Source: a virus (lineage: Duplodnaviria; Heunggongvirae; Uroviricota; Caudoviricetes). Taken from it: a stretch of DNA of 21,381 nucleotides. Positions within the stretch are counted from its first letter, which is position 1. Every line of letters starts with the position of its first letter. Positions 1 to 21,381 of this stretch are shown one piece after another. The notes under the pieces were generated by a model. That model was not told where the DNA came from, did no database searches, and saw nothing but the letters and a program-made list of their open reading frames with translations. The stretch is taken from the IMG/VR virus record IMGVR_UViG_2718217709_000001. One strand, 5' to 3'. The position numbers were made by a program, and so were the translations under genes.

Positions 1-825
1 CTATTTCTTCTCTGTAATTTTTACACTGTTTTCCAACTGCTTGATGCTGACCTGCGGGGTCGGCAACTCCTCAGGCATGGTTCCGCCAAGTTCCTGAATG
101 GTTTGCCTCACCTTGCGACCCACGTCAAAGTGTGTGGTGTTTGCTTGCTGTTTTGAATTCACGCCATCCCGCTTGAGTTTTTCTTCTGTTTGGGTAGCTC
201 GAAAGAGATTAGCCGCCAGTTCTGTTGAACCCATATGATCCAGGATCTTCTGATTCTTTTTCAGCCCCTTCCGCTGATGAATAGCTTTCTGATCTAATCC
301 ACCATACAGCCCCCGGTAACCATGATTCTGAAATATGGCGAAATCGATAGCTGTCGCTCCCCCAGCTTGCTGCGCTGCCTCAACCAATTGTTTGTTATGT
401 TCTTTCAATTCATTTCTCAGAAAAAGACGCTTTTCGTCTTCACGAAGTTGCCTGAAAGCTTCATCGTCAGCCAGCTCCTGCCGTCGGGTCTGGATAGCAA
501 AATAAGTTTGCCCTGCCGCAATAACCGGTTTCGCAGGGTCGCCGTTTTGTACTACCAGGTAACAGGCATAGCGGGAGAGATGAACATCTTCAAGTTCTCG
601 TTGAGCCCCTGAACCTAATACAACCATTTTGGTGGTTTCAACGAAATGGTCAGATGCAGCTTGATTGCTGGCTTCGCACGCTTGAGTCGCGCGGGCCAGT
701 ACCTTTTGAAAATTGCGCCAGTCCCGATAATCCAGTAACGGTGCCAATTCTCTAGCTGACCAAAATTCTTGCCCTTCAGTGCCATAATGCCGTATTTCTT
801 CAAAAGGTTGATGATGTTCGTTCAT
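1..825 (-). CDS. dinD: DNA damage-inducible protein DinD (274 aa from the internal Met MNEHHQ...)
   Basis: ORF 1..837 (-) recognised as DinD by eye; start at 823-825 preferred because of GGAG-type RBS (GGAGTGGG) upstream and the 274-aa length; canonical LexA box 45 bp upstream. Confidence 0.85.
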   Translation of the reverse strand: MNEHHQPFEEIRHYGTEGQEFWSARELAPLLDYRDWRNFQKVLARATQACEASNQAASDHFVETTKMVVLGSGAQRELEDVHLSRYACYLVVQNGDPAKPVIAAGQTYFAIQTRRQELADDEAFRQLREDEKRLFLRNELKEHNKQLVEAAQQAGGATAIDFAIFQNHGYRGLYGGLDQKAIHQRKGLKKNQKILDHMGSTELAANLFRATQTEEKLKRDGVNSKQQANTTHFDVGRKVRQTIQELGGTMPEELPTPQVSIKQLENSVKITEKK

Positions 826-868
826 TGCCCACTCCATGTGATATCGATTGCAAAGAAAGTAAATCTGT

Positions 869-888
869 AACTGTATTTATATACAGTT
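869..888. promoter_or_regulatory. LexA (SOS) box AACTGTATTTATATACAGTT in the dinD promoter
   Basis: Perfect CTGT-N8-ACAG palindrome with AT-rich spacer, directly upstream of the dinD start. Confidence 0.8.
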
Positions 889-1521
889 GTGAGTATCTCA
901 CGTTCTCAGTGTGCTGGGCAAAAAAACATCGCAAAATCTGGAGCAGGCACGCAAAACAGAATTGAAGTTGCGGGGAAGAAAAATGCCGCTCTGTTTGAGT
1001 GGGCGGCATTTGTGAAGGCTGAAAAGTAAGAATTAGTGTTACGAGTCTGAATCTGTTTGTAGAGTGTTGGCTTCAATGCCGCATTGTGGCTGGTTTCTTT
1101 CTAATGCGATTTTTGATTATGTACACCCTTATGTACACGGTTTTTTCGGGTGCTTTGGTCAGAAGCCATTGCCTACATCCCTCAGGCTCGAGGTGTGTAA
1201 CCATGTTCAGGCTTGTTGTCCTGCGCGCGCGTATTGCTCGTGAAATTGCTGTACCCAATAGCGATGTCCGAAAAAACCTCCGTTCTCACATGAAACAGCC
1301 ATGTGCAACTGGTAACTGAACAGACTGGTAGACCGTTCGTTCAGTAAATACCTGATATTTCCGCCAACGAGAAATTGCGTTGGCTGGCAGAGTGCAAATT
1401 TGCACGATGACCTAACCCATTGATTCTTTCGAAAACCTAAATTTGAGGAAGCCGGATAACACCATTTTTATAGCTCCGATCCCTTCAAAGTGAGGGGTAA
1501 TTTGCCAAAACAGAGAGAGCA

Positions 1522-1809
1522 TTACTGTCTCTGGCAATCTTTATCGCGATAACGCCTGAAGTACCCTCTCGCTTCCTCATCCATACCAAGAGCCGAATGA
1601 GTCCGCTTAACTGCCTGTCTTAAATCTCCGAATCTGTCTGTAGTTGCTGGTTGGCGTGCCGCCTTACGGATACATTCAGAGCGTCTGTTTGCTGCATGTT
1701 CACGTTCTTTATCGCCATCTGCCAGCATCATGACTTCTGCCCATCGTGCGGCAGCTCTCCGGTATAGCCCTTTTGACTCCAGCTCTTCAGCTTTCCTGTC
1801 CCTTATCAT
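1522..1809 (-). CDS. PerC-family transcriptional activator-like protein (95 aa)
   Basis: Small basic protein whose N-terminus (RKAEELESKGLYRRAAARWAEVM) resembles PerC/Pch-type regulators as recalled; GAGG RBS 6-7 nt upstream of the ATG. No search run. Confidence 0.5.
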   Translation of the reverse strand: MIRDRKAEELESKGLYRRAAARWAEVMMLADGDKEREHAANRRSECIRKAARQPATTDRFGDLRQAVKRTHSALGMDEEARGYFRRYRDKDCQRQ

Positions 1810-1845
1810 TTCTGCCTCTCAGATTATATAGATAAGCAAAAAGGT

Positions 1846-1957
1846 GTTGGTTCAGTTGGTTCAATTTGTAAAGATCGTTGTTTTTATTGTGTTTTTTCAG
1901 AAATATTGAACCAACATCAACTCATTTTGAACCAACACAGTCCAGCTCTGAACCAAC
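1846..1957. repeat. Iteron/operator-like 9-mer array: GTTGGTTCA x2 in tandem (1846-1863) and TGAACCAAC x3 at exact 21-bp phasing (1907, 1928, 1949)
   Basis: Read directly from sequence; lies in the divergent region between the perC-like gene (-) and the 151-aa gene (+). Confidence 0.6.
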
Positions 1958-2010
1958 AACACAGCGATAGCTTTGTGATTGGTCCGTTATTTTCTGGTTG
2001 ATATTTGAGC

Positions 2011-2040
2011 GTATAACAGTGTTATACAGTGGTATACTGT
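2011..2040. repeat. Three tandem 10-bp units GTATAACAGT / GTTATACAGT / GGTATACTGT immediately upstream of the 151-aa ORF
   Basis: Direct reading; 10-bp periodicity places sites on one helix face; contains ACAGT...ACTGT inverted half-sites. Confidence 0.55.
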
Positions 2041-2059
2041 ATGGATATTACTCACTGAT

Positions 2060-2515
2060 ATGGTCTTTGCAATGAGCAAATCTAATCTGGTCGCGTTCCG
2101 CATCCCATCTGAATTGCAGGATGAGTTTAATCGGTCTGTTCTCGCTTCTGGAGGGGATAAAACCTCCTGGCTTGTTGATGCGATTCGCATGAAGCTGGGA
2201 CAGCCGGAAAAGTCTATTGATTCACGAATGCTTGGGCTGGTGGAGCGCATGGAAAAAGCCGCTGCGTCGCTTATTGCCGGAAAGCCGAACATCCCACCAA
2301 AGCCATATAACGAAACGGCAGTTATAAAGATCATTGCCGATACCATCCGACAGGGATTTGATAATGGGCGTGTGATAGCTGAACGGATCAATGAAGCAGG
2401 CTATCAAACAAAAGCTGGTAAAGCGTGGGATAAAGATATTTACAGCGCGTGGAAGCGTCAGGGAAGCAATGCTGAAAAGTTAAAAGCGGTGATTGATTGT
2501 AAGGTCAGCGTATAA
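2060..2515 (+). CDS. Hypothetical protein, N-terminal ribbon-helix-helix-like segment (putative DNA-binding regulator)
   Basis: 151-aa ORF; N-terminus (LVAFRIPSELQDEF...SWLVDAIR) has an RHH-like beta-strand/helix pattern; alternative start at 2072; no clear SD. Confidence 0.5.
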   Translation: MVFAMSKSNLVAFRIPSELQDEFNRSVLASGGDKTSWLVDAIRMKLGQPEKSIDSRMLGLVERMEKAAASLIAGKPNIPPKPYNETAVIKIIADTIRQGFDNGRVIAERINEAGYQTKAGKAWDKDIYSAWKRQGSNAEKLKAVIDCKVSV

Positions 2516-2594
2516 ACATGAGTGCCCATTAGAAAGCTGCTTGGGCCAATACCTTTATACACCAGCAGGTGGTGACGATAGGTGAGGATCAGGA

Positions 2595-2795
2595 ATGAAA
2601 GGCAGAACGCCACACATTGAACATCAAGCCAACCACTTCTCGGATGTTCGCAATGAGATGATTGCCATTCGCGGTGATATGCACGGAATGGAGCGTCGCC
2701 TAGCAGATAAGATGGACGAGAATCAGAAGTGGATCATCGTCCTGTTGATTTTATCAATTCTTATCCCGCTACTTATCGCATTGGTCACAAAATGA
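2595..2795 (+). CDS. Small protein with C-terminal transmembrane anchor (66 aa), XhlA/holin-like architecture
   Basis: GAGGA RBS 6 nt upstream of ATG; charged helical N-terminus followed by a hydrophobic tail (WIIVLLILSILIPLLIALV). Confidence 0.45.
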   Translation: MKGRTPHIEHQANHFSDVRNEMIAIRGDMHGMERRLADKMDENQKWIIVLLILSILIPLLIALVTK

Positions 2796-3056
2796 ATATC
2801 CAATGTGTATGCTGTCGATGCTACGCGCGCGTACTTGTCGCAAAATATCAGGCAAAGGCCAGATTCAGAACGTCGTGATAACCACCAGCACAACATGAGA
2901 GGTCATGTAACGCGATTTATCACACCAGATACATGTGATTGGTGTACCCGCATAAAACATCGTCATAGCGCGTCCTGTGCGCATATACGCCGATAATCAA
3001 CACATCACCACCACTCTGTCTTATGTAGAGAACAGTTTTATGGTGCTCCCCGCCAT

Positions 3057-3124
3057 CGCGTGCGTACTGGTCGGACACAGCTGCAAAAAATTTTGCAACT
3101 GATACACCTCGCGCGCGTACTGGT
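3057..3124. repeat. Two adjacent copies of a dispersed ~25-bp repeat (CGCGYGCGTACTGGTC...); related copies near 1223, 2824 and 3191
   Basis: Direct comparison of the sequence at 1223-1253, 2824-2848, 3057-3080, 3109-3136 and 3191-3203. Confidence 0.4.
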
Positions 3125-3249
3125 CACGAAATTGGTGTTTTGCTGTGGCAGTGATATCAGAAAAATCTTCCTGTTTCACATAAAGCGGATATGCGCGTAC
3201 TGTAACGGCCCCATCAACGGGGAGCGGATTTGAAATCCCGACCCAAGCT

Positions 3250-3675
3250 ATGTACCAAATGCCATGTCTTGGATATATGATGATTGCCATTCTAAACAAA
3301 GCTAAAGGGAGGGTTGGTGTGAGGGGGCAGGCAGTTATAATTATTTTGTTGGGTTTAATTGTCGCAAAGTTATACCCGACTTTATCGATGGTGTTTTTTG
3401 CCATTATTGGCGCAGCCATCTTTACTTATATCATTAAACATACCGCCTTGTGGTTCTATAAAATTGATATAGTTCAGAAGTTTGTACGTCCTGTGTCGAT
3501 GTTATTACTAGCATTAATACCAATTGGTGTTGCTTATGTAATTGATGTTTTTTACCCTTCGGACACTGAAAGGTGGTTGATAGTTTTGTATTGTTATATT
3601 GGTGTAGCTCTCTTTTGTGGATTTCATTGGTGTTTCGAAAAGATCAATGACTCTATTTCAAAGAATAAAGATTGA
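3250..3675 (+). CDS. Multi-pass membrane protein, AT-rich gene (start uncertain; GTG at 3319 has a strong AGGGAGGG RBS)
   Basis: Translation is dominated by hydrophobic helices (3-4 predicted TM segments); markedly lower GC than surroundings. Confidence 0.5.
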   Translation: MYQMPCLGYMMIAILNKAKGRVGVRGQAVIIILLGLIVAKLYPTLSMVFFAIIGAAIFTYIIKHTALWFYKIDIVQKFVRPVSMLLLALIPIGVAYVIDVFYPSDTERWLIVLYCYIGVALFCGFHWCFEKINDSISKNKD

Positions 3676-3694
3676 GGCCATCCGTGGCCATTCA

Positions 3695-4020
3695 CTAGTC
3701 ATTATCTGGATCATTAGATAGCCAAGTAATGATGCCCAGTCTGGCGATGGTCCGTTTTTCCTGTTCAGGAAGAGAGTTAAAAAAACTCTTCCATTGAGGG
3801 GAGCGCCTGATACGTGAATCAACAATGTGCCCAGGCGCTTTTCCGTGTAGATTTTTTACTGCGCTCTGGAAGGCTGGCGAGGCAATTAATTTATCCGCAG
3901 CATCAGCCGCCCCTGCTCCACCAGCTAATCGAGCTTTACTCGCCAATCTTGCTCCAATATCAGCCCCAGCAATGGCTCCAAGCGATCCAAAATGAGCGCC
4001 TACCATCGTGCCTATTTTTT
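3695..4020 (-). pseudogene. 3' fragment of a 705-aa cargo gene split by the IS insertion (joins with 7604..9395)
   Basis: Reading frame continues exactly across the IS once the IS and one copy of the GAA duplication are removed (...KHI-QKIGT-MVGAHF...). Confidence 0.7.
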
Positions 4021-4077
4021 GAATGAACCGCCCCGGAAATCCTGGAGACTAAACTCCCTGAGAAAGAGGTAAACAGG

Positions 4078-4404
4078 ATGACTAAAAATACTCGTTTTTC
4101 CCCCGAAGTCCGTCAGCGGGCGATTCGTATGGTTCTGGAAAGTCAGGATGAATATGACTCACAGTGGGCGGCAATTTGTTCCATTGCCCCAAAGATTGGC
4201 TGTACGCCGGAGACTCTGCGTGTCTGGGTTCGCCAGCATGAGCGGGATACCGGGGGCGGTGATGGTGGGCTCACCAGCGCGGAACGTCAGCGTCTGAAAG
4301 AGCTGGAACGTGAAAATCGTGAACTGCGCCGCAGTAACGATATCCTTCGCCAGGCTTCCGCTTATTTTGCGAAGGCGGAGTTCGACCGCCTCTGGAAAAA
4401 ATGA
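4078..4404 (+). CDS. IS3-family transposase OrfA (HTH)
   Basis: 108-aa ORF ([22 protein letters not shown]...) recalled as IS629/IS1203-type OrfA; ends at the AAAAAA slippery run. Confidence 0.85.
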
Positions 4405-4818
4405 TGCCACTGCTGGATAAGCTGCGTGAGCAGTACGGGGTCGGACCGGTATGCAGCGAACTGCATATTGCCCCGTCAACGTATTACCATTGTCAGCAAC
4501 AGCGACATCATCCGGATAAACGCAGTGCCCGTGCGCAGCACGACGACTGGCTGAAGAGAGAGATACAGCGCGTATACGATGAAAATCATCAGGTGTACGG
4601 TGTGCGTAAAGTCTGGCGTCAGTTGTTACGGGAAGGAATCAGGGTGGCCAGATGTACAGTGGCACGTCTCATGGCGGTTATGGGACTTGCCGGTGTTCTC
4701 CGGGGTAAAAAGGTCCGTACGACCATCAGCCGGAAAGCCGTTGCCGCAGGCGACCGCGTAAACCGTCAGTTCGTGGCAGAACGACCTGACCAGCTGTGGG
4801 TGGCTGATTTTACTTACG
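4401..4818 (+). CDS. IS3-family transposase OrfB, 5' exon (interrupted by group II intron after ...[10 protein letters not shown])
   Basis: In-frame continuation is found at 7089; the intervening 2270 bp has group II intron boundaries. Confidence 0.75.
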
Positions 4819-5474
4819 GTGTGCCCGGAGTTCAGGGCGGGCATGGATGCTTAAATGAACCGCGAGTCTGTCTGGAATATTGAACCGGTAACTCACGATG
4901 AGAAACCCAACAATCCCACCGGGTGTGACGGTGGAGAACCTGAGCGGCAGTGACCTGCGGCATGCCCGCAGGGTGATGTAACCCGCTGACAACGGGGATT
5001 GAGGCGAGATCACTAAGCCGAGATGATCCTCAAGGTTAAGTACTGAAAGGCTGAAGAACATGAACCCGTTAATCCGCCTCTGTGGGTTGAAAACGTCACC
5101 ACGGCCTACGTGATCTGACAGGCCGTGCAGGAGGAACTGGCAGTAATACGTAAGCACTGCCGGTCGAAGGTGTTTTGACATGTATGCGAAACACCGGGGC
5201 AGCAGCGTCTATCACGCTTGCGTTGCTGACTTCTGCCAACTTGCGGCAAGCAAGGATAAAGAGTGCGACGGGCAGCCTCCTCAGTATGCCTGAGTCCAGG
5301 CAGGTAAACCGGGGAAGGTCAGCGACGGATGTTAAGGGGGCATGGCTCCGATGACGCGCTGGCTGGCGGAGCTTCCGTAGTAGTCCGCGATGGGGAAAGC
5401 CCATTACATGGCGAAGGGAAGCAGTTTGAATGTGTTTGCGACGTGAATTAACTGACCTAACGAGGTGAAGACCT

Positions 5475-6998
5475 TTGATAATCAGCGAAATGCAACGCAA
5501 GCTTGCCACATGGGCAGTCACCGATCCGTCCCTACGGATTCAACGGCTGCTGCGTCTGATAACACAACCAGAATGGCTGGCTGAAGCGGCGCGGATCACG
5601 CTTTCATCAAAGGGGGCCCATACCCCCGGCGTTGATGGCGTGAACAAAACAATGCTACAGGCCAGACTGGCTGTTGAGCTGCAAATCCTCAGGGATGAAT
5701 TACTCTCAGGCCACTACCAGCCCTTGCCCGCCAGACGGGTTTACATCCCTAAAAGCAACGGCAAACTGCGACCACTGGGTATCCCCGCGTTGCGGGATCG
5801 TATTGTTCAGCGGGCCATGCTGATGGCGATGGAGCCGATATGGGAGAGTGATTTTCATACACTCTCATATGGCTTCCGGCCTGAGCGCAGTGTCCACCAC
5901 GCTATCCGCACGGTGAAATTACAGCTCACAGACTGTGGTGAAACCCGGGGACGCTGGGTGATTGAAGGCGACCTGTCCAGTTACTTCGACACCGTACATC
6001 ATCGACTGCTGATGAAGGCTGTACGCCGCAGGATCAGTGACGCACGTTTCATGACTCTGCTGTGGAAAACCATCAAGGCGGGACATATCGATGTCGGTCT
6101 CTTTCGGGCGGCCAGTGAAGGTGTGCCACAGGGCGGTGTTATATCGCCGCTATTATCGAACATCATGCTGAATGAGTTCGATCAATACCTGCATGAGCGC
6201 TACCTGAGCGGGAAAGCCAGAAAAGATCGGTGGTACTGGAATAACAGTATCCAACGGGGCCGAAGTACGGCGGTCAGAGAAAACTGGCAGTGGAAACCCG
6301 CGGTGGCGTACTGCCGCTATGCCGATGATTTTGTCCTCATCGTCAAAGGCACCAAAGCACAGGCGGAAGCCATCAGGGAGGAGTGTCGGGGTGTGCTCGA
6401 AGGCAGTCTGAAACTCAGGCTGAACATGGATAAGACTAAAATCACCCATGTTAATGACGGCTTTATCTTTCTGGGGCACAGGATCATTCGCAAACGCAGT
6501 CGTTATGGCGAGATGCGAGTGGTCTCAACGATCCCGCAGGAGAAAGCCAGAAACTTCGCCGCATCGCTGACAGCACTGTTATCAGGCAACTACAGTGAAA
6601 GCAAAGTCGATATGGCTGAACAACTCAACCGAAAACTGAAAGGCTGGGCCATGTTCTATCAGTTCGTTGATTTTAAGGCCAAAGTCTTCAGTTATATCGA
6701 CCGTGTCGTGTTCTGGAAGCTGGCTCACTGGCTGGCCCGCAAATACCGTACAGGTATCGCTTCCCTGATGAGGTGGTGGTGTAAATCACCGAAACCGGGT
6801 CAGAGCAAAACGTGGGTTTTATTTGGTAAAACCAATCACGGCAAGCTCAGCGGCGAAATACTGTACCGGTTGGTGGGGCAAGGCAAGAAGCTGTTCCGCT
6901 GGCGGCTACCCGAAGGTAATCCCTATCTGAGGACGGAGACCAGAAACACGTATACATCGCGCTTTACAGAAGTGGCAATGGCGTTCGCCAGCATTTAA
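5475..6998 (+). CDS. Group II intron-encoded reverse transcriptase/maturase (no endonuclease domain evident)
   Basis: 507-aa ORF with RT motifs (GIPALRDRIVQRA, YADDFV) and a C-terminal maturase (X) region; no HNH-like Cys/His cluster at the C-terminus. Confidence 0.9.
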   Translation: MIISEMQRKLATWAVTDPSLRIQRLLRLITQPEWLAEAARITLSSKGAHTPGVDGVNKTMLQARLAVELQILRDELLSGHYQPLPARRVYIPKSNGKLRPLGIPALRDRIVQRAMLMAMEPIWESDFHTLSYGFRPERSVHHAIRTVKLQLTDCGETRGRWVIEGDLSSYFDTVHHRLLMKAVRRRISDARFMTLLWKTIKAGHIDVGLFRAASEGVPQGGVISPLLSNIMLNEFDQYLHERYLSGKARKDRWYWNNSIQRGRSTAVRENWQWKPAVAYCRYADDFVLIVKGTKAQAEAIREECRGVLEGSLKLRLNMDKTKITHVNDGFIFLGHRIIRKRSRYGEMRVVSTIPQEKARNFAASLTALLSGNYSESKVDMAEQLNRKLKGWAMFYQFVDFKAKVFSYIDRVVFWKLAHWLARKYRTGIASLMRWWCKSPKPGQSKTWVLFGKTNHGKLSGEILYRLVGQGKKLFRWRLPEGNPYLRTETRNTYTSRFTEVAMAFASI

Positions 6999-7003
6999 AT
7001 GGA

Positions 7004-7037
7004 GAGCCGGATGCGCTGAAAGGTGCACGTCCGGTTC
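7004..7037 (+). ncRNA. Group II intron domain V (catalytic hairpin)
   Basis: GAGCCGGATGCGCTGAAAGGTGCACGTCCGGTTC, about 50 nt before the intron 3' end. Confidence 0.7.
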
Positions 7038-7060
7038 GGGGAGGAGAGGCAGGGAAATAG

Positions 7061-7561
<501 letters not shown>

Positions 7562-7603
7562 GTTCACAGATAAAACACTCTCCAGGAAACCCGGGGCGGT
7601 TCA

Positions 7604-9395
7604 GAATGTGTTTTGCTGCTAGTTCGTATGGAGCTGTTACCCGATTAAATCTGTTTACAAACTCATTCAGCTTACCAGTAGATATTTCATGCGCTTTAGC
7701 ATTTTTTATTGCTCTGGCAACTTTGTATACATCATATAGTCCGCTCATTGTTTCTTTTGGCAAATGTTCAGCCAAAGTCTTTAGCTGTCCACTGTGTTGC
7801 AAGTTTTGCCACCAATCTGCGAAGCCAGATGGATTAAAGTCGGCCCCACGCTTCCCAGAGGAAAGCATATCTCTTAATGCTGTTCCTACTAGCTCCCTTC
7901 GCAATGTTCTTGATGGAGTATTTTGCATAATCTCACGAAACCCTCTCGCATCACCTTTTGCCATAGATTGAAGAGAATTCGTTACTTTATACGCTATATC
8001 CCCATTAAGTGTTTTCCCGCGAAGATTTACCATTTGCCTTTCTAAGTTTTTTCTCATAGCTACAAGGCGTTGTGCGACTTCGAAATCTCGCAAGTATCCA
8101 GTATTGGATAAGACAGATTTTTGGTCTTCAGCTAAAGCTCCATATAGTCTTGATAGCGCTTCTTTATCAGCATCTTTGTATGGCCCCTGCTTTTTATTTA
8201 GGGCATCACCAACTAAACGCCTTTGCCTGTTTAAATTTGCATACGTTAGGATGCTATCTGGGCCGGGGTTTATTGCTGTAAAAACTCGCTTTTCTATTGG
8301 GTCAAGATTATCCCACCCTCCTAAATCATCAGCGATTTTTTCCAGCATAGTGCTTGTGTTATTTGCTTCGACTTTTGTTCTTGGTGATAGAGCGGAATCA
8401 ACACGTTTATATAACTGATCACTACGGTTTTTTAGTGCTTCCATTCTACTATTTATCTGATAAATATATTTTTCGCTCATAGCTAACGCATCTGGCGCAC
8501 CAGCAACATCATCGATTATCTTGCCAGCACTAGAGGCTAATTCGCTTATTGCTTTATCTTCTTGAGCTTTTAACGCTGATCCTGTCCGTGACTTTAGGGC
8601 TTGCTCTACAGCTTGGTATTGCTCATTTCCTGATAAATGAGAAGGAAGAACTGAATCAACATGAAGCCTATTTGCAGCCTCAACAATTTCTTTCTGAGGT
8701 TTTAGATCTAGCCCTTCAAGCGAAGAGGCAAGATTTGGGTTGCCTTGTGCAGATAACTTACGAATTTTCTCTTCGGCAGGAGTAATCCCCTCAATATCTG
8801 GAATCGAAGAAACATTCTTCTTGGTTAATTTCCCAGCTATTTTATTAATTGCAGGGCCAGCAAGTTCGGCTACAGGGCCAGCCACAGCGCCAATAGCAGC
8901 GCCGGAAGCAACATCGCTATTTGTTCCATTGGCTACAATAGCCCCTTCTCCAGCACCAAGCCCTGCGGCGGCAGCCAGTCTTGCCGCCCCTTTGGGAACC
9001 TGAGAAATAATCCCACCACCACTAACAAATGGCGCTGCTTGTCCAACGAACTCACCAACATCTTGTGCGGTTGATGGTTTTGCCGCTAACTTCTGCTGTA
9101 GAGACTGAATTGCGGCTTGCTCTTCTGGTGTCATATCCTGAAACAGGCCAACACCTTTACCAACATCCATCAATCCACTGAGAACGCCATACATAAAACG
9201 GTCGAAACCGTTAGCATTATTAACAACATTTTCCTGTCTGGAATTTTCCTCTGGTGAAACCAAAGGTGATTGCTGCTGTTCTGGTTGGGCATCAAGCACA
9301 AAACCATCAGGAAGCTGTGAACTATCAGGAAACTGTGAGTTATCAGGTTGTTCATCGAGCACAAAACCTTCCGGTAAGATTACATTTGCTGCCAT
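7604..9395 (-). pseudogene. 5' part (597 codons) of the IS-disrupted 705-aa cargo gene: duplicated LPxGFVLDxQP N-terminal motif, Gly/Ala-rich segment, long helical region
   Basis: ORF 7368..9395 (-); residues after codon 597 are read through the IS right end and are not native; AGGA RBS upstream of the ATG at 9395. Confidence 0.7.
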
Positions 9396-10735
9396 TTTCC
9401 GTTCCTGTAAATGATTTTCTGACCAGTTTTAGGGTTGGTTGCCGTTGCGCCTTCTGATATTCCTCCGGTTGCCGCTTTTGCCTGTCCAGTGCCAGCCTGT
9501 GATGTAGGCTGCCCGGAAACATCGTCAAATAGCTTCGCTTTCCTTCTTTCAAGGCTTTTTCTTAGCCCCTGAGGAATAGTTTCTCCATATGTATCGAGAT
9601 ACTCGTCAACCTGCTGGTTAAACTGCTGCCCCATAGCATTGGCGTTGATTTTTGCGGCGTTAACAATGTTATCCTTTGCCTCCTGCGACAGGCCGTTTCC
9701 AGCATTAAGCTGGTCTATGTATCCTTTGATTTGTCCCCATATGCCATCAGACCGCATTACCTGAACCTGTTCGCCTTCACGAACGACTGACTGCGGGTCA
9801 AGAGATTTCATGTAGTTGAAGATAATCCCAAGTTGGGCAGCGCCAGTATTTACCTTGCTAAGGGCTTGCAGAGAGTTTGCCGCCGCTCTGACAGAGTTAT
9901 AATTTTTGCCAAAATTGGTAATGTCAGAATTTAATCCCTTAATTAAGTCTGCTGACGGCTTACCTTTTTGCCCCAGCTCCATTAGCTTCAATCCCATCTC
10001 ATCTGAGTGAATTTGTGCTCGCTGAGCCCTGTCTAGTTGAGCGTTCTGGATATTTGCCCATCCTCTCGCGTTCTCCATGTCAGCCTGACGCATACTTTCA
10101 TCCAGTCGCCCTTGCTCAAGTCGACGACCTTCCATTTGATCTTTGATATCGAAATACTTCTCATGACCGAGAGAAAACAGCGCCAGATTACCTGCGAAAT
10201 GCTGGAAGCCCTGCGGGTCATTAACCTGCATTTCAGCAATAGTTTCTGGAGGGATACCTAAACGACGCATCTCCTGCTCATTATCCATCATGAACCTGCC
10301 AAATGCGCCCTGACCAAGCGATGAGGCTACCTGTGCTTTGAGCGCCAGATTGCCATAATCATCCCTTTGAGCATCATCGACATAACTCATCCCTTTACGG
10401 ACTTCCTCAAACTCTTCTGGGAATGCTGTAATAAGATTACGCATCTGCTCCCTGTCACCGGACGCATAAGCATCTGCATAACCTTTCTGGAATGCCGCTT
10501 TACGTTCCTGCTGTTGCTGCTGCTTATAAATGTCAGCAACTCCAGCCAGACCACGAAGACCTGTCAGAGCAACGTTATTTGCACCTGAGCGAGCCAGTTC
10601 ATTGTTTTCGCGGATCAGACCAAGCGTTGCGTTAATGTCGCTTGCCTTTGGCGCATTCTCATTTTGCGCACCGATGCCAGCCAGAAAACCACCAGAATTA
10701 ATACCCTGTTGCCACGTAGCCATAAATTTACCCAC
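9380..10735 (-). CDS. Hypothetical Gln/Asn/Ala-rich, predicted coiled-coil protein (about 450 aa; likely ATG start at 10723)
   Basis: Long ORF with no Walker or nuclease motif seen; its end overlaps the start of the next gene by 16 nt; the track start at 10735 is GTG, ATG at 10723 follows the upstream stop by 4 nt. Confidence 0.65.
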   Translation of the reverse strand: MGKFMATWQQGINSGGFLAGIGAQNENAPKASDINATLGLIRENNELARSGANNVALTGLRGLAGVADIYKQQQQQERKAAFQKGYADAYASGDREQMRNLITAFPEEFEEVRKGMSYVDDAQRDDYGNLALKAQVASSLGQGAFGRFMMDNEQEMRRLGIPPETIAEMQVNDPQGFQHFAGNLALFSLGHEKYFDIKDQMEGRRLEQGRLDESMRQADMENARGWANIQNAQLDRAQRAQIHSDEMGLKLMELGQKGKPSADLIKGLNSDITNFGKNYNSVRAAANSLQALSKVNTGAAQLGIIFNYMKSLDPQSVVREGEQVQVMRSDGIWGQIKGYIDQLNAGNGLSQEAKDNIVNAAKINANAMGQQFNQQVDEYLDTYGETIPQGLRKSLERRKAKLFDDVSGQPTSQAGTGQAKAATGGISEGATATNPKTGQKIIYRNGKWQQM

Positions 10736-10901
10736 GTCCAGTTAAAGTGTAAGCCAGCGCCTTATCCATTAATCCCCGAGCAATTTCGTGGATCGTTGGC
10801 GCAACTCCTACCTCTGATTTTTTACGCTGCTCCTCCTGAATTTTCTTTATCGCTTCCATTTGCTTCTCACTTATCAATACTGGCTTTACTGAAATAGCCA
10901 T
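10728..10901 (-). CDS. Small ribbon-helix-helix (Arc/CopG-like) protein, 57 aa, first gene of the cargo operon
   Basis: Strong RBS AAGGGGGG 5-6 nt upstream of the ATG at 10901; beta-strand/helix/helix pattern (ISVKPVLISEKQMEAIKK...IHEIARGLMDKAL). The longer 100-aa track ORF would read through a terminator hairpin. Confidence 0.55.
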   Translation of the reverse strand: MAISVKPVLISEKQMEAIKKIQEEQRKKSEVGVAPTIHEIARGLMDKALAYTLTGRG

Positions 10902-10935
10902 AACGCCCCCCTTAGAACTGTATAAAACAACAGTC

Positions 10936-10941
10936 ATTATA
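10936..10941 (-). promoter_or_regulatory. Candidate -10 hexamer TATAAT for the cargo operon
   Basis: Perfect TATAAT on the minus strand about 35 nt upstream of the RHH start; no convincing -35 found. Confidence 0.3.
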
Positions 10942-10997
10942 GTTTCATAAAACGCAACATTCATCATTGTGATTGCAAAATATGAAACAAATAGCAC

Positions 10998-11030
10998 AAA
11001 AAAATGCCACCGTTCAGTAGCTGGTGGCAT
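10998..11030 (-). terminator. Rho-independent terminator-like hairpin (8-bp GC-rich stem, 11-nt loop, U7 tail) downstream of orf245
   Basis: Minus-strand reading ATGCCACC-loop-GGTGGCAT followed by TTTTTTT. Confidence 0.5.
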
Positions 11031-11394
11031 CGTTCTGTATGTCAGGTTTTGACAGTTTTTTTATGGACTCTAAAAACTATATTTATGGAGTCGCATTACT
11101 CTTCACGGCAGGCGCTTTCCAGTTCTGCCCTTGCTTCTGGCTCCATTGGTAATTTGATTCGCGATCAGCTATGCGGATGGTTTGCTGAACAGGCATAACA
11201 ACATCTCAGAGGCTATTTTTTGAACTACGAAAATTTCGTAGTGCTCACCTTCAAAAACGTCACGCCCTTGTACACTGGATTTTACAAAAGTCTCGTAAAA
11301 CTCTTTGCTGTTCTGGGCTATGTGCCAAACCGCAGCGAATACCTCCGTCTGCCAGATGAGCAAAACATACCTTATAAAGAAAATCGCTGTTTTT

Positions 11395-11499
11395 GCTGTA
11401 CCACCTGTACCACCATGTCACAAACCCTTGTGTGGCGCGGCCTGCAGGTGGTACAGGTGGGTAAAAATGACCTCTCCCCACCTGTACAGACCTGTACCA
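11395..11499. repeat. Iteron-like cluster A: five copies of (A)CCTGTAC(C/A) / GGTGGTACAGGTGG in both orientations
   Basis: Direct reading: 11396-11405, 11405-11414, 11447-11460 (inverted), 11480-11489, 11490-11499. Confidence 0.5.
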
Positions 11500-11504
11500 T
11501 TTAT

Positions 11505-12242
11505 TTAATTTTTACCCATAGCAGCACATAATCCCTTTTTTGAAATATTGAAAAATGCGTTCATTCTTCCCGCTGGCTTAACCTTGTAGCCGCTTGCCAC
11601 CATCGCCGCAATAAATGCTCCGTTGGGGATATAGTGCGGGTGATCACTGTGCTGGTGGTTTATCTGGTTATATCGCTCCACTTCATGCTTCAACGTGTCA
11701 GATGTGGGGTTATCCTGCGGGAAGCTCTCAATCTGGGCATTACTCATCCCGTTGTCTCTGATCCATCTCAGGCAGCTTTTCGCCGATACGATAAATGACG
11801 GGTTATCAAGCGGGTTTTCCCAGTCCGCATTCCGGTTGTGGAGCGCCAGTCCGTCAAGGTTAAATTGTGGGTATTCAGCGGTAATTACTGTCACTGCGTG
11901 GCGGATTTCAGTCTCGTCACAACATGGCTCATCTCCCACACCAGCAGGGTAATAATCTGAACCACCGGGACTGATACAGCGTTTACCACTGAAAGGCCAT
12001 TGCTTCGCCATTTCGGGTGTTGAGTGATTACCGTCGCTCCGTTCGCGCTGTGCCTCTGTCCACTGGCTGGCATATTCAGTAAATGAAACTCTTTGCCCCT
12101 GGCGCATCCAGTGCGCAATCATAATTAAAGTGCGTTCCAGACTTTGGATGTCGCCAGCATTCCCGCACTGTGTAGCGAAACTTTTTAATTCTTCGCGCTC
12201 CGTTCTGGTCATTCCCTGCAGTATGCAATAGTTATTGTTCAT
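11505..12242 (-). CDS. Hypothetical protein (245 aa)
   Basis: GAGAGGT RBS 6 nt upstream of the ATG; overlaps the end of orf76 by 11 nt; followed by the terminator at 10998-11030. Confidence 0.6.
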   Translation of the reverse strand: MNNNYCILQGMTRTEREELKSFATQCGNAGDIQSLERTLIMIAHWMRQGQRVSFTEYASQWTEAQRERSDGNHSTPEMAKQWPFSGKRCISPGGSDYYPAGVGDEPCCDETEIRHAVTVITAEYPQFNLDGLALHNRNADWENPLDNPSFIVSAKSCLRWIRDNGMSNAQIESFPQDNPTSDTLKHEVERYNQINHQHSDHPHYIPNGAFIAAMVASGYKVKPAGRMNAFFNISKKGLCAAMGKN

Positions 12243-12462
12243 GTTTTACCTCTCTGATTTCTGCTGCCATATCTGTTGGCTCTATACAGCCGTCCCGACT
12301 TGCCACGCAGGGAATAATGATTTCAACGGTATCGCCGTCAATACACATTTCAACATTCGCCCATGCCGCAATGGGTAGCCAGTCTGAACGCCCCTCAAAC
12401 CGTAGCTGCCAGCCAGAGGAAGAAGCTAACTGGCGCACTTTGTAAAATGGTGTGCTCATCAT
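12232..12462 (-). CDS. Hypothetical small protein (76 aa)
   Basis: GAGAGGG RBS upstream of tandem ATGs; first gene after the primase and iteron cluster B. Confidence 0.5.
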   Translation of the reverse strand: MMSTPFYKVRQLASSSGWQLRFEGRSDWLPIAAWANVEMCIDGDTVEIIIPCVASRDGCIEPTDMAAEIREVKHEQ

Positions 12463-12506
12463 TGGTTGTTCCCTCTCAGCCAGCCAGAAGAAATGCGTTT
12501 GTTAAT

Positions 12507-12609
12507 GGTATAGGTGGTACAGGTCTGGTATAGGTAAGATATTGACCTGTACCACTATAACGCATTGTTTTTAATGCTGAATTAGCAAAGTGGTATAGGT
12601 GGTACAGGT
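12507..12609. repeat. Iteron-like cluster B: GGTATAGGTGGTACAGGT x2 (12507-12524, 12592-12609), GGTATAGGT (12527-12535) and inverted ACCTGTACCAC (12545-12555); candidate origin
   Basis: Direct reading; located immediately 3' of the primase/helicase gene; same core motif as cluster A. Confidence 0.55.
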
Positions 12610-12638
12610 AAAAACGATCTTCTTGTAAAAAGACTATA

Positions 12639-14990
12639 TTAAAAAACATCATAACCCCCCATACCGATCAGACGGGCAAACGCAGCCTGTAGAACTCCGA
12701 CCTCTGGTAGTTCGTAGAACACGCCATTCCCTCGGTCTGGTCTTCCATGCTTCACCAGCCCCATTTGTGCAAGTGATTTACCCAGTAGTGATCTGGCAGC
12801 TGGTTCTTTAAGCTTTTCCCCACGCTCAAGCGACCACGCTACAAATCGACTAACCATATCCTTTGCAAACAAACGGACTTCGCCATTAAACGGAGGTTCA
12901 TTGATTAGCTCGCCATAAAGAAACAATTCAACGCCAGACAGCCCCAGCAAGATTTCTTCACGTAAGGCATCGGTCTGTGGCGCTCGTTGAGGGTCAAAAC
13001 CTGAGAGATCCACCCCTTTAAGATGCCAAAGCAACTTTGCGGCACCGCCATCATTAAGCCAACTGTACAGCCGATCAAAATACTCCCGGCTCTGTGCTTT
13101 TTCAGGAGATGGCTCAAGCACGAGATAGCGGCGCTCTCTTATCCCTGCCTGTAATACCTGTGTGCTGTTACTGGCAAATATCAACCGGGCAAAATTCGGC
13201 ATTGGTTCAGCATCAATTCCCTTGCGCTCAAGGTTAAACGTCGGTTCGCTAATAATCGCTTTAAGTCTGTCAGCTTCAGACGGCTTGTGGATCGTCACTT
13301 CGTCAGCAAATACCAGTAGCTTGTTAGCAAGTATTGAATTGAAGCGCCCTGAAATATGTCCCGCCCCGTTAATGTGGGCGGCGTACTGCCCCAGTATTTG
13401 CAGCAGCGGTTTAACCGTTGTGCCTTTCCCTGTGCCCGGGACAGATTTCATCACGATTGCCACGGACGGTTTTTCATCAGGCTTTTGGATAATGTGCGCC
13501 ATCCACTGGATAAGATATTGGTATGCCTCTTCATTACCGGCACAGACAACCTGCAACAGGTGATTAAGGTATACCGTGCAATCTCCTTCAATTGGTTCCA
13601 GTGCCAGCCCCTCATACAGATTAAAAACATCGTCAGGGCATTTGTCTGGTACTGGATAAAATCCTACGCCTCCTGGCTTGTAGTTCTTCCCACTCCATGA
13701 CAGCCACGCCGATCCCGCCAGCTTTCTGGCGACTCTCGGTTTATGATGAAAATAATGCTGAAATTGTGATAAATCCTCGAAAACGTGCGATACACCGCCG
13801 GTTTGAGAAGGCTTTAGCGACACCACCTTGTGTTTCCCGCCGATGGTGACATGCGTAAACGTCCGGTTGATTTCTTCGAGGACAGCAATTTCATCATCGC
13901 TTAACACCTCGCCAGAACTGATCTCATTCAGCGCCCCGACTGACTGTTTGTGATTTTTCACCTGCGCCCCTTTCCCCCGTGGCTGGTACATCGAATCTTT
14001 AAATGCTGCTGTGGCTGCCGCCAGCCCGTGTTGTTGGTGATAGTCGTTCCAGTCGGCTTTATAGTCAGTCGGTGGCAGAGACACCCAGCCAGCTACGGAA
14101 ATAGCGGCCCTCTCTGCGGCATCTTTCCCCGTGTTGATCCCTCCACTTTCGGAGTTTCCTTGCTGGTGATCGTTATCTGCGGCAATGATGATTTGTGCCT
14201 GTGGATATGTTCTGCGCATGACTTCCGCTACTGGCAACAGGTTGCCAGCGTCGATTGCTGCCACTGTCATTGCGTCAGGGCGAATTAAATGGCACGACAG
14301 GGCGGTAGCCACCCCCTCAGCAATTATGATGCTGTGAGGTCGTTTCTGTGCGTTTATGGCGTGATATGCCCCTCGCTTTGCTGAACCTGTCAGGAGTCTT
14401 TTTTCACCATGTGAGGTAATAGTCTGTGCTGCTGTGACTGCGCCGGATTTATCCACCAGCGCCAGCAACAGAGATCCATCGGGCAACACAGGGAATGTAA
14501 AATCACCTACCCCTTTCGCAACCAGATAATCAGATTTGCCGTTTACAGCCTTTCTGCGCATGTCATCAAACTGACGGGAAAACGTATCCCGTCTTTGTTG
14601 TTCGTCCTTCTCTGCCCTTTTCAGGCGCTCCTGTTCGCGTCGCTGGCGCTCGGTTTCCAGTTGTTCCCGTTTCTGGCTGGTGGCTTCTGGTGTTTCCGTT
14701 GTCCGGTAATCAATACCCAGAACATCAGCGGCAAGAAGCGCCGCCTCTGTTGTGTCGCAGTTATTTACGCGTTTAATTAAATCCAGCCCATCACCAGCGC
14801 CGCACTGATTACAGATGAAGCTACCGCGCCCGTTGTCATCGAACCGGAATCGATCTTTGCCCCCACATGCAGGGCAGGGAGCATGACGGCGCGGAGAGTC
14901 AGGGACATTTATGTTCAGGCAGTCCAGCACATGAGGCCAGTTGTTTTCAGACGCACTGATAACCTGACGGATAAGATCAATGTTTCGCAT
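12639..14990 (-). CDS. P4 alpha-type primase/helicase (N-terminal zinc ribbon, Toprim-like middle, C-terminal P-loop NTPase)
   Basis: 783-aa ORF; CPACGG...CNQCG zinc-binding motif near the N-terminus; Walker A VPGTGKGT in the C-terminal half. Confidence 0.85.
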   Translation of the reverse strand: MRNIDLIRQVISASENNWPHVLDCLNINVPDSPRRHAPCPACGGKDRFRFDDNGRGSFICNQCGAGDGLDLIKRVNNCDTTEAALLAADVLGIDYRTTETPEATSQKREQLETERQRREQERLKRAEKDEQQRRDTFSRQFDDMRRKAVNGKSDYLVAKGVGDFTFPVLPDGSLLLALVDKSGAVTAAQTITSHGEKRLLTGSAKRGAYHAINAQKRPHSIIIAEGVATALSCHLIRPDAMTVAAIDAGNLLPVAEVMRRTYPQAQIIIAADNDHQQGNSESGGINTGKDAAERAAISVAGWVSLPPTDYKADWNDYHQQHGLAAATAAFKDSMYQPRGKGAQVKNHKQSVGALNEISSGEVLSDDEIAVLEEINRTFTHVTIGGKHKVVSLKPSQTGGVSHVFEDLSQFQHYFHHKPRVARKLAGSAWLSWSGKNYKPGGVGFYPVPDKCPDDVFNLYEGLALEPIEGDCTVYLNHLLQVVCAGNEEAYQYLIQWMAHIIQKPDEKPSVAIVMKSVPGTGKGTTVKPLLQILGQYAAHINGAGHISGRFNSILANKLLVFADEVTIHKPSEADRLKAIISEPTFNLERKGIDAEPMPNFARLIFASNSTQVLQAGIRERRYLVLEPSPEKAQSREYFDRLYSWLNDGGAAKLLWHLKGVDLSGFDPQRAPQTDALREEILLGLSGVELFLYGELINEPPFNGEVRLFAKDMVSRFVAWSLERGEKLKEPAARSLLGKSLAQMGLVKHGRPDRGNGVFYELPEVGVLQAAFARLIGMGGYDVF

Positions 14991-15002
14991 TCTGGCCCCC
15001 GT

Positions 15003-15605
15003 TTAGTGCGTCACTGGTGCTTCTGGGATGCCGTTTTCGTTTAGTTCGGCAATAAAGCTGTTGTGAAGATCGGCAAGCACTTCTCGCCCAAACGAAGTGA
15101 GTGTTCCCTGTTCGACATCGAACATGTTGCTGTAAAAAATGATGGCATTCTTTGTTCCGACATCAACACCATATTTCTCGATCATTGCGCCCTCAATGTT
15201 GTTTGCCATAGCGAGGCGCTCTGCTACTGGATACAGCGGCATGGCGACGATGCCATTGGAATAAACAGAAACCACGGAATGATTGCCACTGTCATCAATA
15301 ATGCTGACGGTGCCGTTTTCCTCTCTCATTTCCAGCATGAATACTGTTGCGATCAGCCATCTCCACATAATGACGTTATGCTGTGATGTGTAATCGAAAT
15401 ATCCCTGGTTGCCGCCATCGGCAATAGCGAGATGTATTGACATACCTTCATCTGGTTTATCGTCATAATCCCCGGCATCCAGACGATTTACGGCATCAAT
15501 ATATGAGACGGCCTCAACGCGTTCTGTCATGCCATCGTTGCTGCGGTACATGATGTTTACGCCGCCAGGCGTTGCTTCTGCATGGAAAGTTAAGAAATTA
15601 TTCAT
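15003..15605 (-). CDS. Hypothetical protein (201 aa from MNNFLTFH...)
   Basis: Start chosen 2 nt after the stop of the upstream gene (translational coupling); the longer 235-aa version would overlap that gene. Confidence 0.55.
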   Translation of the reverse strand: MNNFLTFHAEATPGGVNIMYRSNDGMTERVEAVSYIDAVNRLDAGDYDDKPDEGMSIHLAIADGGNQGYFDYTSQHNVIMWRWLIATVFMLEMREENGTVSIIDDSGNHSVVSVYSNGIVAMPLYPVAERLAMANNIEGAMIEKYGVDVGTKNAIIFYSNMFDVEQGTLTSFGREVLADLHNSFIAELNENGIPEAPVTH

Positions 15606-15819
15606 GTTTCGCCTCGCCTGAATGATTCTGTAACTCATATTTGCCCAACAATTCGTCCGCTTCCTGAATAGCTTCTGGTACGCCATTGAGCAGTGACATA
15701 ACCGCGCCAATCATTAACTTGTCTCTGTTGCTTGGGCTGGCCCCTTCAAGCCAGAACCCTAAAACAGTCTGAACCTGTTCGATGCGACATTGCGCTTCAA
15801 TGAGCTGGATGTTGGTCAT
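15598..15819 (-). CDS. Hypothetical small protein (73 aa)
   Basis: Member of a co-directional, overlapping small-gene run upstream of the primase. Confidence 0.45.
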   Translation of the reverse strand: MTNIQLIEAQCRIEQVQTVLGFWLEGASPSNRDKLMIGAVMSLLNGVPEAIQEADELLGKYELQNHSGEAKHE

Positions 15820-16079
15820 TTCGCACTCTCCACATCGATTAAACTGATATCTATCAGGGAGGTAACTTTTTGTAGCCAGCTATTGATTACTGTCGCCTGT
15901 TCCCCTCCCACCGAGGGAATAATCTCATTCATCACATGAACCAGACCTGTGCGCGCTCTGGTAAGCCGTTCAGTCGCGCAATCTGCGGGAGTGAATGTGT
16001 CTGGATATGGCTCTTCGCGCCCCAGCAATGATTCAATTTCCAGCTCACACGGATGACGATAAATTAAGTTGATATTCAT
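15816..16079 (-). CDS. Hypothetical small protein (87 aa)
   Basis: 4-nt start/stop overlaps with both neighbours. Confidence 0.45.
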   Translation of the reverse strand: MNINLIYRHPCELEIESLLGREEPYPDTFTPADCATERLTRARTGLVHVMNEIIPSVGGEQATVINSWLQKVTSLIDISLIDVESAK

Positions 16080-16270
16080 TTTTCACCACCAAGAATTACC
16101 AGCTCTGCACGGGCATCGTTAACCAAAGATGAGCACGCTTTAATCGCATCCACGACATCAGCAGCGTCCATTTCTTCAGCCGAAAGACTGACAGCAACCA
16201 GGACAGCCGCTGCTTGCTCGATTAATTGAAGTGCGGACGTAAGGCGAGGGGTATTAATTGAGTTATTCAT
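16076..16270 (-). CDS. Hypothetical small protein (64 aa)
   Basis: 4-nt overlap with the downstream gene; start overlaps the upstream reading frame. Confidence 0.4.
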   Translation of the reverse strand: MNNSINTPRLTSALQLIEQAAAVLVAVSLSAEEMDAADVVDAIKACSSLVNDARAELVILGGEK

Positions 16271-16481
16271 TGGTTGCCCCCGTTTTTACTGGCATTTCGC
16301 CACCTTCCAGCAGGAAATGAACGTCACGAACGGCGAGATCCAATATCGCGAGTAACGCCTTCAGTCTTTCGTCTCGTGAGGGAGAGTTGCTCACCAGAAT
16401 GTCGTTAATCACTTCTGTCAGTGTGATGATCTGGCTTGTGCGTTCGAGGGGATCCATATGCACATCGTAGGTTTTAATCAT
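16263..16481 (-). CDS. Hypothetical small protein (72 aa, MIKTYDVH...), possibly the independent 3' end of the long open frame
   Basis: ATG overlaps the stop of the 64-aa MLATT gene (ATGATTAA); same frame as the 355-aa ORF. Confidence 0.35.
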   Translation of the reverse strand: MIKTYDVHMDPLERTSQIITLTEVINDILVSNSPSRDERLKALLAILDLAVRDVHFLLEGGEMPVKTGATNE

Positions 16482-17330
16482 GTGCCACCTCCATGCGGAT
16501 ACGACCAGCAAAAAAGCAGACGTGATCGCGCACCAGAGAACGGCGAGCATCGCGTTCAGACTCGGCAGCAATATGATGAATTTTGGCGGTAATTGTCGGG
16601 CAATCGCGGCGAACTGCGGCGATAATCCAGATAAATTGCGTTTTTTGGGTAGGGGTAGTAGCCAGCATGTGGCAGCCTCCTTCAGATAGCAGGTTACGCT
16701 ACCACCGGAAACGCCAATTTCGCTGGTGGTAGCCCAGACAGGGTTGGCGTAACCGGCTCTGAAGGATACCGGCGCTTCCGAAGAAGCCCCCGCCTGAGCC
16801 ACCATTGATTGACAAAGGCGCTGGATTATACACCAACGCCCAAAAAATGGGTGAGTCAGACCTACGACATAAAAAAAGACGCTTGGCGCGTCATATGTCG
16901 CCTTCAGAATTTTTAGGACGCCAATCCCGGCACCCGTTTTATGAGGTGCCTTATAACCATAAACCGTGTTGCCGCATAACGGCAAGCTCTTTTTTATGGA
17001 CTCCGAAAACTCACTATTGGAAGAACCAGAAGCACAGTACATCGCGCTCATTTCGTTAACGTCACGCGCGTGGACGAAGGTTTTTGTGGAGTCACTACAC
17101 GAGCAGAGAAAGCCATCTACGACCAGAAATTCTCTGGCATAGCCGCTGACCTTCTCAACGCTAACACCATCGACCGTAATTTCTGACATAGTTAAGGCAT
17201 CCGCTCCTACCACCAGCAAATGATAAACTTTGCTTGTATCTGCTGTATTAATGTCTGACTTTGCTGTCATATTGCTGGATTTTGGCGACATACCAGCCAG
17301 TGAAAATATCTTCTTCTGGGCGGTTAGCAT
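16263..17330 (-). CDS. Long open frame (355 aa); 5' part looks like a genuine gene, 3' extent doubtful
   Basis: GGAGG RBS and ATG overlapping the upstream stop by 4 nt; the frame stays open to 16263 but overlaps two well-formed small genes with poor codon usage there. Confidence 0.35.
16474..16668 (-). CDS. Hypothetical small protein (64 aa, MLATTPTQ...)
   Basis: Strong RBS AAGGAGG 7 nt upstream; all eight Arg codons are CGC/CGT and Leu mostly CTG, whereas the alternative long frame uses CTA/TTA/AGG/ATA here. Confidence 0.45.
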   Translation of the reverse strand: MLATTPTQKTQFIWIIAAVRRDCPTITAKIHHIAAESERDARRSLVRDHVCFFAGRIRMEVAHD

Positions 17331-17506
17331 TTGTTAACCTCCGCGAACTCCTTCATGAAACGTGCCAGCGGTTGTACGCATGGCGATTGATACCCGTCGC
17401 GATAAAACGTCACTCGGTTGTGAGACACGCTTTCGACAGTAACGAGTGCTCCGTGGGCATCTTTGTAGCGTTTTTGAGGTTGTGGTGTTCCTGTCGGCTT
17501 AAACAT
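17324..17506 (-). CDS. Small prophage-type protein (60 aa), DUF4222-like as recalled
   Basis: ATG 2 nt after the AntA-like stop; the 89-aa track ORF would overlap the upstream gene. Confidence 0.5.
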   Translation of the reverse strand: MFKPTGTPQPQKRYKDAHGALVTVESVSHNRVTFYRDGYQSPCVQPLARFMKEFAEVNKC

Positions 17507-18332
17507 GGACCGCCTCCAGACGCTTGGCGAGCCAGCGTTGCGACAGGCGGGTGAGTTCTCCTTTGCGCTGCTCATATTCCATGCCCATATCAATTAACGT
17601 GATATTGGTGCTTTCGAGATATGAGAGGTGCTCAAGCTGTTCTGCGTTCATATGGTCGCGAGGTTCGCCAGAATAGCCATTTATCCGCGCCCACTGCTTA
17701 GCAGTTAGCCCACCAAGAACGATACGAGAAATCATATTGCTCTCGTTTGTGTAGTGGTGTTGCTGCGTCGTTTTCCCCATCTCGGCACGGGCCATATTCA
17801 GCGCATCGCACATTGGCTTGAAGTTGTTTGCGGCACTGATACGGGCTTTTAGCTGGCGACGATAGCGGGCGGCGATTTCAGGCACGCTACGCTGTAATTC
17901 TTTCTCGCACTGGATGAAATAACGGCGGATAGCGCGACCCTGATCATTGCGTTCGATCATTGCCAGTTCTTTCGCCATTCCGACACTTAACAGATAGTCT
18001 TTGCCGGGTCTGCCAGACTGCTTAATCTTGCTGTAAGCCGCGTCATTCGGGCTTTTCCCCAAATTTGGGGAAATTGTTTTATGGACTGAGTAATCGTGCC
18101 CAATGGTGAAGTCATATTCAGAGATGCGATCAGTGATCCATGTAGAGAAGTCTTTTCCCACGCCCAACGCTTTGTGTAACGCTTTTGCGCTAACAATATT
18201 GGTTTCACGCCCGCCTATATGACCAGAAATAACCGGGACAATTGCGGCAAATTCATTACCGTTAATTGTGCCCAGAGAGGCGTTCAGATGAGGGGCGGCC
18301 TCAGAAATTAATCTGCTTTTTTCGATGTTCAT
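17499..18332 (-). CDS. Phage antirepressor-like protein (AntA-type domain)
   Basis: 277-aa ORF; segment DYLLSVGMAKELAMIERNDQGRAIRRYFIQCEKEL matches the AntA/AntB antirepressor signature as recalled; GGAG RBS upstream. Confidence 0.6.
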   Translation of the reverse strand: MNIEKSRLISEAAPHLNASLGTINGNEFAAIVPVISGHIGGRETNIVSAKALHKALGVGKDFSTWITDRISEYDFTIGHDYSVHKTISPNLGKSPNDAAYSKIKQSGRPGKDYLLSVGMAKELAMIERNDQGRAIRRYFIQCEKELQRSVPEIAARYRRQLKARISAANNFKPMCDALNMARAEMGKTTQQHHYTNESNMISRIVLGGLTAKQWARINGYSGEPRDHMNAEQLEHLSYLESTNITLIDMGMEYEQRKGELTRLSQRWLAKRLEAVHV

Positions 18333-18344
18333 TTTTAGTCTCCG

Positions 18345-18776
18345 TTAGGCGGCGTTAAACGCGTCCGGGTAGAGTTTCAGAATGTCGGCAATTTCCTGCT
18401 GAGAAAGTCCGTTGTGATCATTTATGTTCGCAAGATGGTTAACATGAGTGATCACTTTCAGAACATCACCACGGCAGGAGAAACGGTAGCGAAGGTGTGT
18501 TCCGATACCATCAGGATTCTTTTCGTCGATACGCTCCAGAGTGATTCCAAGCTGGCGTTCTAACTCTGTTGCATAGTTACGACCAGAAGACAGACGGCAG
18601 TAGCGAAGAATGTCATTTTCTGTCCATCCCTCTATACCAGTACGCAGCATATAGACTCGGGCACGATGCTTTTTCGGTGTGCGCTTTGGTGCTTGAAGGG
18701 ATTTTGTAAGGGGCGTAATATCAGATACGCGAATATCTGAATTAGCCGCCTGTAATGGGCGGTTTTTCTTTTCCAT
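18345..18776 (-). CDS. Hypothetical protein (143 aa), translationally coupled to alpA
   Basis: Start overlaps the alpA stop by 1 nt; basic N-terminus. Confidence 0.55.
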   Translation of the reverse strand: MEKKNRPLQAANSDIRVSDITPLTKSLQAPKRTPKKHRARVYMLRTGIEGWTENDILRYCRLSSGRNYATELERQLGITLERIDEKNPDGIGTHLRYRFSCRGDVLKVITHVNHLANINDHNGLSQQEIADILKLYPDAFNAA

Positions 18777-18994
18777 CAGGCCACCTTCCCGCGGCGTTCT
18801 GCCAGCCAGTTATTAATTTCCACCGCATCAAACGCAGTCACGTTATCTGTTAGCTTCACTGGGCGTGGAAGAGTGCCATTTTTAACCCATCTATCAATAG
18901 TAGGCAGTGAAACACCTAGCAATTCCGGCATGCGAAAGCGACGGATGTATCCAGTTGTTGGGATAGCTGATGATGCTGGCTTGTGTACTGTCAT
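18776..18994 (-). CDS. alpA: AlpA-family (MerR-like HTH) prophage transcriptional regulator
   Basis: 72-aa ORF; HTH segment LPELLGVSLPTIDRWVKNGTLPRPVKL typical of AlpA-type regulators of P4-like elements; position downstream of int. Confidence 0.7.
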   Translation of the reverse strand: MTVHKPASSAIPTTGYIRRFRMPELLGVSLPTIDRWVKNGTLPRPVKLTDNVTAFDAVEINNWLAERRGKVA

Positions 18995-19465
18995 GTCTCT
19001 AGTAACCTCTCTGATAGCTCATGAAGTTACTTAAAGTTTAGTGGTTGCCCATACAGTATTTCTATTAAGACTAGAATCTATTGAAAGAAATTATAAATCT
19101 ATTGAAAAAATACCGATCCACTGAAAGATTGCAAATGCAGGTGGGATAATTATTTTCTTTATTTTCAATTAGTTACCAGTTTAAAAAATCATTGTTTTAT
19201 CAAAGAGTTATATCTTTCATCGTCATTCATCATGTTTTTACATTTCTTTTTATCTTTTATTATTCAATTGGTTGAGTCGGTTTATAATGGCTCATGATGG
19301 CTTAAAATGGCTAATGATAGCTGGCGTATCTTTTAGAGATGGGGTGATTACAGATGAACTAAGCCGAACAGATATAGCAATGGCTAGGCATAGAATTATC
19401 TATGCTGGTGGAGATGGGTAAACAGGTAATGCCCCGCCATTGCTTTGGAGGGGCGTGAAAAGTGA
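18995..19465. promoter_or_regulatory. AT-rich control region upstream of alpA with phased short repeats (TCTATTGAAA x2 at 21-bp spacing; ATGGCT x3 at exact 10-bp spacing, 19287-19312)
   Basis: Direct reading; 470-bp non-coding gap between orf216 and alpA. Confidence 0.5.
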
Positions 19466-20116
19466 TTAGTCGAGATCGTGGACAGCTAATAAAGCCCGTG
19501 AGATTTTTTCTAGGAATGTGGCTTTTGCTATTCCTTTATGGGATATCCCTTCATCCTTGATTAAGGTTTCTATGTCACGGTATATAGCTGTGCGATTAGG
19601 TTTCCCATTTTGGATGTAGGAAGATGAGCCTGATTTTTTTATCAGCAGATGTACTATCAACCCCATCATTTTCATTGTCCCGTTTTCCTCATCCTGCTTT
19701 CTATGCTGCCCACGTCCGCTGCGGTTGGTTTCTTTGATGTAGTTTACTAACTGGAGTCCTCCAAGGTTTCGGGCTTTTTCTTCCCAGCCCTTGGTGCCAC
19801 GCAAATCATCAATCGCTTCTGATATTTTCTGAACAATTATTTCTGGTGTATTTGTGTCAATAAATGGGTAAGAAGCTAAGAAAATATCAAGGGCATGGCA
19901 AGGCTCATCTTTACTAGTTTTTTCACCTCTGTACACCTTGATAGCTCTGGCAAGATGAGTTCTGACAAAATCGACATATTCGAAATTTTCCTCAGGCACA
20001 TCGCTAATGCGCATAGATGGGTTTAGGCCAGCCAAGGCCACAGCCATTTCATGAGGGGTAATCGATACAGATGAACAAAGCCGTTCGATTGGCGATTTTC
20101 TCAAGATGTTGTTCAC
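19466..20116 (-). CDS. Hypothetical protein (216 aa), low GC, translationally coupled to int
   Basis: ATG overlaps the integrase stop (ATGA); no recognisable motifs. Confidence 0.55.
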   Translation of the reverse strand: MNNILRKSPIERLCSSVSITPHEMAVALAGLNPSMRISDVPEENFEYVDFVRTHLARAIKVYRGEKTSKDEPCHALDIFLASYPFIDTNTPEIIVQKISEAIDDLRGTKGWEEKARNLGGLQLVNYIKETNRSGRGQHRKQDEENGTMKMMGLIVHLLIKKSGSSSYIQNGKPNRTAIYRDIETLIKDEGISHKGIAKATFLEKISRALLAVHDLD

Positions 20117-21381
20117 ATTTGCCTCCGGGCTTTATCGAATGGCGTTACGTTGTAGTCTTTCCCGCTTTCCAGTGCCACCAGCAGATCTGCCCACTGTGCC
20201 AGTGCTGCTTTACGCTCATCAAAATACTGATGACGGTTATAAATCCCCTCTACGCCCTTAATGCGATGATTGAGGCATCGTTCCGCCACGACAGGATCAA
20301 CACCCAATGCTGCTAAATGAGTACGTGCGGTGCGTCGGAAGTCGTGAATCGTGAAATTAGGCACATCCGGCATTTCGGCGCGAACCTTAGCCAGTGCTAC
20401 GGGTAAAGTGCTTTCCTGAATATGTGGGATCATTCTGTTTTGCATCTTCCTGGCCGGAAGCACCCATGCGCTATTACATGAAAAGGTGTGTAGCTCTCTC
20501 AACCATTCAACGGCTGGGGAAGGTAGAGGTATATCAATAGGGTCTCCGTTTTTGCTGCGTTCTTCCGGCAAATGCCATACCGCACCATCTAAATCAAACT
20601 CTTCCCATCGTGCGGCGCATAACTCCATCTTACGAACGCATAGTGCCAGCAATAGCTTAAATGTCAGTTCGTTCTGGCGGCTGAATCCTTTTGCGGTGCG
20701 CATAGCCTCGAATAGCCTGATAAGCTCATCGCGAGTTAGCCAACGGTCGCGGGAAACCTCTTTACCACCAGCATCAGATACTTCAAACGCTGAACAAGGG
20801 TTTATCTCCAGAGCGTGGCGTTTTATCCCATAGTCAAAGATACGGCGTGTCCAGCGTAATACATCTGTTGCTATCGTTGGTGCTCCTCGGTCAACGATAC
20901 CTTTTAACATGTCGTCAATGTGACGTGGCTTAACGTCCTCTACCTTCATATGCCCAATGCAGGGGTTAATATCCTTATCAATTCTCCGGCGAAGGATATC
21001 GGGATGTTTCCATCTCGGAAGTATCTGTCGCTCGAAGTATTCGGCGGCCAGATCTGAAACGCGCATGGCGTTTTTCTCAGCCTCCATTTTTGCCAGTGCT
21101 TCAGCTTTTCGTTCCTGTTTTTCTGCTGCTACGTCATAGCCAAGAGCAACTCTGGCTGACAGCTCTTTTGCTGTTTCTCTGGCTTTTGATAGTGACAGTT
21201 CGGAGTAAGAGCCGATAACCATAGCCCGCTGTTTTCCTGCGAGCTTATATCGGAATCGCCAGAACGGGACTGTGTAGTTTTTGGGGTAGCAAATATAAAG
21301 GCCGTTGCCGTCTGCCTTGCCATCAAATCTGTCTCCCGCCTTTATCCATGCGCGGATCTGCATATCTGTGAGTTTTGGCAT
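20113..21381 (-). CDS. int: P4-family tyrosine integrase (site-specific recombinase)
   Basis: 422-aa ORF; N-terminal arm-binding-type segment (LTDMQIRAWIK...GNGLYI...WRFRYK), catalytic residues (R...HDFRRT...IYNRHQY) near the C-terminus; start codon is the last base of the window. Confidence 0.9.
   Translation of the reverse strand: MPKLTDMQIRAWIKAGDRFDGKADGNGLYICYPKNYTVPFWRFRYKLAGKQRAMVIGSYSELSLSKARETAKELSARVALGYDVAAEKQERKAEALAKMEAEKNAMRVSDLAAEYFERQILPRWKHPDILRRRIDKDINPCIGHMKVEDVKPRHIDDMLKGIVDRGAPTIATDVLRWTRRIFDYGIKRHALEINPCSAFEVSDAGGKEVSRDRWLTRDELIRLFEAMRTAKGFSRQNELTFKLLLALCVRKMELCAARWEEFDLDGAVWHLPEERSKNGDPIDIPLPSPAVEWLRELHTFSCNSAWVLPARKMQNRMIPHIQESTLPVALAKVRAEMPDVPNFTIHDFRRTARTHLAALGVDPVVAERCLNHRIKGVEGIYNRHQYFDERKAALAQWADLLVALESGKDYNVTPFDKARRQM

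What the first reader, a model, noticed from the sequence alone, without database searches (positions are those of the whole stretch)
1223..3203. Dispersed ~25-bp repeat family (GCGCGCGTAYTGGTC-RCGAAATTG...) across the non-coding stretches at the left end of the island
Seen: related copies in the same orientation at 1223-1253, 2824-2848, 3057-3080, 3109-3136 and a partial copy at 3191-3203, all in non-coding DNA between the perC-like gene and the membrane-protein gene. They are irregularly spaced (not a CRISPR array) and do not fit REP/BIME as I recall them. They could be regulator sites, remnants of a small repetitive element, or recombination scars.
Basis: seen in the sequence. Interest (0 to 1): 0.4.

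Follow-up and report, generated by a model that had tools for sequence, protein, structure and literature searches.

The report
Phage packaging-signal copies in a satellite island
The short repeats are real, and they match the DNA-packaging recognition sequences found inside the small-terminase genes of P22-like phages, so they probably let this phage-parasitic island get packed into its helper phage's capsids, a step that was unexplained for this island family.

Summary
The repeat family is real: four same-strand copies (1222-1248, 2822-2848, 3055-3081 degenerate, 3108-3134) plus a weak half-site. The window is an EcCIMP1-like phage-inducible chromosomal island (PICI) inserted between yicC and dinD.

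Read on the minus strand, the repeat ("B box", TTTCGNGACMAGTACGCG) matches one place in the genome of Kapi1, the proven helper phage of EcCIMP1. That place is codons 55-63 of its Sf6-type small-terminase gene (score 24.9; next best 5.8; best of 200 shuffles 19.1).

Two copies also carry a second motif ("A box", GAAGRTTTTTNNGANATCAC). Its only strong hit in phage P22 is the experimentally defined P22 pac site (25.5 against 10.5; shuffles at most 20.0).

In 68 islands chosen only by primase homology, B boxes occur 56 times on the operon strand, never on the other strand and never in shuffles. They sit at different positions and in different reading frames.

Best explanation: these are cis-acting pac-site mimics for two terminase types. 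Variable cargo genes lie downstream of them in the inferred packaging direction. Packaging function is inferred, not shown. The main rival is that they are inert terS-derived recombination scars.

The parts
1222..1248 (-).
   Evidence: PWM 35.7; pattern hit. In other E. coli islands homology breaks exactly at 1224 and at 1248, so only this core is shared between cargo variants.
1255..1282 (-). A box copy 1 (P22-pac-like): CGGAGGTTTTTTCGGACATCGCTATTGG
   Evidence: A-box PWM 25.1. It is part of the ~100-nt unit homologous to the copy-4 unit.
2822..2848 (-). B box copy 2: ATATTTTGCGACAAGTACGCGCGCGTA
   Evidence: PWM 38.6. It contains an exact 14-mer of Kapi1 terS. Homology to islands with other cargo (Abi, HTH gene) starts at 2815.
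3055..3081 (-). B box copy 3, degenerate (lacks the TTTCGN part); left arm of a 53-bp tandem duplication with copy 4
   Evidence: PWM 11.5. In strain AR_0017 (L004) copies 3 and 4 are fused into one, i.e. a deletion between them.
3080..3099 (.). 20-bp near-palindrome GCTGCAAAA-AA-TTTTGCAAC between copies 3 and 4 (perfect GTTGCAAAA-NN-TTTTGCAAC in other islands)
   Evidence: Read from the sequence. Absent from the single-copy form L004. Function unknown.
3108..3134 (-). B box copy 4: CAATTTCGTGACCAGTACGCGCGCGAG
   Evidence: PWM 39.2. Its 18-mer TTTCGTGACCAGTACGCG is identical to the second common enterobacterial Sf6-type terS allele.
3145..3172 (-). A box copy 4 (P22-pac-like): AGGAAGATTTTTCTGATATCACTGCCAC
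   Evidence: A-box PWM 28.1. 16 of 22 positions are identical to the P22 pac site GAAGATTTATCTGAAGTCGTTA (my count).
3191..3203 (-).
   Evidence: Below both PWM thresholds. It aligns with the equivalent end of the copy-1 unit.
17074..17101 (+). Third A box, inverted relative to the others, inside the N-terminal part of the ash-family ORF
   Evidence: A-box PWM 28.7. It is conserved at this place in 11 related islands, including EcCIMP1 (PWM 30.9).
2815..3322 (.). ~510-bp conserved module holding copies 2-4, flanked on both sides by variable cargo
   Evidence: 94-99% identical in 11 distinct loci, but with frequent 1-2-nt indels. It also occurs downstream of the ejection-protein genes in a genuine P22-like phage contig.
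1047..21381 (-). EcCIMP1-like PICI: integrase, AlpA-like HTH, AntA/B, Ash, DUF5906 primase, P22-like ejection-protein homologues, PerC. It continues past the window end.
   Evidence: Annotation of the identical locus. Genomes with the empty site match only 838-1046. Family identification.

Best explanation
The repeats are cis-acting packaging signals (pac-site mimics) of a phage satellite.

The island is an EcCIMP1-like PICI. It has no terminase gene and depends on P22-like helper phages.

Phages of that type are reported to keep their pac site inside that gene.

A companion motif 35-39 nt upstream (A box, GAAGRTTTTTNNGANATCAC) copies the 22-bp pac site of P22-type terminases.

Inferred mechanism: helper TerS binds these boxes on replicated island DNA, and TerL cuts nearby. 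Headful packaging then runs in the sense direction, towards lower window coordinates. It passes through the cargo genes and perC and across att. In situ it would continue into the neighbouring chromosome.

Cargo genes (Abi, Doc toxin and others) lie downstream of the boxes. This is the arrangement proposed to favour cargo exchange by lateral transduction.

Shown here: the sequence identities, the strand bias and the distribution. Inferred: terminase binding, cutting and packaging direction.
For: 1. A PWM built only from window-family island copies gives one outstanding hit in the 39-kb Kapi1 genome. It lies in terS at 18872 (24.9; next best 5.8; best of 200 shuffles 19.1).

2. Kapi1 is the experimentally shown helper of EcCIMP1. 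That paper states the island has no identifiable terminase gene and that its packaging mechanism is uncharacterised (PMC11773190). L118/L119 match the published description of the EcCIMP1 locus and carry the same boxes.

3. A PWM from 17 island A boxes has its top hit in P22 at position 2-29. That is the annotated, experimentally defined pac site (25.5; next 10.5; shuffles at most 20.0).

4. The A-box pattern in IMG/VR lies inside P22 gp3-like terS genes in 114 of 118 cases.

5. An unbiased set of 68 loci was chosen by primase homology (1.22 Mb). B-box hits number 56 on the primase strand, 0 on the other strand and 0 in shuffles. They are found in 35 of 68 loci, mostly the closer relatives.

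6. In those relatives the boxes lie either just upstream of the conserved Ash domain or after the gp16-like gene. They are read in different frames or lie in non-coding DNA. That fits a DNA-level site better than a peptide.

7. Around copy 1, the flanks on either side have been replaced in different strains while the 24-bp core is kept.

8. pac inside the TerS gene, citing Leavitt 2013 for Sf6, is stated in bioRxiv 10.1101/851345. Accessory genes between pac and the element end, as a lateral-transduction arrangement, is described in PMC12829572.
Against: - No experiment links the boxes to packaging.
- Similarity to terS is limited to about 18-24 bp. A whole-region BLAST against Kapi1 gives only E of about 0.3 for each copy.
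- The exact Sf6 pac sequence could not be read here because Leavitt 2013 is not held. That it lies in the DNA-binding-domain part of the gene is my recollection, and the B box sits at the edge of that part.
- Sf6-type terS genes show no striking extra DNA-level conservation at the B box in a low-diversity set.
- Kapi1 itself has no A box.
- EcCIMP1 transduction by Kapi1 is reported as very inefficient.
- The copy 2-4 module also sits in a real P22-like phage, where extra pac sites have no obvious use.
- One A box is inverted.
- About half of the primase-selected islands, mostly the more distant ones, have no box.
Confidence: 0.55

Rival explanations
1. The copies are inert scars. They are leftover fragments of small-terminase genes from past recombination between the island (or its phage-derived arm) and helper phages. 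The short conserved stretch merely serves as microhomology where cargo modules get swapped.
For: - Cargo junctions coincide with box edges (1224, 1248, 2815).
- Copies 3 and 4 have recombined to give a deletion in L004.
- A 52-nt, 96% identical fragment of a helper-type antirepressor gene lies nearby at 1419-1470.
- Variation between copies falls mainly on third codon positions of the terS frame, with all four CGN Arg codons and Q/K as in terS alleles. This fits origin from diverged coding sequences.
Against: - Scars would not show a 56:0 strand bias across 35 islands.
- Scars would not recur at a different position (the ash N-terminus) in relatives, nor form arrays of 3-7 boxes within 450 nt (L204).
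- Scars would not juxtapose internal pieces of two unrelated terS families, one of which is exactly the functional pac site.
- No longer terS remnants flank the boxes, and no TerS-like ORF exists in the island loci then in hand.
Confidence: 0.2
2. The boxes are binding sites for an island-encoded protein. They could be replication iterons for the primase/helicase, or operators for AlpA, the RHH protein, PerC or Ash. On this view the match to phage terminase genes is either incidental or a way to interfere with helper late genes.
For: - Iteron-like arrays with 22-90-nt spacing occur in L204, L148 and L144.
- Placement next to ash and the primase in many relatives is conserved.
- Orientation is strict.
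Against: - Two independent motifs each map uniquely to the terminase gene of a P22-like phage, one onto the defined pac site. This is unlikely for island-specific operators.
- The copy 2-4 module also occurs in a phage that lacks the island's replication genes.
- No promoter-like or Rfam feature lies at the boxes.
Confidence: 0.15
3. The repeats are simply a conserved peptide motif (F-R-D-Q/K-Y-A-R) of small paralogous genes on the minus strand, such as the ORF running through copies 4 and 3.
For: - An ORF through copies 4 and 3 is intact in some islands in three different ways.
- PGAP sometimes annotates it.
Against: - The ORF is broken by indels or a stop in most islands sampled.
- It has no Pfam, NCBIfam, PDB or phage homologue.
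- Copies 1 and 2 and the perC-proximal variant (seen in related islands, not in this window) are not in comparable ORFs.
- In relatives the box is read in other frames.
Confidence: 0.05

Closest known systems
Phage P22 pac site (22-bp asymmetric site inside gene 3; Wu et al. 2002; annotated in BK000583 at 4-25)
   Same: The island A boxes share the pattern GAAGRTTT.TC.GA..TC..TA(CGCG). The P22 pac site is the single top hit of the island-derived PWM. The window A boxes match 15-16 of 22 positions (my count). Like the P22 site, they are asymmetric.
   Different: The A boxes are not inside a terminase gene. They are present in 2-3 copies per island (up to 7 in L204). They differ from the P22 site at 6-7 positions whose importance for gp3 recognition I could not check.
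Sf6-type small terminase gene (gp1, Pfam PF20901) and its internal pac site (Leavitt et al. 2013)
   Same: The B box equals codons 55-63 (E/D-F-R-D-K/Q-Y-A) at 17-18 of 18 nt. Both common enterobacterial alleles are represented among the island copies.
   Different: Only about 18-24 bp are shared, and the islands have no terS ORF. The published pac coordinates could not be read here, so overlap with the B box is unverified.
Satellites that carry their helper's packaging site: cos-site PICIs such as EcCICFT073 with Rpp, and SaPIbov5 with both cos and pac (own knowledge; Fillol-Salom 2019 is cited in PMC11773190)
   Same: The principle is the same: an island without its own full packaging machinery carries the helper's recognition sequence in cis. 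SaPIbov5 is a precedent for two packaging specificities in one island.
   Different: Here the sites are pac-type for headful P22-like phages. They are multi-copy, come from inside terS genes of two unrelated families, and no redirecting protein (Rpp or TerS) has been identified.
EcCIMP1 (Pick, Stadel and Raivio 2025, PMC11773190)
   Same: Same gene set and order. The window island is a relative inserted at yicC/dinD instead of tRNA-Thr. EcCIMP1 itself carries the same boxes.
   Different: The paper does not describe these repeats and leaves the packaging mechanism open.
Short boundary sequences or mobile regulatory cassettes that mediate module shuffling in phage genomes (lambdoid 'linker' sequences; T4-type PeSL cassettes; own knowledge)
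   Same: These are short conserved repeats in one orientation at the edges of variable cargo, and recombination occurs between copies.
   Different: The boxes have no promoter or stem-loop, and they map onto terminase recognition sequences.

Membership tests
P22-type pac site | Sequence matching the 22-bp asymmetric site GAAGATTTATCTGAAGTCGTTA | tested here: met
   The island A-box PWM picks the P22 pac site as its unique top hit (25.5 against 10.5; shuffles at most 20.0). The window copies match 15-16 of 22 positions.
P22-type pac site | Location inside the small-terminase gene (gene 3) | tested here: not met
   The window A boxes lie in non-coding DNA or pseudo-ORFs (1255-1282, 3145-3172) and in the ash ORF (17074-17101). 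In IMG/VR, 114 of 118 pattern hits are in gp3-like genes and the remainder lie outside them.
P22-type pac site | Recognised by TerS, with packaging series initiated nearby | not testable with these tools
   Needs transduction or virion-DNA end mapping.
Sf6-type terS gene (PF20901) | Intact ORF matching the Sf6_terminase profile | tested here: not met
   A TerS HMM finds no ORF in the island loci then in hand. Frames bearing the repeats score only 4-9 bits over 9-16 aa.
Sf6-type pac site | Sequence identity with the pac-bearing part of terS | tested here: inconclusive
   The B box is the unique hit in Kapi1 terS. However, the mapped pac coordinates (Leavitt 2013) could not be read.
EcCIMP1-like PICI | Integrase, AlpA, primase and PerC in the same order, no capsid or terminase genes, about 20 kb, flanked by att repeats | tested here: met
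   Annotation of the identical locus, comparison with the NGF1/EcCIMP1 locus, and the paper's description. The window island additionally carries IS insertions.
EcCIMP1-like PICI | Helper-dependent excision and transfer | not testable with these tools
   Shown for EcCIMP1 with Kapi1, not for this island.
CRISPR array | Regularly spaced identical repeats with unique spacers | tested here: not met
   Start-to-start spacings are 1600, 233 and 53 nt, and the copies are 69-94% alike.
REP/BIME or other described RNA/repeat family | Imperfect palindromic units, or an Rfam match | tested here: not met
   No Rfam hit at E up to 1. Apart from the (CG)n run, the units are not palindromic.

The most novel reading that the evidence does not exclude
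EcCIMP1-like islands carry modular arrays of mimics of the packaging sites of two unrelated small-terminase families (P22 gp3-type and Sf6 gp1-type). This would let one satellite exploit helpers of either type. The arrays sit upstream of a cargo slot, so lateral transduction would drive the swapping of defence and virulence genes. As a by-product, the B box would pinpoint the still poorly defined recognition sequence of Sf6-type terminases.
Probability: 0.4. Interest if true: 0.75.

Novelty: new variant of a known kind. Interest (0 to 1): 0.62.

Why it matters
EcCIMP1-like islands are common in E. coli. The copy-2 unit is found in 558 of 5,426 complete genomes. They carry PerC-type virulence regulators and defence cargo such as Abi and Doc toxin modules.

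The only experimental study of the family could not say how the island is packaged. A defined pair of short motifs that map onto helper terminase recognition sequences turns that open question into a simple experiment.

It also offers a sequence signature for finding such 'type C' satellites, which current tools cannot classify. It suggests how one satellite can use helpers with different terminases. Finally, it explains why the variable cargo sits where it does.

Tried and rejected
- **ParE/RelE-like toxin.** The C-terminal part of the minus-strand ORF through copies 4 and 3 looked toxin-like from memory. I found no Pfam, NCBIfam, PDB or phage support. Its homologues are only hypothetical E. 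coli/Salmonella proteins in many frame variants. Dropped.
- **Integrase arm sites or duplicated att ends.** The att-proximal repeats are a different motif (TATGTACAC), and the copies do not resemble the att core.
- **Break at copy 3 in one IMG/VR genome.** It looked like a repeat-mediated junction but is an IS66-family insertion with an 8-bp target duplication.
- **Genome-contig scans.** The scan with the gp16-like protein found nothing. The 22-mer pattern scan gave 55 single hits, mostly chance matches in GC-rich genomes plus a Neisseria repeat. Only 4-5 were real terS genes, and no arrays were found outside E. coli islands. I first over-read these short matches as terS fragments and then withdrew that reading.
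- **A box derived from the VFRW codons of Sf6-type terS.** The A-box PWM does not hit Kapi1 terS. It hits the P22 pac site instead.
- **Extra synonymous-site conservation at the B box within Sf6-type terS genes.** Inconclusive, because the 56 sequences are too similar.
- **Promoter/terminator and Rfam scans.** Nothing at the boxes.
- **Leavitt et al. 2013.** Not held in the library.
Full report
**Observation**

The 15-nt core GCGCGCGTAYTGGTC occurs four times on the + strand with at most one mismatch, at 1225, 2825, 3058 and 3111. About 0.9 matches are expected even at three mismatches. The repeat finder groups the same copies.

The units around copy 1 and copy 4 align over about 100 nt (score 39 against 15.6 +/- 2.3 for shuffles). 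The similarity is therefore not just a CGCGCG run.

- Copies 3 and 4 are the two arms of a 53-bp tandem duplication.
- The 'partial copy' at 3191-3203 is a 9-11-nt half-site inside the copy-4 unit.
- Copy 1 lies left of perC, about 180 bp from the island end.

**Context**

The window is E. coli chromosome. dinD occupies 1-837. An integrative island inserted between yicC and dinD follows. Genomes with the empty site match only 838-1046, so the island starts at about 1047.

Its genes are: tyrosine integrase, AlpA-like HTH, AntA/B, DUF4222, Ash, DUF5906 primase, homologues of P22 ejection proteins gp20 and gp16, a membrane protein, an RHH protein and PerC.

The same architecture at tRNA-Thr in strain NGF1 (L118/L119) matches the published description of EcCIMP1. 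EcCIMP1 is a 20-kb phage-inducible chromosomal island that is excised and transferred only with the P22-like helper phage Kapi1. The authors found no terminase gene and state that the packaging mechanism could not be characterised (PMC11773190).

**Variation around the copies**

Window 2815-3322 is a conserved module, 94-99% identical in 11 distinct loci. It has frequent 1-2-nt indels, so it is not a conserved coding sequence. Variable cargo lies on both sides:
- To the left of copy 2: a small ORF here, Abi or an HTH gene elsewhere.
- To the right of 3322: different membrane or secreted proteins.

Around copy 1 the homology to other strains ends at 1224, where a Doc-toxin module replaces 1155-1223 in strains 042 and E20. 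It also ends at 1248, where a 765-nt gene follows in Ecol_244. So only the 24-bp core is common to these variants.

One strain (AR_0017) has copies 3 and 4 fused, i.e. a deletion between them.

The minus-strand ORF through copies 4 and 3 is intact in only some islands. It has no recognisable family.

**What the repeat is**

On the minus strand every copy reads F-(R/H/C)-(D/E)-(Q/K)-Y-A-R. Differences between copies fall mostly on third codon positions. All four CGN arginine codons occur.

Scanning IMG/VR with the repeat found, besides this island family, unrelated phages where the same DNA encodes the most conserved motif of Sf6-type small terminases (Pfam PF20901, PDB 4DYQ family).

Kapi1's TerS is of this type...STVFRWLAKHEDFRDKYAKATEARAD.

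A weight matrix was built only from copies in window-family islands of the E. coli genome collection. It has one outstanding hit in the Kapi1 genome, at terS codons 55-63 (24.9; next best 5.8; best of 200 shuffles 19.1) (a broader matrix gives 31.0 against 8.8).

The two common enterobacterial terS alleles (CGC GAC AAG and CGT GAC CAG) are both mirrored among island copies. Window copy 4 is identical over 18 nt to the second allele.

By protein profile, similarity to TerS does not extend beyond 9-16 residues, and the island loci then in hand hold no terS ORF.

**A second motif**

Copies 1 and 4, and arrays in more distant relatives (L204, L219, L200, L144), also carry a second motif, GAAGRTTTTTNNGANATCAC(TACGCG). 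In copies 1 and 4 it lies 35-39 nt upstream of the B box in the sense direction.

A matrix from 17 island copies does not hit Kapi1. In phage P22 its single strong hit is position 2-29, GAGAAGATTTATCTGAAGTCGTTACGCG. That is the annotated, experimentally defined pac site (25.5; next 10.5; shuffles at most 20.0). The sequence is also quoted in PMC9611059.

In IMG/VR the A-box pattern lies within P22 gp3-like terS genes in 114 of 118 cases.

The window has three A boxes: 1255-1282 (-), 3145-3172 (-), and an inverted one at 17074-17101 (+) inside the ash ORF. The last is conserved in EcCIMP1 and nine other relatives.

**Unbiased distribution**

Sixty-eight IMG/VR loci were chosen solely by homology to the island primase (1.22 Mb).
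- B boxes: 56 on the primase strand, none on the other strand, none in shuffles. They are present in 35 loci, mostly the closer relatives. All 13 loci that carry P22-like ejection-protein genes have them.
- A boxes: 35 in total, none in shuffles.

In many relatives the B box lies about 148 nt upstream of the conserved Ash domain, inside the ash ORF but in a different reading frame. In others it lies after the gp16-like gene, as in this window.

A motif kept in one orientation, at different positions, in coding and non-coding contexts and in different frames, behaves as a DNA site rather than a peptide.

**Interpretation**

Two short motifs in the island map onto internal sequences of two unrelated terminase gene families. 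One of those sequences is the proven pac site. The other lies in the gene where the Sf6-type pac is reported to be (10.1101/851345 citing Leavitt 2013). That it lies in the DNA-binding-domain part of the gene is my recollection of the abstract.

The island family lacks a terminase gene, yet EcCIMP1 is specifically transduced by a phage with the Sf6-type TerS.

The simplest reading is that the boxes are pac mimics recognised by helper TerS.

In the sense direction they are followed by the cargo genes, perC and the island end. Accessory genes placed between pac and the element end are exactly what has been described for SaPIs and pac prophages as favouring lateral transduction (PMC12829572). This would explain why cargo junctions abut the boxes.

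Binding, cutting and packaging direction are all inferred.

**Caveats**

- The similarity to terS is short.
- The published Sf6 pac coordinates could not be checked.
- Sf6-type terS genes show no clear extra DNA-level constraint at the B box in a low-diversity sample.
- Kapi1 has no A box.
- EcCIMP1 transfer is inefficient.
- The copy 2-4 module also sits behind the ejection-protein genes of a genuine P22-like phage contig.

**Rivals**

- Inert terS-derived recombination scars that act only as microhomology for cargo exchange. Supported by the junctions, the copy 3 x copy 4 deletion and a nearby 52-nt antirepressor fragment.
- Sites for an island-encoded regulator or replication protein.
- A peptide motif of small ORFs.

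None of these explains as well the unique mapping of both motifs to terminase recognition sequences together with the 56:0 strand bias.

**Novelty**

Satellites that carry a helper's packaging site are known, for example cos-type PICIs and SaPIbov5.

I found no report of multi-copy pac mimics of two terminase types in a Gram-negative PICI without a terminase gene, nor any description of these repeats. I rate this a new variant of a known kind.

Noticed in passing
window 1118-1138; L001 36690-36760: TATGTACAC repeats occur just inside both island ends: two copies at the left end and four or more next to the integrase gene. They are likely integrase arm-type binding sites. A short shared stretch, TCTGAATCTG at about 1047-1056, may be the att core.
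   Followed up: partly
window 1419-1470: A 52-nt fragment is 96% identical to the Kapi1 antirepressor gene (Kapi1 13227-13278). It is 92% identical to roi/antirepressor genes of HK620, Stx and other lambdoid phages. It is stranded in non-coding DNA between copy 1 and perC.
   Followed up: partly
window 1846-1961: Several TGAACCAAC / GGTTCA repeats lie between the divergent perC-like gene and the RHH gene (2060-2515). They could be operators. They are conserved in related islands (L003).
   Followed up: no
window 3080-3099: A 20-bp near-palindrome (perfect GTTGCAAAA-NN-TTTTGCAAC in other islands) lies between copies 3 and 4. It is missing when the two copies are fused.
   Followed up: partly
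window 3695-9395: The gp16-like ejection-protein gene is split: fragments lie at 3695-4006 and 7368-9395. About 3.3 kb is inserted between them, holding IS3-family transposase ORFs (from 4078) and a 507-aa ORF (5475-6998). The otherwise identical locus in NZ_LR883050 has an IS1 there instead.
   Followed up: partly
window 9380-12242; L118 6534-12320; L123 27948-32582: This satellite family encodes its own homologues of the P22-like virion ejection proteins (gp14/DUF2824, gp7, gp20, gp16). They are 34-82% identical to those of the helper Kapi1. This is unusual cargo for a PICI, and its role is unknown.
   Followed up: partly
L066, L081, L085, L087, L092-L094, L103, L105, L111, L114 (Neisseria genomes): The 22-mer also occurs once in each of about a dozen Neisseria species. 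It sits in a shared, non-terS context (...DRQRQTRDK*FQDQYARA...). This suggests an unrelated conserved element, or a prophage site that contains the same sequence.
   Followed up: no
L011 6190-6230 / L017 470-500: An IS66-family element is inserted immediately next to copy 3 in one IMG/VR genome, with an 8-bp target duplication CACAATGG.
   Followed up: yes
window 868-890: A LexA-box-like palindrome, CTGTATTTATATACAG, lies upstream of dinD. It is intact despite the island insertion about 160 bp away.
   Followed up: no
L004 1447-1485; L118 4257-4295 and others: A variant B box (GCTACGC-GCGCGCGTACTTGTC-CCGAAATACCAG) sits just downstream of the terminator hairpin of a divergent perC allele. The number of GC dinucleotides varies between strains, which suggests slippage in the (CG)n run.
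   Followed up: partly

What the first reader, a model, noticed from the sequence alone, without database searches (positions are those of the whole stretch)
1846..2040. Dense phased repeats in the divergent perC-like / RHH-like control region
Seen: GTTGGTTCA x2 in tandem (1846-1863); its complement TGAACCAAC x3 at exactly 21-bp intervals (1907, 1928, 1949); and three 10-bp tandem units ending in ACAGT/ACTGT (2011-2040) abutting the 151-aa ORF. Helical phasing suggests cooperative protein binding on one DNA face. The ACAG/CTGT half-sites echo the LexA box at 869-888 but in the wrong arrangement, so a different DNA-binding protein is likely, perhaps the adjacent RHH-like protein.
Basis: seen in the sequence. 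Interest (0 to 1): 0.5.

Follow-up and report, generated by a model that had tools for sequence, protein, structure and literature searches.

The report
Orphan replication-origin repeats in phage satellite
The phased TGAACCAAC repeats are most likely a spare copy of a replication-origin cassette of an E. coli phage satellite (PICI-type island), left without its matching initiator after that half of the replication gene was swapped, while the neighbouring 10-bp units are a separate promoter/operator of the 147-aa gene.

Summary
Observation confirmed. TGAACCAAC occurs five times exactly (1846, 1855 on the minus strand; 1907, 1928, 1949 on the plus strand) and nowhere else in 21 kb.

It is probably not an operator for the adjacent 147/151-aa protein or PerC. 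The window holds a PICI-type phage satellite inserted at yicC/dinD. Sister islands lacking the 147-aa gene, or carrying a different integrase, keep the array: opposed sets of invariant 9-mers around an exactly 43-bp AT-rich spacer. They also carry a second, inverted copy just 3' of a TOPRIM+DUF927 primase-helicase gene, which is the known PICI/SaPI origin layout.

In IMG/VR, 71 of 85 such clusters lie 27-89 bp past a DUF927-type gene. In this window the helicase half of that gene and its origin (11305-13968) have been replaced by a DUF5906-type module with different iterons (TGGTAYAGG; 12506-12609 and 11396-11499). The perC-side cassette is therefore an orphan.

The 2011-2040 units are a separate module: a perfect 17-bp palindrome plus an extended -10, conserved upstream of homologues of the 147-aa gene.

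Binding and origin function are inferred, not tested. This is a new variant of a known kind, of moderate interest.

The parts
1846..1863 (-). Left iteron set: two tandem 9-mers (TGAACCAAC on the minus strand; 3 copies in many sister islands).
   Evidence: Copy number of 2 or 3 in sister islands.
1864..1906 (.). 43-bp AT-rich spacer (79% A+T), the presumed melting region. Its length is exactly 43 bp in every cassette examined.
1907..1957 (+). Right iteron set: three TGAACCAAC(A) at 21-bp spacing. The spacers between them are free to vary.
1810..1845 (-). perC 5' region, identical in all perC-side copies, with TATAAT at 1828->1823 on the minus strand. The first iteron lies where a -35 would be.
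   Evidence: Read from the sequence and alignments A1 and A3. The promoter scan found no full sigma-70 match.
1522..1809 (-). perC-family gene. A recombination breakpoint lies at about codon 24, and the upstream part is shared with islands whose PerC is only 53% identical.
   Evidence: Pfam PF06069, E = 1.3e-32.
2011..2027 (.). Perfect 17-bp palindrome GTATAACAnTGTTATAC, the candidate operator of the 147-aa gene.
   Evidence: Conserved upstream of homologues at 69-73% aa identity with unrelated flanks.
2030..2038 (+). TGGTATACT, an extended -10-like element (TGGTATAAT in L043).
   Evidence: and direct reading of the sequence. Not found by the consensus promoter scan.
2072..2515 (+). 147-aa ORF (151 aa if started at 2060). 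The N-terminus resembles an RHH in pattern only. The C-terminal domain (residues 80-143) is confidently predicted as helical and has no known relatives.
12639..14990 (-). Resident pri-rep gene (783 aa): Zn-ribbon and TOPRIM N-terminal half, DUF5906 (D5-type) C-terminal half.
11305..13968 (-). Swapped replicon-specificity module: the C-terminal half of pri-rep, its iteron clusters, and the 76-aa and 245-aa genes. It replaces the DUF927 half plus the TGAACCAAC origin of sister islands.
12506..12609 (.). Iteron cluster A of the resident replicon (TGGTAYAGG, 6 copies in both orientations), 30 bp 3' of the pri-rep stop codon.
11396..11499 (.). Iteron cluster B of the resident replicon (CTGTACCAC tandem pair and inverted copies), 1.1 kb from cluster A.
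1046..1055 (.). attL core TCTGAATCTG, shared with attR at the yicC 3' end. This is the left end of the island.
   Evidence: The published att for a yicC-dinD PICI overlaps it.
1118..1138 (+). Two TATGTACAC repeats, with four more next to int in L001 and L003. These are the likely integrase arm-type sites and are a different motif from TGAACCAAC.

Best explanation
The array at 1846-1957 is a copy of the replication-origin cassette used by Gram-negative PICI-type phage satellites whose initiator is a TOPRIM+DUF927 primase-helicase (Pri-Rep). The cassette consists of two opposed sets of 9-bp iterons (TGAACCAAC) around a fixed 43-bp AT-rich spacer.

Inferred mechanism, by analogy with SaPI Rep, Cch and P4 alpha: the C-terminal origin-binding part of the helicase binds the iterons, helicase oligomers load on the two sets, and the AT-rich spacer melts.

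Sister islands carry two copies. One lies immediately 3' of pri-rep. The other is inverted, at the far end of the island upstream of perC. This two-site design resembles P4 ori/crr.

In this window the helicase half of pri-rep and its adjacent origin have been exchanged for a DUF5906/D5-type module that brings its own iterons (TGGTAYAGG). The perC-side TGAACCAAC cassette therefore has no cognate initiator in cis. It is most likely a recent orphan with no replication role in this island, unless a DUF927-type satellite is also present in the cell.

The 2011-2040 units are a separate module: the palindromic operator and extended -10 promoter of the 147-aa gene.

What is shown: the anatomy, the linkage to the DUF927 gene, the module swap and the conservation pattern. 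What is inferred: binding by the DUF927 protein, origin activity and orphan status.
For: 1. In sister islands the same ~130-bp cassette lies just 3' of the DUF927 pri-rep stop codon, inverted relative to the perC-side copy. In alignment A1 every 9-mer, in fact the 10-mer TGAACCAACA, is invariant while the inter-iteron spacers differ. The central spacer is exactly 43 bp in all 19 cassettes examined, including two islands (L110, L133) whose spacer sequence has strongly diverged.

2. An unbiased IMG/VR scan with the tandem 18-mer found 85 clusters of at least 4 copies. Of these, 71 lie 27-89 bp (median 45) past the 3' end of a DUF927-type C-terminal half (63-100% aa identity). Seven lie next to perC, none next to a DUF5906-type gene, and 7 are other cases.

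3. The window's Pri-Rep is 85% identical to the DUF927 proteins over residues 1-345 and unrelated after that. The swapped DNA is window 11305-13968 against L003 5457-7388, with 94-97% identical flanks. Different iterons follow the window's gene. The same TGGTAYAGG-type iterons follow DUF5906-type genes that are only 51% identical (L191, L253).

4. EcCICFT073 has a third initiator type, and its experimentally functional origin has a third iteron (CTGTCTACC) in the same layout of 9-bp tandem copies in both orientations.

5. Literature. [quoted passage not shown] DUF927 is the family of the Cch and SaPIbov1 Rep self-loading helicases, and SaPI Rep recognises iterons directly downstream of its gene through its C-terminal domain (PMC7581432).

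6. P4 has crr immediately 3' of alpha and ori 4.7 kb away. Both hold 8-bp type-1 iterons in pairs spaced 9-11 bp, in both orientations.

7. The array is independent of the 147-aa gene, of integrase type and integration site, and of the att arm repeats.
Against: There is no experiment. No TGAACCAAC cassette has been tested for binding or for origin activity, so the binder is inferred from linkage and family knowledge.

The perC-side copy is always joined to an identical perC promoter region and the first ~23 codons of perC. It could therefore have a transcriptional role, alone or in addition.

Iteron-to-initiator mapping is not strictly one to one. L236 has CCTGTACCA tandem iterons behind an unrelated DUF927-like protein. 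Cross-recognition by the resident DUF5906 protein is therefore not excluded.

EcCICFT073 replicates from a single cluster and has no second site, so a second cassette is not a general requirement.

Orphan cassettes keep intact iterons in DUF5906-type islands. This may reflect recency (the module is at least 99% identical across most genomes) or a retained function.

Evidence for concerted evolution between the two copies within one island is weak.
Confidence: 0.7

Rival explanations
1. Operator array of a transcription factor. An island regulator such as the 147-aa RHH-like protein, PerC, or the AlpA-like, Ash or AntA proteins binds the phased 9-mers cooperatively and controls the divergent perC and rightward promoters.
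For: The tandem iterons overlap the position where a -35 would sit for a perfect TATAAT upstream of perC. The 36 bp between the cassette and perC, and the first ~23 codons of perC, are identical across islands whose PerC is otherwise 53% identical. The 11/21-bp spacing fits binding on one helical face. The regulatory genes are shared by all sister islands.
Against: The array persists without the 147-aa gene. The same cassette lies 3' of DUF927 genes in 71 of 85 clusters, usually with no perC in the retrieved DNA, abutting the end of a gene rather than a promoter. The repeat type next to pri-rep changes with the helicase half of Pri-Rep while the regulatory genes stay about 94-99% identical. 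A TSS about 7 nt after that TATAAT would fall inside the perC Shine-Dalgarno sequence (read). The sigma-70 scan finds no promoter.
Confidence: 0.12
2. The cassette is still a working auxiliary replication site (crr-like) in this island. The resident DUF5906-type Pri-Rep cross-recognises TGAACCAAC, or the site recruits a host factor, so it is needed in cis for efficient replication or copy control.
For: P4 needs two iteron regions (annotation; requirement from my knowledge of the P4 literature). Two dispersed clusters recur in DUF927-type islands and in one DUF5906-type element (L253, second cluster 8.6 kb away at the island end). Iterons are intact in DUF5906-type islands. The same iteron can go with unrelated Rep proteins.
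Against: The resident module already has two cognate clusters of a different sequence. TGAACCAAC and TGGTAYAGG share no core. The C-terminal halves of the two Pri-Rep types show no similarity. None of the 85 TGAACCAAC clusters lies next to a DUF5906-type gene.
Confidence: 0.1
3. Integrase arm-type or excisionase sites that belong to attP.
For: In the circular form perC lies next to attP and int. Arm-type sites are typically short repeats in both orientations.
Against: A different repeat, TATGTACAC, flanks the core: two copies 63-92 bp from it and four next to int. The TGAACCAAC array is 790-900 bp from the core, with perC in between. The same array occurs in islands with a different integrase at tRNA-Thr, and far from any att site next to pri-rep.
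Confidence: 0.02

Closest known systems
Replication origins of Gram-negative PICIs (EcCICFT073 and relatives; Fillol-Salom et al. 2018, PMC6092414) and SaPI origins
   Same: Two opposed sets of short iterons flank an AT-rich region. Iterons are 9-mers in 9-bp tandem arrays. Sister copies lie immediately 3' of the pri-rep gene. The island type matches: int, AlpA-like HTH, pri-rep, late genes, perC, and a yicC-dinD att site that is listed for reference PICIs.
   Different: This copy is not next to rep. It is 10.7 kb away, upstream of perC at the island end. Its cognate DUF927 initiator is absent from the island. The iteron sequence differs from EcCICFT073 (CTGTCTACC), which has a single origin cluster.
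Satellite phage P4 ori/crr and alpha protein
   Same: The primase domain is homologous (33% identity over 335 aa). One iteron region lies immediately 3' of the initiator gene and a second lies kilobases away in a divergent promoter region. Short iterons occur in tandem pairs spaced 9-11 bp, in both orientations. The island also has a P4 CI-like C4/isrK RNA.
   Different: The iteron sequence (TGTTCACC in P4) and the helicase and origin-binding halves differ. P4 crr is a 120-bp direct duplication, whereas here there are two inverted single cassettes. A requirement for both sites is not known here.
Autoregulated operators of ribbon-helix-helix repressors (Arc, Mnt, CopG type)
   Same: This applies to 2011-2040 only. 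A short perfect palindrome overlaps the promoter of a small gene whose N-terminus has a strand-helix-helix pattern. Operator and gene move together as a module.
   Different: The RHH fold is not demonstrated: no Pfam or PDB hit and a low-confidence N-terminus in the model. The protein also has an extra 100-residue C-terminal domain of unknown function.

Membership tests
PICI/SaPI-type iteron origin | [quoted passage not shown] | tested here: met
   There are 2 and 3 exact 9-mers in opposed orientation around a 43-bp spacer that is 79% A+T. The spacer length is fixed in all 19 cassettes examined.
PICI/SaPI-type iteron origin | Located immediately 3' of the replication initiator gene | tested here: not met
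   The window copy is upstream of perC, 10.7 kb from pri-rep. Sister copies of the same cassette do meet it: 71 of 85 clusters lie 27-89 bp after a DUF927-type gene.
PICI/SaPI-type iteron origin | Cognate initiator encoded by the same element | tested here: not met
   The window's Pri-Rep has a DUF5906 C-terminal half unrelated to the DUF927 half. No DUF927-type sequence is found in the window.
PICI/SaPI-type iteron origin | Initiator binds the iterons and the segment supports replication | not testable with these tools
   This needs EMSA or footprinting and plasmid replication assays. It has been shown only for EcCICFT073, which has a different iteron (PMC6092414).
P4 ori/crr system | Type-1 iterons TGTTCACC bound by the alpha protein | tested here: not met
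   The iteron here is TGAACCAAC. P4 annotation and sequence are in L010. Only the primase domain is homologous to alpha.
P4 ori/crr system | Two separated iteron regions on one replicon, one of them directly 3' of the initiator gene | tested here: inconclusive
   This is met in the DUF927-type sister islands. For TGAACCAAC the window has only the distal copy. The resident TGGTAYAGG iterons do form two clusters. Whether both sites are functionally required is unknown.
LexA (SOS) box | CTGT-N8-ACAG palindrome | tested here: not met
   None lies in 1846-2060. The only sites in the window are 871-886 and 10918-10933.
Tyrosine-integrase arm-type sites | Repeats flank the att core within about 200 bp and go with the integrase type | tested here: not met
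   The core is at 1046-1055. TATGTACAC repeats fill that role. The TGAACCAAC array also occurs with a different integrase and att site.
RHH repressor with its operator (2011-2040 and the 147-aa ORF) | Ribbon-helix-helix fold of the protein | tested here: inconclusive
   No Pfam hit even at E <= 10. No PDB sequence or fold match. In the AF2 model, residues 1-12 are coil and helices span 13-25 and 30-41, at pLDDT 48-69. One source labels a homologue 'Arc-like'. There is a weak PHROG hit at residues 2-45.
RHH repressor with its operator (2011-2040 and the 147-aa ORF) | Symmetric or repeated operator overlapping the gene's own promoter and conserved together with the gene | tested here: met
   A perfect 17-bp palindrome and TGGTATACT lie 34-61 bp upstream of the ATG. 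They are conserved in 4 homologous loci with unrelated flanking DNA.

The most novel reading that the evidence does not exclude
The perC-side cassette may be more than a relic. Orphan or second origin cassettes could be a way for satellites to interact. They might let the island be replicated in trans by a co-resident DUF927-type satellite. Alternatively they might titrate or handcuff that rival's initiator, giving inter-satellite incompatibility. They might also couple perC (a virulence regulator) expression to satellite replication. About 2-3% of complete E. coli genomes carry the cassette without a DUF927 initiator, and many genomes carry several such islands.
Probability: 0.15. Interest if true: 0.6.

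Novelty: new variant of a known kind. Interest (0 to 1): 0.4.

Why it matters
It reassigns a 'regulatory repeat' region to the replication system of a phage satellite. It shows that replicon specificity in these islands (the helicase/origin-binding half of Pri-Rep plus its iterons) is exchanged as one 2-3 kb module, with one breakpoint inside the gene. It also reveals a P4-like two-site origin design in a common family of E. coli PICI-type islands that carry perC, a family of virulence-gene activators. If the distal cassette is functional, it would bear on satellite copy control, on competition between co-resident satellites, and on the link between perC expression and satellite induction. If it is a relic, it is a clean marker of recent modular recombination.

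Tried and rejected
- **Integrase arm sites:** rejected. A different repeat (TATGTACAC) flanks the core, and the array occurs with another integrase.
- **LexA:** rejected.
- **Binding by the 147-aa protein to TGAACCAAC:** rejected, because the two are independent of each other.
- **Sigma-70 promoter scan of 1400-2700:** found nothing, so the promoter statements rest on reading the sequence.
- **IMG/VR scan with the TGGTAYAGG tandem:** mostly noise from unrelated environmental contigs. Only L191, L202, L236 and L253 were informative.
- **Literature search for the 9-mer itself:** found only unrelated primers and sequences. No paper was found on PICIs carrying ejection-protein genes.
- **147-aa protein:** Pfam, PDB sequence search and Foldseek gave no significant match. 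The monomer model is poor at the N-terminus.
- **Concerted evolution of the two cassettes within one island:** only a few shared variants, such as GTTGGTTCG at both sites in L009, so it is treated as suggestive only.
- **Conservation of the extreme C-terminus of DUF927 proteins:** as high as the ATPase core (0.73-0.90 identity). This is consistent with the model but not discriminating.

Full report
**1. Observation**

The repeats are real. GTTGGTTCA occurs twice in tandem at 1846-1863. Its complement TGAACCAAC occurs at 1907, 1928 and 1949, exactly 21 bp apart. Five exact copies are found against 0.16 expected in shuffles, and there is no other exact copy in the 21 kb. A 43-bp spacer that is 79% A+T separates the two sets, and GC falls to 22.5% there.

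The 10-bp units at 2011-2040 are also present. Their real anatomy is a perfect 17-bp palindrome GTATAACAGTGTTATAC (2011-2027) followed by TGGTATACT (2030-2038). There is no LexA box in the region.

**2. Context**

The window is E. coli chromosome. It holds dinD (1-837) and then a ~20-kb integrative island inserted at the 3' end of yicC.
- The attL core is TCTGAATCTG at 1046-1055.
- The island encodes an integrase, an AlpA-like HTH protein, AntA/B and Ash-family proteins, and a Zn-ribbon/TOPRIM primase fused to a DUF5906 helicase half.
- It also encodes P22-like DNA-ejection proteins and perC, and a P4 CI-like C4/isrK RNA.
- This gene set, and the yicC-dinD site, match the Gram-negative PICI satellites of Fillol-Salom et al. 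2018 (PMC6092414).
- A 12,152-bp circular 'plasmid' record (L003) is a sister island in excised form.

**3. What the array is not**

*Not integrase arm sites.* A different repeat, TATGTACAC, flanks the core, with two copies at 1118-1138 and four next to int. The TGAACCAAC array is 790-900 bp from the core. The same array occurs in islands with a different integrase at tRNA-Thr.

*Not tied to the 147/151-aa ORF.* Islands L004-L009 lack that gene. They keep two or three tandem GTTGGTTCA and three TGAACCAAC at 21-bp spacing, while the sequences between the repeats have diverged.

**4. What it is**

In sister islands whose primase is fused to a DUF927 helicase half, a second, inverted copy of the same ~130-bp cassette lies immediately after the stop codon of that gene.
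- Alignment A1 of five perC-side and four pri-side copies shows every 9-mer invariant (in fact TGAACCAACA) and the inter-iteron spacers free.
- The central spacer is exactly 43 bp in all 19 cassettes examined, even where its sequence is unrecognisable (L110, L133).
- The spaced set has intervals of 11 and 21 bp at the pri site and 21 and 21 bp at the perC site. The other set is a 9-bp tandem array.

An IMG/VR scan with the tandem 18-mer gave 85 clusters of at least four copies.
- 71 lie 27-89 bp (median 45) beyond the 3' end of a DUF927-type C-terminal half (63-100% aa identity).
- Seven lie next to perC.
- None lies next to a DUF5906-type gene.
- The rest are contig-edge cases or simple arrays.

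**5. Match to the known origin design**

[quoted passage not shown] I examined that origin. It has CTGTCTACC 9-mers in 9-bp tandem arrays, in both orientations, behind a D5_N/DUF5906/Pox_D5 primase.

PMC7581432 states that DUF927 is the family of the Cch and SaPIbov1 Rep self-loading initiator helicases. It also states that SaPI Rep recognises iterons directly downstream of its gene through its C-terminal domain.

P4 shows the two-site version. Its crr lies directly 3' of alpha and its ori lies 4.7 kb away in a divergent promoter region, both with short iterons in pairs spaced 9-11 bp. The primase domain here is 33% identical to that of P4 alpha.

**6. The swap**

The window's Pri-Rep is 85% identical to the DUF927 proteins over residues 1-345 and unrelated beyond that.
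- At the DNA level, window 11305-13968 replaces L003 5457-7388, between flanks that are 94-97% identical.
- The replaced segment is the helicase/origin-binding half of the gene plus its origin.
- The incoming module carries TGGTAYAGG iterons in two clusters, at 12506-12609 (30 bp after the stop codon) and 11396-11499.
- The same iterons follow DUF5906-type genes that are only 51% identical (L191, L253).

So the iteron type next to the gene tracks the helicase half of the initiator, while the island's regulatory genes stay nearly identical. The perC-side TGAACCAAC cassette, 9 kb away, was not exchanged. It is therefore an orphan in this island.

**7. Prevalence in complete E. coli genomes**

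- 541 of 5,426 genomes carry the cassette.
- About 366 have the pri-proximal copy, usually with two places per genome.
- About 167 have only the perC-type copy.
- 139 genomes carry the DUF5906 module, mostly at 99% identity or more.
- Orphan copies keep intact iterons: 6 of 6 in L135 and L136, 4 of 6 in L137. Given the recency of this lineage, that does not prove selection.

**8. Mechanism (inferred)**

The DUF927 Pri-Rep binds the 9-mers through its C-terminal part. It loads on the two opposed sets and melts the 43-bp AT-rich spacer. The second cassette may act like P4 crr or in copy control. In this window, with no cognate initiator, the cassette probably does nothing for replication unless a DUF927-type island is also present.

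A transcriptional side role cannot be excluded. The tandem iterons abut a conserved perC 5' region with a perfect TATAAT. The segment from the cassette through perC codon ~23 is identical in islands whose PerC is otherwise 53% identical.

**9. The 2011-2040 units**

These form a separate module. The palindrome and TGGTATACT (TGGTATAAT in L043) are conserved upstream of homologues of the 147-aa gene at 69-73% aa identity, in four loci whose flanking DNA is unrelated and lacks TGAACCAAC. The simplest reading is an autoregulated promoter and operator.

The RHH assignment is only a pattern-level guess. There is no Pfam, PDB or fold match. The N-terminus of the model has low confidence, and the C-terminal domain is a confidently predicted helical domain of unknown kind.

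**10. Caveats**

- Nothing here has been tested biochemically.
- L236 shows the CCTGTACCA iteron behind an unrelated DUF927-like protein, so iteron and protein are not strictly one to one.
- EcCICFT073 has one cluster only, so two sites are not a general requirement.
- The evidence for gene conversion between the two copies is thin.

**11. Verdict**

The proposed binder and role do not hold for the TGAACCAAC array and remain plausible only for the 10-bp units.

The array belongs to a known kind, the PICI/SaPI/P4-type iteron origin, in an undescribed configuration. I found no paper that describes a distal inverted second copy, here left without its initiator after a replicon-module swap. Interest is moderate.

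Noticed in passing
window 12506-12609 and 11396-11499: Two clusters of TGGTAYAGG / CTGTACCAC iterons lie 1.1 kb apart and flank the 76-aa and 245-aa genes just 3' of pri-rep. They are the likely working origin (and a second site) of the resident replicon.
   Followed up: partly
window 13956-13969 (pri-rep codon ~345): A recombination breakpoint lies inside the primase-helicase gene. The N-terminal primase half is shared at 85% aa identity with DUF927-type genes, and the C-terminal half is unrelated.
   Followed up: yes
window 1046-1055 and 1118-1138; L001 37200-37260: The attL core TCTGAATCTG overlaps the yicC 3' end. TATGTACAC repeats lie on both arms (2 and 4 copies) and are the likely integrase arm-type sites.
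   Followed up: partly
L003 (NZ_CP148430.1, 12,152 bp, circular): A record deposited as a plasmid is a sister island in circular form: int, attP, perC, both TGAACCAAC cassettes and a DUF927 pri-rep. This suggests excision and episomal maintenance, or an assembly of the excised circle.
   Followed up: partly
window 16722-16809 and 16872-16949 (minus strand): Rfam C4 antisense RNA and isrK hits lie inside the Ash-family ORF. This is the P4 CI/seqA-like RNA immunity signature.
   Followed up: no
window 10918-10933: A second LexA-box-like site, CTGTATAAAACAACAG, lies upstream of the small gene and ejection-protein gene cluster. The core TATAAAACAAC recurs in L003 at 5073 and 5563 (read; the full box was not checked there). 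It is reminiscent of the LexA-controlled SaPI operon I.
   Followed up: no
window 4026-7603: A 3.6-kb insertion relative to ACN001 (L135). It is an IS3-family element (ALIL frameshift pseudoknot at 4359-4475) carrying a group II intron (RT ORF 5475-6998, intron domain 7002-7088), and it truncates the large gene at 7368-9395.
   Followed up: no
window 1224-1252, 2824-2852, 3056-3072, 3110-3138: Four copies of a CGCGCGCGTAYTG...GAAATTG-type repeat lie in intergenic DNA on both sides of the perC / 147-aa region. Their function is unknown.
   Followed up: no
window 1738-1809 (perC codons 1-24): A mosaic boundary lies inside perC. The cassette, the perC leader and the first ~23 codons are 100% identical to islands whose PerC then diverges to 53% identity overall.
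   Followed up: partly
window 7368-10735 and sister islands: The island carries P22-type DNA-ejection protein genes (annotated 'phage DNA ejection protein' and 'injection protein', with a lytic transglycosylase in sister islands) but no capsid or terminase genes. This hints at a P22-like helper phage.
   Followed up: no
L236 4320-4425: A high-GC element with a TOPRIM and DUF927-like Rep has CCTGTACCA 9-bp tandem iterons about 45 bp after the stop codon. The iteron core is the same as in the window's DUF5906 module, but the proteins show no similarity.
   Followed up: partly
window 2050-2060: The motif CACTGATATGG, between the -10-like element and the start codon of the 147-aa gene, is conserved in most homologous loci but not in L043. 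Its role is unknown.
   Followed up: no

Follow-up and report, generated by a model that had tools for sequence, protein, structure and literature searches.

The window, as we call the whole 21 381-nucleotide stretch of DNA that was analysed, carries three co-directional minus-strand genes (A, B and C), all of them present as first described in the original prediction, and the third is split by an insertion. The features of the locus are given below with their coordinates, strand and basis of assignment.

11006–11021, minus strand: intrinsic terminator (terminator scan), insulating A-B-C from the primase-side genes
10728–10901, minus strand: gene A, 57 residues, leader gene of the operon
9380–10723, minus strand: gene B, 447 residues, predicted gp20-type ejection (E) protein (Pfam, PHROG, identity to gp20s)
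7607–9395, minus strand: gene C, 5′ part (codons 1–597), predicted gp16-position ejection protein (PHROG, synteny)
3695–4023, minus strand: gene C, 3′ part (codons 598–705; 705-residue reconstruction, motif scan)
4024–7603, plus strand: insertion with an IS3-family element, IS629/IS1203-like (inverted repeats, junctions, pseudoknot, RefSeq annotation of strain FORC_031)
4819–7088, plus strand: group II intron of 2270 bp, nested in orfB of the IS (Rfam, exon junction)
5475–6998, plus strand: ltrA, reverse transcriptase (RT)/maturase of the intron, 507-residue RT ORF (ORF list, FORC_031 annotation)
3250–3675, plus strand: membrane protein of 141 (or 131) residues with four transmembrane (TM) segments (four predicted hydrophobic segments), convergent with the operon

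Operon architecture and the insertion in gene C

Gene A probably encodes a ribbon-helix-helix DNA binder. It is preceded by a Shine-Dalgarno sequence, AAGGGGGG, and its start methionine is shared with homologues in other genera; a 100-residue ORF beginning at 11030 in some RefSeq records reads through the terminator and is unlikely to be real. For gene B the most likely start is ATG 10723 (447 residues), as in the RefSeq annotation at locus L001, rather than GTG 10735, so that the gene of about 450 residues described earlier is present with a different start. Genes B and C overlap by 16 nt, and a motif scan of C located both copies of LPxGFVLDxQP (residues 7 and 28) as well as the stretches rich in Gly and Ala, all in agreement with the earlier description, together with a C-terminal Gly/Ala-zipper-like segment in the 3′ part (residues 601–640). 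The GC content of the operon, 0.40–0.49, is modestly below that of much of the island, as had been noted. No PDB sequence matched A, B or a profile made from C.

Both upstream signals anticipated by the original prediction were found: the terminator (11021–11006 in the direction of transcription) and a perfect TATAAT upstream of gene A, within a conserved promoter region. The scan of this region found no consensus −35 element and no sigma-70 promoter that passes, only the −10 box being good; with a perfect −10 and a poor −35, the promoter is probably activator-dependent.

The insertion in gene C is 3580 bp long, of which the IS proper accounts for 1310 bp. The IS has terminal inverted repeats of 25 nt, contains an ALIL frameshift pseudoknot (4359–4475) and is flanked by a GAA target duplication (4021–4023 and 7604–7606). 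Removal of 4024–7603 and one copy of GAA restores an uninterrupted frame of 705 codons, broken in the window at codon 597/598, and the reconstructed gene is nucleotide-identical to the intact gene of E. coli 2014EL-1346-6. The clean split with a duplication stands as first reported; the single IS of that report does not, as the insertion is composite and holds a nested group II intron. The 5′ end of the intron is GTGTG, its 3′ end coincides with an Rfam Intron_gpII match (7002–7088), and the exon junction restores FTY-V-STWQGF; the RefSeq annotation of strain FORC_031 supports both the IS and ltrA. The insertion junction occurs in only three of 5426 complete E. coli genomes, and the earlier view of a recent event cleanly splitting the third gene is upheld. 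The module is thus dead in the window. There is no sign that selection favoured the IS for inactivating a costly module, as had been supposed; related islands carry the cassette widely intact, and the IS copy is rare. For annotation of the window, the practical message is that the operon can be named and that this copy is a recent, IS-inactivated allele.

Similarity of B and C to P22-like ejection proteins

Residues 12–219 of B match Pfam family PF16928 (Inj_translocase/P22 gp20) with an E value of 2.5e-73 and 246.8 bits, far above the curated cut-off of 29.7 bits, and B also matches phrog_917 (4e-132). Its identity is 54% to P22 gp20 over residues 1–212, 75% to Kapi1 gp20 over the full length and 93.5% to the gp20 of a metagenomic P22-like contig. 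Gene C matches phrog_6704 (1e-174) and phrog_770, 'DNA transfer protein' (1.2e-50), and its full-length homologues P0002 (79%) and P0005 (62%) lie directly after P22_gp7 and Inj_translocase genes in metagenomic P22-like virion modules. In Kapi1 and E212, as in the two metagenomic modules, the homologues of C occupy the gene-16 slot with the 16-nt overlap conserved, and homologues of B are placed canonically, between gene-7 and gene-16 homologues, in both phages and at loci L005 and L006. In the window a gene-16-type gene follows B but no gp7 precedes it, and the window was found to hold neither gp7 nor any other P22/Kapi1 virion gene besides B and C. C shows no similarity to P22 gp16 itself by BLASTP (E = 0.48) and has no match to PF26808 (Phage_P22_gp16), in keeping with the published identities of only 22–26% among gp16 types (PMC10883804).

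Judged by profile, identity and synteny, B belongs to the gp20 type of P22 ejection proteins and C is an ejection protein of the gp16 position. The original prediction had regarded both large proteins as uncharacterised, a description that no longer applies, and had named homology to phage virion proteins as the outcome that would count against it; profile searches with B and C gave that outcome. Its statement that neither protein carries a catalytic signature did hold, and no known defence system is present: when the three operon proteins and seven from the surrounding genes were scanned with PADLOC-DB v2, there was no meaningful match. B shares the gp20 N-terminal domain with the E proteins of P22 and other Lederbergvirus phages, C shares their Gly/Ala-zipper-like segments, and the two genes are adjacent and overlapping like genes 20 and 16; the difference is that here they are encoded by a satellite without portal, coat, gp4/10/26, gp14 or gp7.

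The resemblance to P22 extends to the order 20-16-sieA (Leavitt et al., mBio 2024, PMC10883804), since the 141-residue gene, which is convergent and encodes a small multi-TM protein, occupies the slot equivalent to sieA after gene 16. It is like SieA in position and four-TM topology; it differs in lacking the motif FxRYPxEAxxFNK and any sequence similarity (BLASTP E = 2.1), and we rejected its identification as SieA. It has no PHROG match, and tblastn searches of 50,697 phage genomes with this protein and with A gave no significant match. We regard it as a candidate exclusion protein. The 204-residue protein in the envelope slot of a sister island is a SieA homologue (E = 5.6e-7; phrog_7745, 4.4e-4).

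Host island and distribution of the cassette

The operon lies in an island of about 17 kb, flanked by dinD and yicC, that encodes an integrase, AlpA (PF05930, scoring 26.4 bits where the cut-off is 21), AntA, DUF4222, Ash, a primase with Zn-ribbon, Toprim and DUF5906 domains, and PerC. With a terminal integrase, AlpA, a primase and a size within ∼10–20 kb, and lacking genes for capsid, terminase and lysis, it is a phage-inducible chromosomal island (PICI) of E. coli, and it is EcCIMP1-like, its core proteins being 84–99% identical to those of EcCIMP1. The satellite-like context proposed earlier is therefore correct. The proposed distal cargo position is not: the operon sits at a conserved post-primase place of this PICI family and is retained in roughly 88% of its members.

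EcCIMP1 is a PICI of E. coli MP1 with the helper vB_EcoP_Kapi1 (Pick, Stadel & Raivio, ISME J 2025, PMC11773190); its excision and transduction were shown experimentally to occur only with this P22-like helper, whereas the island of the window is known from its sequence. Both islands have the gene order int, AlpA, 143-residue protein, AntA, DUF4222, Ash, 200-residue protein, primase and A, followed by ejection-protein genes, an envelope-protein slot and PerC, and the terminator and promoter ahead of A are nearly identical. Identities are 99% for the 143-residue protein, 97% for AntA, 84% for Ash, 89% for the 200-residue protein, 85% for the primase N-terminus and 92% for gene A. The islands differ in integration site (dinD/yicC; tRNA-Thr/proA in EcCIMP1), in the C-terminal half of the primase (DUF5906; DUF927 in EcCIMP1) and in the cassette, which comprises gp20 and gp16 only in the window, with C disrupted, and gp14, gp7, gp20 and an SLT-bearing gp16 in EcCIMP1; the ejection alleles are only about 25% identical. 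The EcCIMP1 authors likened EcCIMP1_017–019 to proteins for DNA transfer and to DUF2824 and only suggested a role in packaging or morphogenesis (PMC11773190). Theirs was the only paper that a literature search on ejection or tape-measure proteins in satellites brought up.

Of the 5426 complete E. coli genomes, 454 have gene A together with its upstream region, and in about 400 genomes, some 7–8% of the whole set, it is followed by an ejection-protein cassette (window type in 85, Sf6/N7 type in 315; a gp14-gp7-gp20-gp16 version in 181). There are at least three swapped allele sets at no fewer than three integration sites, and the alleles are wholly different beyond gp20 residue 212. The swapping coincides exactly with the part in which P22-like phages vary most and on which SieA acts. 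Over its first ∼90 nt, B has 94–96% identity to the gp20 genes that resident prophages carry. Island-to-island dN/dS values of 0.08–0.26 indicate that the cassettes evolve under purifying selection, and their ORFs are intact in most of the islands sampled, L020 being IS-disrupted. Independent IS insertions into the cassette, in the window and in UTME-9, imply that it is dispensable for the host. In one island an unrelated HEXXH peptidase lies behind A, so other cargo can occupy the slot.

A scan of genome contigs with the profile of C gave ten loci, the eight that could be judged all being P22-like prophage virion modules, and no island contexts outside E. coli; these contexts were obtained instead through homologues of gene A. 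In Serratia the islands have A, gp20 and gp16 in the same arrangement but no gp7, and in Erwinia and Klebsiella islands a tape-measure protein, the genome-delivery protein of siphophages, stands behind A in the equivalent slot.

Possible role of the ejection proteins

The best-supported reading, which we think has an even chance of being right, is that the island is a satellite of P22-like podophages and the operon its own genome-delivery module (gp20 + gp16) for hijacked virions. Upon induction of a helper prophage the island would excise and replicate, and the promoter of A would then be switched on. B and C would be loaded into helper-built procapsids alongside helper gp7 and with the aid of helper gp14; after adsorption they would be ejected to form a trans-envelope channel, gp20 serving as periplasmic conduit and the gene-16-slot protein as the inner-membrane part, through which island DNA would enter the next cell. 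The satellite would thereby bring a matched pair of the delivery components that are most variable, depend on each other and are targeted by SieA, and the likely benefit would be delivery independent of the helper allele, for example into cells with SieA-type exclusion. Work on P22 has shown that virions package foreign E proteins, that gp20 and gp16 tolerate exchange only when swapped together, gp7 being conserved and interchangeable, and that SieA-escape mutations fall in the C-terminal regions of these two proteins, gp16 and gp20 (PMC10883804). Some observations point away from delivery: Kapi1 transfers EcCIMP1 rarely, at about 5e3 particles per ml, and an obvious cognate P22-like prophage is lacking both in FORC_031 and in most of the carriers examined in the EcCIMP1 paper (PMC11773190); the operon also has its own terminator-insulated promoter, and the pri-adjacent region hosts Tai-type defence in other PICIs. 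A second gp20-like match, a putative prophage, was present in 7 of 23 sampled island genomes against a background of about 8.5% (Fisher p = 0.002), a crude co-occurrence figure on which we do not rely.

Alternatively, B and C, with or without the membrane protein, might act in exclusion or interference, blocking an incoming P22-like channel or poisoning helper virions. EcCIMP1 does add to superinfection immunity against Kapi1, with PADLOC and DefenseFinder negative (PMC11773190); the operon has a promoter region of its own behind a terminator, at the pri-adjacent position that is a documented PICI immune region (PMC11364771), and since mismatched gp20/gp16 pairs are non-viable in P22 (PMC10883804), mixing could poison particles. 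Yet EcCIMP1 causes no drop in Kapi1 titre once induced, and non-lysogens gain no protection from it (PMC11773190); the undiminished helper titres fit a module that serves the satellite, not one that sabotages the helper. Moreover, far from being truncated decoys, B and C are full-length alleles of the phage type, with purifying selection acting all along them, and the satellite's own particles would be poisoned as well. As for the immunity, some sister islands have a true SieA homologue straight after the gp16 gene, a point in favour of exclusion, but the variable envelope-protein slot there could account for the phenotype in place of B and C, and its proteins are candidates for the unexplained immunity of EcCIMP1. 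We consider this role rather unlikely. Of the earlier guess at an anti-phage or helper-interference system, it is the part that survives, although not as the best-supported reading. The other part, a new anti-phage or abortive-infection system whose components, an RHH regulator and two novel helical proteins, would have no relation to the virion, agrees with the satellite location and the lack of catalytic or defence-family matches; the confident homology to P22-like ejection proteins, together with the synteny, makes it very improbable.

The cassette could also be a passenger that the island took up in recombining with a P22-like helper and that persists without function for the island. Ongoing exchange is shown by the prophage-like 5′ end of B, and the cassette is IS-disrupted in the window and UTME-9 and entirely missing from one island. 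Against this stand the intact copies in about 400 genomes, spread over several allele sets and integration sites, the low dN/dS, the same arrangement in Serratia and the analogous tape-measure genes of Erwinia and Klebsiella, and we judge a passenger origin improbable.

The delivery reading can be widened, tentatively and with a good deal of doubt, to an enterobacterial PICI superfamily (int-AlpA-AntA-Ash-primase) in which the slot led by A receives delivery proteins matched to the helper, gp20 + gp16 with or without gp14 and gp7 for P22-like helpers and a tape-measure protein for siphophage helpers, and so evades Sie-type exclusion. Exclusion by HK97 gp15 acts on the tape-measure route. If the widened reading is true, satellites would evade exclusion in the very lysogens that they need to reach. 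Satellite piracy is known for capsid size, terminase specificity, late-gene control and tail hijacking; control of DNA entry, as opposed to capsid size or packaging, would be a new category. Satellite-encoded envelope-crossing proteins had so far received only a passing mention, as the 'DNA transfer'-like hypothetical proteins of EcCIMP1, and the prevalence, allele swapping, purifying selection and tape-measure replacement described here make it a testable idea that satellites control their own entry step.

Other satellite proteins that modify helper virion assembly include SaPI CpmAB, P4 Sid and E. coli PICI Rpp. A further one, Ccm of SaPIbov5, is a capsid-protein homologue carried by the satellite (PMC8569155). 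The A-B-C module resembles these in lying after the replication genes and in encoding satellite proteins that would act on helper virion assembly; they act on capsid size or terminase, whereas B and C belong to the genome-delivery step. The same accessory region of PICIs, beside pri, houses the tail-assembly-inhibition (Tai) genes (He et al., Nat Commun 2024, PMC11364771); B and C, as ejection-protein homologues that match no PADLOC model, would be set apart from them.

Gene architecture and family assignment of B and C

The ORF map and translations confirm the three co-directional minus-strand genes of the original prediction, namely A (a small protein), B and C, and the terminator and TATAAT-containing upstream region ascribed to them are both present ahead of A. 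Features of the operon are as follows.

11021–11006, upstream of A: intrinsic terminator (terminator scan)
10901 to 10728, minus strand: gene A, 57 residues, ribosome-binding site AAGGGGGG
From 9395, minus strand: gene C, overlapping B by 16 nt and interrupted at 7606/7607

The start Met of A is common to homologues of five genera, and the start of B is best placed at ATG 10723, giving 447 residues, in agreement with the RefSeq annotation. A perfect TATAAT lies downstream of the terminator; the promoter scan of this region gave no result because no consensus −35 accompanies it. Deletion of the insertion (4024–7603) restores a frame of 705 codons to C, so that the split gene can be reconstructed as had been proposed, and the result has the same nucleotide sequence as the uninterrupted gene in E. 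coli O6:H16 2014EL-1346-6.

B matches the Pfam family Inj_translocase ('DNA/protein translocase of phage P22 injectosome'; E = 2.5e-73) and phrog_917 (4e-132), with 54% identity to P22 gp20 over residues 1–212 and 75% identity over its whole length to gp20 of Lederbergvirus Kapi1. For C, the match to phrog_6704 (1.4e-174) runs the full length, and there is a further match to phrog_770 'DNA transfer protein' (1.2e-50). No BLASTP similarity was found between C and P22 gp16 itself; the gp16 types of P22-like phages share a mutual identity of only 22–26% (PMC10883804). The best full-length relatives of C (79% and 62% identity) are both on metagenomic contigs, where they are directly preceded by genes for P22_CoatProtein, P22_Tail-4, Phage_stabilise, DUF2824 (gp14), P22_gp7 and Inj_translocase, and in phages Kapi1 and E212 the C homologue occupies the gene-16 position with a short gene 20 overlap, as in the window. 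The Pfam, PHROG and P22-like homology, together with this synteny, assigns B as a predicted gp20-type ejection protein and C as a predicted gene-16-slot ejection protein; RefSeq already names gene B 'phage DNA ejection protein'. The large proteins can no longer be regarded as uncharacterized, and the homology to virion proteins that the original prediction had named as evidence against itself was found for both. The duplicated LPxGFVLD motif of C is a family feature present in the consensus of 13 homologues; the Gly/Ala-rich segments, also a family feature, look like glycine-zipper membrane segments.

The host island and the cassettes behind A

The window is E. coli chromosome, with the island located between dinD and yicC.

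First block, in order: tyrosine integrase, 216-aa protein, AlpA, 143-aa protein, AntA antirepressor, DUF4222, Ash/Icd-like region
Second block: three small genes, 200-aa protein, Zn-ribbon/Toprim/DUF5906 primase, two hypothetical genes
Last block: A-B-C, convergent membrane protein, variable cargo, PerC
16722–16809, minus strand: C4 antisense RNA (Rfam, 79.9 bits)
16872–16949, minus strand: isrK RNA (Rfam, 60.5 bits)
1522–1809, minus strand: PerC-family regulator at the dinD-proximal end

No homologue of any other P22 or Kapi1 virion protein was found anywhere in the window. The core proteins share 84–99% identity with those of the E. coli MP1 locus EcCIMP1, a PICI that is excised, circularized and transduced only with the P22-like helper Kapi1 (PMC11773190); the EcCIMP1 homologue of A is 92% identical, and the terminator and promoter ahead of A are almost alike. 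Judged by these likenesses, the window island is an EcCIMP1-like PICI at another attachment site, which makes it an added member of a described family. The EcCIMP1 cassette comprises A, gp14 (DUF2824; 81% identity to Kapi1 gp14), a gp7 homologue, a gp20 homologue and a 906-aa SLT-bearing gp16-type protein.

In a megablast survey of 5426 complete E. coli genomes (query coverage of 80% or more), gene A with its upstream region is present in 454 genomes and the window-type cassette in 85. A second cassette (315 genomes) has the same A and a gp20 identical up to residue 212 only, followed by a 701-aa Sf6-gp13/N7-type gp16 unrelated to C. A version with gp14 and gp7 inserted was found in 181 genomes, most of which probably belong to the 315. 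Islands with these cassettes occupy at least three integration sites (dinD/yicC, tRNA-Thr/proA and pao-proximal), the cassette ORFs are intact in most islands sampled, and island-to-island dN/dS is 0.08–0.26 for both the B and C genes. In the E. coli CFS3292 island (locus L024, 8311–9155), a 223-aa HEXXH (M41-like) peptidase replaces the ejection proteins behind A; the slot can therefore hold unrelated cargo.

Contexts outside E. coli were traced through homologues of A. Serratia islands share the backbone and have A, a gp20 homologue and an SLT-gp16 homologue, without gp7. Erwinia persicina islands, again with this backbone (loci L029/L030, 9001–12665), carry A, a 108-aa protein and a 1050-aa tape-measure protein (phrog_1107, E = 0), with no other tail genes found in these islands. 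Islands of Klebsiella quasipneumoniae with this backbone (loci L031/L032) have, behind A, an SLT-containing tape-measure protein of 671 aa (phrog_2276, 2e-199) and then a Dit-like gene at the contig end; in Raoultella, A precedes a 605-aa transglycosylase/tape-measure-like protein. The slot behind A is thus a recurrent home of virion proteins predicted to carry DNA across the envelope.

Several further features of the island were observed. The C4 and isrK RNAs both lie inside an ORF annotated 'ash family'/Icd-like, and their position beside the AntA antirepressor suggests a P1/P4-type RNA immunity switch. Two genes (245 and 76 aa; 11505–12462, minus strand) between the DUF5906 primase and the A operon gave no family assignment and are absent from the DUF927-primase island variants, being specific to the variant in the window. 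Direct and inverted repeats (GGTACAGGTGG / CCACCTGTACC) cluster at 11396–11499, between the 245-aa gene and the A operon, and may serve as a replication origin or operator; EcCIMP1 has other iterons (TTGAACCAAC...) at the corresponding position, and its primase C-terminal domain also differs. The PerC of EcCIMP1, which is reported to repress LEE expression in Citrobacter rodentium (PMC11773190), shares 53% identity with that of the window.

The element interrupting C

The break in C had been attributed to a single IS with a 3-bp target duplication. The insertion is clean and the duplication was found as GAA, but the element is a composite of two nested elements: a group II intron lies in orfB of an IS3 element, so the IS that broke C has itself been broken by a retroelement.

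4024–7603: interrupting element, 25-nt terminal inverted repeats (TGAACCGCCCCGG...), GAA target duplication
Outer element: 1310-bp IS629/IS1203-like IS3 element with ALIL frameshift pseudoknot
4819–7088: inner element, 2270-bp group II intron in orfB of the IS
5475–6998: ltrA RT/maturase of the intron
7002–7088: intron domain V/VI (Rfam)

The spliced intron junction would restore FTY-V-STWQGF. The exact C/IS junction occurs in three of the 5426 genomes (FORC_031, 254D-1 and 360D-1) and the halves of C flanking the IS do not differ from intact alleles, which marks the event as very recent and clonal. C loses its last 108 residues, among them the Gly/Ala zipper at 601–640. No second gp20-like locus was found in FORC_031, so the island may be without its cognate helper there and the loss of C may be simply neutral. 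The knock-out is thus recent, as had been proposed, but nothing found supports selection for it. The sister island of E. coli UTME-9 (locus L020, 6335–9084) is a second case of an IS-disrupted cassette: an IS3-family element has independently entered its gp20 gene, and its gp16 gene is truncated.

Proposed role of B and C and the adjoining envelope-protein slot

Foreign ejection proteins enter P22 virions, and Sf6 gp20 and gp16 function in P22 only if swapped together (5e10 pfu, versus <1e4 for single swaps), while gp7 is conserved and interchangeable (PMC10883804). The island family retains the co-adapted gp20 and gp16 pair, with gp7 and gp14 often missing. From the observed homology, synteny, conservation and selection of B and C we infer, with confidence evenly divided for and against, that B and C would be made by the satellite while the helper drives assembly, and that the particles would then be loaded with satellite-chosen delivery proteins working with helper gp7. 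The tape-measure genes of the sister islands fit the same logic; to judge from titles cited in PMC11364771, exclusion by HK97 gp15 is linked to the tape-measure protein as the delivery component. The testable question this opens is whether satellites control DNA entry. In the searchable literature we found no description, for such islands, of an explicit gp20/gp16 (plus gp14/gp7) assignment, of cassette swapping, of a sieA-type neighbour slot or of tape-measure equivalents in other genera.

That B and C themselves act in exclusion or interference seems doubtful: the immunity phenotype of EcCIMP1, the insulation of the operon promoter by a terminator and the Tai defence genes next to pri in other PICIs would agree with such a role, but EcCIMP1 leaves helper titres undiminished and gives non-lysogens no protection, and the alleles of B and C are normal and full-length. 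A functionless remnant is improbable, as the conservation of the cassette and the dN/dS values are hard to square with a lack of function. The anti-phage system of novel proteins first proposed is contradicted by the homology of B and C to ejection proteins and retains almost no credibility.

If B and C do serve delivery by satellite particles, the selective benefit could conceivably be that the particles evade Sie-type exclusion when they enter helper lysogens, an idea we hold only tentatively. SieA-escape mutations fall in the C-terminal parts of gp16 and gp20 (PMC10883804), and the cassette variants differ exactly in the C-terminal half of gp20 and in gp16. In P22, a convergent sieA gene follows gene 16; in the islands, this position is occupied by a variable small envelope protein.

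3250–3675, plus strand: slot protein of the window, 141 aa, four-TM
UTME-9 and KC-Dl-1: 129 aa, four-TM, different from that of the window
MIN6: 145 aa, secreted
EcCIMP1: lipoprotein
Further slot proteins in compared loci: L021 4879–5493; L019 14632–15330; L017 7555–7992

Identification of the 141-aa protein as SieA was rejected on sequence and motif; its position and topology make it a candidate exclusion protein. The protein encoded here, convergent to the gp16 gene, changes from one island variant to the next, being four-TM, a SieA homologue, a lipoprotein or secreted. Exclusion-type genes appear to be exchanged at this slot, and it is a candidate source of the EcCIMP1 immunity. Several slot proteins are alike in their first ∼14–33 residues only (MIAILNxAKGRVGV).

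What the first reader, a model, noticed from the sequence alone, without database searches (positions are those of the whole stretch)
11395..12609. Two clusters of GGTGGTACAGGT-type iterons flanking orf76/orf245, immediately 3' of the primase/helicase: candidate replication origin plus second cis site
Seen: cluster B (12507-12609) has two 18-bp GGTATAGGTGGTACAGGT copies plus partial and inverted copies; cluster A (11395-11499) has five copies of the same core in both orientations, about 1.1 kb away. Established: phage P4 and PICI-type satellites place iteron origins bound by their primase/Rep near the replication gene, and P4 has a second iteron site (crr). Inference: these are ori and crr-like sites for the 783-aa primase/helicase. 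Alternatively they are operators co-regulating the orf76/245 and cargo operons.
Basis: partly seen in the sequence, partly recalled or inferred. Interest (0 to 1): 0.55.

Follow-up and report, generated by a model that had tools for sequence, protein, structure and literature searches.

The report
Replication origin of an E. coli phage satellite
The two clusters of short GGTAYAGGT repeats are real and are most likely the two-part replication origin recognised by the neighbouring primase-helicase of an E. coli phage-satellite island, which is a new example of a known design rather than a new kind of element.

Summary
Eleven copies of a 9-bp unit (GGTAYAGGT) lie in two ~100-bp clusters, 12507-12609 and 11395-11499. 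Only scattered one-mismatch matches to the unit occur elsewhere in the window, and the cluster B array occurs only in E. coli genomes that carry this island.

In the 35 related loci inspected, from E. coli to Methylobacter, a short-repeat (iteron) array starts just after the stop codon of the homologous primase-helicase, or after its terminator. Most loci share a two-module layout:
- Module 1 is two repeats, an AT-rich spacer, one inverted repeat, then three repeats.
- Module 2 is inverted repeats around a spacer of about 36 bp.

Cluster B is module 1 and cluster A is module 2. The modules are adjacent in many relatives. They are split by orf76 alone in Xenorhabdus, and by orf76+orf245 here.

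The repeat sequence changes when the helicase/C-terminal half of the protein changes. Sister islands share the backbone and the primase half, but have a DUF927 or D5-type helicase half. They carry GTTGGTTCA or TATCCCTAC repeats instead.

The swapped cassette here (11305-13968) contains both clusters, and the cargo beyond it varies. The island belongs to the EcCIMP1 family of phage-inducible chromosomal islands (PICI).

The kind of element is known (a PICI origin; P4 crr by analogy), and this is a new member. Binding and replication remain untested.

The parts
12639..14990 (-). 783-aa primase-helicase: Zn-ribbon, Toprim primase and DUF5906 (superfamily 3, D5-like) helicase, followed by a C-terminal domain
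   Evidence: Pfam hits Zn_Ribbon_Prim, Toprim_3 and DUF5906. PHROG DNA primase families. Residues 7-337 are 33% identical to P4 alpha; the rest is unrelated.
12642..13028 (-). C-terminal 129 residues, predicted winged-helix domain. This is the inferred iteron-binding domain.
12592..12609 (-). Module 1, gene-proximal tandem pair of 9-bp iterons (ACCTGTACC ACCTATACC on the gene strand)
   Evidence: The same pair sits at +32/+41 after the stop codon in L003, L032, L036, L037 and L038.
12555..12591 (.). Module 1 spacer, 37 bp and 70% A+T. Candidate DNA-unwinding region.
   Evidence: Composition. An AT-rich spacer of similar length occupies this position in the enterobacterial and Xenorhabdus relatives; in some distant ones (e.g. 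L017) it is not AT-rich.
12545..12554 (+). Module 1, single iteron inverted relative to the others
   Evidence: Conserved at +85 in relatives.
12507..12535 (-). Module 1, distal group of three iterons
   Evidence: Conserved at +106/+117/+126 in relatives. Iteron columns are 94% identical across six loci, against 74% for the other intergenic columns.
12232..12462 (-). orf76, a small gene of unknown function lying between the two origin modules
   Evidence: Homologues (MMSTPF...) follow module 1 in Xenorhabdus, Pantoea, Buttiauxella, Salmonella and Enterobacter loci. No hit in Pfam, PHROGs, NCBIfam, PADLOC or PDB.
11505..12242 (-). orf245, a gene of unknown function lying between the two origin modules
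   Evidence: Present with orf76 in L032, L036, L037 and L038; in L003 the window 11536-14939 aligns, which covers orf245. Absent in Xenorhabdus and in all loci where the modules are adjacent. No family or structure hit.
11480..11499 (-). Module 2, first pair of iterons (one exact, one with a mismatch)
   Evidence: Same position in L003, L032, L036 and L037.
11449..11458 (+). Module 2, single iteron facing the terminal pair
11413..11448 (.). Module 2 core: a 36-bp gap between inward-facing iterons. It is GC-rich here and contains GGCCGCGCCACACAAGGG on the gene strand.
   Evidence: The gap is 35-38 bp in most relatives, whether GC-rich or AT-rich (Xenorhabdus, L034, L035). Part of the sequence is shared with L027, which has different iterons. 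No consistent hairpin.
11395..11412 (-). Module 2, terminal tandem pair of iterons (TGGTACAGG TGGTACAGC on the gene strand)
   Evidence: Conserved in relatives and followed by an A/T tract.
11360..11394 (.). A/T-rich tract (71% A+T) after module 2, containing the conserved AAAA..GCGATTTTC
11305..13968 (-). Exchangeable replication cassette: the helicase plus winged-helix half of the primase gene (from about residue 341), cluster B, orf76, orf245 and cluster A
   Evidence: Flanks 10125-11304 and 13969-18966 are 94-98% identical to the DUF927-type sister islands L025/L026. The segment between them is replaced there. The same holds against EcCIMP1.
1846..1957 (.). Non-cognate origin-like site: five exact GTTGGTTCA iterons (two tandem, an AT-rich spacer, three inverted) directly upstream of perC
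   Evidence: This is the iteron of DUF927-type sister islands. Those islands carry it both 3' of their primase and upstream of perC.

Best explanation
The two clusters are the two modules of the replication origin of this island. The island is an EcCIMP1-family phage-inducible chromosomal island.

Proposed mechanism:
- The 9-bp GGTAYAGGT units are binding sites for the 783-aa primase-helicase encoded immediately upstream. Binding is most likely through its C-terminal winged-helix domain.
- Bound protein would nucleate assembly of the superfamily 3 helicase, open the DNA and prime synthesis with its own Toprim primase domain. This is how P4 alpha and PICI Pri-Rep proteins act.
- Cluster B (module 1) has iterons on both sides of a 70% A+T spacer. 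It is present in nearly every relative and is the core origin.
- Cluster A (module 2) has inward-facing iterons around a fixed gap of about 36 bp. It is an accessory second site of the same origin. It is adjacent to module 1 in many relatives and is separated from it here by orf76 and orf245.

Shown: the repeats, their position, their conservation, and their co-variation with the helicase/C-terminal half of the protein.

Inferred: binding by this protein, which domain binds, where melting occurs, and whether module 2 is required.
For: 1. The repeats are far above chance and confined to the two clusters. The array is confined to genomes carrying this island.
2. In all 22 loci found through the protein (34-76% identity, from Buttiauxella to Methylobacter, Alishewanella and Endozoicomonas), iterons begin within a few to about 200 bp of the stop codon.
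3. The same is true in seven further loci.
4. Module 1 sits at nearly identical offsets (+32, +41 / -85 / +106, +117, +126) in E. coli, Salmonella, Enterobacter and Buttiauxella.
5. Iteron columns are better conserved than the rest of the intergenic region, 0.94 against 0.74.
6. Specificity co-varies with the protein. The iteron is CTGTACCA in relatives at 49% identity or more (Arsenophonus has the variant GTACAGGT). It is CTAACCCA at 44%, CACTACCA at 42%, CGCCAACC at 43% and CTGTTCCA at 34%.
7. There is a natural swap experiment. Islands with the same backbone have a primase half about 77-86% identical in protein, but a DUF927 or D5_N/Pox_D5 helicase half. They have GTTGGTTCA or TATCCCTAC iterons. 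The D5 type keeps the same two-module layout.
8. Both clusters lie inside the swapped cassette. They stay with the gene when the cargo changes.
9. The C-terminal domain is predicted to be a winged helix.
10. A 7.6-kb Vibrio plasmid, whose only annotated replication-type gene encodes a protein 34% identical to the helicase/winged-helix half, has 9-bp iterons in both orientations around A/T-rich DNA right after that gene.
11. Published precedent: E. coli PICI origins lie immediately 3' of pri-rep, with two iteron sets flanking an AT-rich region. The EcCICFT073 pri-rep-ori segment replicates a plasmid (PMC6092414).
12. P4 crr lies immediately 3' of alpha.
Against: - There is no experimental evidence for binding, melting or replication of this variant.
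- The swap exchanges the helicase and the winged helix together, so the binding domain is not resolved.
- The recognition-helix motif AAR is kept in L034, and nearly kept (SAR) in L035, although their iterons differ.
- Module 2 is missing in Enterobacter L038 and Pantoea L008, so it may be dispensable.
- Cluster B lies directly upstream of orf76, and cluster A lies upstream of the cargo. A regulatory role in addition to the origin role is therefore not excluded.
- A naive exact 7-mer repeat statistic puts the locus-wide maximum just 3' of the gene in only 18 of 32 loci.
Confidence: 0.75

Rival explanations
1. The repeats are transcriptional operators. Cluster B would control orf76-orf245 and cluster A the downstream cargo operon. 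The bound protein would be the primase-helicase or another regulator, and the sites would have no role in initiation.
For: Cluster B lies 45 bp upstream of the orf76 start codon, and cluster A lies at the head of the cargo region. In sister islands a second iteron cluster abuts the perC start next to a TATAAT-like hexamer. Many plasmid initiators repress their own promoters through repeats (general knowledge).
Against: - The same arrays follow the primase gene in loci that lack orf76/orf245, where the two modules are adjacent.
- Module 2 is kept when the cargo is entirely different: SSB, ProQ, PerC, Q.
- No sigma-70-like promoter was found in either cluster.
- The layout matches the published PICI origin design.
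Confidence: 0.1
2. The repeats bind a different protein, such as the product of orf76 or orf245 or a partition or packaging factor. They would then be a centromere-like or packaging site rather than an origin.
For: orf76 and orf245 lie between the clusters and have no known function. Inverted short repeats also occur at partition and packaging sites (general knowledge).
Against: - CTGTACCA arrays occur in many loci without orf76 or orf245. The primase-helicase is the only protein known to be common to all the loci, since they were found through it.
- The iteron type switches exactly with the helicase half in islands that are otherwise 94% identical.
- No ParA/ParB-like or terminase gene was detected among the larger window ORFs scanned.
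Confidence: 0.07
3. The two clusters are terminal inverted repeats of a small mobile cassette carrying orf76-orf245, or are decaying relics with no present function.
For: The clusters are inverted relative to each other: 24-nt arms at 11390-11413 and 12590-12613 are 88% complementary (I1). They bracket exactly two genes whose presence varies between relatives.
Against: - Each cluster has the internal architecture of a module that exists without any insertion in other loci.
- Neither ORF resembles a transposase or recombinase.
- The repeats are better conserved than their surroundings.
- The array is nearly invariant in 129 E. coli genomes.
Confidence: 0.03

Closest known systems
Replication origins of Gram-negative phage-inducible chromosomal islands (EcCICFT073 type; Fillol-Salom et al. 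2018, PMC6092414)
   Same: - The island has int, an AlpA-like regulator and a fused primase-helicase, all transcribed in one direction.
- The origin lies immediately 3' of the replication gene.
- Two sets of short iterons flank an AT-rich stretch.
- Different Pri-Rep alleles have different iterons.
   Different: - The helicase half is a DUF5906 type.
- There is a second module with a fixed gap of about 36 bp, and it is separated from the first by two genes.
- I could not find this iteron sequence in the searchable literature.
- Replication has not been tested for this variant.
EcCIMP1, the PICI of E. coli MP1 mobilised by the P22-like phage Kapi1 (Pick et al. 2025, PMC11773190)
   Same: - Same island backbone: integrase, AlpA-like HTH, AntA and DUF4222.
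- A disrupted Ash gene in EcCIMP1.
- Related PerC and ejection-protein genes.
- 88-95% nucleotide identity over the window 13969-18786.
   Different: - EcCIMP1 has a DUF927 helicase half and GTTGGTTCA iterons.
- It carries these both 3' of the primase and upstream of perC, 8.5 kb apart.
- The paper does not describe an origin or iterons.
- The window's cassette 11305-13968 is absent from EcCIMP1.
Satellite phage P4 alpha protein with ori and crr
   Same: - One multifunctional primase-helicase with origin recognition.
- Short iterons in both orientations.
- One iteron site (crr) directly 3' of the gene and a second site elsewhere.
- The N-terminal primase domains are homologous, 33% identity.
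   Different: - The helicase and C-terminal halves are unrelated in sequence.
- The P4 iteron TGTTCACC is absent.
- There are no 120-bp direct repeats.
- The second site is 1.1 kb downstream rather than 4.5 kb upstream.
- No P4 sid, delta or psu genes were detected among the larger ORFs scanned.
Origins of superfamily 3 helicase initiators of eukaryotic DNA viruses (SV40 large T antigen, papillomavirus E1); from general knowledge, not tested here
   Same: A superfamily 3 helicase carries its own DNA-binding domain. Short recognition sites are arranged as inverted groups next to an A/T-rich tract, consistent with head-to-head assembly.
   Different: There is no sequence relationship. The binding domain has a different fold class. 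This is only a mechanistic analogy for the inward-facing sites of module 2.

Membership tests
Gram-negative PICI replication origin | Lies immediately 3' of the pri-rep (primase-helicase) gene | tested here: met
   Cluster B begins 30 bp after the stop codon at 12639-12641.
Gram-negative PICI replication origin | [quoted passage not shown] | tested here: met
   Iterons at 12592-12609 and 12507-12554 flank a 37-bp spacer of 70% A+T. The definition is from PMC6092414.
Gram-negative PICI replication origin | The Pri-Rep plus ori segment drives autonomous replication, and loss of ori or Pri-Rep abolishes it | not testable with these tools
   Needs a plasmid replication assay. Indirect support only: a 7.6-kb Vibrio plasmid has a related protein and the same layout.
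Gram-negative PICI (the island as a whole) | int, an alpA-type regulator and pri-rep transcribed in one direction, with helper-phage-dependent induction and transfer | tested here: inconclusive
   The gene order is met. Induction has been shown only for the sister island EcCIMP1, which has a different replication cassette.
P4 ori/crr system | P4 alpha-family protein over its whole length, including the C-terminal origin-binding domain | tested here: not met
   Only residues 7-337 align with P4 alpha. There is no sequence match to a solved P4 alpha domain. The NCBIfam P4-family primase C-terminal model scores 20 bits against a cut-off of 109.
P4 ori/crr system | Type 1 iteron TGTTCACC | tested here: not met
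   Zero matches in the window.
P4 ori/crr system | crr made of two 120-bp direct repeats directly 3' of the gene, plus a separate ori kilobases away | tested here: not met
   The position 3' of the gene is shared, but there is no long direct repeat. The second cluster is 1.1 kb downstream.
Iteron plasmids of the RepA/pi/TrfA type | Direct repeats of about 17-22 bp, DnaA boxes, and an initiator without helicase activity | tested here: not met
   The units are 9 bp and occur in both orientations. There is no DnaA box or IHF consensus in 11300-12700. The adjacent protein is a primase-helicase.

The most novel reading that the evidence does not exclude
The origin may be genuinely bipartite. Module 2, with inward-facing sites at a fixed gap of about 36 bp, would be the place where two helicase rings load head to head. 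Module 1 would act as an enhancer that works at a variable distance (0, 0.3 or 1.1 kb). This tolerance would allow genes such as orf76 and orf245 to settle inside an origin.

Satellites of this family also exchange helicase-plus-origin cassettes as units. The GTTGGTTCA site left upstream of perC (1846-1957) may still be used by a co-resident DUF927-type island, either to replicate this island or to control perC. That would link the replication of different satellites in one cell.
Probability: 0.15. Interest if true: 0.6.

Novelty: new member of a known kind. Interest (0 to 1): 0.4.

Why it matters
It gives a concrete, testable origin and specificity code for a replicon found in about 130 of 5426 complete E. 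coli genomes and in many other Gammaproteobacteria.

It shows that satellites of the EcCIMP1 family differ mainly by exchangeable cassettes made of a helicase half plus its origin. At least three iteron types sit on one backbone. This is relevant to incompatibility and competition between satellites sharing a cell.

It also offers a simple annotation rule: look for a 9-bp iteron array right after a primase-helicase gene. It does not change the current understanding of how such elements replicate.

Tried and rejected
- **Hairpin in the module 2 core.** I folded ten cores as single-stranded DNA. The z-scores ran from -1.95 to +1.0 with no shared structure. Rejected.
- **Known RNA family.** The Rfam scan of 10700-12900 gave only chance-level hits.
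- **Host initiator sites.** There is no DnaA box or IHF consensus in 11300-12700.
- **Promoter in the clusters.** The consensus scan found none. The only promoter-like site lies inside orf76.
- **P4 homology of the origin.** The P4 iteron is absent. The P4 alpha C-terminal domain was not matched by sequence or by fold.
- **Mobile cassette with terminal inverted repeats.** Rejected, because each cluster is a complete module that exists elsewhere without an insertion.
- **Function of orf76 and orf245.** There was nothing in Pfam, NCBIfam, PADLOC or PDB, and only a marginal PHROG hit of unknown function for orf245.
- **Recognition-helix co-variation.** The AAR motif and the GRxxRG wing are altered in the two loci with the most divergent iterons (L019, L022). 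L034 keeps AAR and L035 nearly keeps it (SAR), yet their iterons also differ. No specificity residues can be named.
- **Unbiased repeat statistic.** With exact 7-mers, the region 3' of the gene is the locus maximum in only 18 of 32 loci. Degenerate iterons weaken this test.
- **Literature.** No paper holds TGGTACAGG together with 'iteron'. Nothing links DUF5906 with an origin.
- **Divergence within E. coli.** It was too low to footprint, at 97.7% identity or more, so I used other genera.

Full report
**Observation**

The region holds eleven copies of a 9-bp unit, GGTAYAGGT.

- Cluster B (12507-12609) has two exact 19-mers TGGTATAGGTGGTACAGGT, each made of two units in 9-bp register. It also has a third GGTATAGGT and one inverted GGTACAGGT.
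- Cluster A (11395-11499) has five units in both orientations: three exact, one with a single mismatch and one degenerate.
- With one mismatch allowed, there are 14 hits in the window against 2.6 expected. Ten of the 14 lie in the two clusters.
- GGTAYAGG occurs nine times in the window, all inside the clusters. It does not occur in 63 kb of other E. coli island DNA.
- In 2000 simulated sequences, no more than two hits fell within 120 bp. Six are observed.

**Context**

- The window is an E. coli chromosomal island. The region of the finding (11300-12700) is 100% identical to ETEC H10407 and about 20 other genomes.
- On the minus strand the gene order is:
  1. integrase
  2. AlpA-like HTH regulator
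  3. AntA
  4. DUF4222
  5. Ash
  6. several small genes
  7. the 783-aa primase-helicase (Zn-ribbon, Toprim, DUF5906)
  8. cluster B
  9. orf76
  10. orf245
  11. cluster A
  12. P22-type ejection-protein genes
  13. perC further on
- The backbone is that of EcCIMP1, a phage-inducible chromosomal island shown to be mobilised by the P22-like phage Kapi1 (PMC11773190).

**Comparative test**

- I collected relatives of the primase-helicase and fetched 22 loci from other species at 34-76% identity. I added loci for seven further homologues and a plasmid.
- In every locus, a cluster of short repeats in both orientations begins just after the stop codon, or after a terminator that follows it.
- Most loci share one architecture:
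  - Module 1 is two tandem units, an AT-rich spacer of about 37 bp, one inverted unit, then three units.
  - Module 2 is one or two inverted units, a single unit, a gap of about 36 bp, two inverted units, then an A/T tract.
- Cluster B is module 1. Its offsets (+32, +41 / -85 / +106, +117, +126) are the same in E. coli, Salmonella, Enterobacter and Buttiauxella.
- Cluster A is module 2.
- The distance between the two modules varies:
  - They are adjacent in Buttiauxella L010/L011/L016, Methylobacter, Methylomonas, Citrobacter L033, E. coli L034 and L027.
  - They are separated by an orf76 homologue alone in Xenorhabdus.
  - They are separated by orf76 plus orf245 in the window, L003, L032, L036 and L037.
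- Module 2 is missing in L038 and L008, and four distant loci keep only a minimal inverted pair of sites. Module 1 is therefore the near-universal part and module 2 is accessory.
- Within module 1, iteron columns are 94% conserved, against 74% for the other intergenic columns.

**Co-variation with the protein**

- Relatives at 49% identity or more use CTGTACCA (Arsenophonus has a GTACAGGT variant). More distant relatives use CTAACCCA, CACTACCA, CGCCAACC or CTGTTCCA, mostly in the same layout.
- The strongest evidence is a natural swap.
  - Islands L025, L026, L029 and EcCIMP1 are 94% identical to the window on both sides.
  - Their primase halves are about 85% identical in protein.
  - Their helicase half is DUF927, and their iterons are GTTGGTTCA.
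  - Islands L027/L028 have a D5_N/Pox_D5 half and TATCCCTAC iterons in the full two-module layout.
- The replaced segment in the window is 11305-13968. It runs from about residue 341 of the primase-helicase to 90 bp beyond cluster A.
- Both clusters therefore travel with the helicase half. The genes beyond cluster A differ between relatives: ejection proteins here, and SSB, ProQ, PerC or Q elsewhere.
It also argues against binding by orf76 or orf245 products, since many loci with the same iterons lack those genes.

**The protein**

- Residues 7-337 are 33% identical to the primase part of P4 alpha. The rest is unrelated to it.
- A winged-helix iteron reader is thus plausible but not proven.
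- I could not name specificity residues.

**Mechanism, with its status**

- Shown: the repeat arrays, their position, their conserved architecture and spacing, and their co-variation with the helicase half.
- Inferred from PICI and P4 precedent (PMC6092414; P4 annotation): the protein binds the units, assembles its superfamily 3 helicase, melts DNA and primes.
- The 70% A+T spacer of module 1 is the obvious melting candidate.
- The fixed 36-bp gap between the inward-facing sites of module 2 would fit head-to-head loading. It keeps its length whether GC-rich or AT-rich. This is speculation.
- There is no DnaA box or IHF consensus, which fits a self-contained initiator.
- A 7.6-kb Vibrio plasmid, whose only annotated replication-type gene encodes a related protein, has the same layout right after that gene. 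This supports the view that the gene plus the array is a complete replicon.

**Comparison with known systems**

- It works like a Gram-negative PICI origin and meets the sequence-level criteria of that class. The functional criterion cannot be tested here.
- It resembles P4 crr in position only. The defining P4 features are not met: the alpha C-terminal half, the TGTTCACC iteron and the 120-bp repeats.
- It is not a RepA-type iteron origin.
- I found no description of this iteron or of an origin in the EcCIMP1 family.

**Verdict**

- It is a new member of a known kind, with three points of moderate interest:
  - a conserved two-module design that tolerates genes between the modules;
  - cassette exchange of the helicase half together with its origin;
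  - a non-cognate GTTGGTTCA origin-like site left upstream of perC at 1846-1957.
- The confidence that the clusters are the cognate origin is about 0.75. The requirement for cluster A is less certain.

Noticed in passing
window 1846-1957: A second, different origin-like array lies directly upstream of perC (1522-1809, minus strand). It has five exact GTTGGTTCA units: two tandem, an AT-rich spacer, then three inverted. No cognate DUF927 primase is present in the window. Sister islands with that primase (L029, EcCIMP1 L030) carry this array twice, 3' of the primase and upstream of perC, 6.6-8.5 kb apart and mutually inverted. Of the 567 E. coli genomes that have it, the median is two places per genome.
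   Followed up: yes
window 4078-7300: An IS3-family transposase (HTH_Tnp_1, HTH_21) is interrupted by a group II intron reverse transcriptase/maturase (5475-6998). This coincides with a GC-rich block at 4000-7500. The ETEC H10407 copy of the island is annotated differently over this stretch, so the insertion appears to be absent there; no alignment of this part was made.
   Followed up: partly
window 7368-10735: The satellite carries P22-type ejection/DNA-transfer protein genes: Inj_translocase at 9380-10735, and a 675-aa PHROG DNA-transfer protein at 7368-9395. The related island EcCIMP1 is mobilised by a P22-like helper. This suggests that the satellite supplies its own ejection proteins.
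   Followed up: partly
window 10676-12492: The motif TTCTNCTGGCTGGC occurs five times against 0.6 expected. All five lie within or next to the replication cassette. One lies between cluster B and the orf76 ribosome-binding site (12479-12492). CTGGCTGGC, often extended to CTTCTTTYCTGGCTGGC, recurs in both orientations near the origin in islands with other iteron types. Some copies are coding, and the function is unknown.
   Followed up: partly
window 11413-11448; L027 6655-6700: The module 2 core contains a non-iteron sequence, GCCGCGCCACA..GGGTTT. It is shared with islands that use different iterons (L027) and is related to GCTACAGGCCGCGCC in distant loci. CGCGCCA is present in 9 of 16 origin regions. 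It forms no consistent hairpin and is replaced by AT-rich DNA of the same length in Xenorhabdus, L034 and L035.
   Followed up: partly
window 13969 (about residue 341 of the primase-helicase): The recombination junction of the cassette exchange falls in the linker between the Toprim primase and the helicase. One primase half (about 74-86% identical in protein) is found fused to DUF5906, DUF927 or D5_N/Pox_D5 helicase halves in E. coli and Klebsiella.
   Followed up: yes
L004 3686-3800; L014 470-580: In Xenorhabdus ehlersii and one Methylobacter contig, a complete module 1 lies 4.6-6.8 kb upstream of the primase stop codon. The copy after the gene is shortened. This may be a rearrangement or a P4-like distant site. 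No second primase gene is present in either locus.
   Followed up: partly
L038 6380-6520; L008 downstream of 7407: Enterobacter L038 keeps module 1, orf76 and orf245 but has no module 2. Pantoea L008, whose match to the primase covers only residues 307-783, also lacks module 2.
   Followed up: partly
window 1-837: A Bro-N domain protein (278 aa) lies on the minus strand at the left edge of the window, beyond perC.
   Followed up: no

Follow-up and report, generated by a model that had tools for sequence, protein, structure and literature searches.

The segment at positions 16263 to 17330 of the window (the whole stretch of DNA analysed, 21,381 nucleotides) most probably serves a P4-like satellite island of E. 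coli as its RNA-based immunity region, and the 355-codon open frame spanning it is the counterpart of phage P4 eta, for which the act of translation matters and not the peptide. The system is a known P4-type one with a new frame geometry. This assignment is carried by two RNA genes with complementary, co-varying sites, a homologue of P4 Kil, a long frame whose openness and coupled start are conserved among relatives, and a lack of amino-acid constraint on that frame. A sequence-only reading of the segment had described the 355-codon ORF with its coupled start, a 64-aa ORF, an inverted repeat and a GC hairpin with a U7 tail, all of which lie where it had placed them; it had located the small genes and missed both RNA genes, the fact that the 72-aa ORF shares the frame of the long one, and the precedent of eta and kil in P4. 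The features of the region are given below.

17499-18332: AntA-type gene, upstream of the long ORF
16263..17330, minus strand: long ORF, an eta-like read-through ORF of 355 aa (PGAP 'ash family protein')
16956..16985, minus strand: putative PLE-like promoter (-35 TTGCCG, 16985-16980; 18-nt spacer; -10 TATGGT, 16961-16956)
16872..16949, minus strand: IsrK/seqA leader RNA, 78 nt (Rfam RF01394, 60.5 bits; gathering score 50)
16924-16918, minus strand: target site a1 in IsrK, UUGGCGU
16908-16901, minus strand: target site b1/seqA in IsrK, UCUGAAGG, complementary to the C4 loop
16892-16878 (stem) and 16877-16871 (T7), minus strand: IsrK intrinsic terminator, from a terminator scan
16722..16809, minus strand: C4/CI antisense (immunity) RNA (Rfam RF01695, full-length, 79.9 bits; gathering score 45)
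16766-16758, minus strand: seqB loop of C4, UCCUUCAGA
about 16755-16745, minus strand: C4 junction, GGUUACGCCAA
16676..16721, minus strand: seqC or a'b' target region, containing AUUGGCGU, GGUGGUAGC, GCGUAACC (16699-16692) and UCUGAAGGA (16686-16678)
16474..16668, minus strand: kil/icd-like gene, 64 aa (NCBIfam NF033153 phage_ICD_like, 3.9e-20), +1 out of frame with the long ORF
16263..16481, minus strand: 72-aa ORF, in frame and co-terminal with the long ORF

The long ORF starts at the ATG at 17330, 7 nt after a GGAGG, and opens 381 nt upstream of IsrK; at this ATG it overlaps the DUF4222 stop upstream (ATGCTAA), and its own stop, TAA, overlaps the start codon of the gene that follows (ATGAATAA). 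Relative to kil the frame is shifted by +1, and it closes 211 nt beyond the kil stop. ETEC H10407 carries the locus at 99.5% identity (NC_017633.1 340485-342185), and E. coli has about 1,140 such loci in all. The proposal that it overlaps two small genes holds for the 64-aa ORF, which is out of frame with it, and fails for the 72-aa ORF, which is nested in the same frame and shares its stop. The codon usage was as previously described: within the overlap the long frame has six strict rare codons and three TTA in its 62 codons, and upstream of the overlap its usage is better (rare codons 4/115 and 3/106), while the 64-aa ORF has an AAGGAGG 7 nt before its ATG, only CGC or CGT at its arginine codons (8/8) and no rare codons. 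The 64-aa product aligns with P4 Kil, which is the C-terminal 65 aa of Eta, and kil would be the first gene to be translated on transcripts from the internal promoter. The AUG of the 72-aa ORF overlaps the kil stop (AUGAUUAA); the ORF showed a pN/pS of 0.10-0.23 against the related loci L002 and L007 and no match in Pfam, NCBIfam or PHROG. A programmed -1 frameshift from the long frame into kil at CCCAAAAAAC was considered and rejected: in that frame the A-run does not form a canonical X XXY YYZ site, and it is A5 in the related locus L003.

The N-terminal extension of the long ORF (about 128 codons) is an orphan. Its first 125 aa had no match in Pfam, NCBIfam or PHROG, and in a set of 5.8 billion proteins homologues were found only in close E. 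coli and Salmonella relatives, none below about 66-80% identity. Constraint on this part is weak (pN/pS 0.43-0.57). The N-terminal regions of the long ORFs of relatives are unrelated in sequence and length, and these unrelated extensions stay open for 26 to more than 200 codons. An N-terminal motif, MLxAxQKKxFSLAG, recurs in several genera.

IsrK and C4 are the RNAs known in P4 as seqA and CI, respectively (PMC3632133, PMC4825925). The -10 hexamer of the putative promoter ends 6 nt ahead of the IsrK 5' end, and TTGCCG-18-TATGGT aligns column for column with TTGCCT-18-TATAGT of P4, whose TATAGT is annotated as 'consensus -10' in X02534. The match to the consensus is 8/12 and falls below the threshold of a generic sigma-70 scan, which did not pick up the site; the candidate promoter thus rests on the P4 alignment. 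The GC hairpin with U7 tail reported earlier is the terminator of the IsrK/seqA leader (RF01394, terminator scan). The minimum free energy fold of C4 has the three-helix shape of the Rfam family (-46.4 kcal/mol). The suggestion of the large palindrome as an RNA structure that controls the small genes was essentially correct, since it consists of the 3' half of C4/CI (RF01695, 79.9 bits) and the downstream target over the kil Shine-Dalgarno sequence. The inverted repeats behind it are 16688-16699/16747-16758 (12 nt, 92%) and 16698-16706/16725-16733 (9 nt, 100%). Perfect repeats join seqC to the C4 loop (16678-16686/16758-16766, 9 nt, 100%) and the C4 loop to IsrK b1 (16758-16765/16901-16908, 8 nt, 100%). 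In seqC, UCUGAAGGA lies 9 nt ahead of the kil ATG and overlaps the Shine-Dalgarno sequence AAGGAGG (16682-16676). The RNAduplex energy of C4 nt 37-72 with the seqC region was -44.4 kcal/mol (z -5.8), a value reached in 0/300 shuffles.

The C4 loop, the isrK site and the site at the kil Shine-Dalgarno sequence co-vary among the window, L003, L004 and P4. The covariation extends to 78 unique loci, which represent at least 26 specificities: cognate pairs matched over 7.8 and 8.7 nt, versus 5.7 and 5.8 nt for non-cognate pairs. In relatives the target match stops 9-10 nt short of the kil ATG. Each of the 40 kil-homologous loci tested has isrK and C4 upstream of kil; some copies of either RNA were missed by single-sequence nhmmer and were completed from Rfam matches.

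The order of the island is integrase, AlpA, AntA, DUF4222, immunity region and P4-alpha-type primase. As in P4, IsrK/seqA is followed by C4/CI in the same order and at the same spacing, isrK, C4 and kil lie inside eta, the hexamers of the putative promoter are homologous, the C4 loop is complementary both to the leader site and to the kil Shine-Dalgarno sequence, Kil is homologous, a long ORF coupled to the upstream gene spans the whole, the primase downstream is of the P4-alpha type, and an AlpA gene and an integrase precede the region. The differences are that kil of P4 is the in-frame C-terminal part of eta, whereas here eta is shifted by +1, overprints kil and is co-terminal with the 72-aa gene; that the orphan N-terminal extension is present here; that three extra genes (143 aa, AntA and DUF4222) stand between alpA and eta; and that the immunity specificity is UCUGAAGG here versus UUCACAGG in P4. 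A homologue of epsilon directly downstream, as in P4, was not found.

The P4 model of eta, kil, PLE and the late promoter PLL, which lies upstream, is summarised in section 20 of PMC10111431, citing Forti et al. (1999, J Bacteriol 181:5225). CI processing by RNase P and PNPase, CI-dependent and Rho-dependent termination at timm, and relief by eta translation are known for P4 only (PMC10111431, PMC4825925). By analogy, promoter activity, RNA processing, termination and an anti-terminating role of translation would operate in the present island as follows. A weak constitutive PLE-like promoter inside the long ORF would start an untranslated leader, whose first 78 nt form the IsrK/seqA RNA with its own terminator. 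Transcripts reading through would carry the C4/CI RNA, which would then be excised and accumulate. The loop of hairpin 2 of C4/CI and the adjoining junction would pair with a1 and b1 in the leader and also with a' and b' downstream, where b' covers the kil/icd Shine-Dalgarno sequence; this pairing would block kil translation and cause premature termination, so that the replication genes of the primase operon are kept off. Coupling of its start to the DUF4222 stop means that the long frame would be translatable only on transcripts from the upstream AlpA-AntA-DUF4222 operon. Ribosomes crossing the promoter, the leader terminator, C4 and the kil region may prevent RNA folding and pairing and keep Rho off, and induced transcription would therefore escape immunity.

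Two further systems resemble the region. The immI region of P1 and P7 (c4, icd, ant) likewise has a C4-family RNA with two recognition elements pairing with a1/b1 upstream and a'/b' downstream, b' covering the ribosome binding site of a small Icd-type cell-division inhibitor gene (Rfam C4 and c4-a1b1; NCBIfam phage_ICD_like), and the isrK part of the query also has matches in P1-like phages. In contrast to immI, no antirepressor is coupled downstream of icd in the island, the AntA-type gene being upstream; the gene coupled there is the 72-aa ORF of no family, and the downstream region holds small uncharacterised ORFs and the primase. In Salmonella Gifsy-1, the IsrK sRNA with a leaky terminator is followed by a processed RNA of about 80 nt (STnc1160) that has been likened to P4 CI, and orf45 is translated across STnc1160 with its nucleotides conserved and its peptide not, translation serving coupling (PMC4825925). 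The island shares with isrK-orf45-anrP the IsrK, the CI-like RNA and an ORF across the RNA; the Gifsy-1 ORF begins after the IsrK terminator and is coupled to the antirepressor, whereas the open frame here begins well upstream of IsrK. A 45-aa ORF with a TTG start over C4 (16699-16836) was rejected as an analogue of orf45: it had no family match, and its phase has stops within C4 in 42/77 relatives.

The eta frame across the RNA genes was stop-free in 78 of 81 related loci, with stops in 3/81, and either other frame was stop-free in 0/81; as the loci are phylogenetically related, these counts overstate independence. The eta frame was also stop-free in all 19 diverse representatives. The distances from isrK to C4 (101, 125, 128, 140, 143, 146, 176 and 185) are all equal to 140 modulo 3, and most loci show an overlap between the first ATG and the stop of the ORF upstream (ATGA in 39/74, +7/+8 in 11/74). 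In the highly variable segments (60 nt upstream, the isrK-C4 spacer, and the stretch between C4 and the kil ATG; entropy > 1 bit) the eta frame was stop-free in 75-77 of 77 unique loci, the other frames not. A frame this consistently free of stops across RNA genes is far beyond chance. The entropy by codon position of the eta frame is nevertheless flat in the spacer (0.98/1.06/1.08), and the 93 differences between the isrK-C4 block of the window and those of L003 and L007 are spread 35/27/31 over the codon positions (pN/pS 0.9), with the frame open and no indels. Flat codon-position variation combined with a conserved open frame argues for selection on openness, i.e. on ribosome transit, and not on a protein. 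Natural variants in dozens of assemblies truncate the frame at the T-run of the terminator, giving forms of 155 aa and 210 aa, from which it follows that the full frame is dispensable for persistence of the island. More speculatively, the T7 tract of the IsrK terminator, where these forms originate, could be a mutational on/off switch for read-through competence. Among complete E. coli genomes the 86-mer of the window had 13 exact matches with T7 and 0 each for exact T6 and T8 versions; owing to sequence variation, these counts are uninformative on how often the frame is broken at the T-run.

The same flat variability, the weakly constrained orphan N-terminus and the frameshifted natural variants could also be explained if the 355-aa ORF were purely an artefact of annotation, i.e. 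a non-coding leader plus small genes with nothing translated from 17330 and a frame whose lack of stops is an incidental result of constraint by the embedded RNAs and the neighbouring real genes; in P4 a '137-aa cI/ash protein' ORF on the same region was later replaced by an RNA factor (PMC4825925). This is considered unlikely, since highly variable segments are stop-free in the eta frame and not in the others, all spacer length classes keep the frame, most loci couple the start to the upstream stop, the N-terminal extension stays open in unrelated sequence, and experimental precedent for translation of P4 eta is cited in PMC10111431. Still less probable is that the ORF encodes a functional regulatory protein of the 'Ash/Bro network' that hosts the RNA genes and is dual-coding with kil, with selection on both. 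Such a protein would agree with the Pfam match (PF10554 Phage_ASH, 117.2 bits against a cut-off of 26), with the transcriptional repressor or regulator labels of the matching PHROG families, with fusions of the Ash domain to Rha/Ant-type domains in lambdoid prophages (annotations; PMC10111431) and with the recurrent N-terminal motif. The Pfam match, however, covers aa 124-232 of the long ORF, and this span is isrK plus C4; conservation of the Ash domain coincides exactly with the two RNA genes and shows no third-position relaxation. P4 Eta matches the same family, whose P4 seed is the ORF labelled 'put. ash/cI gene aa 1-137'; PF10554 is the translation of isrK and C4 DNA in the eta frame without a protein-type substitution pattern; the 'repressor' labels derive from the obsolete P4 cI-protein annotation. 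The unrelated N-terminal regions of relatives also stand against a conserved protein. Among the loci, kil varies in its own frame with a third-position excess (entropy 0.59/0.60/1.10). Within the overlap, the differences fall on kil third positions (21-26 versus 4-12), and identity is 72-88% for Kil versus 52-68% for the long-frame peptide. Purifying selection on both overlapping frames was thus not found there, and the earlier option of genuine overprinting stands only in the trivial sense that the long frame is probably translated: its peptide diverges much faster than Kil.

Eta is in frame with kil in P4 and 72 other loci; relative to P4 and most relatives, an indel between the kil Shine-Dalgarno sequence and the AUG sets the long frame to +1, so that it overprints kil and runs on into the frame of the next gene. 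The earlier idea of a frame fused by an unannotated event was therefore partly right, the event being an indel in this spacer that shifts the frame into that of the 72-aa ORF. The +1 frame over kil is stop-free in 42 of the 72 in-frame relatives (58%); extension through kil consequently needs little or no selection, and an open +1 frame over kil is not accepted as proof of overprinting. The offset and the fusion to the 72-aa gene may be without functional meaning, as a neutral or degenerative lesion that a P4-type eta/kil pair acquired while the island decayed, a possibility to which some, though lesser, weight is given. Small indels between C4 and the kil AUG produce the offset, a shift often yields a long fusion free of cost given the stop-free fraction above, and the window island bears IS and group II intron insertions elsewhere. 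Against a lesion, shifted forms occur in at least 7 genera and at least 3 indel contexts (the window type, L010 and L018), 10/10 of them are open across kil whereas, within the same kil clade, 6/7 in-frame relatives have a stop in that frame, purifying selection acts on the flanking genes, and about 480 complete E. coli genomes have the full-length arrangement. That the offset is adaptive, keeping read-through protection while leaving the Kil/Icd domain out of the read-through product and occluding initiation at the kil Shine-Dalgarno sequence, is improbable; if true, it would uncouple anti-termination from cell killing.

With the P4-type reading, an apparent coding paradox is settled by a concrete and testable mechanism in which translation matters and the product seems irrelevant; the region would also illustrate in nature how a frame superimposed on two functional RNA genes can be selected to stay open while its peptide is not under selection. 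Calling a 355-aa 'ash family protein' suppresses both RNA genes and the real Kil/Icd-like gene in hundreds of E. coli genomes. PF10554 and several 'repressor' families of PHROG amount to translated RNA genes, and PF10554 has wrongly served as a marker of P4 epsilon, which belongs to PF25738. A swapped immunity cassette is all that sets the strain of the window apart from near-identical islands, and the co-varying triplets of loop and targets, at least 26 here, offer a direct read-out of immunity specificity in P4-like satellites.

The 355-codon open reading frame at window positions 16263-17330 (minus strand) is confirmed, as is its coupled start, the ATG at 17330 lying 7 nt past a GGAGG motif and overlapping the stop codon of the upstream DUF4222 gene. 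The 64-aa ORF (16474-16668) has the AAGGAGG site ascribed to it, uses only CGC and CGT for arginine and contains no rare codons; over it, the long frame uses CTA (three times), TTA (three times), ATA, AGG and CGA. The inverted repeat and the hairpin with a T7 tail were both found. The sequence-only reading had also counted a 72-aa ORF as an overlapping gene; this has to be withdrawn, since the stop-codon map places it (16263-16481) in the long ORF's own frame and leaves the 64-aa ORF as the sole true out-of-frame overlap. The product of the latter is Kil/Icd-like (NCBIfam NF033153, 3.9e-20), and the gene is called kil below.

An E. coli chromosome contains the window at 100% identity, in the interval from yicC to dinD, and the whole 1068-nt segment occurs in about 480 complete E. 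coli genomes at 89-100% identity. The gene order of the island is integrase, AlpA-type HTH, 143-aa ORF, AntA antirepressor, DUF4222, the long ORF, four small ORFs and a P4-alpha-type primase. The following features were located elsewhere in the window; the group II intron may interrupt the IS3-family element.

1-837, minus strand, Bro-N (DinD) gene at the window edge
1522-1809, minus strand, PerC-family activator gene
4078-4404, plus strand, orfA (HTH_Tnp_1) of an IS3-family element
4359-4475, plus strand, ALIL frameshift pseudoknot of the IS3-family element
4401-4883, plus strand, IS3-family orfB, HTH_21 part only
5475-6998, plus strand, RT/maturase ORF of a group II intron after the IS3-family element
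7002-7088, plus strand, group II intron domain V/VI (whole IS plus intron stretch, 4078-7088)
7368-9395, minus strand, 675-aa ORF without a family, adjoining the translocase-like gene
9380-10735, minus strand, P22 injectosome translocase-like gene (Inj_translocase, 2.5e-73)

Two RNA genes lie within the long ORF and on its strand, both scoring above the Rfam gathering score:

16949-16872, minus strand, IsrK RNA (60.5 bits)
16809-16722, minus strand, C4 antisense RNA (79.9 bits)

The hairpin with its U7 tail is the terminator at the 3' end of IsrK. The palindrome, for which an RNA structure had been one of the suggestions, corresponds to the C4 antisense RNA and its target.

A distant DNA search matches phage P4, where the region is annotated as 'put. 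ash gene (aa 1-137)' or 'cI gene product'. IsrK is the seqA and C4 the CI immunity RNA of P4 (PMC3632133, PMC4825925), and both stand at equal relative positions in P4 and the window. P4 eta (197 codons), like the long ORF, has a Phage_ASH match over IsrK and C4, and its last 65 codons are Kil, alignable with the 64-aa protein. Section 20 of PMC10111431, citing Forti et al. 1999, describes eta as coupled to the upstream alpA homologue; the same source has eta contain a constitutive promoter whose transcript is terminated via CI/seqA pairing and processed into CI, treats Kil as an in-frame, truncated form of eta, and states that termination is prevented by translating eta from the late promoter. 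The 355-codon region is most probably an immunity region of the P4 type, built on IsrK and C4, whose long ORF is an eta-like read-through frame; the finding is real and is explained by this known system.

A putative promoter directly upstream of IsrK, weak by consensus, reads TTGCCG-18-TATGGT in the window versus TTGCCT-18-TATAGT in P4. Its -35 and -10 hexamers are conserved in an alignment of P4 with the window and two E. coli relatives, and record X02534 annotates the P4 hexamer as the -10. Three-way covariation was seen in the same alignment among the second C4 hairpin loop, a site at IsrK position 42 and a site whose end falls in the kil Shine-Dalgarno sequence (SD): in the window, the C4 loop UCCUUCAGA has its matches in UCUGAAGG (IsrK) and UCUGAAGGA (kil SD). 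The C4 junction GGUUACGCCAA is a second such element, matched by UUGGCGU in IsrK and by GCGUAACC downstream; the palindrome is this junction/downstream match together with GGUGGUAGC/GCUACCACC. Among 78 unique loci there were at least 26 different specificity sequences, complementarity averaged 7.8 and 8.7 nt in cognate pairs versus 5.7 and 5.8 nt in non-cognate ones, and the downstream match typically ended 9-10 nt ahead of the kil ATG. The predicted duplex of C4 nt 37-72 with the downstream region has an energy of -44.4 kcal/mol (z -5.8).

The C4 RNA may have a promoter of its own: about 16 nt ahead of its 5' end, the spacer separating IsrK from C4 contains a perfect TATAAT (16825-16830, minus strand). 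No -35 was found for it; the hexamer reads TATAAT in locus L003 and TATAGC in L004, and the consensus of other clades lacks it. The flanking genes of the window are 98-99% identical to those of two other islands (L003, L007), and the isrK-C4 block alone (window 16669-16985) is 30% different, with no indels. The C4 loop/target sequences differ as well (UCUGAAGG vs GUACAAGG), and the block looks like an exchanged immunity-specificity cassette. The same block is present in lambdoid and SfV-like phages, within genes that carry antirepressor, Rha or 'immunity region' annotations (phage records H81-H88 and H93-H94, including SfV orf37 'immunity region', Stx phages and phage Ayreon); the RNA module moves between satellites and helper-type phages.

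Conservation of the open frame was followed in 80 loci from different Enterobacterales, gathered by Kil homology; IsrK and C4 were present upstream of kil in 40 of 40 loci tested. Between the start of IsrK and the kil RBS, 78 of 81 loci and all 19 diverse representatives lack stops in the equivalent of the long frame, counts that are not independent events because the loci share ancestry. The other two frames always contain at least one stop (means 4.1 and 2.6). Openness also holds within each highly variable segment taken alone (the 60 nt upstream, the spacer between IsrK and C4, and the stretch from the C4 end to the kil ATG). IsrK-to-C4 spacings of 101, 125, 128, 140, 143, 146, 176 and 185 nt are all congruent modulo 3, and the two loci with 139 nt have broken frames. 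In most unique loci the frame's first ATG overlaps the stop of an upstream ORF (ATGA in 39/74, +7/+8 in 11/74). The T7 of the IsrK terminator (16871-16877) is a homopolymer and a natural frameshift hot spot of the long ORF. Database proteins from other assemblies (P0001, P0009, P0019, P0007, P0012) end in ...SVFFMS* (155 aa, a truncated long frame) or ...NWRFRW* (210 aa, a shift to the other reading), which fits one-base loss or gain in the T run; such natural variants count against the eta-like reading.

In P4 and 72 loci the long frame coincides with that of kil and shares its stop codon, whereas in the window and nine other loci it is offset by +1. The offset loci belong to Escherichia, Klebsiella michiganensis, Pluralibacter, Leclercia, Symbiopectobacterium and Buttiauxella, and the offset results from small indels in the stretch from C4 to the kil AUG, with at least three different contexts represented. 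Their long frames are open throughout kil, and nine of the ten continue to the stop codon of the following gene (its AUG overlaps the kil stop). An open +1 frame over kil is not very remarkable alone, because 42 of the 72 in-frame loci likewise lack stops there; within the window's kil clade, a stop occurs in 6 of 7 in-frame relatives versus 0 of 10 shifted ones. Genuine overprinting in the sense of dual protein coding is contradicted by the overlap itself, where substitutions fall at kil third positions and the long-frame peptide (52-68% identity) diverges faster than Kil (72-88%).

Elsewhere in the long frame, column entropy by codon position is flat (0.98/1.06/1.08 in the spacer, 1.29/1.18/1.29 upstream) and that of kil in its own frame is 0.59/0.60/1.10. 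The IsrK-C4 block, 70% identical between the window and the two islands with 98-99% identical flanks, differs at 93 sites, distributed 35/27/31 by codon position (pN/pS 0.9), with no indels and no stops. Relatives of the N-terminal 125 aa are all close ones (E. coli and Salmonella), and in other genera the extension is unrelated sequence of 26 to more than 200 codons. The simplest reading is that selection would favour an open, translated frame and not its product, which fits the P4 eta model. The extensions of four eta-like ORFs (L009, L011, L012, L018) contain repeated units such as F-x-TSTR..., the final part of which is encoded by DNA right upstream of the -35 of the PLE promoter; this suggests tandem duplications of promoter-proximal DNA.

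The frame geometry, in which eta is offset by +1 from kil and shares its end with the next gene, is new, as is the comparative evidence for an 'Ash' frame held open without amino-acid constraint. The Pfam PF10554 (Phage_ASH, 'Ash protein family') match of the long ORF (aa 124-232, 117 bits) covers exactly IsrK and C4, in the eta frame (window 16635-16961, minus strand; P4 2443-2817). PF10554 served as the epsilon ('Ash') profile in a survey of P4-like satellites (PMC8628076); as P4 epsilon belongs to a different family, PF25738, this marker detects the immunity region, not epsilon. The RefSeq stretches compared were L001 18077-19507, L003 1314-2744 and L002 1712-2280. Records that call the 355-aa product 'ash family protein' leave the Kil/Icd-like gene, the 72-aa ORF and both RNAs unannotated, and one record in which this frame is open as well carries Icd-like plus an 'ash' pseudogene instead; PGAP annotation of the locus is inconsistent. 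The practical value of the finding lies in annotation, as the 355-aa call conceals kil and two RNA genes.

What the first reader, a model, noticed from the sequence alone, without database searches (positions are those of the whole stretch)
18995..19465. AT-rich alpA control region with 10-bp phased ATGGCT triplet and TCTATTGAAA repeats
Seen: 470-bp AT-rich gap upstream of alpA containing ATGGCT at 19287, 19297 and 19307 (exact helical phasing) and TCTATTGAAA at 19077 and 19098, with a variant at 19061. Established: in P4-like and PICI-type elements the alpA region is the switch that responds to helper phage. Inference: these are binding sites for a host or helper-encoded factor controlling island induction.
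Basis: partly seen in the sequence, partly recalled or inferred. Interest (0 to 1): 0.4.

Follow-up and report, generated by a model that had tools for sequence, protein, structure and literature searches.

The report
alpA promoter region with two operator arrays
The AT-rich gap upstream of alpA in this E. coli phage satellite holds two real, conserved sets of repeated protein-binding sites. One always travels with an uncharacterised upstream gene, so both are testable candidates for the still unknown switch that wakes such islands when a helper phage grows.

Summary
ATGGCT occurs at 19287, 19297 and 19307, and a fourth copy, ATAGCT, lies at 19317. That gives four hexamers exactly one helical turn apart (1 of 5000 shuffles). 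TCTATTGAAA at 19077 and 19098 belongs to a four-unit array (19061, 19077, 19098, 19117). Its consensus on the alpA strand is TTTYAATRGAWT and its spacing is fixed at 19, 21 and 16 bp. The promoter-proximal unit overlaps a weak -35 upstream of a conserved -10 (TAAACT, 19035-19040).

The element is a Gram-negative PICI-type satellite with the gene order int, orf216, gap, alpA. The four-unit array is found, unchanged in sequence and spacing, in every lineage where an orf216 homolog precedes alpA. This holds down to 25-28% protein identity, with four AlpA alleles and an integrase only 26% identical. The array is absent from ten alpA loci that lack orf216. The phased hexamers have the geometry of recombination-directionality-factor (Xis/Cox/Apl/Vis-type) operators, and comparable phased arrays sit at the same place in most lineages.

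Most likely this is the alpA promoter-operator region. The proximal array would serve a regulator that travels with the int-orf216 block (probably orf216). The distal array would serve AlpA or a helper excisionase-like protein. The binding proteins are inferred, not shown. A new variant of a known kind; moderate interest.

The parts
20113..21381 (-). Tyrosine integrase gene (422 aa). Its stop overlaps the start of orf216.
   Evidence: ORF list; RefSeq annotation of the identical locus; Pfam Arm-DNA-bind_3/Phage_integrase on homologs.
19466..20116 (-). orf216, a 216-aa all-alpha protein of unknown function (phrog_30524). It is the candidate cognate regulator of the four-unit array.
   Evidence: Matches phrog_30524. 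No Pfam, NCBIfam or PDB sequence hit. The family is small, 34 clusters at 50% identity. The AF2 model has pLDDT 88 with no fold match in PDB or BFVD. It co-occurs with the array in all lineages examined.
19431..19454 (-). Hairpin (GCCCCGCCA / TGGAGGGGC on the + strand) just after the orf216 stop codon. It is terminator-like but has no clear U-tract.
   Evidence: Read from the sequence. Non-homologous hairpins occupy the same position in other lineages, by eye from the sequences printed. A weak sub-threshold Rfam CRISPR-DR10 hit here (E = 0.035, below the gathering score) is taken as a chance hairpin match.
19287..19322 (-). Four helically phased hexamers at 10-bp spacing. On the + strand they read ATGGCT, ATGGCT, ATGGCT, ATAGCT; on the alpA strand AGCTAT, AGCCAT, AGCCAT, AGCCAT. 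They lie 293-328 bp upstream of the alpA ATG.
   Evidence: a chain of 4; 1 of 500 shuffles. Comparable phased arrays at the same place reach 1 or fewer of 500 shuffles in 6 of 9 lineages. Copy number varies between near-identical loci. The first unit contains the 8-mer AGCTATCA, which is also present in the alpA 5'UTR and the att arm.
19130..19285 (.). AT-rich spacer (25% G+C, 156 bp) between the two arrays. It contains one IHF consensus match, TATCAAAGAGTTA, at 19198-19210.
   Evidence: Only short blocks are conserved across lineages.
19061..19126 (-). Four-unit direct-repeat array. Units start at 19117, 19098, 19077 and 19061 on the + strand. The consensus on the alpA strand is TTTYAATRGAWT, with spacing 19-21-16 bp.
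   Evidence: The consensus comes from 32 units in 8 lineages, with the T at one position and the G and A invariant and identical spacing everywhere. In alignment A2, 46 of 62 invariant columns fall in the last 134 nt of the gap. A search anchored on the array recovers loci whose orf216 homolog is 27-29% identical.
19035..19063 (-). Putative sigma-70 alpA promoter. The -10 is TAAACT (19040-19035). The weak -35 is AGAAAT (19063-19058, 17-bp spacer) and overlaps unit 4. The transcription start is predicted near 19028-19030.
   Evidence: CAnTAnAnT is invariant in 8 aligned gap variants. The consensus promoter scan did not call it because the -35 is poor. The start site is inferred, not mapped.
18997..19036 (-). 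alpA 5'UTR stem-loop. The loop carries AGCTATCA (19019-19012) and the 3' arm carries the Shine-Dalgarno sequence.
   Evidence: RNA fold gives -14.6 kcal/mol, z = -2.8. The CGTAAC/GTTACG arms have co-varying outer pairs in 12 loci.
18776..18994 (-). alpA (72 aa), a Phage_AlpA / excisionase-type winged-HTH regulator.
   Evidence: Pfam PF05930 at 6.2e-06 (above its cut-off) and HTH_17; TIGR01764 excisionase weak.

Best explanation
The gap is the promoter-operator region of alpA, the master activator and excisionase-type regulator of a Gram-negative PICI-type phage satellite. It has a conserved modular layout. Read in the direction of alpA transcription, the order is:
1. a hairpin ending the int-orf216 unit;
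2. four hexamers (AGCYAT) one helical turn apart;
3. about 150 bp of very AT-rich DNA with an IHF-like site;
4. four roughly 20-bp direct repeats (TTTYAATRGAWT, spacing 19-21-16), the last of which overlaps the weak -35 of a sigma-70 promoter with a conserved -10;
5. a 5'UTR hairpin enclosing the ribosome-binding site.

Shown here: both arrays are non-random and conserved, and the proximal array persists with orf216 through deep divergence.

Inferred mechanism:
- The proximal array is the operator of a regulator that belongs to the int-orf216 block, most probably the orf216 protein. The weak core promoter suggests that occupancy at about -41, -57, -78 and -98 gates RNA polymerase recruitment.
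- The distal phased hexamers are bound cooperatively, head to tail, by an RDF-type winged-helix protein. This could be AlpA itself (giving the published positive autoregulation) or a helper excisionase/Cox-like protein (giving helper induction, as P2 Cox does at P4 PLL).
- The AT-rich spacer and IHF-like bend would bring the distal complex to the promoter, and the spacer may also be a target for H-NS silencing.
For: Element identity:
- Gene order is int, orf216, alpA, antA/B, ash (with C4-type and isrK RNAs), then pri-rep followed by iterons flanking an AT-rich stretch. This matches the published GN-PICI organisation (PMC6092414, PMC10111431).

Repeats are real:
-.

Proximal array under selection:
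- The unit consensus and the 19-21-16 spacing are identical in 8 lineages, while the rest of the gap is barely alignable.
- It sits just upstream of an invariant -10-like CAnTAnAnT.

Link to orf216:
- The array is present in all loci where an orf216 homolog precedes alpA. These are E. coli (two AlpA alleles), Klebsiella-type, L009, Buttiauxella, Rouxiella, Yersinia (homolog about 25% identical) and the L055/vB_KppS-Ant group (homolog 27-29%, integrase 26%, 94-aa AlpA).
- It is absent from 10 alpA loci with other or no intervening genes, and from 2 orf216-homolog loci without alpA.
- An array-anchored scan, blind to orf216, returned only loci with orf216 homologs wherever upstream DNA was available.

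Distal array:
- Exact 10-bp phasing with conserved hexamers but differing 4-bp spacers.
- Significant phased chains at the same position in 6 of 9 lineages.
- RDFs bind short direct repeats one helical turn apart, and Apl operators are 6 bp (PMC7498355).
- AGCTATCA occurs 5 times in the 41-kb locus L001, always in the alpA orientation and only in the int-alpA zone: twice in the att arm, once in orf216, once in the array and once in the 5'UTR.
- A 13-mer is shared between the att arm and the 5'UTR.

Precedents:
- PalpA is helper-induced and AlpA-boosted.
- H-NS silences an alpA promoter (PMC5148205).
Against: - No binding data exist for any of these proteins.
- orf216 has no recognisable DNA-binding domain. 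There is no Pfam, NCBIfam or PDB hit, and a confident AF2 model (pLDDT 88) matches nothing. The only hints are an HTH-like C-terminal motif and an E = 0.09 AlpA-HTH match in one homolog.
- An unchanged operator sequence alongside orf216 proteins only 25% identical fits a conserved host or helper factor at least as well.
- Physical adjacency alone explains part of the co-occurrence.
- The hexamer sequence in sister lineages with near-identical AlpA differs (AGCCAT, AGTCAT, GGTCAT, AGTCGT).
- In the recombinant L046, with a different AlpA allele, the distal repeats still resemble those of L009. The array therefore follows the int-orf216 block, not alpA.
- Two lineages (L046, L017) have only 2-copy phased repeats.
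- The att-arm/array motif sharing is clear only in the window's own lineage.
- The promoter and transcription start are predicted, not mapped.
Confidence: 0.5

Rival explanations
1. One reading: one or both arrays are binding sites for a helper-phage-encoded activator or a conserved host factor that switches alpA on during helper growth. On this view orf216 is an unrelated passenger that simply stays next to this promoter type.
For: Helper induction of PalpA still occurs in an alpA deletion mutant, and the inducer is unidentified. The weak -35 with sites centred near -41 fits an activator-dependent promoter. The array sequence is unchanged across hosts from E. coli to Yersinia while orf216 falls to 25% identity, which is what a conserved external factor would produce. 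P2 Cox activating P4 PLL is a direct precedent for a helper RDF acting upstream of the alpA homolog vis. Excisionase crosstalk between helper and PICI is documented.
Against: The array never appears at alpA promoters lacking orf216, although those islands live in the same hosts and some have near-identical AlpA. No known consensus of lambda CII, P2 Ogr/Delta, P2 Cox or LexA is present. Neither the gap nor the array has similarity in 50,697 phage records.
Confidence: 0.27
2. AlpA itself binds the four-unit array as a class II autoactivator. The phased hexamers are not specific sites but curved, slippage-prone DNA that helps nucleoid proteins such as H-NS silence the promoter.
For: AlpA autoactivates its promoter in EcCICFT073 and EcCIMP1. 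Winged-helix RDF-type proteins bind tandem direct repeats. The spacer is 25% G+C, and H-NS silences alpA in CP4So. The 10-bp units expand and contract between near-identical loci.
Against: The same array sequence is kept upstream of four very different AlpA alleles (72, 71, 70 and 94 aa; the 94-aa type is not detectable by tblastn with the window's AlpA). It is missing upstream of AlpA proteins 77-93% identical to the window's. In the window the hexamers are conserved while the 4-bp spacers differ, which argues for selection on the hexamer rather than recent slippage.
Confidence: 0.12
3. The gap is a second replication origin or partition-like site, with iterons flanking an AT-rich unwinding element.
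For: Two repeat sets flank a 156-bp AT-rich stretch, which is superficially the layout described for PICI origins.
Against: A canonical PICI origin lies 3' of pri-rep at about 12460-12640. Its iterons (CCTGTACCA/CCTATACCA) are unrelated to either repeat set in the gap. The proximal array abuts a conserved -10 and the alpA 5'UTR. No DnaA box is present.
Confidence: 0.03
4. The repeats serve the opposite strand. They would be a small antisense ORF (27 aa, 19041-19124) or an antisense promoter (TATAAT at 19283-19288, or CTGAAA-18-GATAAT at 19121-19150) giving an RNA against orf216/int, with the hexamers acting as operators between face-to-face promoters as in P2 and 186.
For: Promoter-like sites are called on the + strand, and a perfect TATAAT was read directly from the sequence. 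Short ORFs across the array give blastp hits between lineages. RDF operators in P2-like phages lie between convergent promoters.
Against: The peptide similarity follows directly from the conserved DNA. Invariant columns show no 3-nt periodicity, and ORF starts differ between lineages. The 49-aa + strand ORF 19272-19421 has no family hit, and by eye it is interrupted by a stop codon in L009. The + strand promoter-like sites do not exceed the shuffle expectation (4 found against 2.8 expected).
Confidence: 0.06

Closest known systems
alpA promoter (PalpA) of E. coli PICIs EcCICFT073 and EcCIMP1
   Same: Same class of element and the same position, downstream of int and upstream of alpA, which heads the co-directional island operon. 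Published reporters with about 450 bp of upstream DNA are induced by helper phage independently of SOS and are boosted by AlpA (PMC6092414, PMC11773190).
   Different: The EcCICFT073-type locus examined here (L004) has no gene between int and alpA. Its 427-bp gap lacks both arrays. No cis-elements or binding proteins have been reported for any PalpA in the papers read. Helper inducibility of this particular promoter is untested.
Satellite phage P4 late promoter PLL upstream of vis, activated by P2 Cox and bound by Vis
   Same: An AlpA-family gene is the first gene of a helper-activated operon next to int. Regulation is by RDF-type proteins that also act at att (as summarised in PMC7498355 and PMC6092414).
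   Different: No Ogr/Delta dyad (TGT-N12-ACA) and no Cox-box consensus is present in the gap. Gene content is PICI-type, not P4-type. Details of the P4 Vis and Cox sites rest on my recollection of papers that were not available to read.
RDF operators of coliphage 186 Apl, P2 Cox and lambda Xis
   Same: Short direct repeats (6 bp for Apl) spaced 10-11 bp apart, in sets of 3-7, bound cooperatively head to tail, and used both at att and at promoters (PMC7498355). The ATGGCT array has exactly this geometry.
   Different: The sequence is unrelated. Here the array lies about 250 bp upstream of the predicted promoter rather than over it. Binding is untested.
SaPI master repressor Stl and its operator (Gram-positive PICIs)
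   Same: An island-encoded regulator gene sits in the int module next to the control region of the island's lytic operon. The helper phage acts on that regulator. This would be the functional analogue if orf216 is a repressor.
   Different: There is no sequence or fold similarity. stl is divergent from the regulated operon, whereas orf216 is co-directional with alpA. The weak core promoter here suggests activation rather than repression. No role for orf216 has been shown.
H-NS-silenced alpA promoter of prophage CP4So (Shewanella)
   Same: An alpA promoter bound and silenced by H-NS, which controls excision (PMC5148205). The window's gap is 25-34% G+C against about 47-50% in the flanking genes.
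   Different: This was shown in another genus and for a P4-like prophage. No H-NS data exist for this locus.

Membership tests
Gram-negative PICI (EcCICFT073-type satellite) integration/regulation zone | int followed by co-directional alpA (Phage_AlpA), with most island genes on one strand | tested here: met
   ORFs and Pfam results; RefSeq annotation of the identical locus.
Gram-negative PICI (EcCICFT073-type satellite) integration/regulation zone | pri-rep followed by an origin made of two iteron sets flanking an AT-rich stretch | tested here: met
   A 783-aa pri-rep ORF lies at 12639-14990. CCTGTACCA/CCTATACCA repeats flank AT-rich DNA just 3' of it.
Gram-negative PICI (EcCICFT073-type satellite) integration/regulation zone | alpA promoter induced by helper phage and auto-activated by AlpA | not testable with these tools
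   Needs reporter assays. Shown only for EcCICFT073 and EcCIMP1.
RDF (Xis/Cox/Apl/Vis-type) operator array | three or more short direct repeats spaced about one helical turn (10-11 bp) apart | tested here: met
   Four hexamers at exactly 10 bp, found in 1 of 5000 and 1 of 500 shuffles.
RDF (Xis/Cox/Apl/Vis-type) operator array | the same motif is also present in the att arm next to int | tested here: inconclusive
   AGCTATCA occurs twice in the att arm, once in the array and once in the 5'UTR in the window's lineage. GCTATCA is at about -116 from int in related elements. In Klebsiella-type, Buttiauxella, Yersinia and L055 lineages the array hexamers are not clearly the att-arm motif.
RDF (Xis/Cox/Apl/Vis-type) operator array | cooperative binding and bending by the RDF protein | not testable with these tools
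   Needs EMSA or footprinting.
P4 PLL-type late promoter | Ogr/Delta activator dyad TGT-N12-ACA near -55, and Cox boxes | tested here: not met
   No match on either strand of the gap.
Iteron-type replication origin | repeats identical to the Rep-binding iterons, located next to rep | tested here: not met
   The iterons next to pri-rep have a different sequence and lie 6.5 kb away.
SOS (LexA) operator | CTG-N10-CAG | tested here: not met
   No match in the gap. By eye, most lineages have CTG-N10-CAC between unit 4 and the -10. Published PalpA induction is SOS-independent.
Known sRNA or cis-regulatory RNA family (Rfam) | a covariance-model match at the gathering score within the gap | tested here: not met
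   No hit in the gap at gathering thresholds. Only a sub-threshold CRISPR-DR10 hit on the hairpin.
DNA-binding regulator (assignment of orf216) | a recognisable DNA-binding domain by sequence or fold | tested here: inconclusive
   No Pfam, NCBIfam or PDB hit. The AF2 model at pLDDT 88 has no Foldseek match below E = 1. Only an HTH-like C-terminal motif, 'IS.KG[IL]..STFY.K', is conserved.

The most novel reading that the evidence does not exclude
The orf216 family (phrog_30524, no known domain, fold unmatched) is the missing island-encoded master regulator of a widespread subset of Gram-negative PICIs, including capsid-forming ones such as vB_KppS-Ant. It would bind the four-unit TTTYAATRGAWT operator over the -35 of PalpA and be the direct target of the helper phage's inducing signal. 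This would be a functional counterpart of Stl in staphylococcal islands, built on a new DNA-binding fold.
Probability: 0.3. Interest if true: 0.7.

Novelty: new variant of a known kind. Interest (0 to 1): 0.5.

Why it matters
How Gram-negative PICIs sense their helper phage is an open question. The 2018 paper that defined these elements states that a global repressor is unclear and that the phage inducer is unidentified. The papers I could read up to 2026 still describe only that alpA is induced by the helper and activates itself.

This locus provides concrete, conserved cis-elements: a four-unit operator overlapping the -35, and an RDF-type phased array. It also provides a specific candidate trans-factor gene that always accompanies the operator. 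That turns the question into a small set of EMSA and reporter experiments.

The cassette spans E. coli, Klebsiella-type, Buttiauxella, Rouxiella and Yersinia islands and one inducible packaged satellite, so an answer would generalise. If the arrays prove to be ordinary AlpA sites, the result is still a useful map of a PICI switch region, though not a surprising one.

Tried and rejected
- Replication-origin idea for the ATGGCT array. Rejected because the PICI origin with unrelated iterons lies 3' of pri-rep.
- cos site. There is no cosN-like 12-mer in the gap; the two 2-mismatch hits elsewhere in the window are at chance level.
- att arm or integrase arm-type sites. The arm-type repeats are TGTACAC-like and lie at the island ends, and neither array motif matches them.
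- Known operator consensuses (Ogr/Delta, Cox, CII, LexA, DnaA). None is present.
- Rfam families. Nothing is found in the gap.
- Coding potential. The 49-aa + strand ORF has no family hit. The short antisense ORFs that look conserved follow from DNA conservation of the array.
- Diverged copies within E. coli. The gap is clonal, at least 99% identical in 109 of 112 records, so E. coli genomes alone give no footprint.
- The loose array pattern scanned in IMG/VR gave mostly chance AT-rich hits and had to be filtered by the full architecture.
- Phage records. There is no real similarity to the gap.
- orf216 fold. A deeper alignment gave pLDDT 88 but no structural neighbour in PDB or BFVD.
- RNAalifold on a MAFFT alignment of the 5'UTR failed because loop lengths differ. 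The arms were compared by script instead.
- The palindromes in other alpA-upstream modules (the L003/L005 type) look like terminators of the preceding gene rather than operators. The idea that each intervening gene has its own operator remains only suggestive.

Full report
**What the window is.** All relevant genes lie on the minus strand:
- int, 21381-20113;
- an overlapping 216-aa ORF (orf216), 20116-19466;
- the 471-bp gap;
- alpA, 18994-18776;
- a PM1773-family ORF, an antA/B antirepressor homolog, DUF4222 and an ash-family ORF that contains Rfam C4-antisense and isrK RNAs;
- small ORFs and a 783-aa primase-helicase, 14990-12639.

An identical locus in E. coli E66 sits between yicC and dinD. 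Directly 3' of pri-rep there are CCTGTACCA/CCTATACCA repeats flanking AT-rich DNA. This is the origin layout published for Gram-negative PICIs (PMC6092414). A relative with the same downstream genes at thrW/proA in strain ABU 83972 (a tRNA-Thr gene lies next to proA) looks to me like EcCICFT073, although no tool result identifies it as such. The element is therefore a PICI-type satellite, and the finding lies between its integration zone and alpA.

**Checking the observation.**
- The coordinates are right. The gap is 34% G+C, falling to 25% over 19130-19285, against about 47-50% in the neighbouring genes.
- The ATGGCT triplet is really a quartet: ATGGCT at 19287, 19297 and 19307, plus ATAGCT at 19317. 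Matches to the three-copy pattern with up to 3 mismatches are expected 0.01 times by chance in window shuffles, against 3 overlapping matches observed. Any exact hexamer in three 10-bp-phased copies arose in 1 of 5000 dinucleotide shuffles of the gap.
- The hexamers are identical while the 4-bp spacers (CATG, TAAA, AATG) differ. That argues for selection on the hexamer rather than a fresh tandem duplication.
- The TCTATTGAAA pair belongs to four units at 19061, 19077, 19098 and 19117.

**Related sequences.** Within E. coli the gap is clonal. It is found in 110 of 5426 genomes, nearly all at 99% identity or more, so informative comparisons had to come from elsewhere.
- Anchoring on AlpA in one genome per species gave 13 useful Enterobacterales loci.
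- Anchoring on orf216 gave IMG/VR and metagenome loci.
- Protein homologs were looked up on their contigs.

Two patterns emerged. First, alpA alleles 77-93% identical to the window's occur behind several different upstream modules. Only those with an orf216 homolog carry a long AT-rich gap with the repeats. Second, wherever an orf216 homolog precedes alpA, the four-unit array is present. This holds for:
- a second E. coli lineage with a different 71-aa AlpA and an unrelated 5'UTR (L046-50);
- Buttiauxella (L044);
- Klebsiella-type loci (L012, L023-25, L035-40);
- L009;
- Rouxiella (L016/17);
- Yersinia enterocolitica, where the orf216 homolog is about 25% identical and AlpA is a 70-aa allele (L172/173).

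**An array-anchored test.** A scan of IMG/VR for two array units was very noisy. Filtering for the full architecture left six loci. One was a Klebsiella-type relative. Four (L055, L072, L109, L110) had an orf216 homolog of 27-29% identity, followed by a 94-aa Phage_AlpA protein; in the three with enough upstream DNA the integrase was only 26-27% identical. One locus was truncated upstream. The GenBank record 'Escherichia phage vB_KppS-Ant' is a 16.5-kb induced, packaged element with terminase and capsid genes, and it has the same cassette.

Across 32 units from 8 lineages the consensus is TTTYAATRGAWT, with the G and A invariant and spacing always 19, 21 and 16 bp. None of 10 alpA loci without orf216, and neither of 2 orf216-homolog loci without alpA, has even a pair of units. 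In the alignment of eight gap variants, 46 of 62 invariant columns fall in the last 134 nt, which hold the array plus CAnTAnAnT.

**Promoter anatomy (inferred).**
- The invariant CAnTAnAnT gives a -10 of TAAACT at 19040-19035.
- Seventeen bp upstream lies AGAAAT (19063-19058). With an 18-bp spacer the hexamer is TAGAAA. Either way it overlaps the core of unit 4.
- Every lineage has an equally poor -35 at that place, which is why the consensus scan missed the site.
- With a start near 19028-19030, the four units are centred at about -41, -57, -78 and -98. This is the layout of a promoter that depends on, or is gated by, a protein bound over the -35.
- The 5'UTR then forms a stem-loop (-14.6 kcal/mol, z = -2.8). 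Its CGTAAC/GTTACG arms have co-varying outer pairs in a dozen loci. Its loop carries AGCTATCA and its 3' arm carries the Shine-Dalgarno sequence.

**The distal array.**
- In 6 of 9 lineages, at a comparable position upstream of the four-unit array, there is a chain of 4-5 hexamers at 10-11-bp phase that occurs in 1 or fewer of 500 shuffles.
- On the alpA strand the hexamers read AGCCAT here, GGTCAT/AGTCAT in Buttiauxella, GTTGCCAT in Yersinia, and GTTCAT and CACSTAA in the L055 group. Klebsiella-type loci carry several sets.
- Copy number differs between otherwise near-identical loci.
- RDF proteins bind exactly such arrays. Apl operators are 6-bp direct repeats 10-11 bp apart, used at att and between promoters (PMC7498355). 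AlpA is an RDF-type winged-helix protein.
- In the window's lineage the first unit is part of AGCTATCA. This 8-mer occurs five times in the 41-kb locus L001, always in the alpA orientation and only within the 2.6-kb int-alpA zone. Two copies lie in the att arm beyond int, one in orf216, one in the array and one in the 5'UTR loop. About 1.3 occurrences would be expected on both strands of the whole locus.
- A 13-mer (TCATGAGCTATCA) is shared by the att arm and the 5'UTR.

This is what one expects of a protein that acts both at att and at its own promoter, as P4 Vis is reported to do. The support is nevertheless lineage-limited. In L046 the distal repeats follow the int-orf216 block rather than the swapped alpA.

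**Who binds the proximal array?** Persistent co-occurrence points to orf216, which is translationally coupled to int and is followed by a hairpin. I could not show that orf216 binds DNA.
- It has no Pfam, NCBIfam or PDB sequence match.
- The family is small.
- A confident AF2 model (pLDDT 88, all-alpha, two domains) has no neighbour in PDB or BFVD.
- The only hints are a conserved C-terminal 'IS.KG[IL]..STFY.K' motif and an E = 0.09 match of that stretch to the AlpA HTH in one homolog.

The operator is unchanged while orf216 drops to 25% identity, which is equally what a conserved host or helper factor would give. AlpA is a poor candidate for this array. Four very different AlpA alleles sit behind the same array, and near-identical AlpA proteins sit behind promoters that lack it.

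**Known systems and literature.** Published work shows that PalpA of EcCICFT073 and EcCIMP1 is induced by helper phage independently of SOS, is still induced without alpA, and is boosted by AlpA. The inducer and any repressor are unidentified. I found no paper describing cis-elements of a PICI alpA promoter, this array, or orf216. H-NS silencing of an alpA promoter is documented in Shewanella CP4So. Consensus sites for Ogr/Delta, Cox, CII, LexA and DnaA are absent. One IHF consensus lies in the spacer.

**Verdict.** The interpretation as a control region with protein-binding repeats is right. The attribution to a host or helper factor is unproven, and for the TCTATTGAAA array an island-encoded factor is at least as likely. 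This is a new variant of a known kind of regulatory region. It has a specific, testable hypothesis attached, and I rate its interest at 0.5.

Noticed in passing
window 16722-16809 (-) and 16872-16949 (-): Rfam C4 antisense RNA (79.9 bits) and isrK (60.5 bits) lie inside the 355-aa 'ash family' ORF 16263-17330. This matches the P4 CI-like immunity-RNA zone described for PICI 'Bro' regions, and the long ORF call may partly be an artefact.
   Followed up: no
window 12460-12640: PICI origin-like structure 3' of pri-rep: ACCTGTACCACCTATACCA-type iterons on both sides of an AT-rich stretch.
   Followed up: partly
window 18997-19036 (-): alpA 5'UTR hairpin enclosing the SD and an AGCTATCA box. Its CGTAAC/GTTACG arms have co-varying outer base pairs in 12 loci, including loci with unrelated upstream modules. 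It may be a translational control element or an inverted-repeat operator.
   Followed up: partly
L001 20320-22871 (window 19012-19019, 19315-19322, 19939-19946, plus two sites beyond the window end): The 8-mer AGCTATCA occurs 5 times in a 41-kb locus, all in one orientation and all within the int-alpA zone. Two copies are in the att arm upstream of int, one of them directly after the yicC stop codon.
   Followed up: partly
L023 vs L012; L025 vs L023; L172 vs L173 (gap regions): Copy-number variation of perfect 10-bp units between otherwise near-identical loci: CCGTGCCAGT 4 vs 2 copies, CATAGCGAGT 3 vs 1-2, GTTGCCATCA 5 vs 4. This suggests slipped-strand expansion within the phased arrays.
   Followed up: no
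L175 (GenBank LR881103, 'Escherichia phage vB_KppS-Ant') 5123-7868: This 16.5-kb 'phage' record from an induced prophage is a satellite with terminase, capsid, int, an orf216 homolog, a 590-bp gap with the same arrays, and a 94-aa AlpA. The cassette therefore also occurs in a capsid-encoding, packaged element.
   Followed up: partly
window 4359-4475 and 7002-7088: An ALIL pseudoknot (IS3-type frameshift signal, 121 bits) and a group II intron domain (65 bits). The left part of the window is occupied by insertion elements, so the island's distal genes may be disrupted.
   Followed up: no
L002 (E. coli HNSQ2209) 3296-5920: An IS66-family element lies within about 37 bp upstream of an identical alpA, separating it from the int-proximal control region in that strain.
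   Followed up: no
L009 (CACSKA010000004.1): A 429-kb contig titled 'Chryseobacterium sp. 18061' carries an island with int, orf216, alpA and ant genes 82-90% identical to the E. coli ones. The record is probably mislabelled or a contaminant.
   Followed up: no
window 19198-19210 (+): The only IHF consensus match in the gap (TATCAAAGAGTTA) lies mid-spacer inside one of the few conserved spacer blocks. By eye, a matching consensus is also present in the Klebsiella-type locus L012.
   Followed up: no
L171 (E. coli, smpB/ssrA-adjacent island) 2501-3145: A distant orf216 homolog (P0053, 1438 member sequences) follows an integrase next to smpB. It has no alpA and no array downstream; a 390-aa ORF on the opposite strand follows instead.
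   Followed up: no

What the first reader, a model, noticed from the sequence alone, without database searches (positions are those of the whole stretch)
19466..20116. Integrase-proximal variable-slot gene (orf216) co-transcribed with int
Seen: a 216-aa low-GC ORF whose ATG overlaps the integrase stop; no recognisable motifs. Established: in P4-like satellites the integrase-adjacent region is a known hotspot for accessory and anti-phage genes. Inference: orf216 may be a single-gene accessory function (for example abortive infection), distinct from the distal cargo operon.
Basis: partly seen in the sequence, partly recalled or inferred. Interest (0 to 1): 0.4.

Follow-up and report, generated by a model that had tools for sequence, protein, structure and literature searches.

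The report
Integrase-coupled gene of a phage satellite
A small gene of unknown function, translated straight off the end of the integrase gene of a phage-parasitic island, sits in a swappable slot; conserved DNA boxes always travel with it in front of the island's master switch gene alpA, so it more likely regulates that switch than acts as a stand-alone anti-phage weapon.

Summary
orf216 (19466-20116, minus) is a real gene under purifying selection. It starts at GTG, not ATG, with a GGAGG Shine-Dalgarno 5 nt upstream and a 4-nt GTGA overlap with the int stop.

The host element is a Gram-negative PICI-type satellite at the E. coli yicC/dinD site, not a P4-like one.

The "variable slot" idea holds. 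Of 334 complete E. coli genomes carrying this int, only 110 carry orf216. Islands with 99% identical Int carry unrelated 321-, 316-, 293- or 260-aa genes in the same position.

orf216 is not free cargo, however. Its small family (65 clusters among 1.84 billion proteins; PHROG 30524; no Pfam, PADLOC, PDB or BFVD match) always lies directly after int and upstream of alpA. This holds in E. coli, Klebsiella and Proteus, down to 28% identity.

The family always co-occurs with four phased TTTCAnTGGAAT boxes at the alpA promoter. The boxes are absent from seven islands lacking the family, including EcCICFT073.

Best reading (about 0.4): an int-co-expressed regulator that gates alpA. Binding was not tested, and no HTH fold was detected. 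An accessory or defence role (about 0.25) is not excluded.

The parts
19466..20116 (-). orf216 CDS (216 aa, GTG start); member of PHROG 30524 (unknown function). Predicted all-alpha: N-terminal domain (1-110), long helix (111-162) with an invariant RG.HRK.DE patch, C-terminal three-helix module (139-216).
20122..20126 (-). GGAGG Shine-Dalgarno for orf216, inside the last codons of int, 5 nt before the GTG.
20113..21381 (-). Tyrosine integrase (422 aa). Its TGA stop (20115-20113) overlaps the orf216 GTG. Similarity to sister islands with other slot genes ends at 20137-20141.
18830..20140 (-). The exchangeable cassette relative to sister islands L003/L004: the last ~8 int codons, orf216, the 471-bp intergenic region, and the 5' two-thirds (HTH part) of the alpA-like gene. 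Flanks are 98-100% identical; the alpA 5' part is only 60-70% identical.
18995..19465 (-). AT-rich (34% GC) intergenic control region between orf216 and the alpA-like gene.
19058..19125 (-). Cluster of phased boxes on the gene strand: TTCAGTGGAT (19116-19125), TTCAATAGAT (19097-19106), TTCAATAGAT (19076-19085), with an overlapping inverted GATTCTA and TAATAGAAAT (19058-19067) in the -35 position. Spacing is 19-21 bp. The architecture is conserved in 11 of 12 loci encoding the family.
19035..19040 (-). Conserved -10-like hexamer TAAACT (CCAcTAnnnT block in the alignment) of the putative alpA promoter. Position inferred from the alignment; not shown experimentally.
   Evidence: (alignment), inference
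19001..19031 (-). Inverted repeat (AGTAAC...GTTACT) flanking the alpA Shine-Dalgarno. An analogous GTAAC/GTTAC hairpin is present in sister islands with other slot genes.
19287..19322 (.). 10-bp-period tandem array ATGGCTnnnn x4 (3 pattern matches against 0.12 expected). The sequence is island-specific. Similar arrays occur in PICIs without orf216, so it is probably not an orf216 site; its binder is unknown.
18776..18994 (-). alpA-like HTH regulator gene (72 aa; PF05930 E 6e-6), the presumed target of regulation.

Best explanation
orf216 encodes a satellite-borne regulatory protein made together with the integrase in the integrated state, by translational coupling to int. Its conserved C-terminal three-helix module is proposed to bind four helically phased TTTCAnTGGAAT boxes that cover the -35 region of the promoter of the alpA-like gene, which is the PICI master activator. 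That would gate island induction. A repressor or 'gatekeeper' role is the more natural sign, because the protein is co-expressed with int and one box occupies the -35 position; an activator role is not excluded. The more variable N-terminal domain would be the sensing or partner-binding part. The gene, its target promoter and the DNA-binding half of alpA are exchanged between islands as one cassette, which explains why the slot looks variable. Shown: the gene is real and under selection; it is tightly coupled to int; the slot is variable; the family is position-locked; the boxes co-occur with the family. Inferred: DNA binding, the sign of regulation, and the sensor role.
For: (1) Coupling to int. 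The overlap is 4 nt in the window, L016, L031, L008, L028 and L029, and the spacing ranges from -1 to +9 nt in L002, L030, L005, L025 and L027. A GGAGG lies 5 nt upstream.
(2) Position lock. Every full-length family member examined lies after int, and upstream of an AlpA gene wherever the contig extends that far. This covers E. coli at two att sites, a Klebsiella cfPICI-like element, Proteus and metagenomes. Family identity is 28-33% where Int is only 24-27% identical. Two relatives sharing only the C-terminal module keep the position too: P0104 sits between int and an HTH_17 gene, and P0097 sits upstream of AlpA on a contig that ends just before it.
(3) Conserved promoter. About 110 bp upstream of alpA aligns across 9 of 10 family-positive loci, with four boxes at 19-21 bp spacing, one in the -35 position of a conserved -10-like block.
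(4) Box enrichment. In loci not used to derive the pattern there were 9 hits against 0.9 expected. Eight lie on the gene strand (the ninth is the reverse reading of a palindromic box), all 38-135 nt before the alpA ATG. In the 21-kb window, 3 of 6 hits fall in this 50-bp cluster.
(5) Absence elsewhere. There are no boxes in 7 islands lacking the family: L003, L004, L013, L014, L015, CP4-57 and EcCICFT073.
(6) The boxes do not track AlpA. They occur with two AlpA types whose recognition helices are very different. L015 (no boxes) has an AlpA helix like that of L031 (boxes). EcCICFT073 has a type-B AlpA and no boxes.
(7) The boxes do not track Int. L003 Int is 99% identical to the window's, yet L003 has no boxes.
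(8) Modular make-up. The C-terminal module is fused to unrelated N-terminal regions in distant relatives.
(9) Weak hints. Sub-threshold AlpA, HTH or winged-helix Pfam hits occur in a few C-terminal modules; 3 of 25 hit PF05930, best E 0.003.
Against: No DNA-binding fold was recognised. Foldseek of the full model (pLDDT 87.7) and of the C-terminal module (pLDDT 92.3) found nothing in PDB or BFVD at E<1. Profile searches against PDB sequences and Pfam gave nothing above threshold. The boxes and the gene are physically adjacent in one cassette, so co-occurrence may partly reflect linkage. The binder could instead be AlpA (which activates its own promoter in EcCICFT073, PMC6092414), a host factor or a helper-phage protein. 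The exchanged cassette also includes the AlpA HTH, which fits AlpA-operator co-evolution. The box pattern was derived from five of the positive loci. The negative loci have short intergenic regions and are not phylogenetically independent. One family member (L030) has no strict box. EcCICFT073 is helper-inducible without any such gene, so the function is not essential to PICIs.
Confidence: 0.4

Rival explanations
1. Accessory anti-phage or helper-interference gene. orf216 would be one of many interchangeable single-gene cargos in the PICI 5' accessory region, expressed constitutively with int, acting on incoming phages or on the helper. The boxes would belong to the alpA promoter and be bound by something else.
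For: The slot is variable among islands with 76-99% identical int at the same site. GC content is lower than in the flanks. PICIs are reported to carry immune systems at their 5' or 3' ends (PMC11364771). EcCIMP1 carries a different small gene of unknown function between int and alpA, which its authors treat as a possible accessory gene (PMC11773190). Neither orf216 nor most slot alternatives match a known family, as is common for undiscovered defence genes; the exception is L003 with a weak hit to candidate PDC-S31 (E 0.002).
Against: There are no PADLOC hits. No known enzymatic or effector family and no solved fold matches the 216-aa protein, which is predicted all-alpha. There is exactly one gene in the slot in every island examined. 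The family diverges about as much as the adjacent Int (72% vs 93%; 28-33% vs 24-27%), and was found only in the int-alpA position in every locus examined, unlike defence genes that hop between hotspots. A conserved cis-element accompanies it.
Confidence: 0.25
2. Integrase partner. The protein would work with Int as an accessory, directionality or integration-control factor, as suggested by translational coupling. The shared C-terminal module would dock onto Int or onto the Int-AlpA excisive complex.
For: Start and stop overlap, or nearly so, in all full-length members. The family diverges in step with Int. The last int codons are swapped together with the slot gene.
Against: Int proteins 99% identical to this one are paired with unrelated slot genes. 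EcCICFT073 Int integrates and excises with no such gene (PMC6092414). The AlpA-like protein is the usual excisionase or RDF of these elements (PMC10111431). This reading does not explain boxes placed at the alpA promoter, about 2 kb from the int-proximal end of the island.
Confidence: 0.12
3. Replication-linked module. The AT-rich intergenic region with 10-bp arrays would be a second origin or crr-like site, as in P4, and orf216 an origin-binding or copy-control protein.
For: The region is AT-rich with 10-bp-period arrays. In L002 one array (TGTTCATC x6) resembles the TGTTCACC repeats found downstream of its primase, about 4.4 kb away. From my memory of P4 biology, these match the P4 ori/crr iteron sequence and spacing.
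Against: In the window the array (ATGGCT) differs from the GTGGTACAG iterons downstream of the primase. The same holds in L005 and L008. Primase type does not co-vary with the slot gene: P4-family primases occur with the 316- and 293-aa alternatives, and a DUF927 primase occurs with a family member. Arrays also occur in EcCICFT073, which has no family member.
Confidence: 0.05

Closest known systems
SaPI Stl / Gram-positive PICI Rpr master repressors
   Same: Both are satellite-encoded, lie next to int and are expressed with it in the integrated state. Both are highly variable between otherwise similar islands. Both are modular, with a conserved part and a variable part. The proposed role is also the same: keeping the induction operon silent until a helper signal arrives (PMC6092414 for the Stl/Rpr layout).
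   Different: No sequence or fold similarity was found. Stl has a recognisable HTH and sits divergently from the operon it represses. Here all genes are co-directional, the conserved module is C-terminal, and no HTH was detected. DNA binding and derepression are untested. Gram-negative PICIs are described as controlled by the activator AlpA, with no known repressor (PMC6092414).
PICI 5' accessory (immune) region genes
   Same: orf216 occupies the int-proximal end of a PICI, in a position that differs between related islands (PMC11364771).
   Different: No defence-family match was found. Unlike typical cargo, the family is restricted to this position and co-diverges with int.
P4 Vis / AlpA-family regulators and the P4 late promoter PLL
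   Same: A promoter just upstream of the alpA/vis homologue carries multiple repeated protein-binding boxes. The same island also carries P4-like C4 and isrK (CI/seqA-type) RNA elements (PMC10111431). That Vis binds repeats at PLL is from my own knowledge.
   Different: orf216 is not an AlpA homologue at curated thresholds. The boxes do not follow AlpA type. P4 genes psu, sid and delta were not found among the proteins I scanned.
E. coli K-12 CP4-57 yfjH, and EcCIMP1_002
   Same: Each is a single uncharacterised gene occupying the int-alpA interval of an AlpA-type island (PMC11773190).
   Different: YfjH (318 aa) is on the opposite strand and shows no similarity to orf216 (best BLASTP E about 0.4-0.6 against family members). 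EcCIMP1_002 is a much smaller protein. The CP4-57 alpA upstream region has no boxes.
PHROG 30524 (unknown function)
   Same: Full-length profile match, E 3e-34.
   Different: The PHROG carries no functional annotation. The only match in 50,697 phage records is 'Escherichia phage vB_KppS-Ant', a 16.5-kb element with int, AlpA-like regulator, primase, capsid, portal and terminase genes. That layout looks like a capsid-forming PICI rather than a phage.

Membership tests
PHROG 30524 | Significant full-length match to the family profile | tested here: met
   E 3e-34, residues 11-209 on profile positions 14-213 of 220
Known anti-phage defence proteins (PADLOC-DB 2.0) | Match to any defence-system protein model | tested here: not met
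   0 families at E<=0.1
Abortive-infection / single-gene defence (functional class) | Protection of a naive host against phage on expression | not testable with these tools
   Needs a phage panel
Excisionase / RDF (AlpA, Xis, HTH_17) | Match to PF05930, PF12728 or related winged-helix excisionase models or folds | tested here: not met
   No Pfam hit for the full protein. Only 3 of 25 C-terminal modules hit PF05930, all weakly (best E 0.003). No Foldseek match.
PICI 5' accessory / variable region | Lies between int and the regulatory gene of a PICI-type island | tested here: met
   int 20113-21381, orf216, alpA-like 18776-18994; AntA/Ash zone, primase and late genes follow
PICI 5' accessory / variable region | Content differs among closely related islands | tested here: met
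   334 genomes carry the int, 110 carry orf216. Alternatives of 321, 316, 293 and 260 aa sit at the same site.
P4-like satellite hotspot cargo | Host element is P4-like (psu/sid/delta, cos-proximal hotspot between psu and int) | tested here: not met
   The gene layout is the Gram-negative PICI four-zone type. The Pfam, PHROG and NCBIfam scans returned no P4 capsid-size or late-control family among the proteins tested. Definition of the P4 hotspot is from memory of Rousset et al. 2022, as cited.
Stl/Rpr-like satellite master repressor | Encoded next to int and expressed in the integrated state | tested here: met
   4-nt overlap with int and a Shine-Dalgarno inside int. Expression itself is inferred.
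Stl/Rpr-like satellite master repressor | Recognisable DNA-binding (HTH) domain | tested here: not met
Stl/Rpr-like satellite master repressor | Cognate operator sites at the promoter of the induction operon | tested here: inconclusive
   Phased boxes at the alpA promoter co-occur with the family, in 11 of 12 loci against 0 of 7. The binding protein was not identified.
Stl/Rpr-like satellite master repressor | Derepression by a helper-phage protein | not testable with these tools
   Needs genetics or biochemistry

The most novel reading that the evidence does not exclude
The orf216 family would be a previously unrecognised, island-encoded gatekeeper of alpA in a subset of Gram-negative PICIs and capsid-forming PICIs. 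It would be a functional analogue of the Gram-positive Stl/Rpr repressors, built on a new three-helix DNA-binding module that recognises phased TTTCAnTGGAAT boxes. Its N-terminal domain would sense the helper phage. Swapping the gene, the promoter and the AlpA HTH as one cassette would then re-programme which helper induces the island.
Probability: 0.25. Interest if true: 0.7.

Novelty: new variant of a known kind. Interest (0 to 1): 0.5.

Why it matters
The 2018 description of Gram-negative PICIs shows that helper phages raise alpA expression. [quoted passage not shown] My paper searches found no later identification of one. An island-encoded protein family that always accompanies a conserved four-box architecture at the alpA promoter gives a concrete, cheap experiment: gel shift, reporter fusion and deletion. 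If the protein gates alpA, it would show that some Gram-negative satellites have a protein checkpoint on top of AlpA and the P4-like RNA immunity. It would also show that this checkpoint is exchanged as a cassette between islands with identical integrases, which bears on helper specificity and on the use of PICIs as engineered delivery vehicles. If it is instead a defence gene, it is a new single-gene candidate present in about 4% of complete E. coli genomes, including O157, O103 and O111 EHEC strains.

Tried and rejected
1. Homology between orf216 and the genes that replace it in sister islands. hhalign gave probability 0.7% and the family HMM gave negative scores on all four alternatives. 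My eyeballed resemblance of the C-terminal helices is not supported.
2. A shared N-terminal 'S..EAA.L.G' module between orf216 and the alternatives. An HMM of the alternatives' N-termini hits only P0104 and no orf216-family member.
3. Calling the C-terminal module an HTH from its 'GLSKSTIYxKI' look. No Foldseek hit was found for a pLDDT-92 model. PDB sequence and Pfam profile searches were below threshold.
4. Replication origin or crr idea: rejected. See the fourth rival explanation.
5. The 10-bp arrays as orf216 binding sites. EcCICFT073 has such an array (AACAACnnnn x6) without the gene. The window and L016 have nearly the same AlpA helix but different arrays, so AlpA is not an obvious binder either. 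The arrays remain unexplained.
6. The boxes as integrase arm sites. L003 Int is 99% identical and L003 has no boxes.
7. tRNA at the island end: none in the window.
8. Literature. No paper mentions WP_001059729 or phrog_30524. Fillol-Salom et al. 2022 (Cell), on PICI immune regions, is not held, so I could not check whether a family member was tested there.
9. The E. coli cueO-site variant (L005) has no megablast match in the complete-genome collection.
10. The search for related loci with the mixed alignment failed for lack of a conserved stretch.

Full report
**Observation.** The window holds a 651-nt ORF at 19466-20116 on the minus strand. It lies directly downstream of a 422-aa tyrosine integrase at 20113-21381, which carries Arm-DNA-bind_3, Phage_int_M and Phage_integrase domains.
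- On the coding strand the junction reads GGAGGcaaatGTGAAC. GTG (20116-20114) is the orf216 start, and it overlaps the int TGA by 4 nt.
- A GGAGG lies 5 nt upstream. Two E. coli homologues of identical length start with ATG at the same position.
- Against those homologues pN is 0.18 while pS is 0.76-0.79 (saturated), with no indels. The ORF is therefore a gene under purifying selection.
- GC content is 42% for the gene and 34% for the 471-bp region downstream, against 49% in the flanks.
- No Pfam, NCBIfam or PADLOC family matches. The only hit is PHROG 30524, of unknown function, at E 3e-34.

**What the element is.** The order on the minus strand is as follows.
- int, orf216, and a 72-aa AlpA-like HTH gene.
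- orf143, AntA and an Ash-family gene.
- A 783-aa Zn-ribbon/Toprim/DUF5906 primase.
- A P22-type injection-translocase gene and neighbouring genes.

Rfam finds C4 antisense RNA and isrK inside the ash gene. This matches the four-zone organisation described for Gram-negative PICIs: Integration, Bro (with CI/seqA-like RNAs), Replication and Late (PMC10111431). It is not a P4 layout. In E. coli 99-3165, which is 100% identical over 19000-21381, the island lies between dinD and yicC.

**Is the slot variable? Yes.**
- Megablast of 19000-21381 against 5,426 complete E. coli genomes finds the int in 334 genomes, but the whole query in only 110.
- In the remainder, similarity stops at window 20137-20141, inside the last int codons.
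- At the same chromosomal site, with Int 86-99% identical and the same downstream backbone, the slot holds a single unrelated gene. It is 321 aa in L003, 316 aa in L004, L012 and L013, 293 aa in L014 and 260 aa in L015.
- These alternatives show no similarity to the orf216 profile and no match to known families.
- A sliding identity profile places the other cassette boundary near 18830, inside the alpA-like gene. Identity is 98-100% from 18200 to 18800, then 60-70% across the part of the gene that encodes the AlpA HTH.
- The exchanged unit is therefore the int tail, the slot gene, the intergenic region and the AlpA DNA-binding half.

**orf216 is nevertheless not free cargo.**
- An exhaustive profile search of 1.84 billion representative proteins finds only 65 clusters. 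All named members are 'hypothetical', and those with a named source organism are from Enterobacterales.
- Every locus I could inspect has the same arrangement: int, then the family member (from a 4-nt overlap to a 9-nt gap), then 290-680 bp of AT-rich DNA, then an AlpA gene wherever the contig reaches that far.
- This holds in E. coli at a second att site (L005-7), in Proteus (L008-11), and in 'phage' vB_KppS-Ant, which looks like a capsid-forming PICI (L002).
- It also holds in yicC-site islands of other taxa (L027, L028, L030), in EHEC O103:H2 (L031) and in metagenomic contigs.
- Family identity to orf216 is 28-33% where Int is 24-27% identical and the AlpA proteins are not detectably similar.
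- Two distant relatives share only the C-terminal ~75 residues, and they keep the position. P0104 lies between int and an HTH_17 gene. P0097 lies just upstream of AlpA and a DUF3987 gene.
- P0104 also carries the N-terminal module of the 316-, 321- and 260-aa alternatives (leave-one-out HMM E 1.7e-4). The slot proteins therefore form a mosaic set.

**Structure.** AlphaFold2 with 25 homologues gives a confident model (pLDDT 87.7) with only helical elements.
- It has an N-terminal domain, a 52-residue helix carrying the invariant RG.HRK.DE patch, and a C-terminal three-helix module.
- The C-terminal module modelled alone has pLDDT 92.3.
- Foldseek finds nothing in PDB or BFVD at E<1 for either model.
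- Profile searches against PDB sequences find nothing either.
- Three of 25 C-terminal modules give sub-threshold PF05930 (AlpA) hits, best E 0.003. That is a hint only.

**The cis-element.**
- In all five family-positive islands first examined, the region 80-135 nt before the alpA start carries two or three direct repeats at 19-21 bp spacing.
- Aligning the 150 nt upstream of alpA from ten family-positive loci shows one architecture in nine of them.
- The architecture is TTTCAnTGGAA, then TTTCAnTGGAAT, then TTTCAAnAGATTCCA (an inverted copy), then TGGAAnTnCTG in the -35 position of a conserved CCAcTAnnnT block. The rest of the intergenic DNA is unalignable.
- A strict pattern derived from five loci gives 9 hits against 0.9 expected in six further loci. 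Eight are on the gene strand, and the ninth is the reverse reading of a palindromic box. All lie 38-135 nt before the ATG.
- In the 21-kb window, three of six hits are these boxes.
- The pattern is absent from seven islands without the family. These include EcCICFT073, which has int, a 365-bp gap and a type-B AlpA with no slot gene, and also K-12 CP4-57.
- EcCICFT073 was examined after the hypothesis was formed, as a possible refutation.
- By my own arithmetic, 11 of 12 against 0 of 7 gives a one-sided Fisher p of about 2e-4. The loci are not independent, and the negative intergenic regions are short.

**Who binds the boxes?**
- Int is excluded: L003 Int is 99% identical and L003 has no boxes.
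- AlpA is the default expectation, because AlpA activates its own promoter (PMC6092414) and its HTH is swapped together with the cassette.
- However, the boxes are the same for AlpA proteins whose recognition helices differ widely: LPTIDRWVKNG, PATIWRYAKRP, RSTRWKMEQEG and SGTLTVWRSTG.
- Also, L015 (no boxes) has an AlpA helix like that of L031 (boxes), and a type-B AlpA island lacks them.
- The one constant partner of the boxes is the family's C-terminal module, whose third helix (G-L/I-x-K-S/A-T...K-I) is its best-conserved stretch.
- This is comparative inference. A host or helper factor cannot be excluded.

**Model and alternatives.**
- I rate 'int-co-expressed regulator acting on the alpA promoter' at about 0.4. 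Repression is the likelier sign, because one box occupies the -35 position and the protein would be made in the integrated state.
It fits the slot variability and published PICI biology (PMC11364771). It has no positive evidence, and it does not explain the position lock or the boxes.
- An Int-partner role is about 0.12.
- A replication role is about 0.05. Primase type and iterons do not co-vary with the slot.

**Unexplained.** Island-specific tandem arrays of 9-10 bp period lie nearer the slot gene: ATGGCTnnnn x4 at 19287-19322 here, against 0.12 matches expected by chance. They also occur in EcCICFT073. They track neither orf216 nor the AlpA helix.

**Prevalence.** orf216-like DNA is present in 202 of 5,426 complete E. 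coli genomes. 113 records are at >=99% identity and 91 at about 70%; the 70% group includes O157:H7, O103:H2 and O111:H8 strains.

**Verdict.** Function remains unproven.

Noticed in passing
window 16722-16809 (-) and 16872-16949 (-): Rfam C4 antisense RNA (79.9 bits) and isrK (60.5 bits) lie inside the Ash-family gene (16263-17330). This is the P4 CI/seqA-type RNA immunity arrangement described for Gram-negative PICI Bro zones (PMC10111431).
   Followed up: partly
window 4078-7088 (+): A group II intron sits in or next to an IS3-family element. The reverse transcriptase/maturase is at 5475-6998 (TIGR04416, E 8e-102) and an Rfam Intron_gpII match is at 7002-7088. The IS3-family element is marked by an ALIL frameshift pseudoknot at 4359-4475 and overlapping ORFs 4078-4404 and 4401-4883. 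This block has 51-57% GC against about 46% around it.
   Followed up: partly
window 19287-19322; L033 8161-8260; L002 7130-7330; L005 6697-6723; L008 6801-7002: Every PICI int-alpA intergenic region examined carries tandem arrays of 9-10 bp period with island-specific sequence: ATGGCTnnnn here, AACAACnnnn x6 in EcCICFT073, and three different arrays in vB_KppS-Ant. The binding protein is unknown. The arrays track neither orf216 nor the AlpA recognition helix.
   Followed up: partly
window 12506-12609 and 11396-11414: GTGGTACAG-type short repeats lie directly downstream of the primase gene (12639-14990), with an inverted copy about 1.1 kb further on. This is probably the island's replication origin, as in other PICIs.
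   Followed up: no
window 19001-19031; L003 10807-10850; L004 10917-10960: A conserved GTAAC...GTTAC inverted repeat brackets the Shine-Dalgarno of the alpA-like gene. It is present in islands with orf216 and in islands with other slot genes. It may control alpA translation.
   Followed up: no
L003 10921-11886, L004 11023-11973, L014 2486-3367, L015 2614-3396, L017 1548-2660: The genes that replace orf216 form a mosaic set. The 321- and 316-aa proteins share only a 78%-identical C-terminal 74 aa. The 321-, 316- and 260-aa proteins share an N-terminal 'YYSLDKAAKLxxCExxDLxH' module. P0104 combines that N-terminal module with the orf216-family C-terminal module. All are uncharacterised and widespread in Enterobacterales.
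   Followed up: partly
window 7368-10735 (-): A P22-type injection-translocase homologue (PF16928, E 2.5e-73; 9380-10735) and a neighbouring 675-aa gene lie in the island's late zone. This suggests capture of ejection-protein genes from a P22-like helper.
   Followed up: no
L001 16041-16820 versus window 12639-14990: In E. coli 99-3165, which is identical to the window over int-orf216, the primase gene is reduced to 780 nt. Some carriers of this cassette are therefore decaying, probably immobile islands.
   Followed up: no
L002 (LR881103.1, 'Escherichia phage vB_KppS-Ant'): This 16.5-kb 'phage' record has int, an orf216-family gene, an AlpA-like regulator, a primase, and capsid, portal and terminase genes. 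It has TGTTCACC-type repeats after the primase. It looks like a capsid-forming PICI deposited as a phage.
   Followed up: partly
window 19272-19421 (+): A 49-aa ORF on the opposite strand overlaps the tandem array. No conservation was checked, and it is probably spurious.
   Followed up: no
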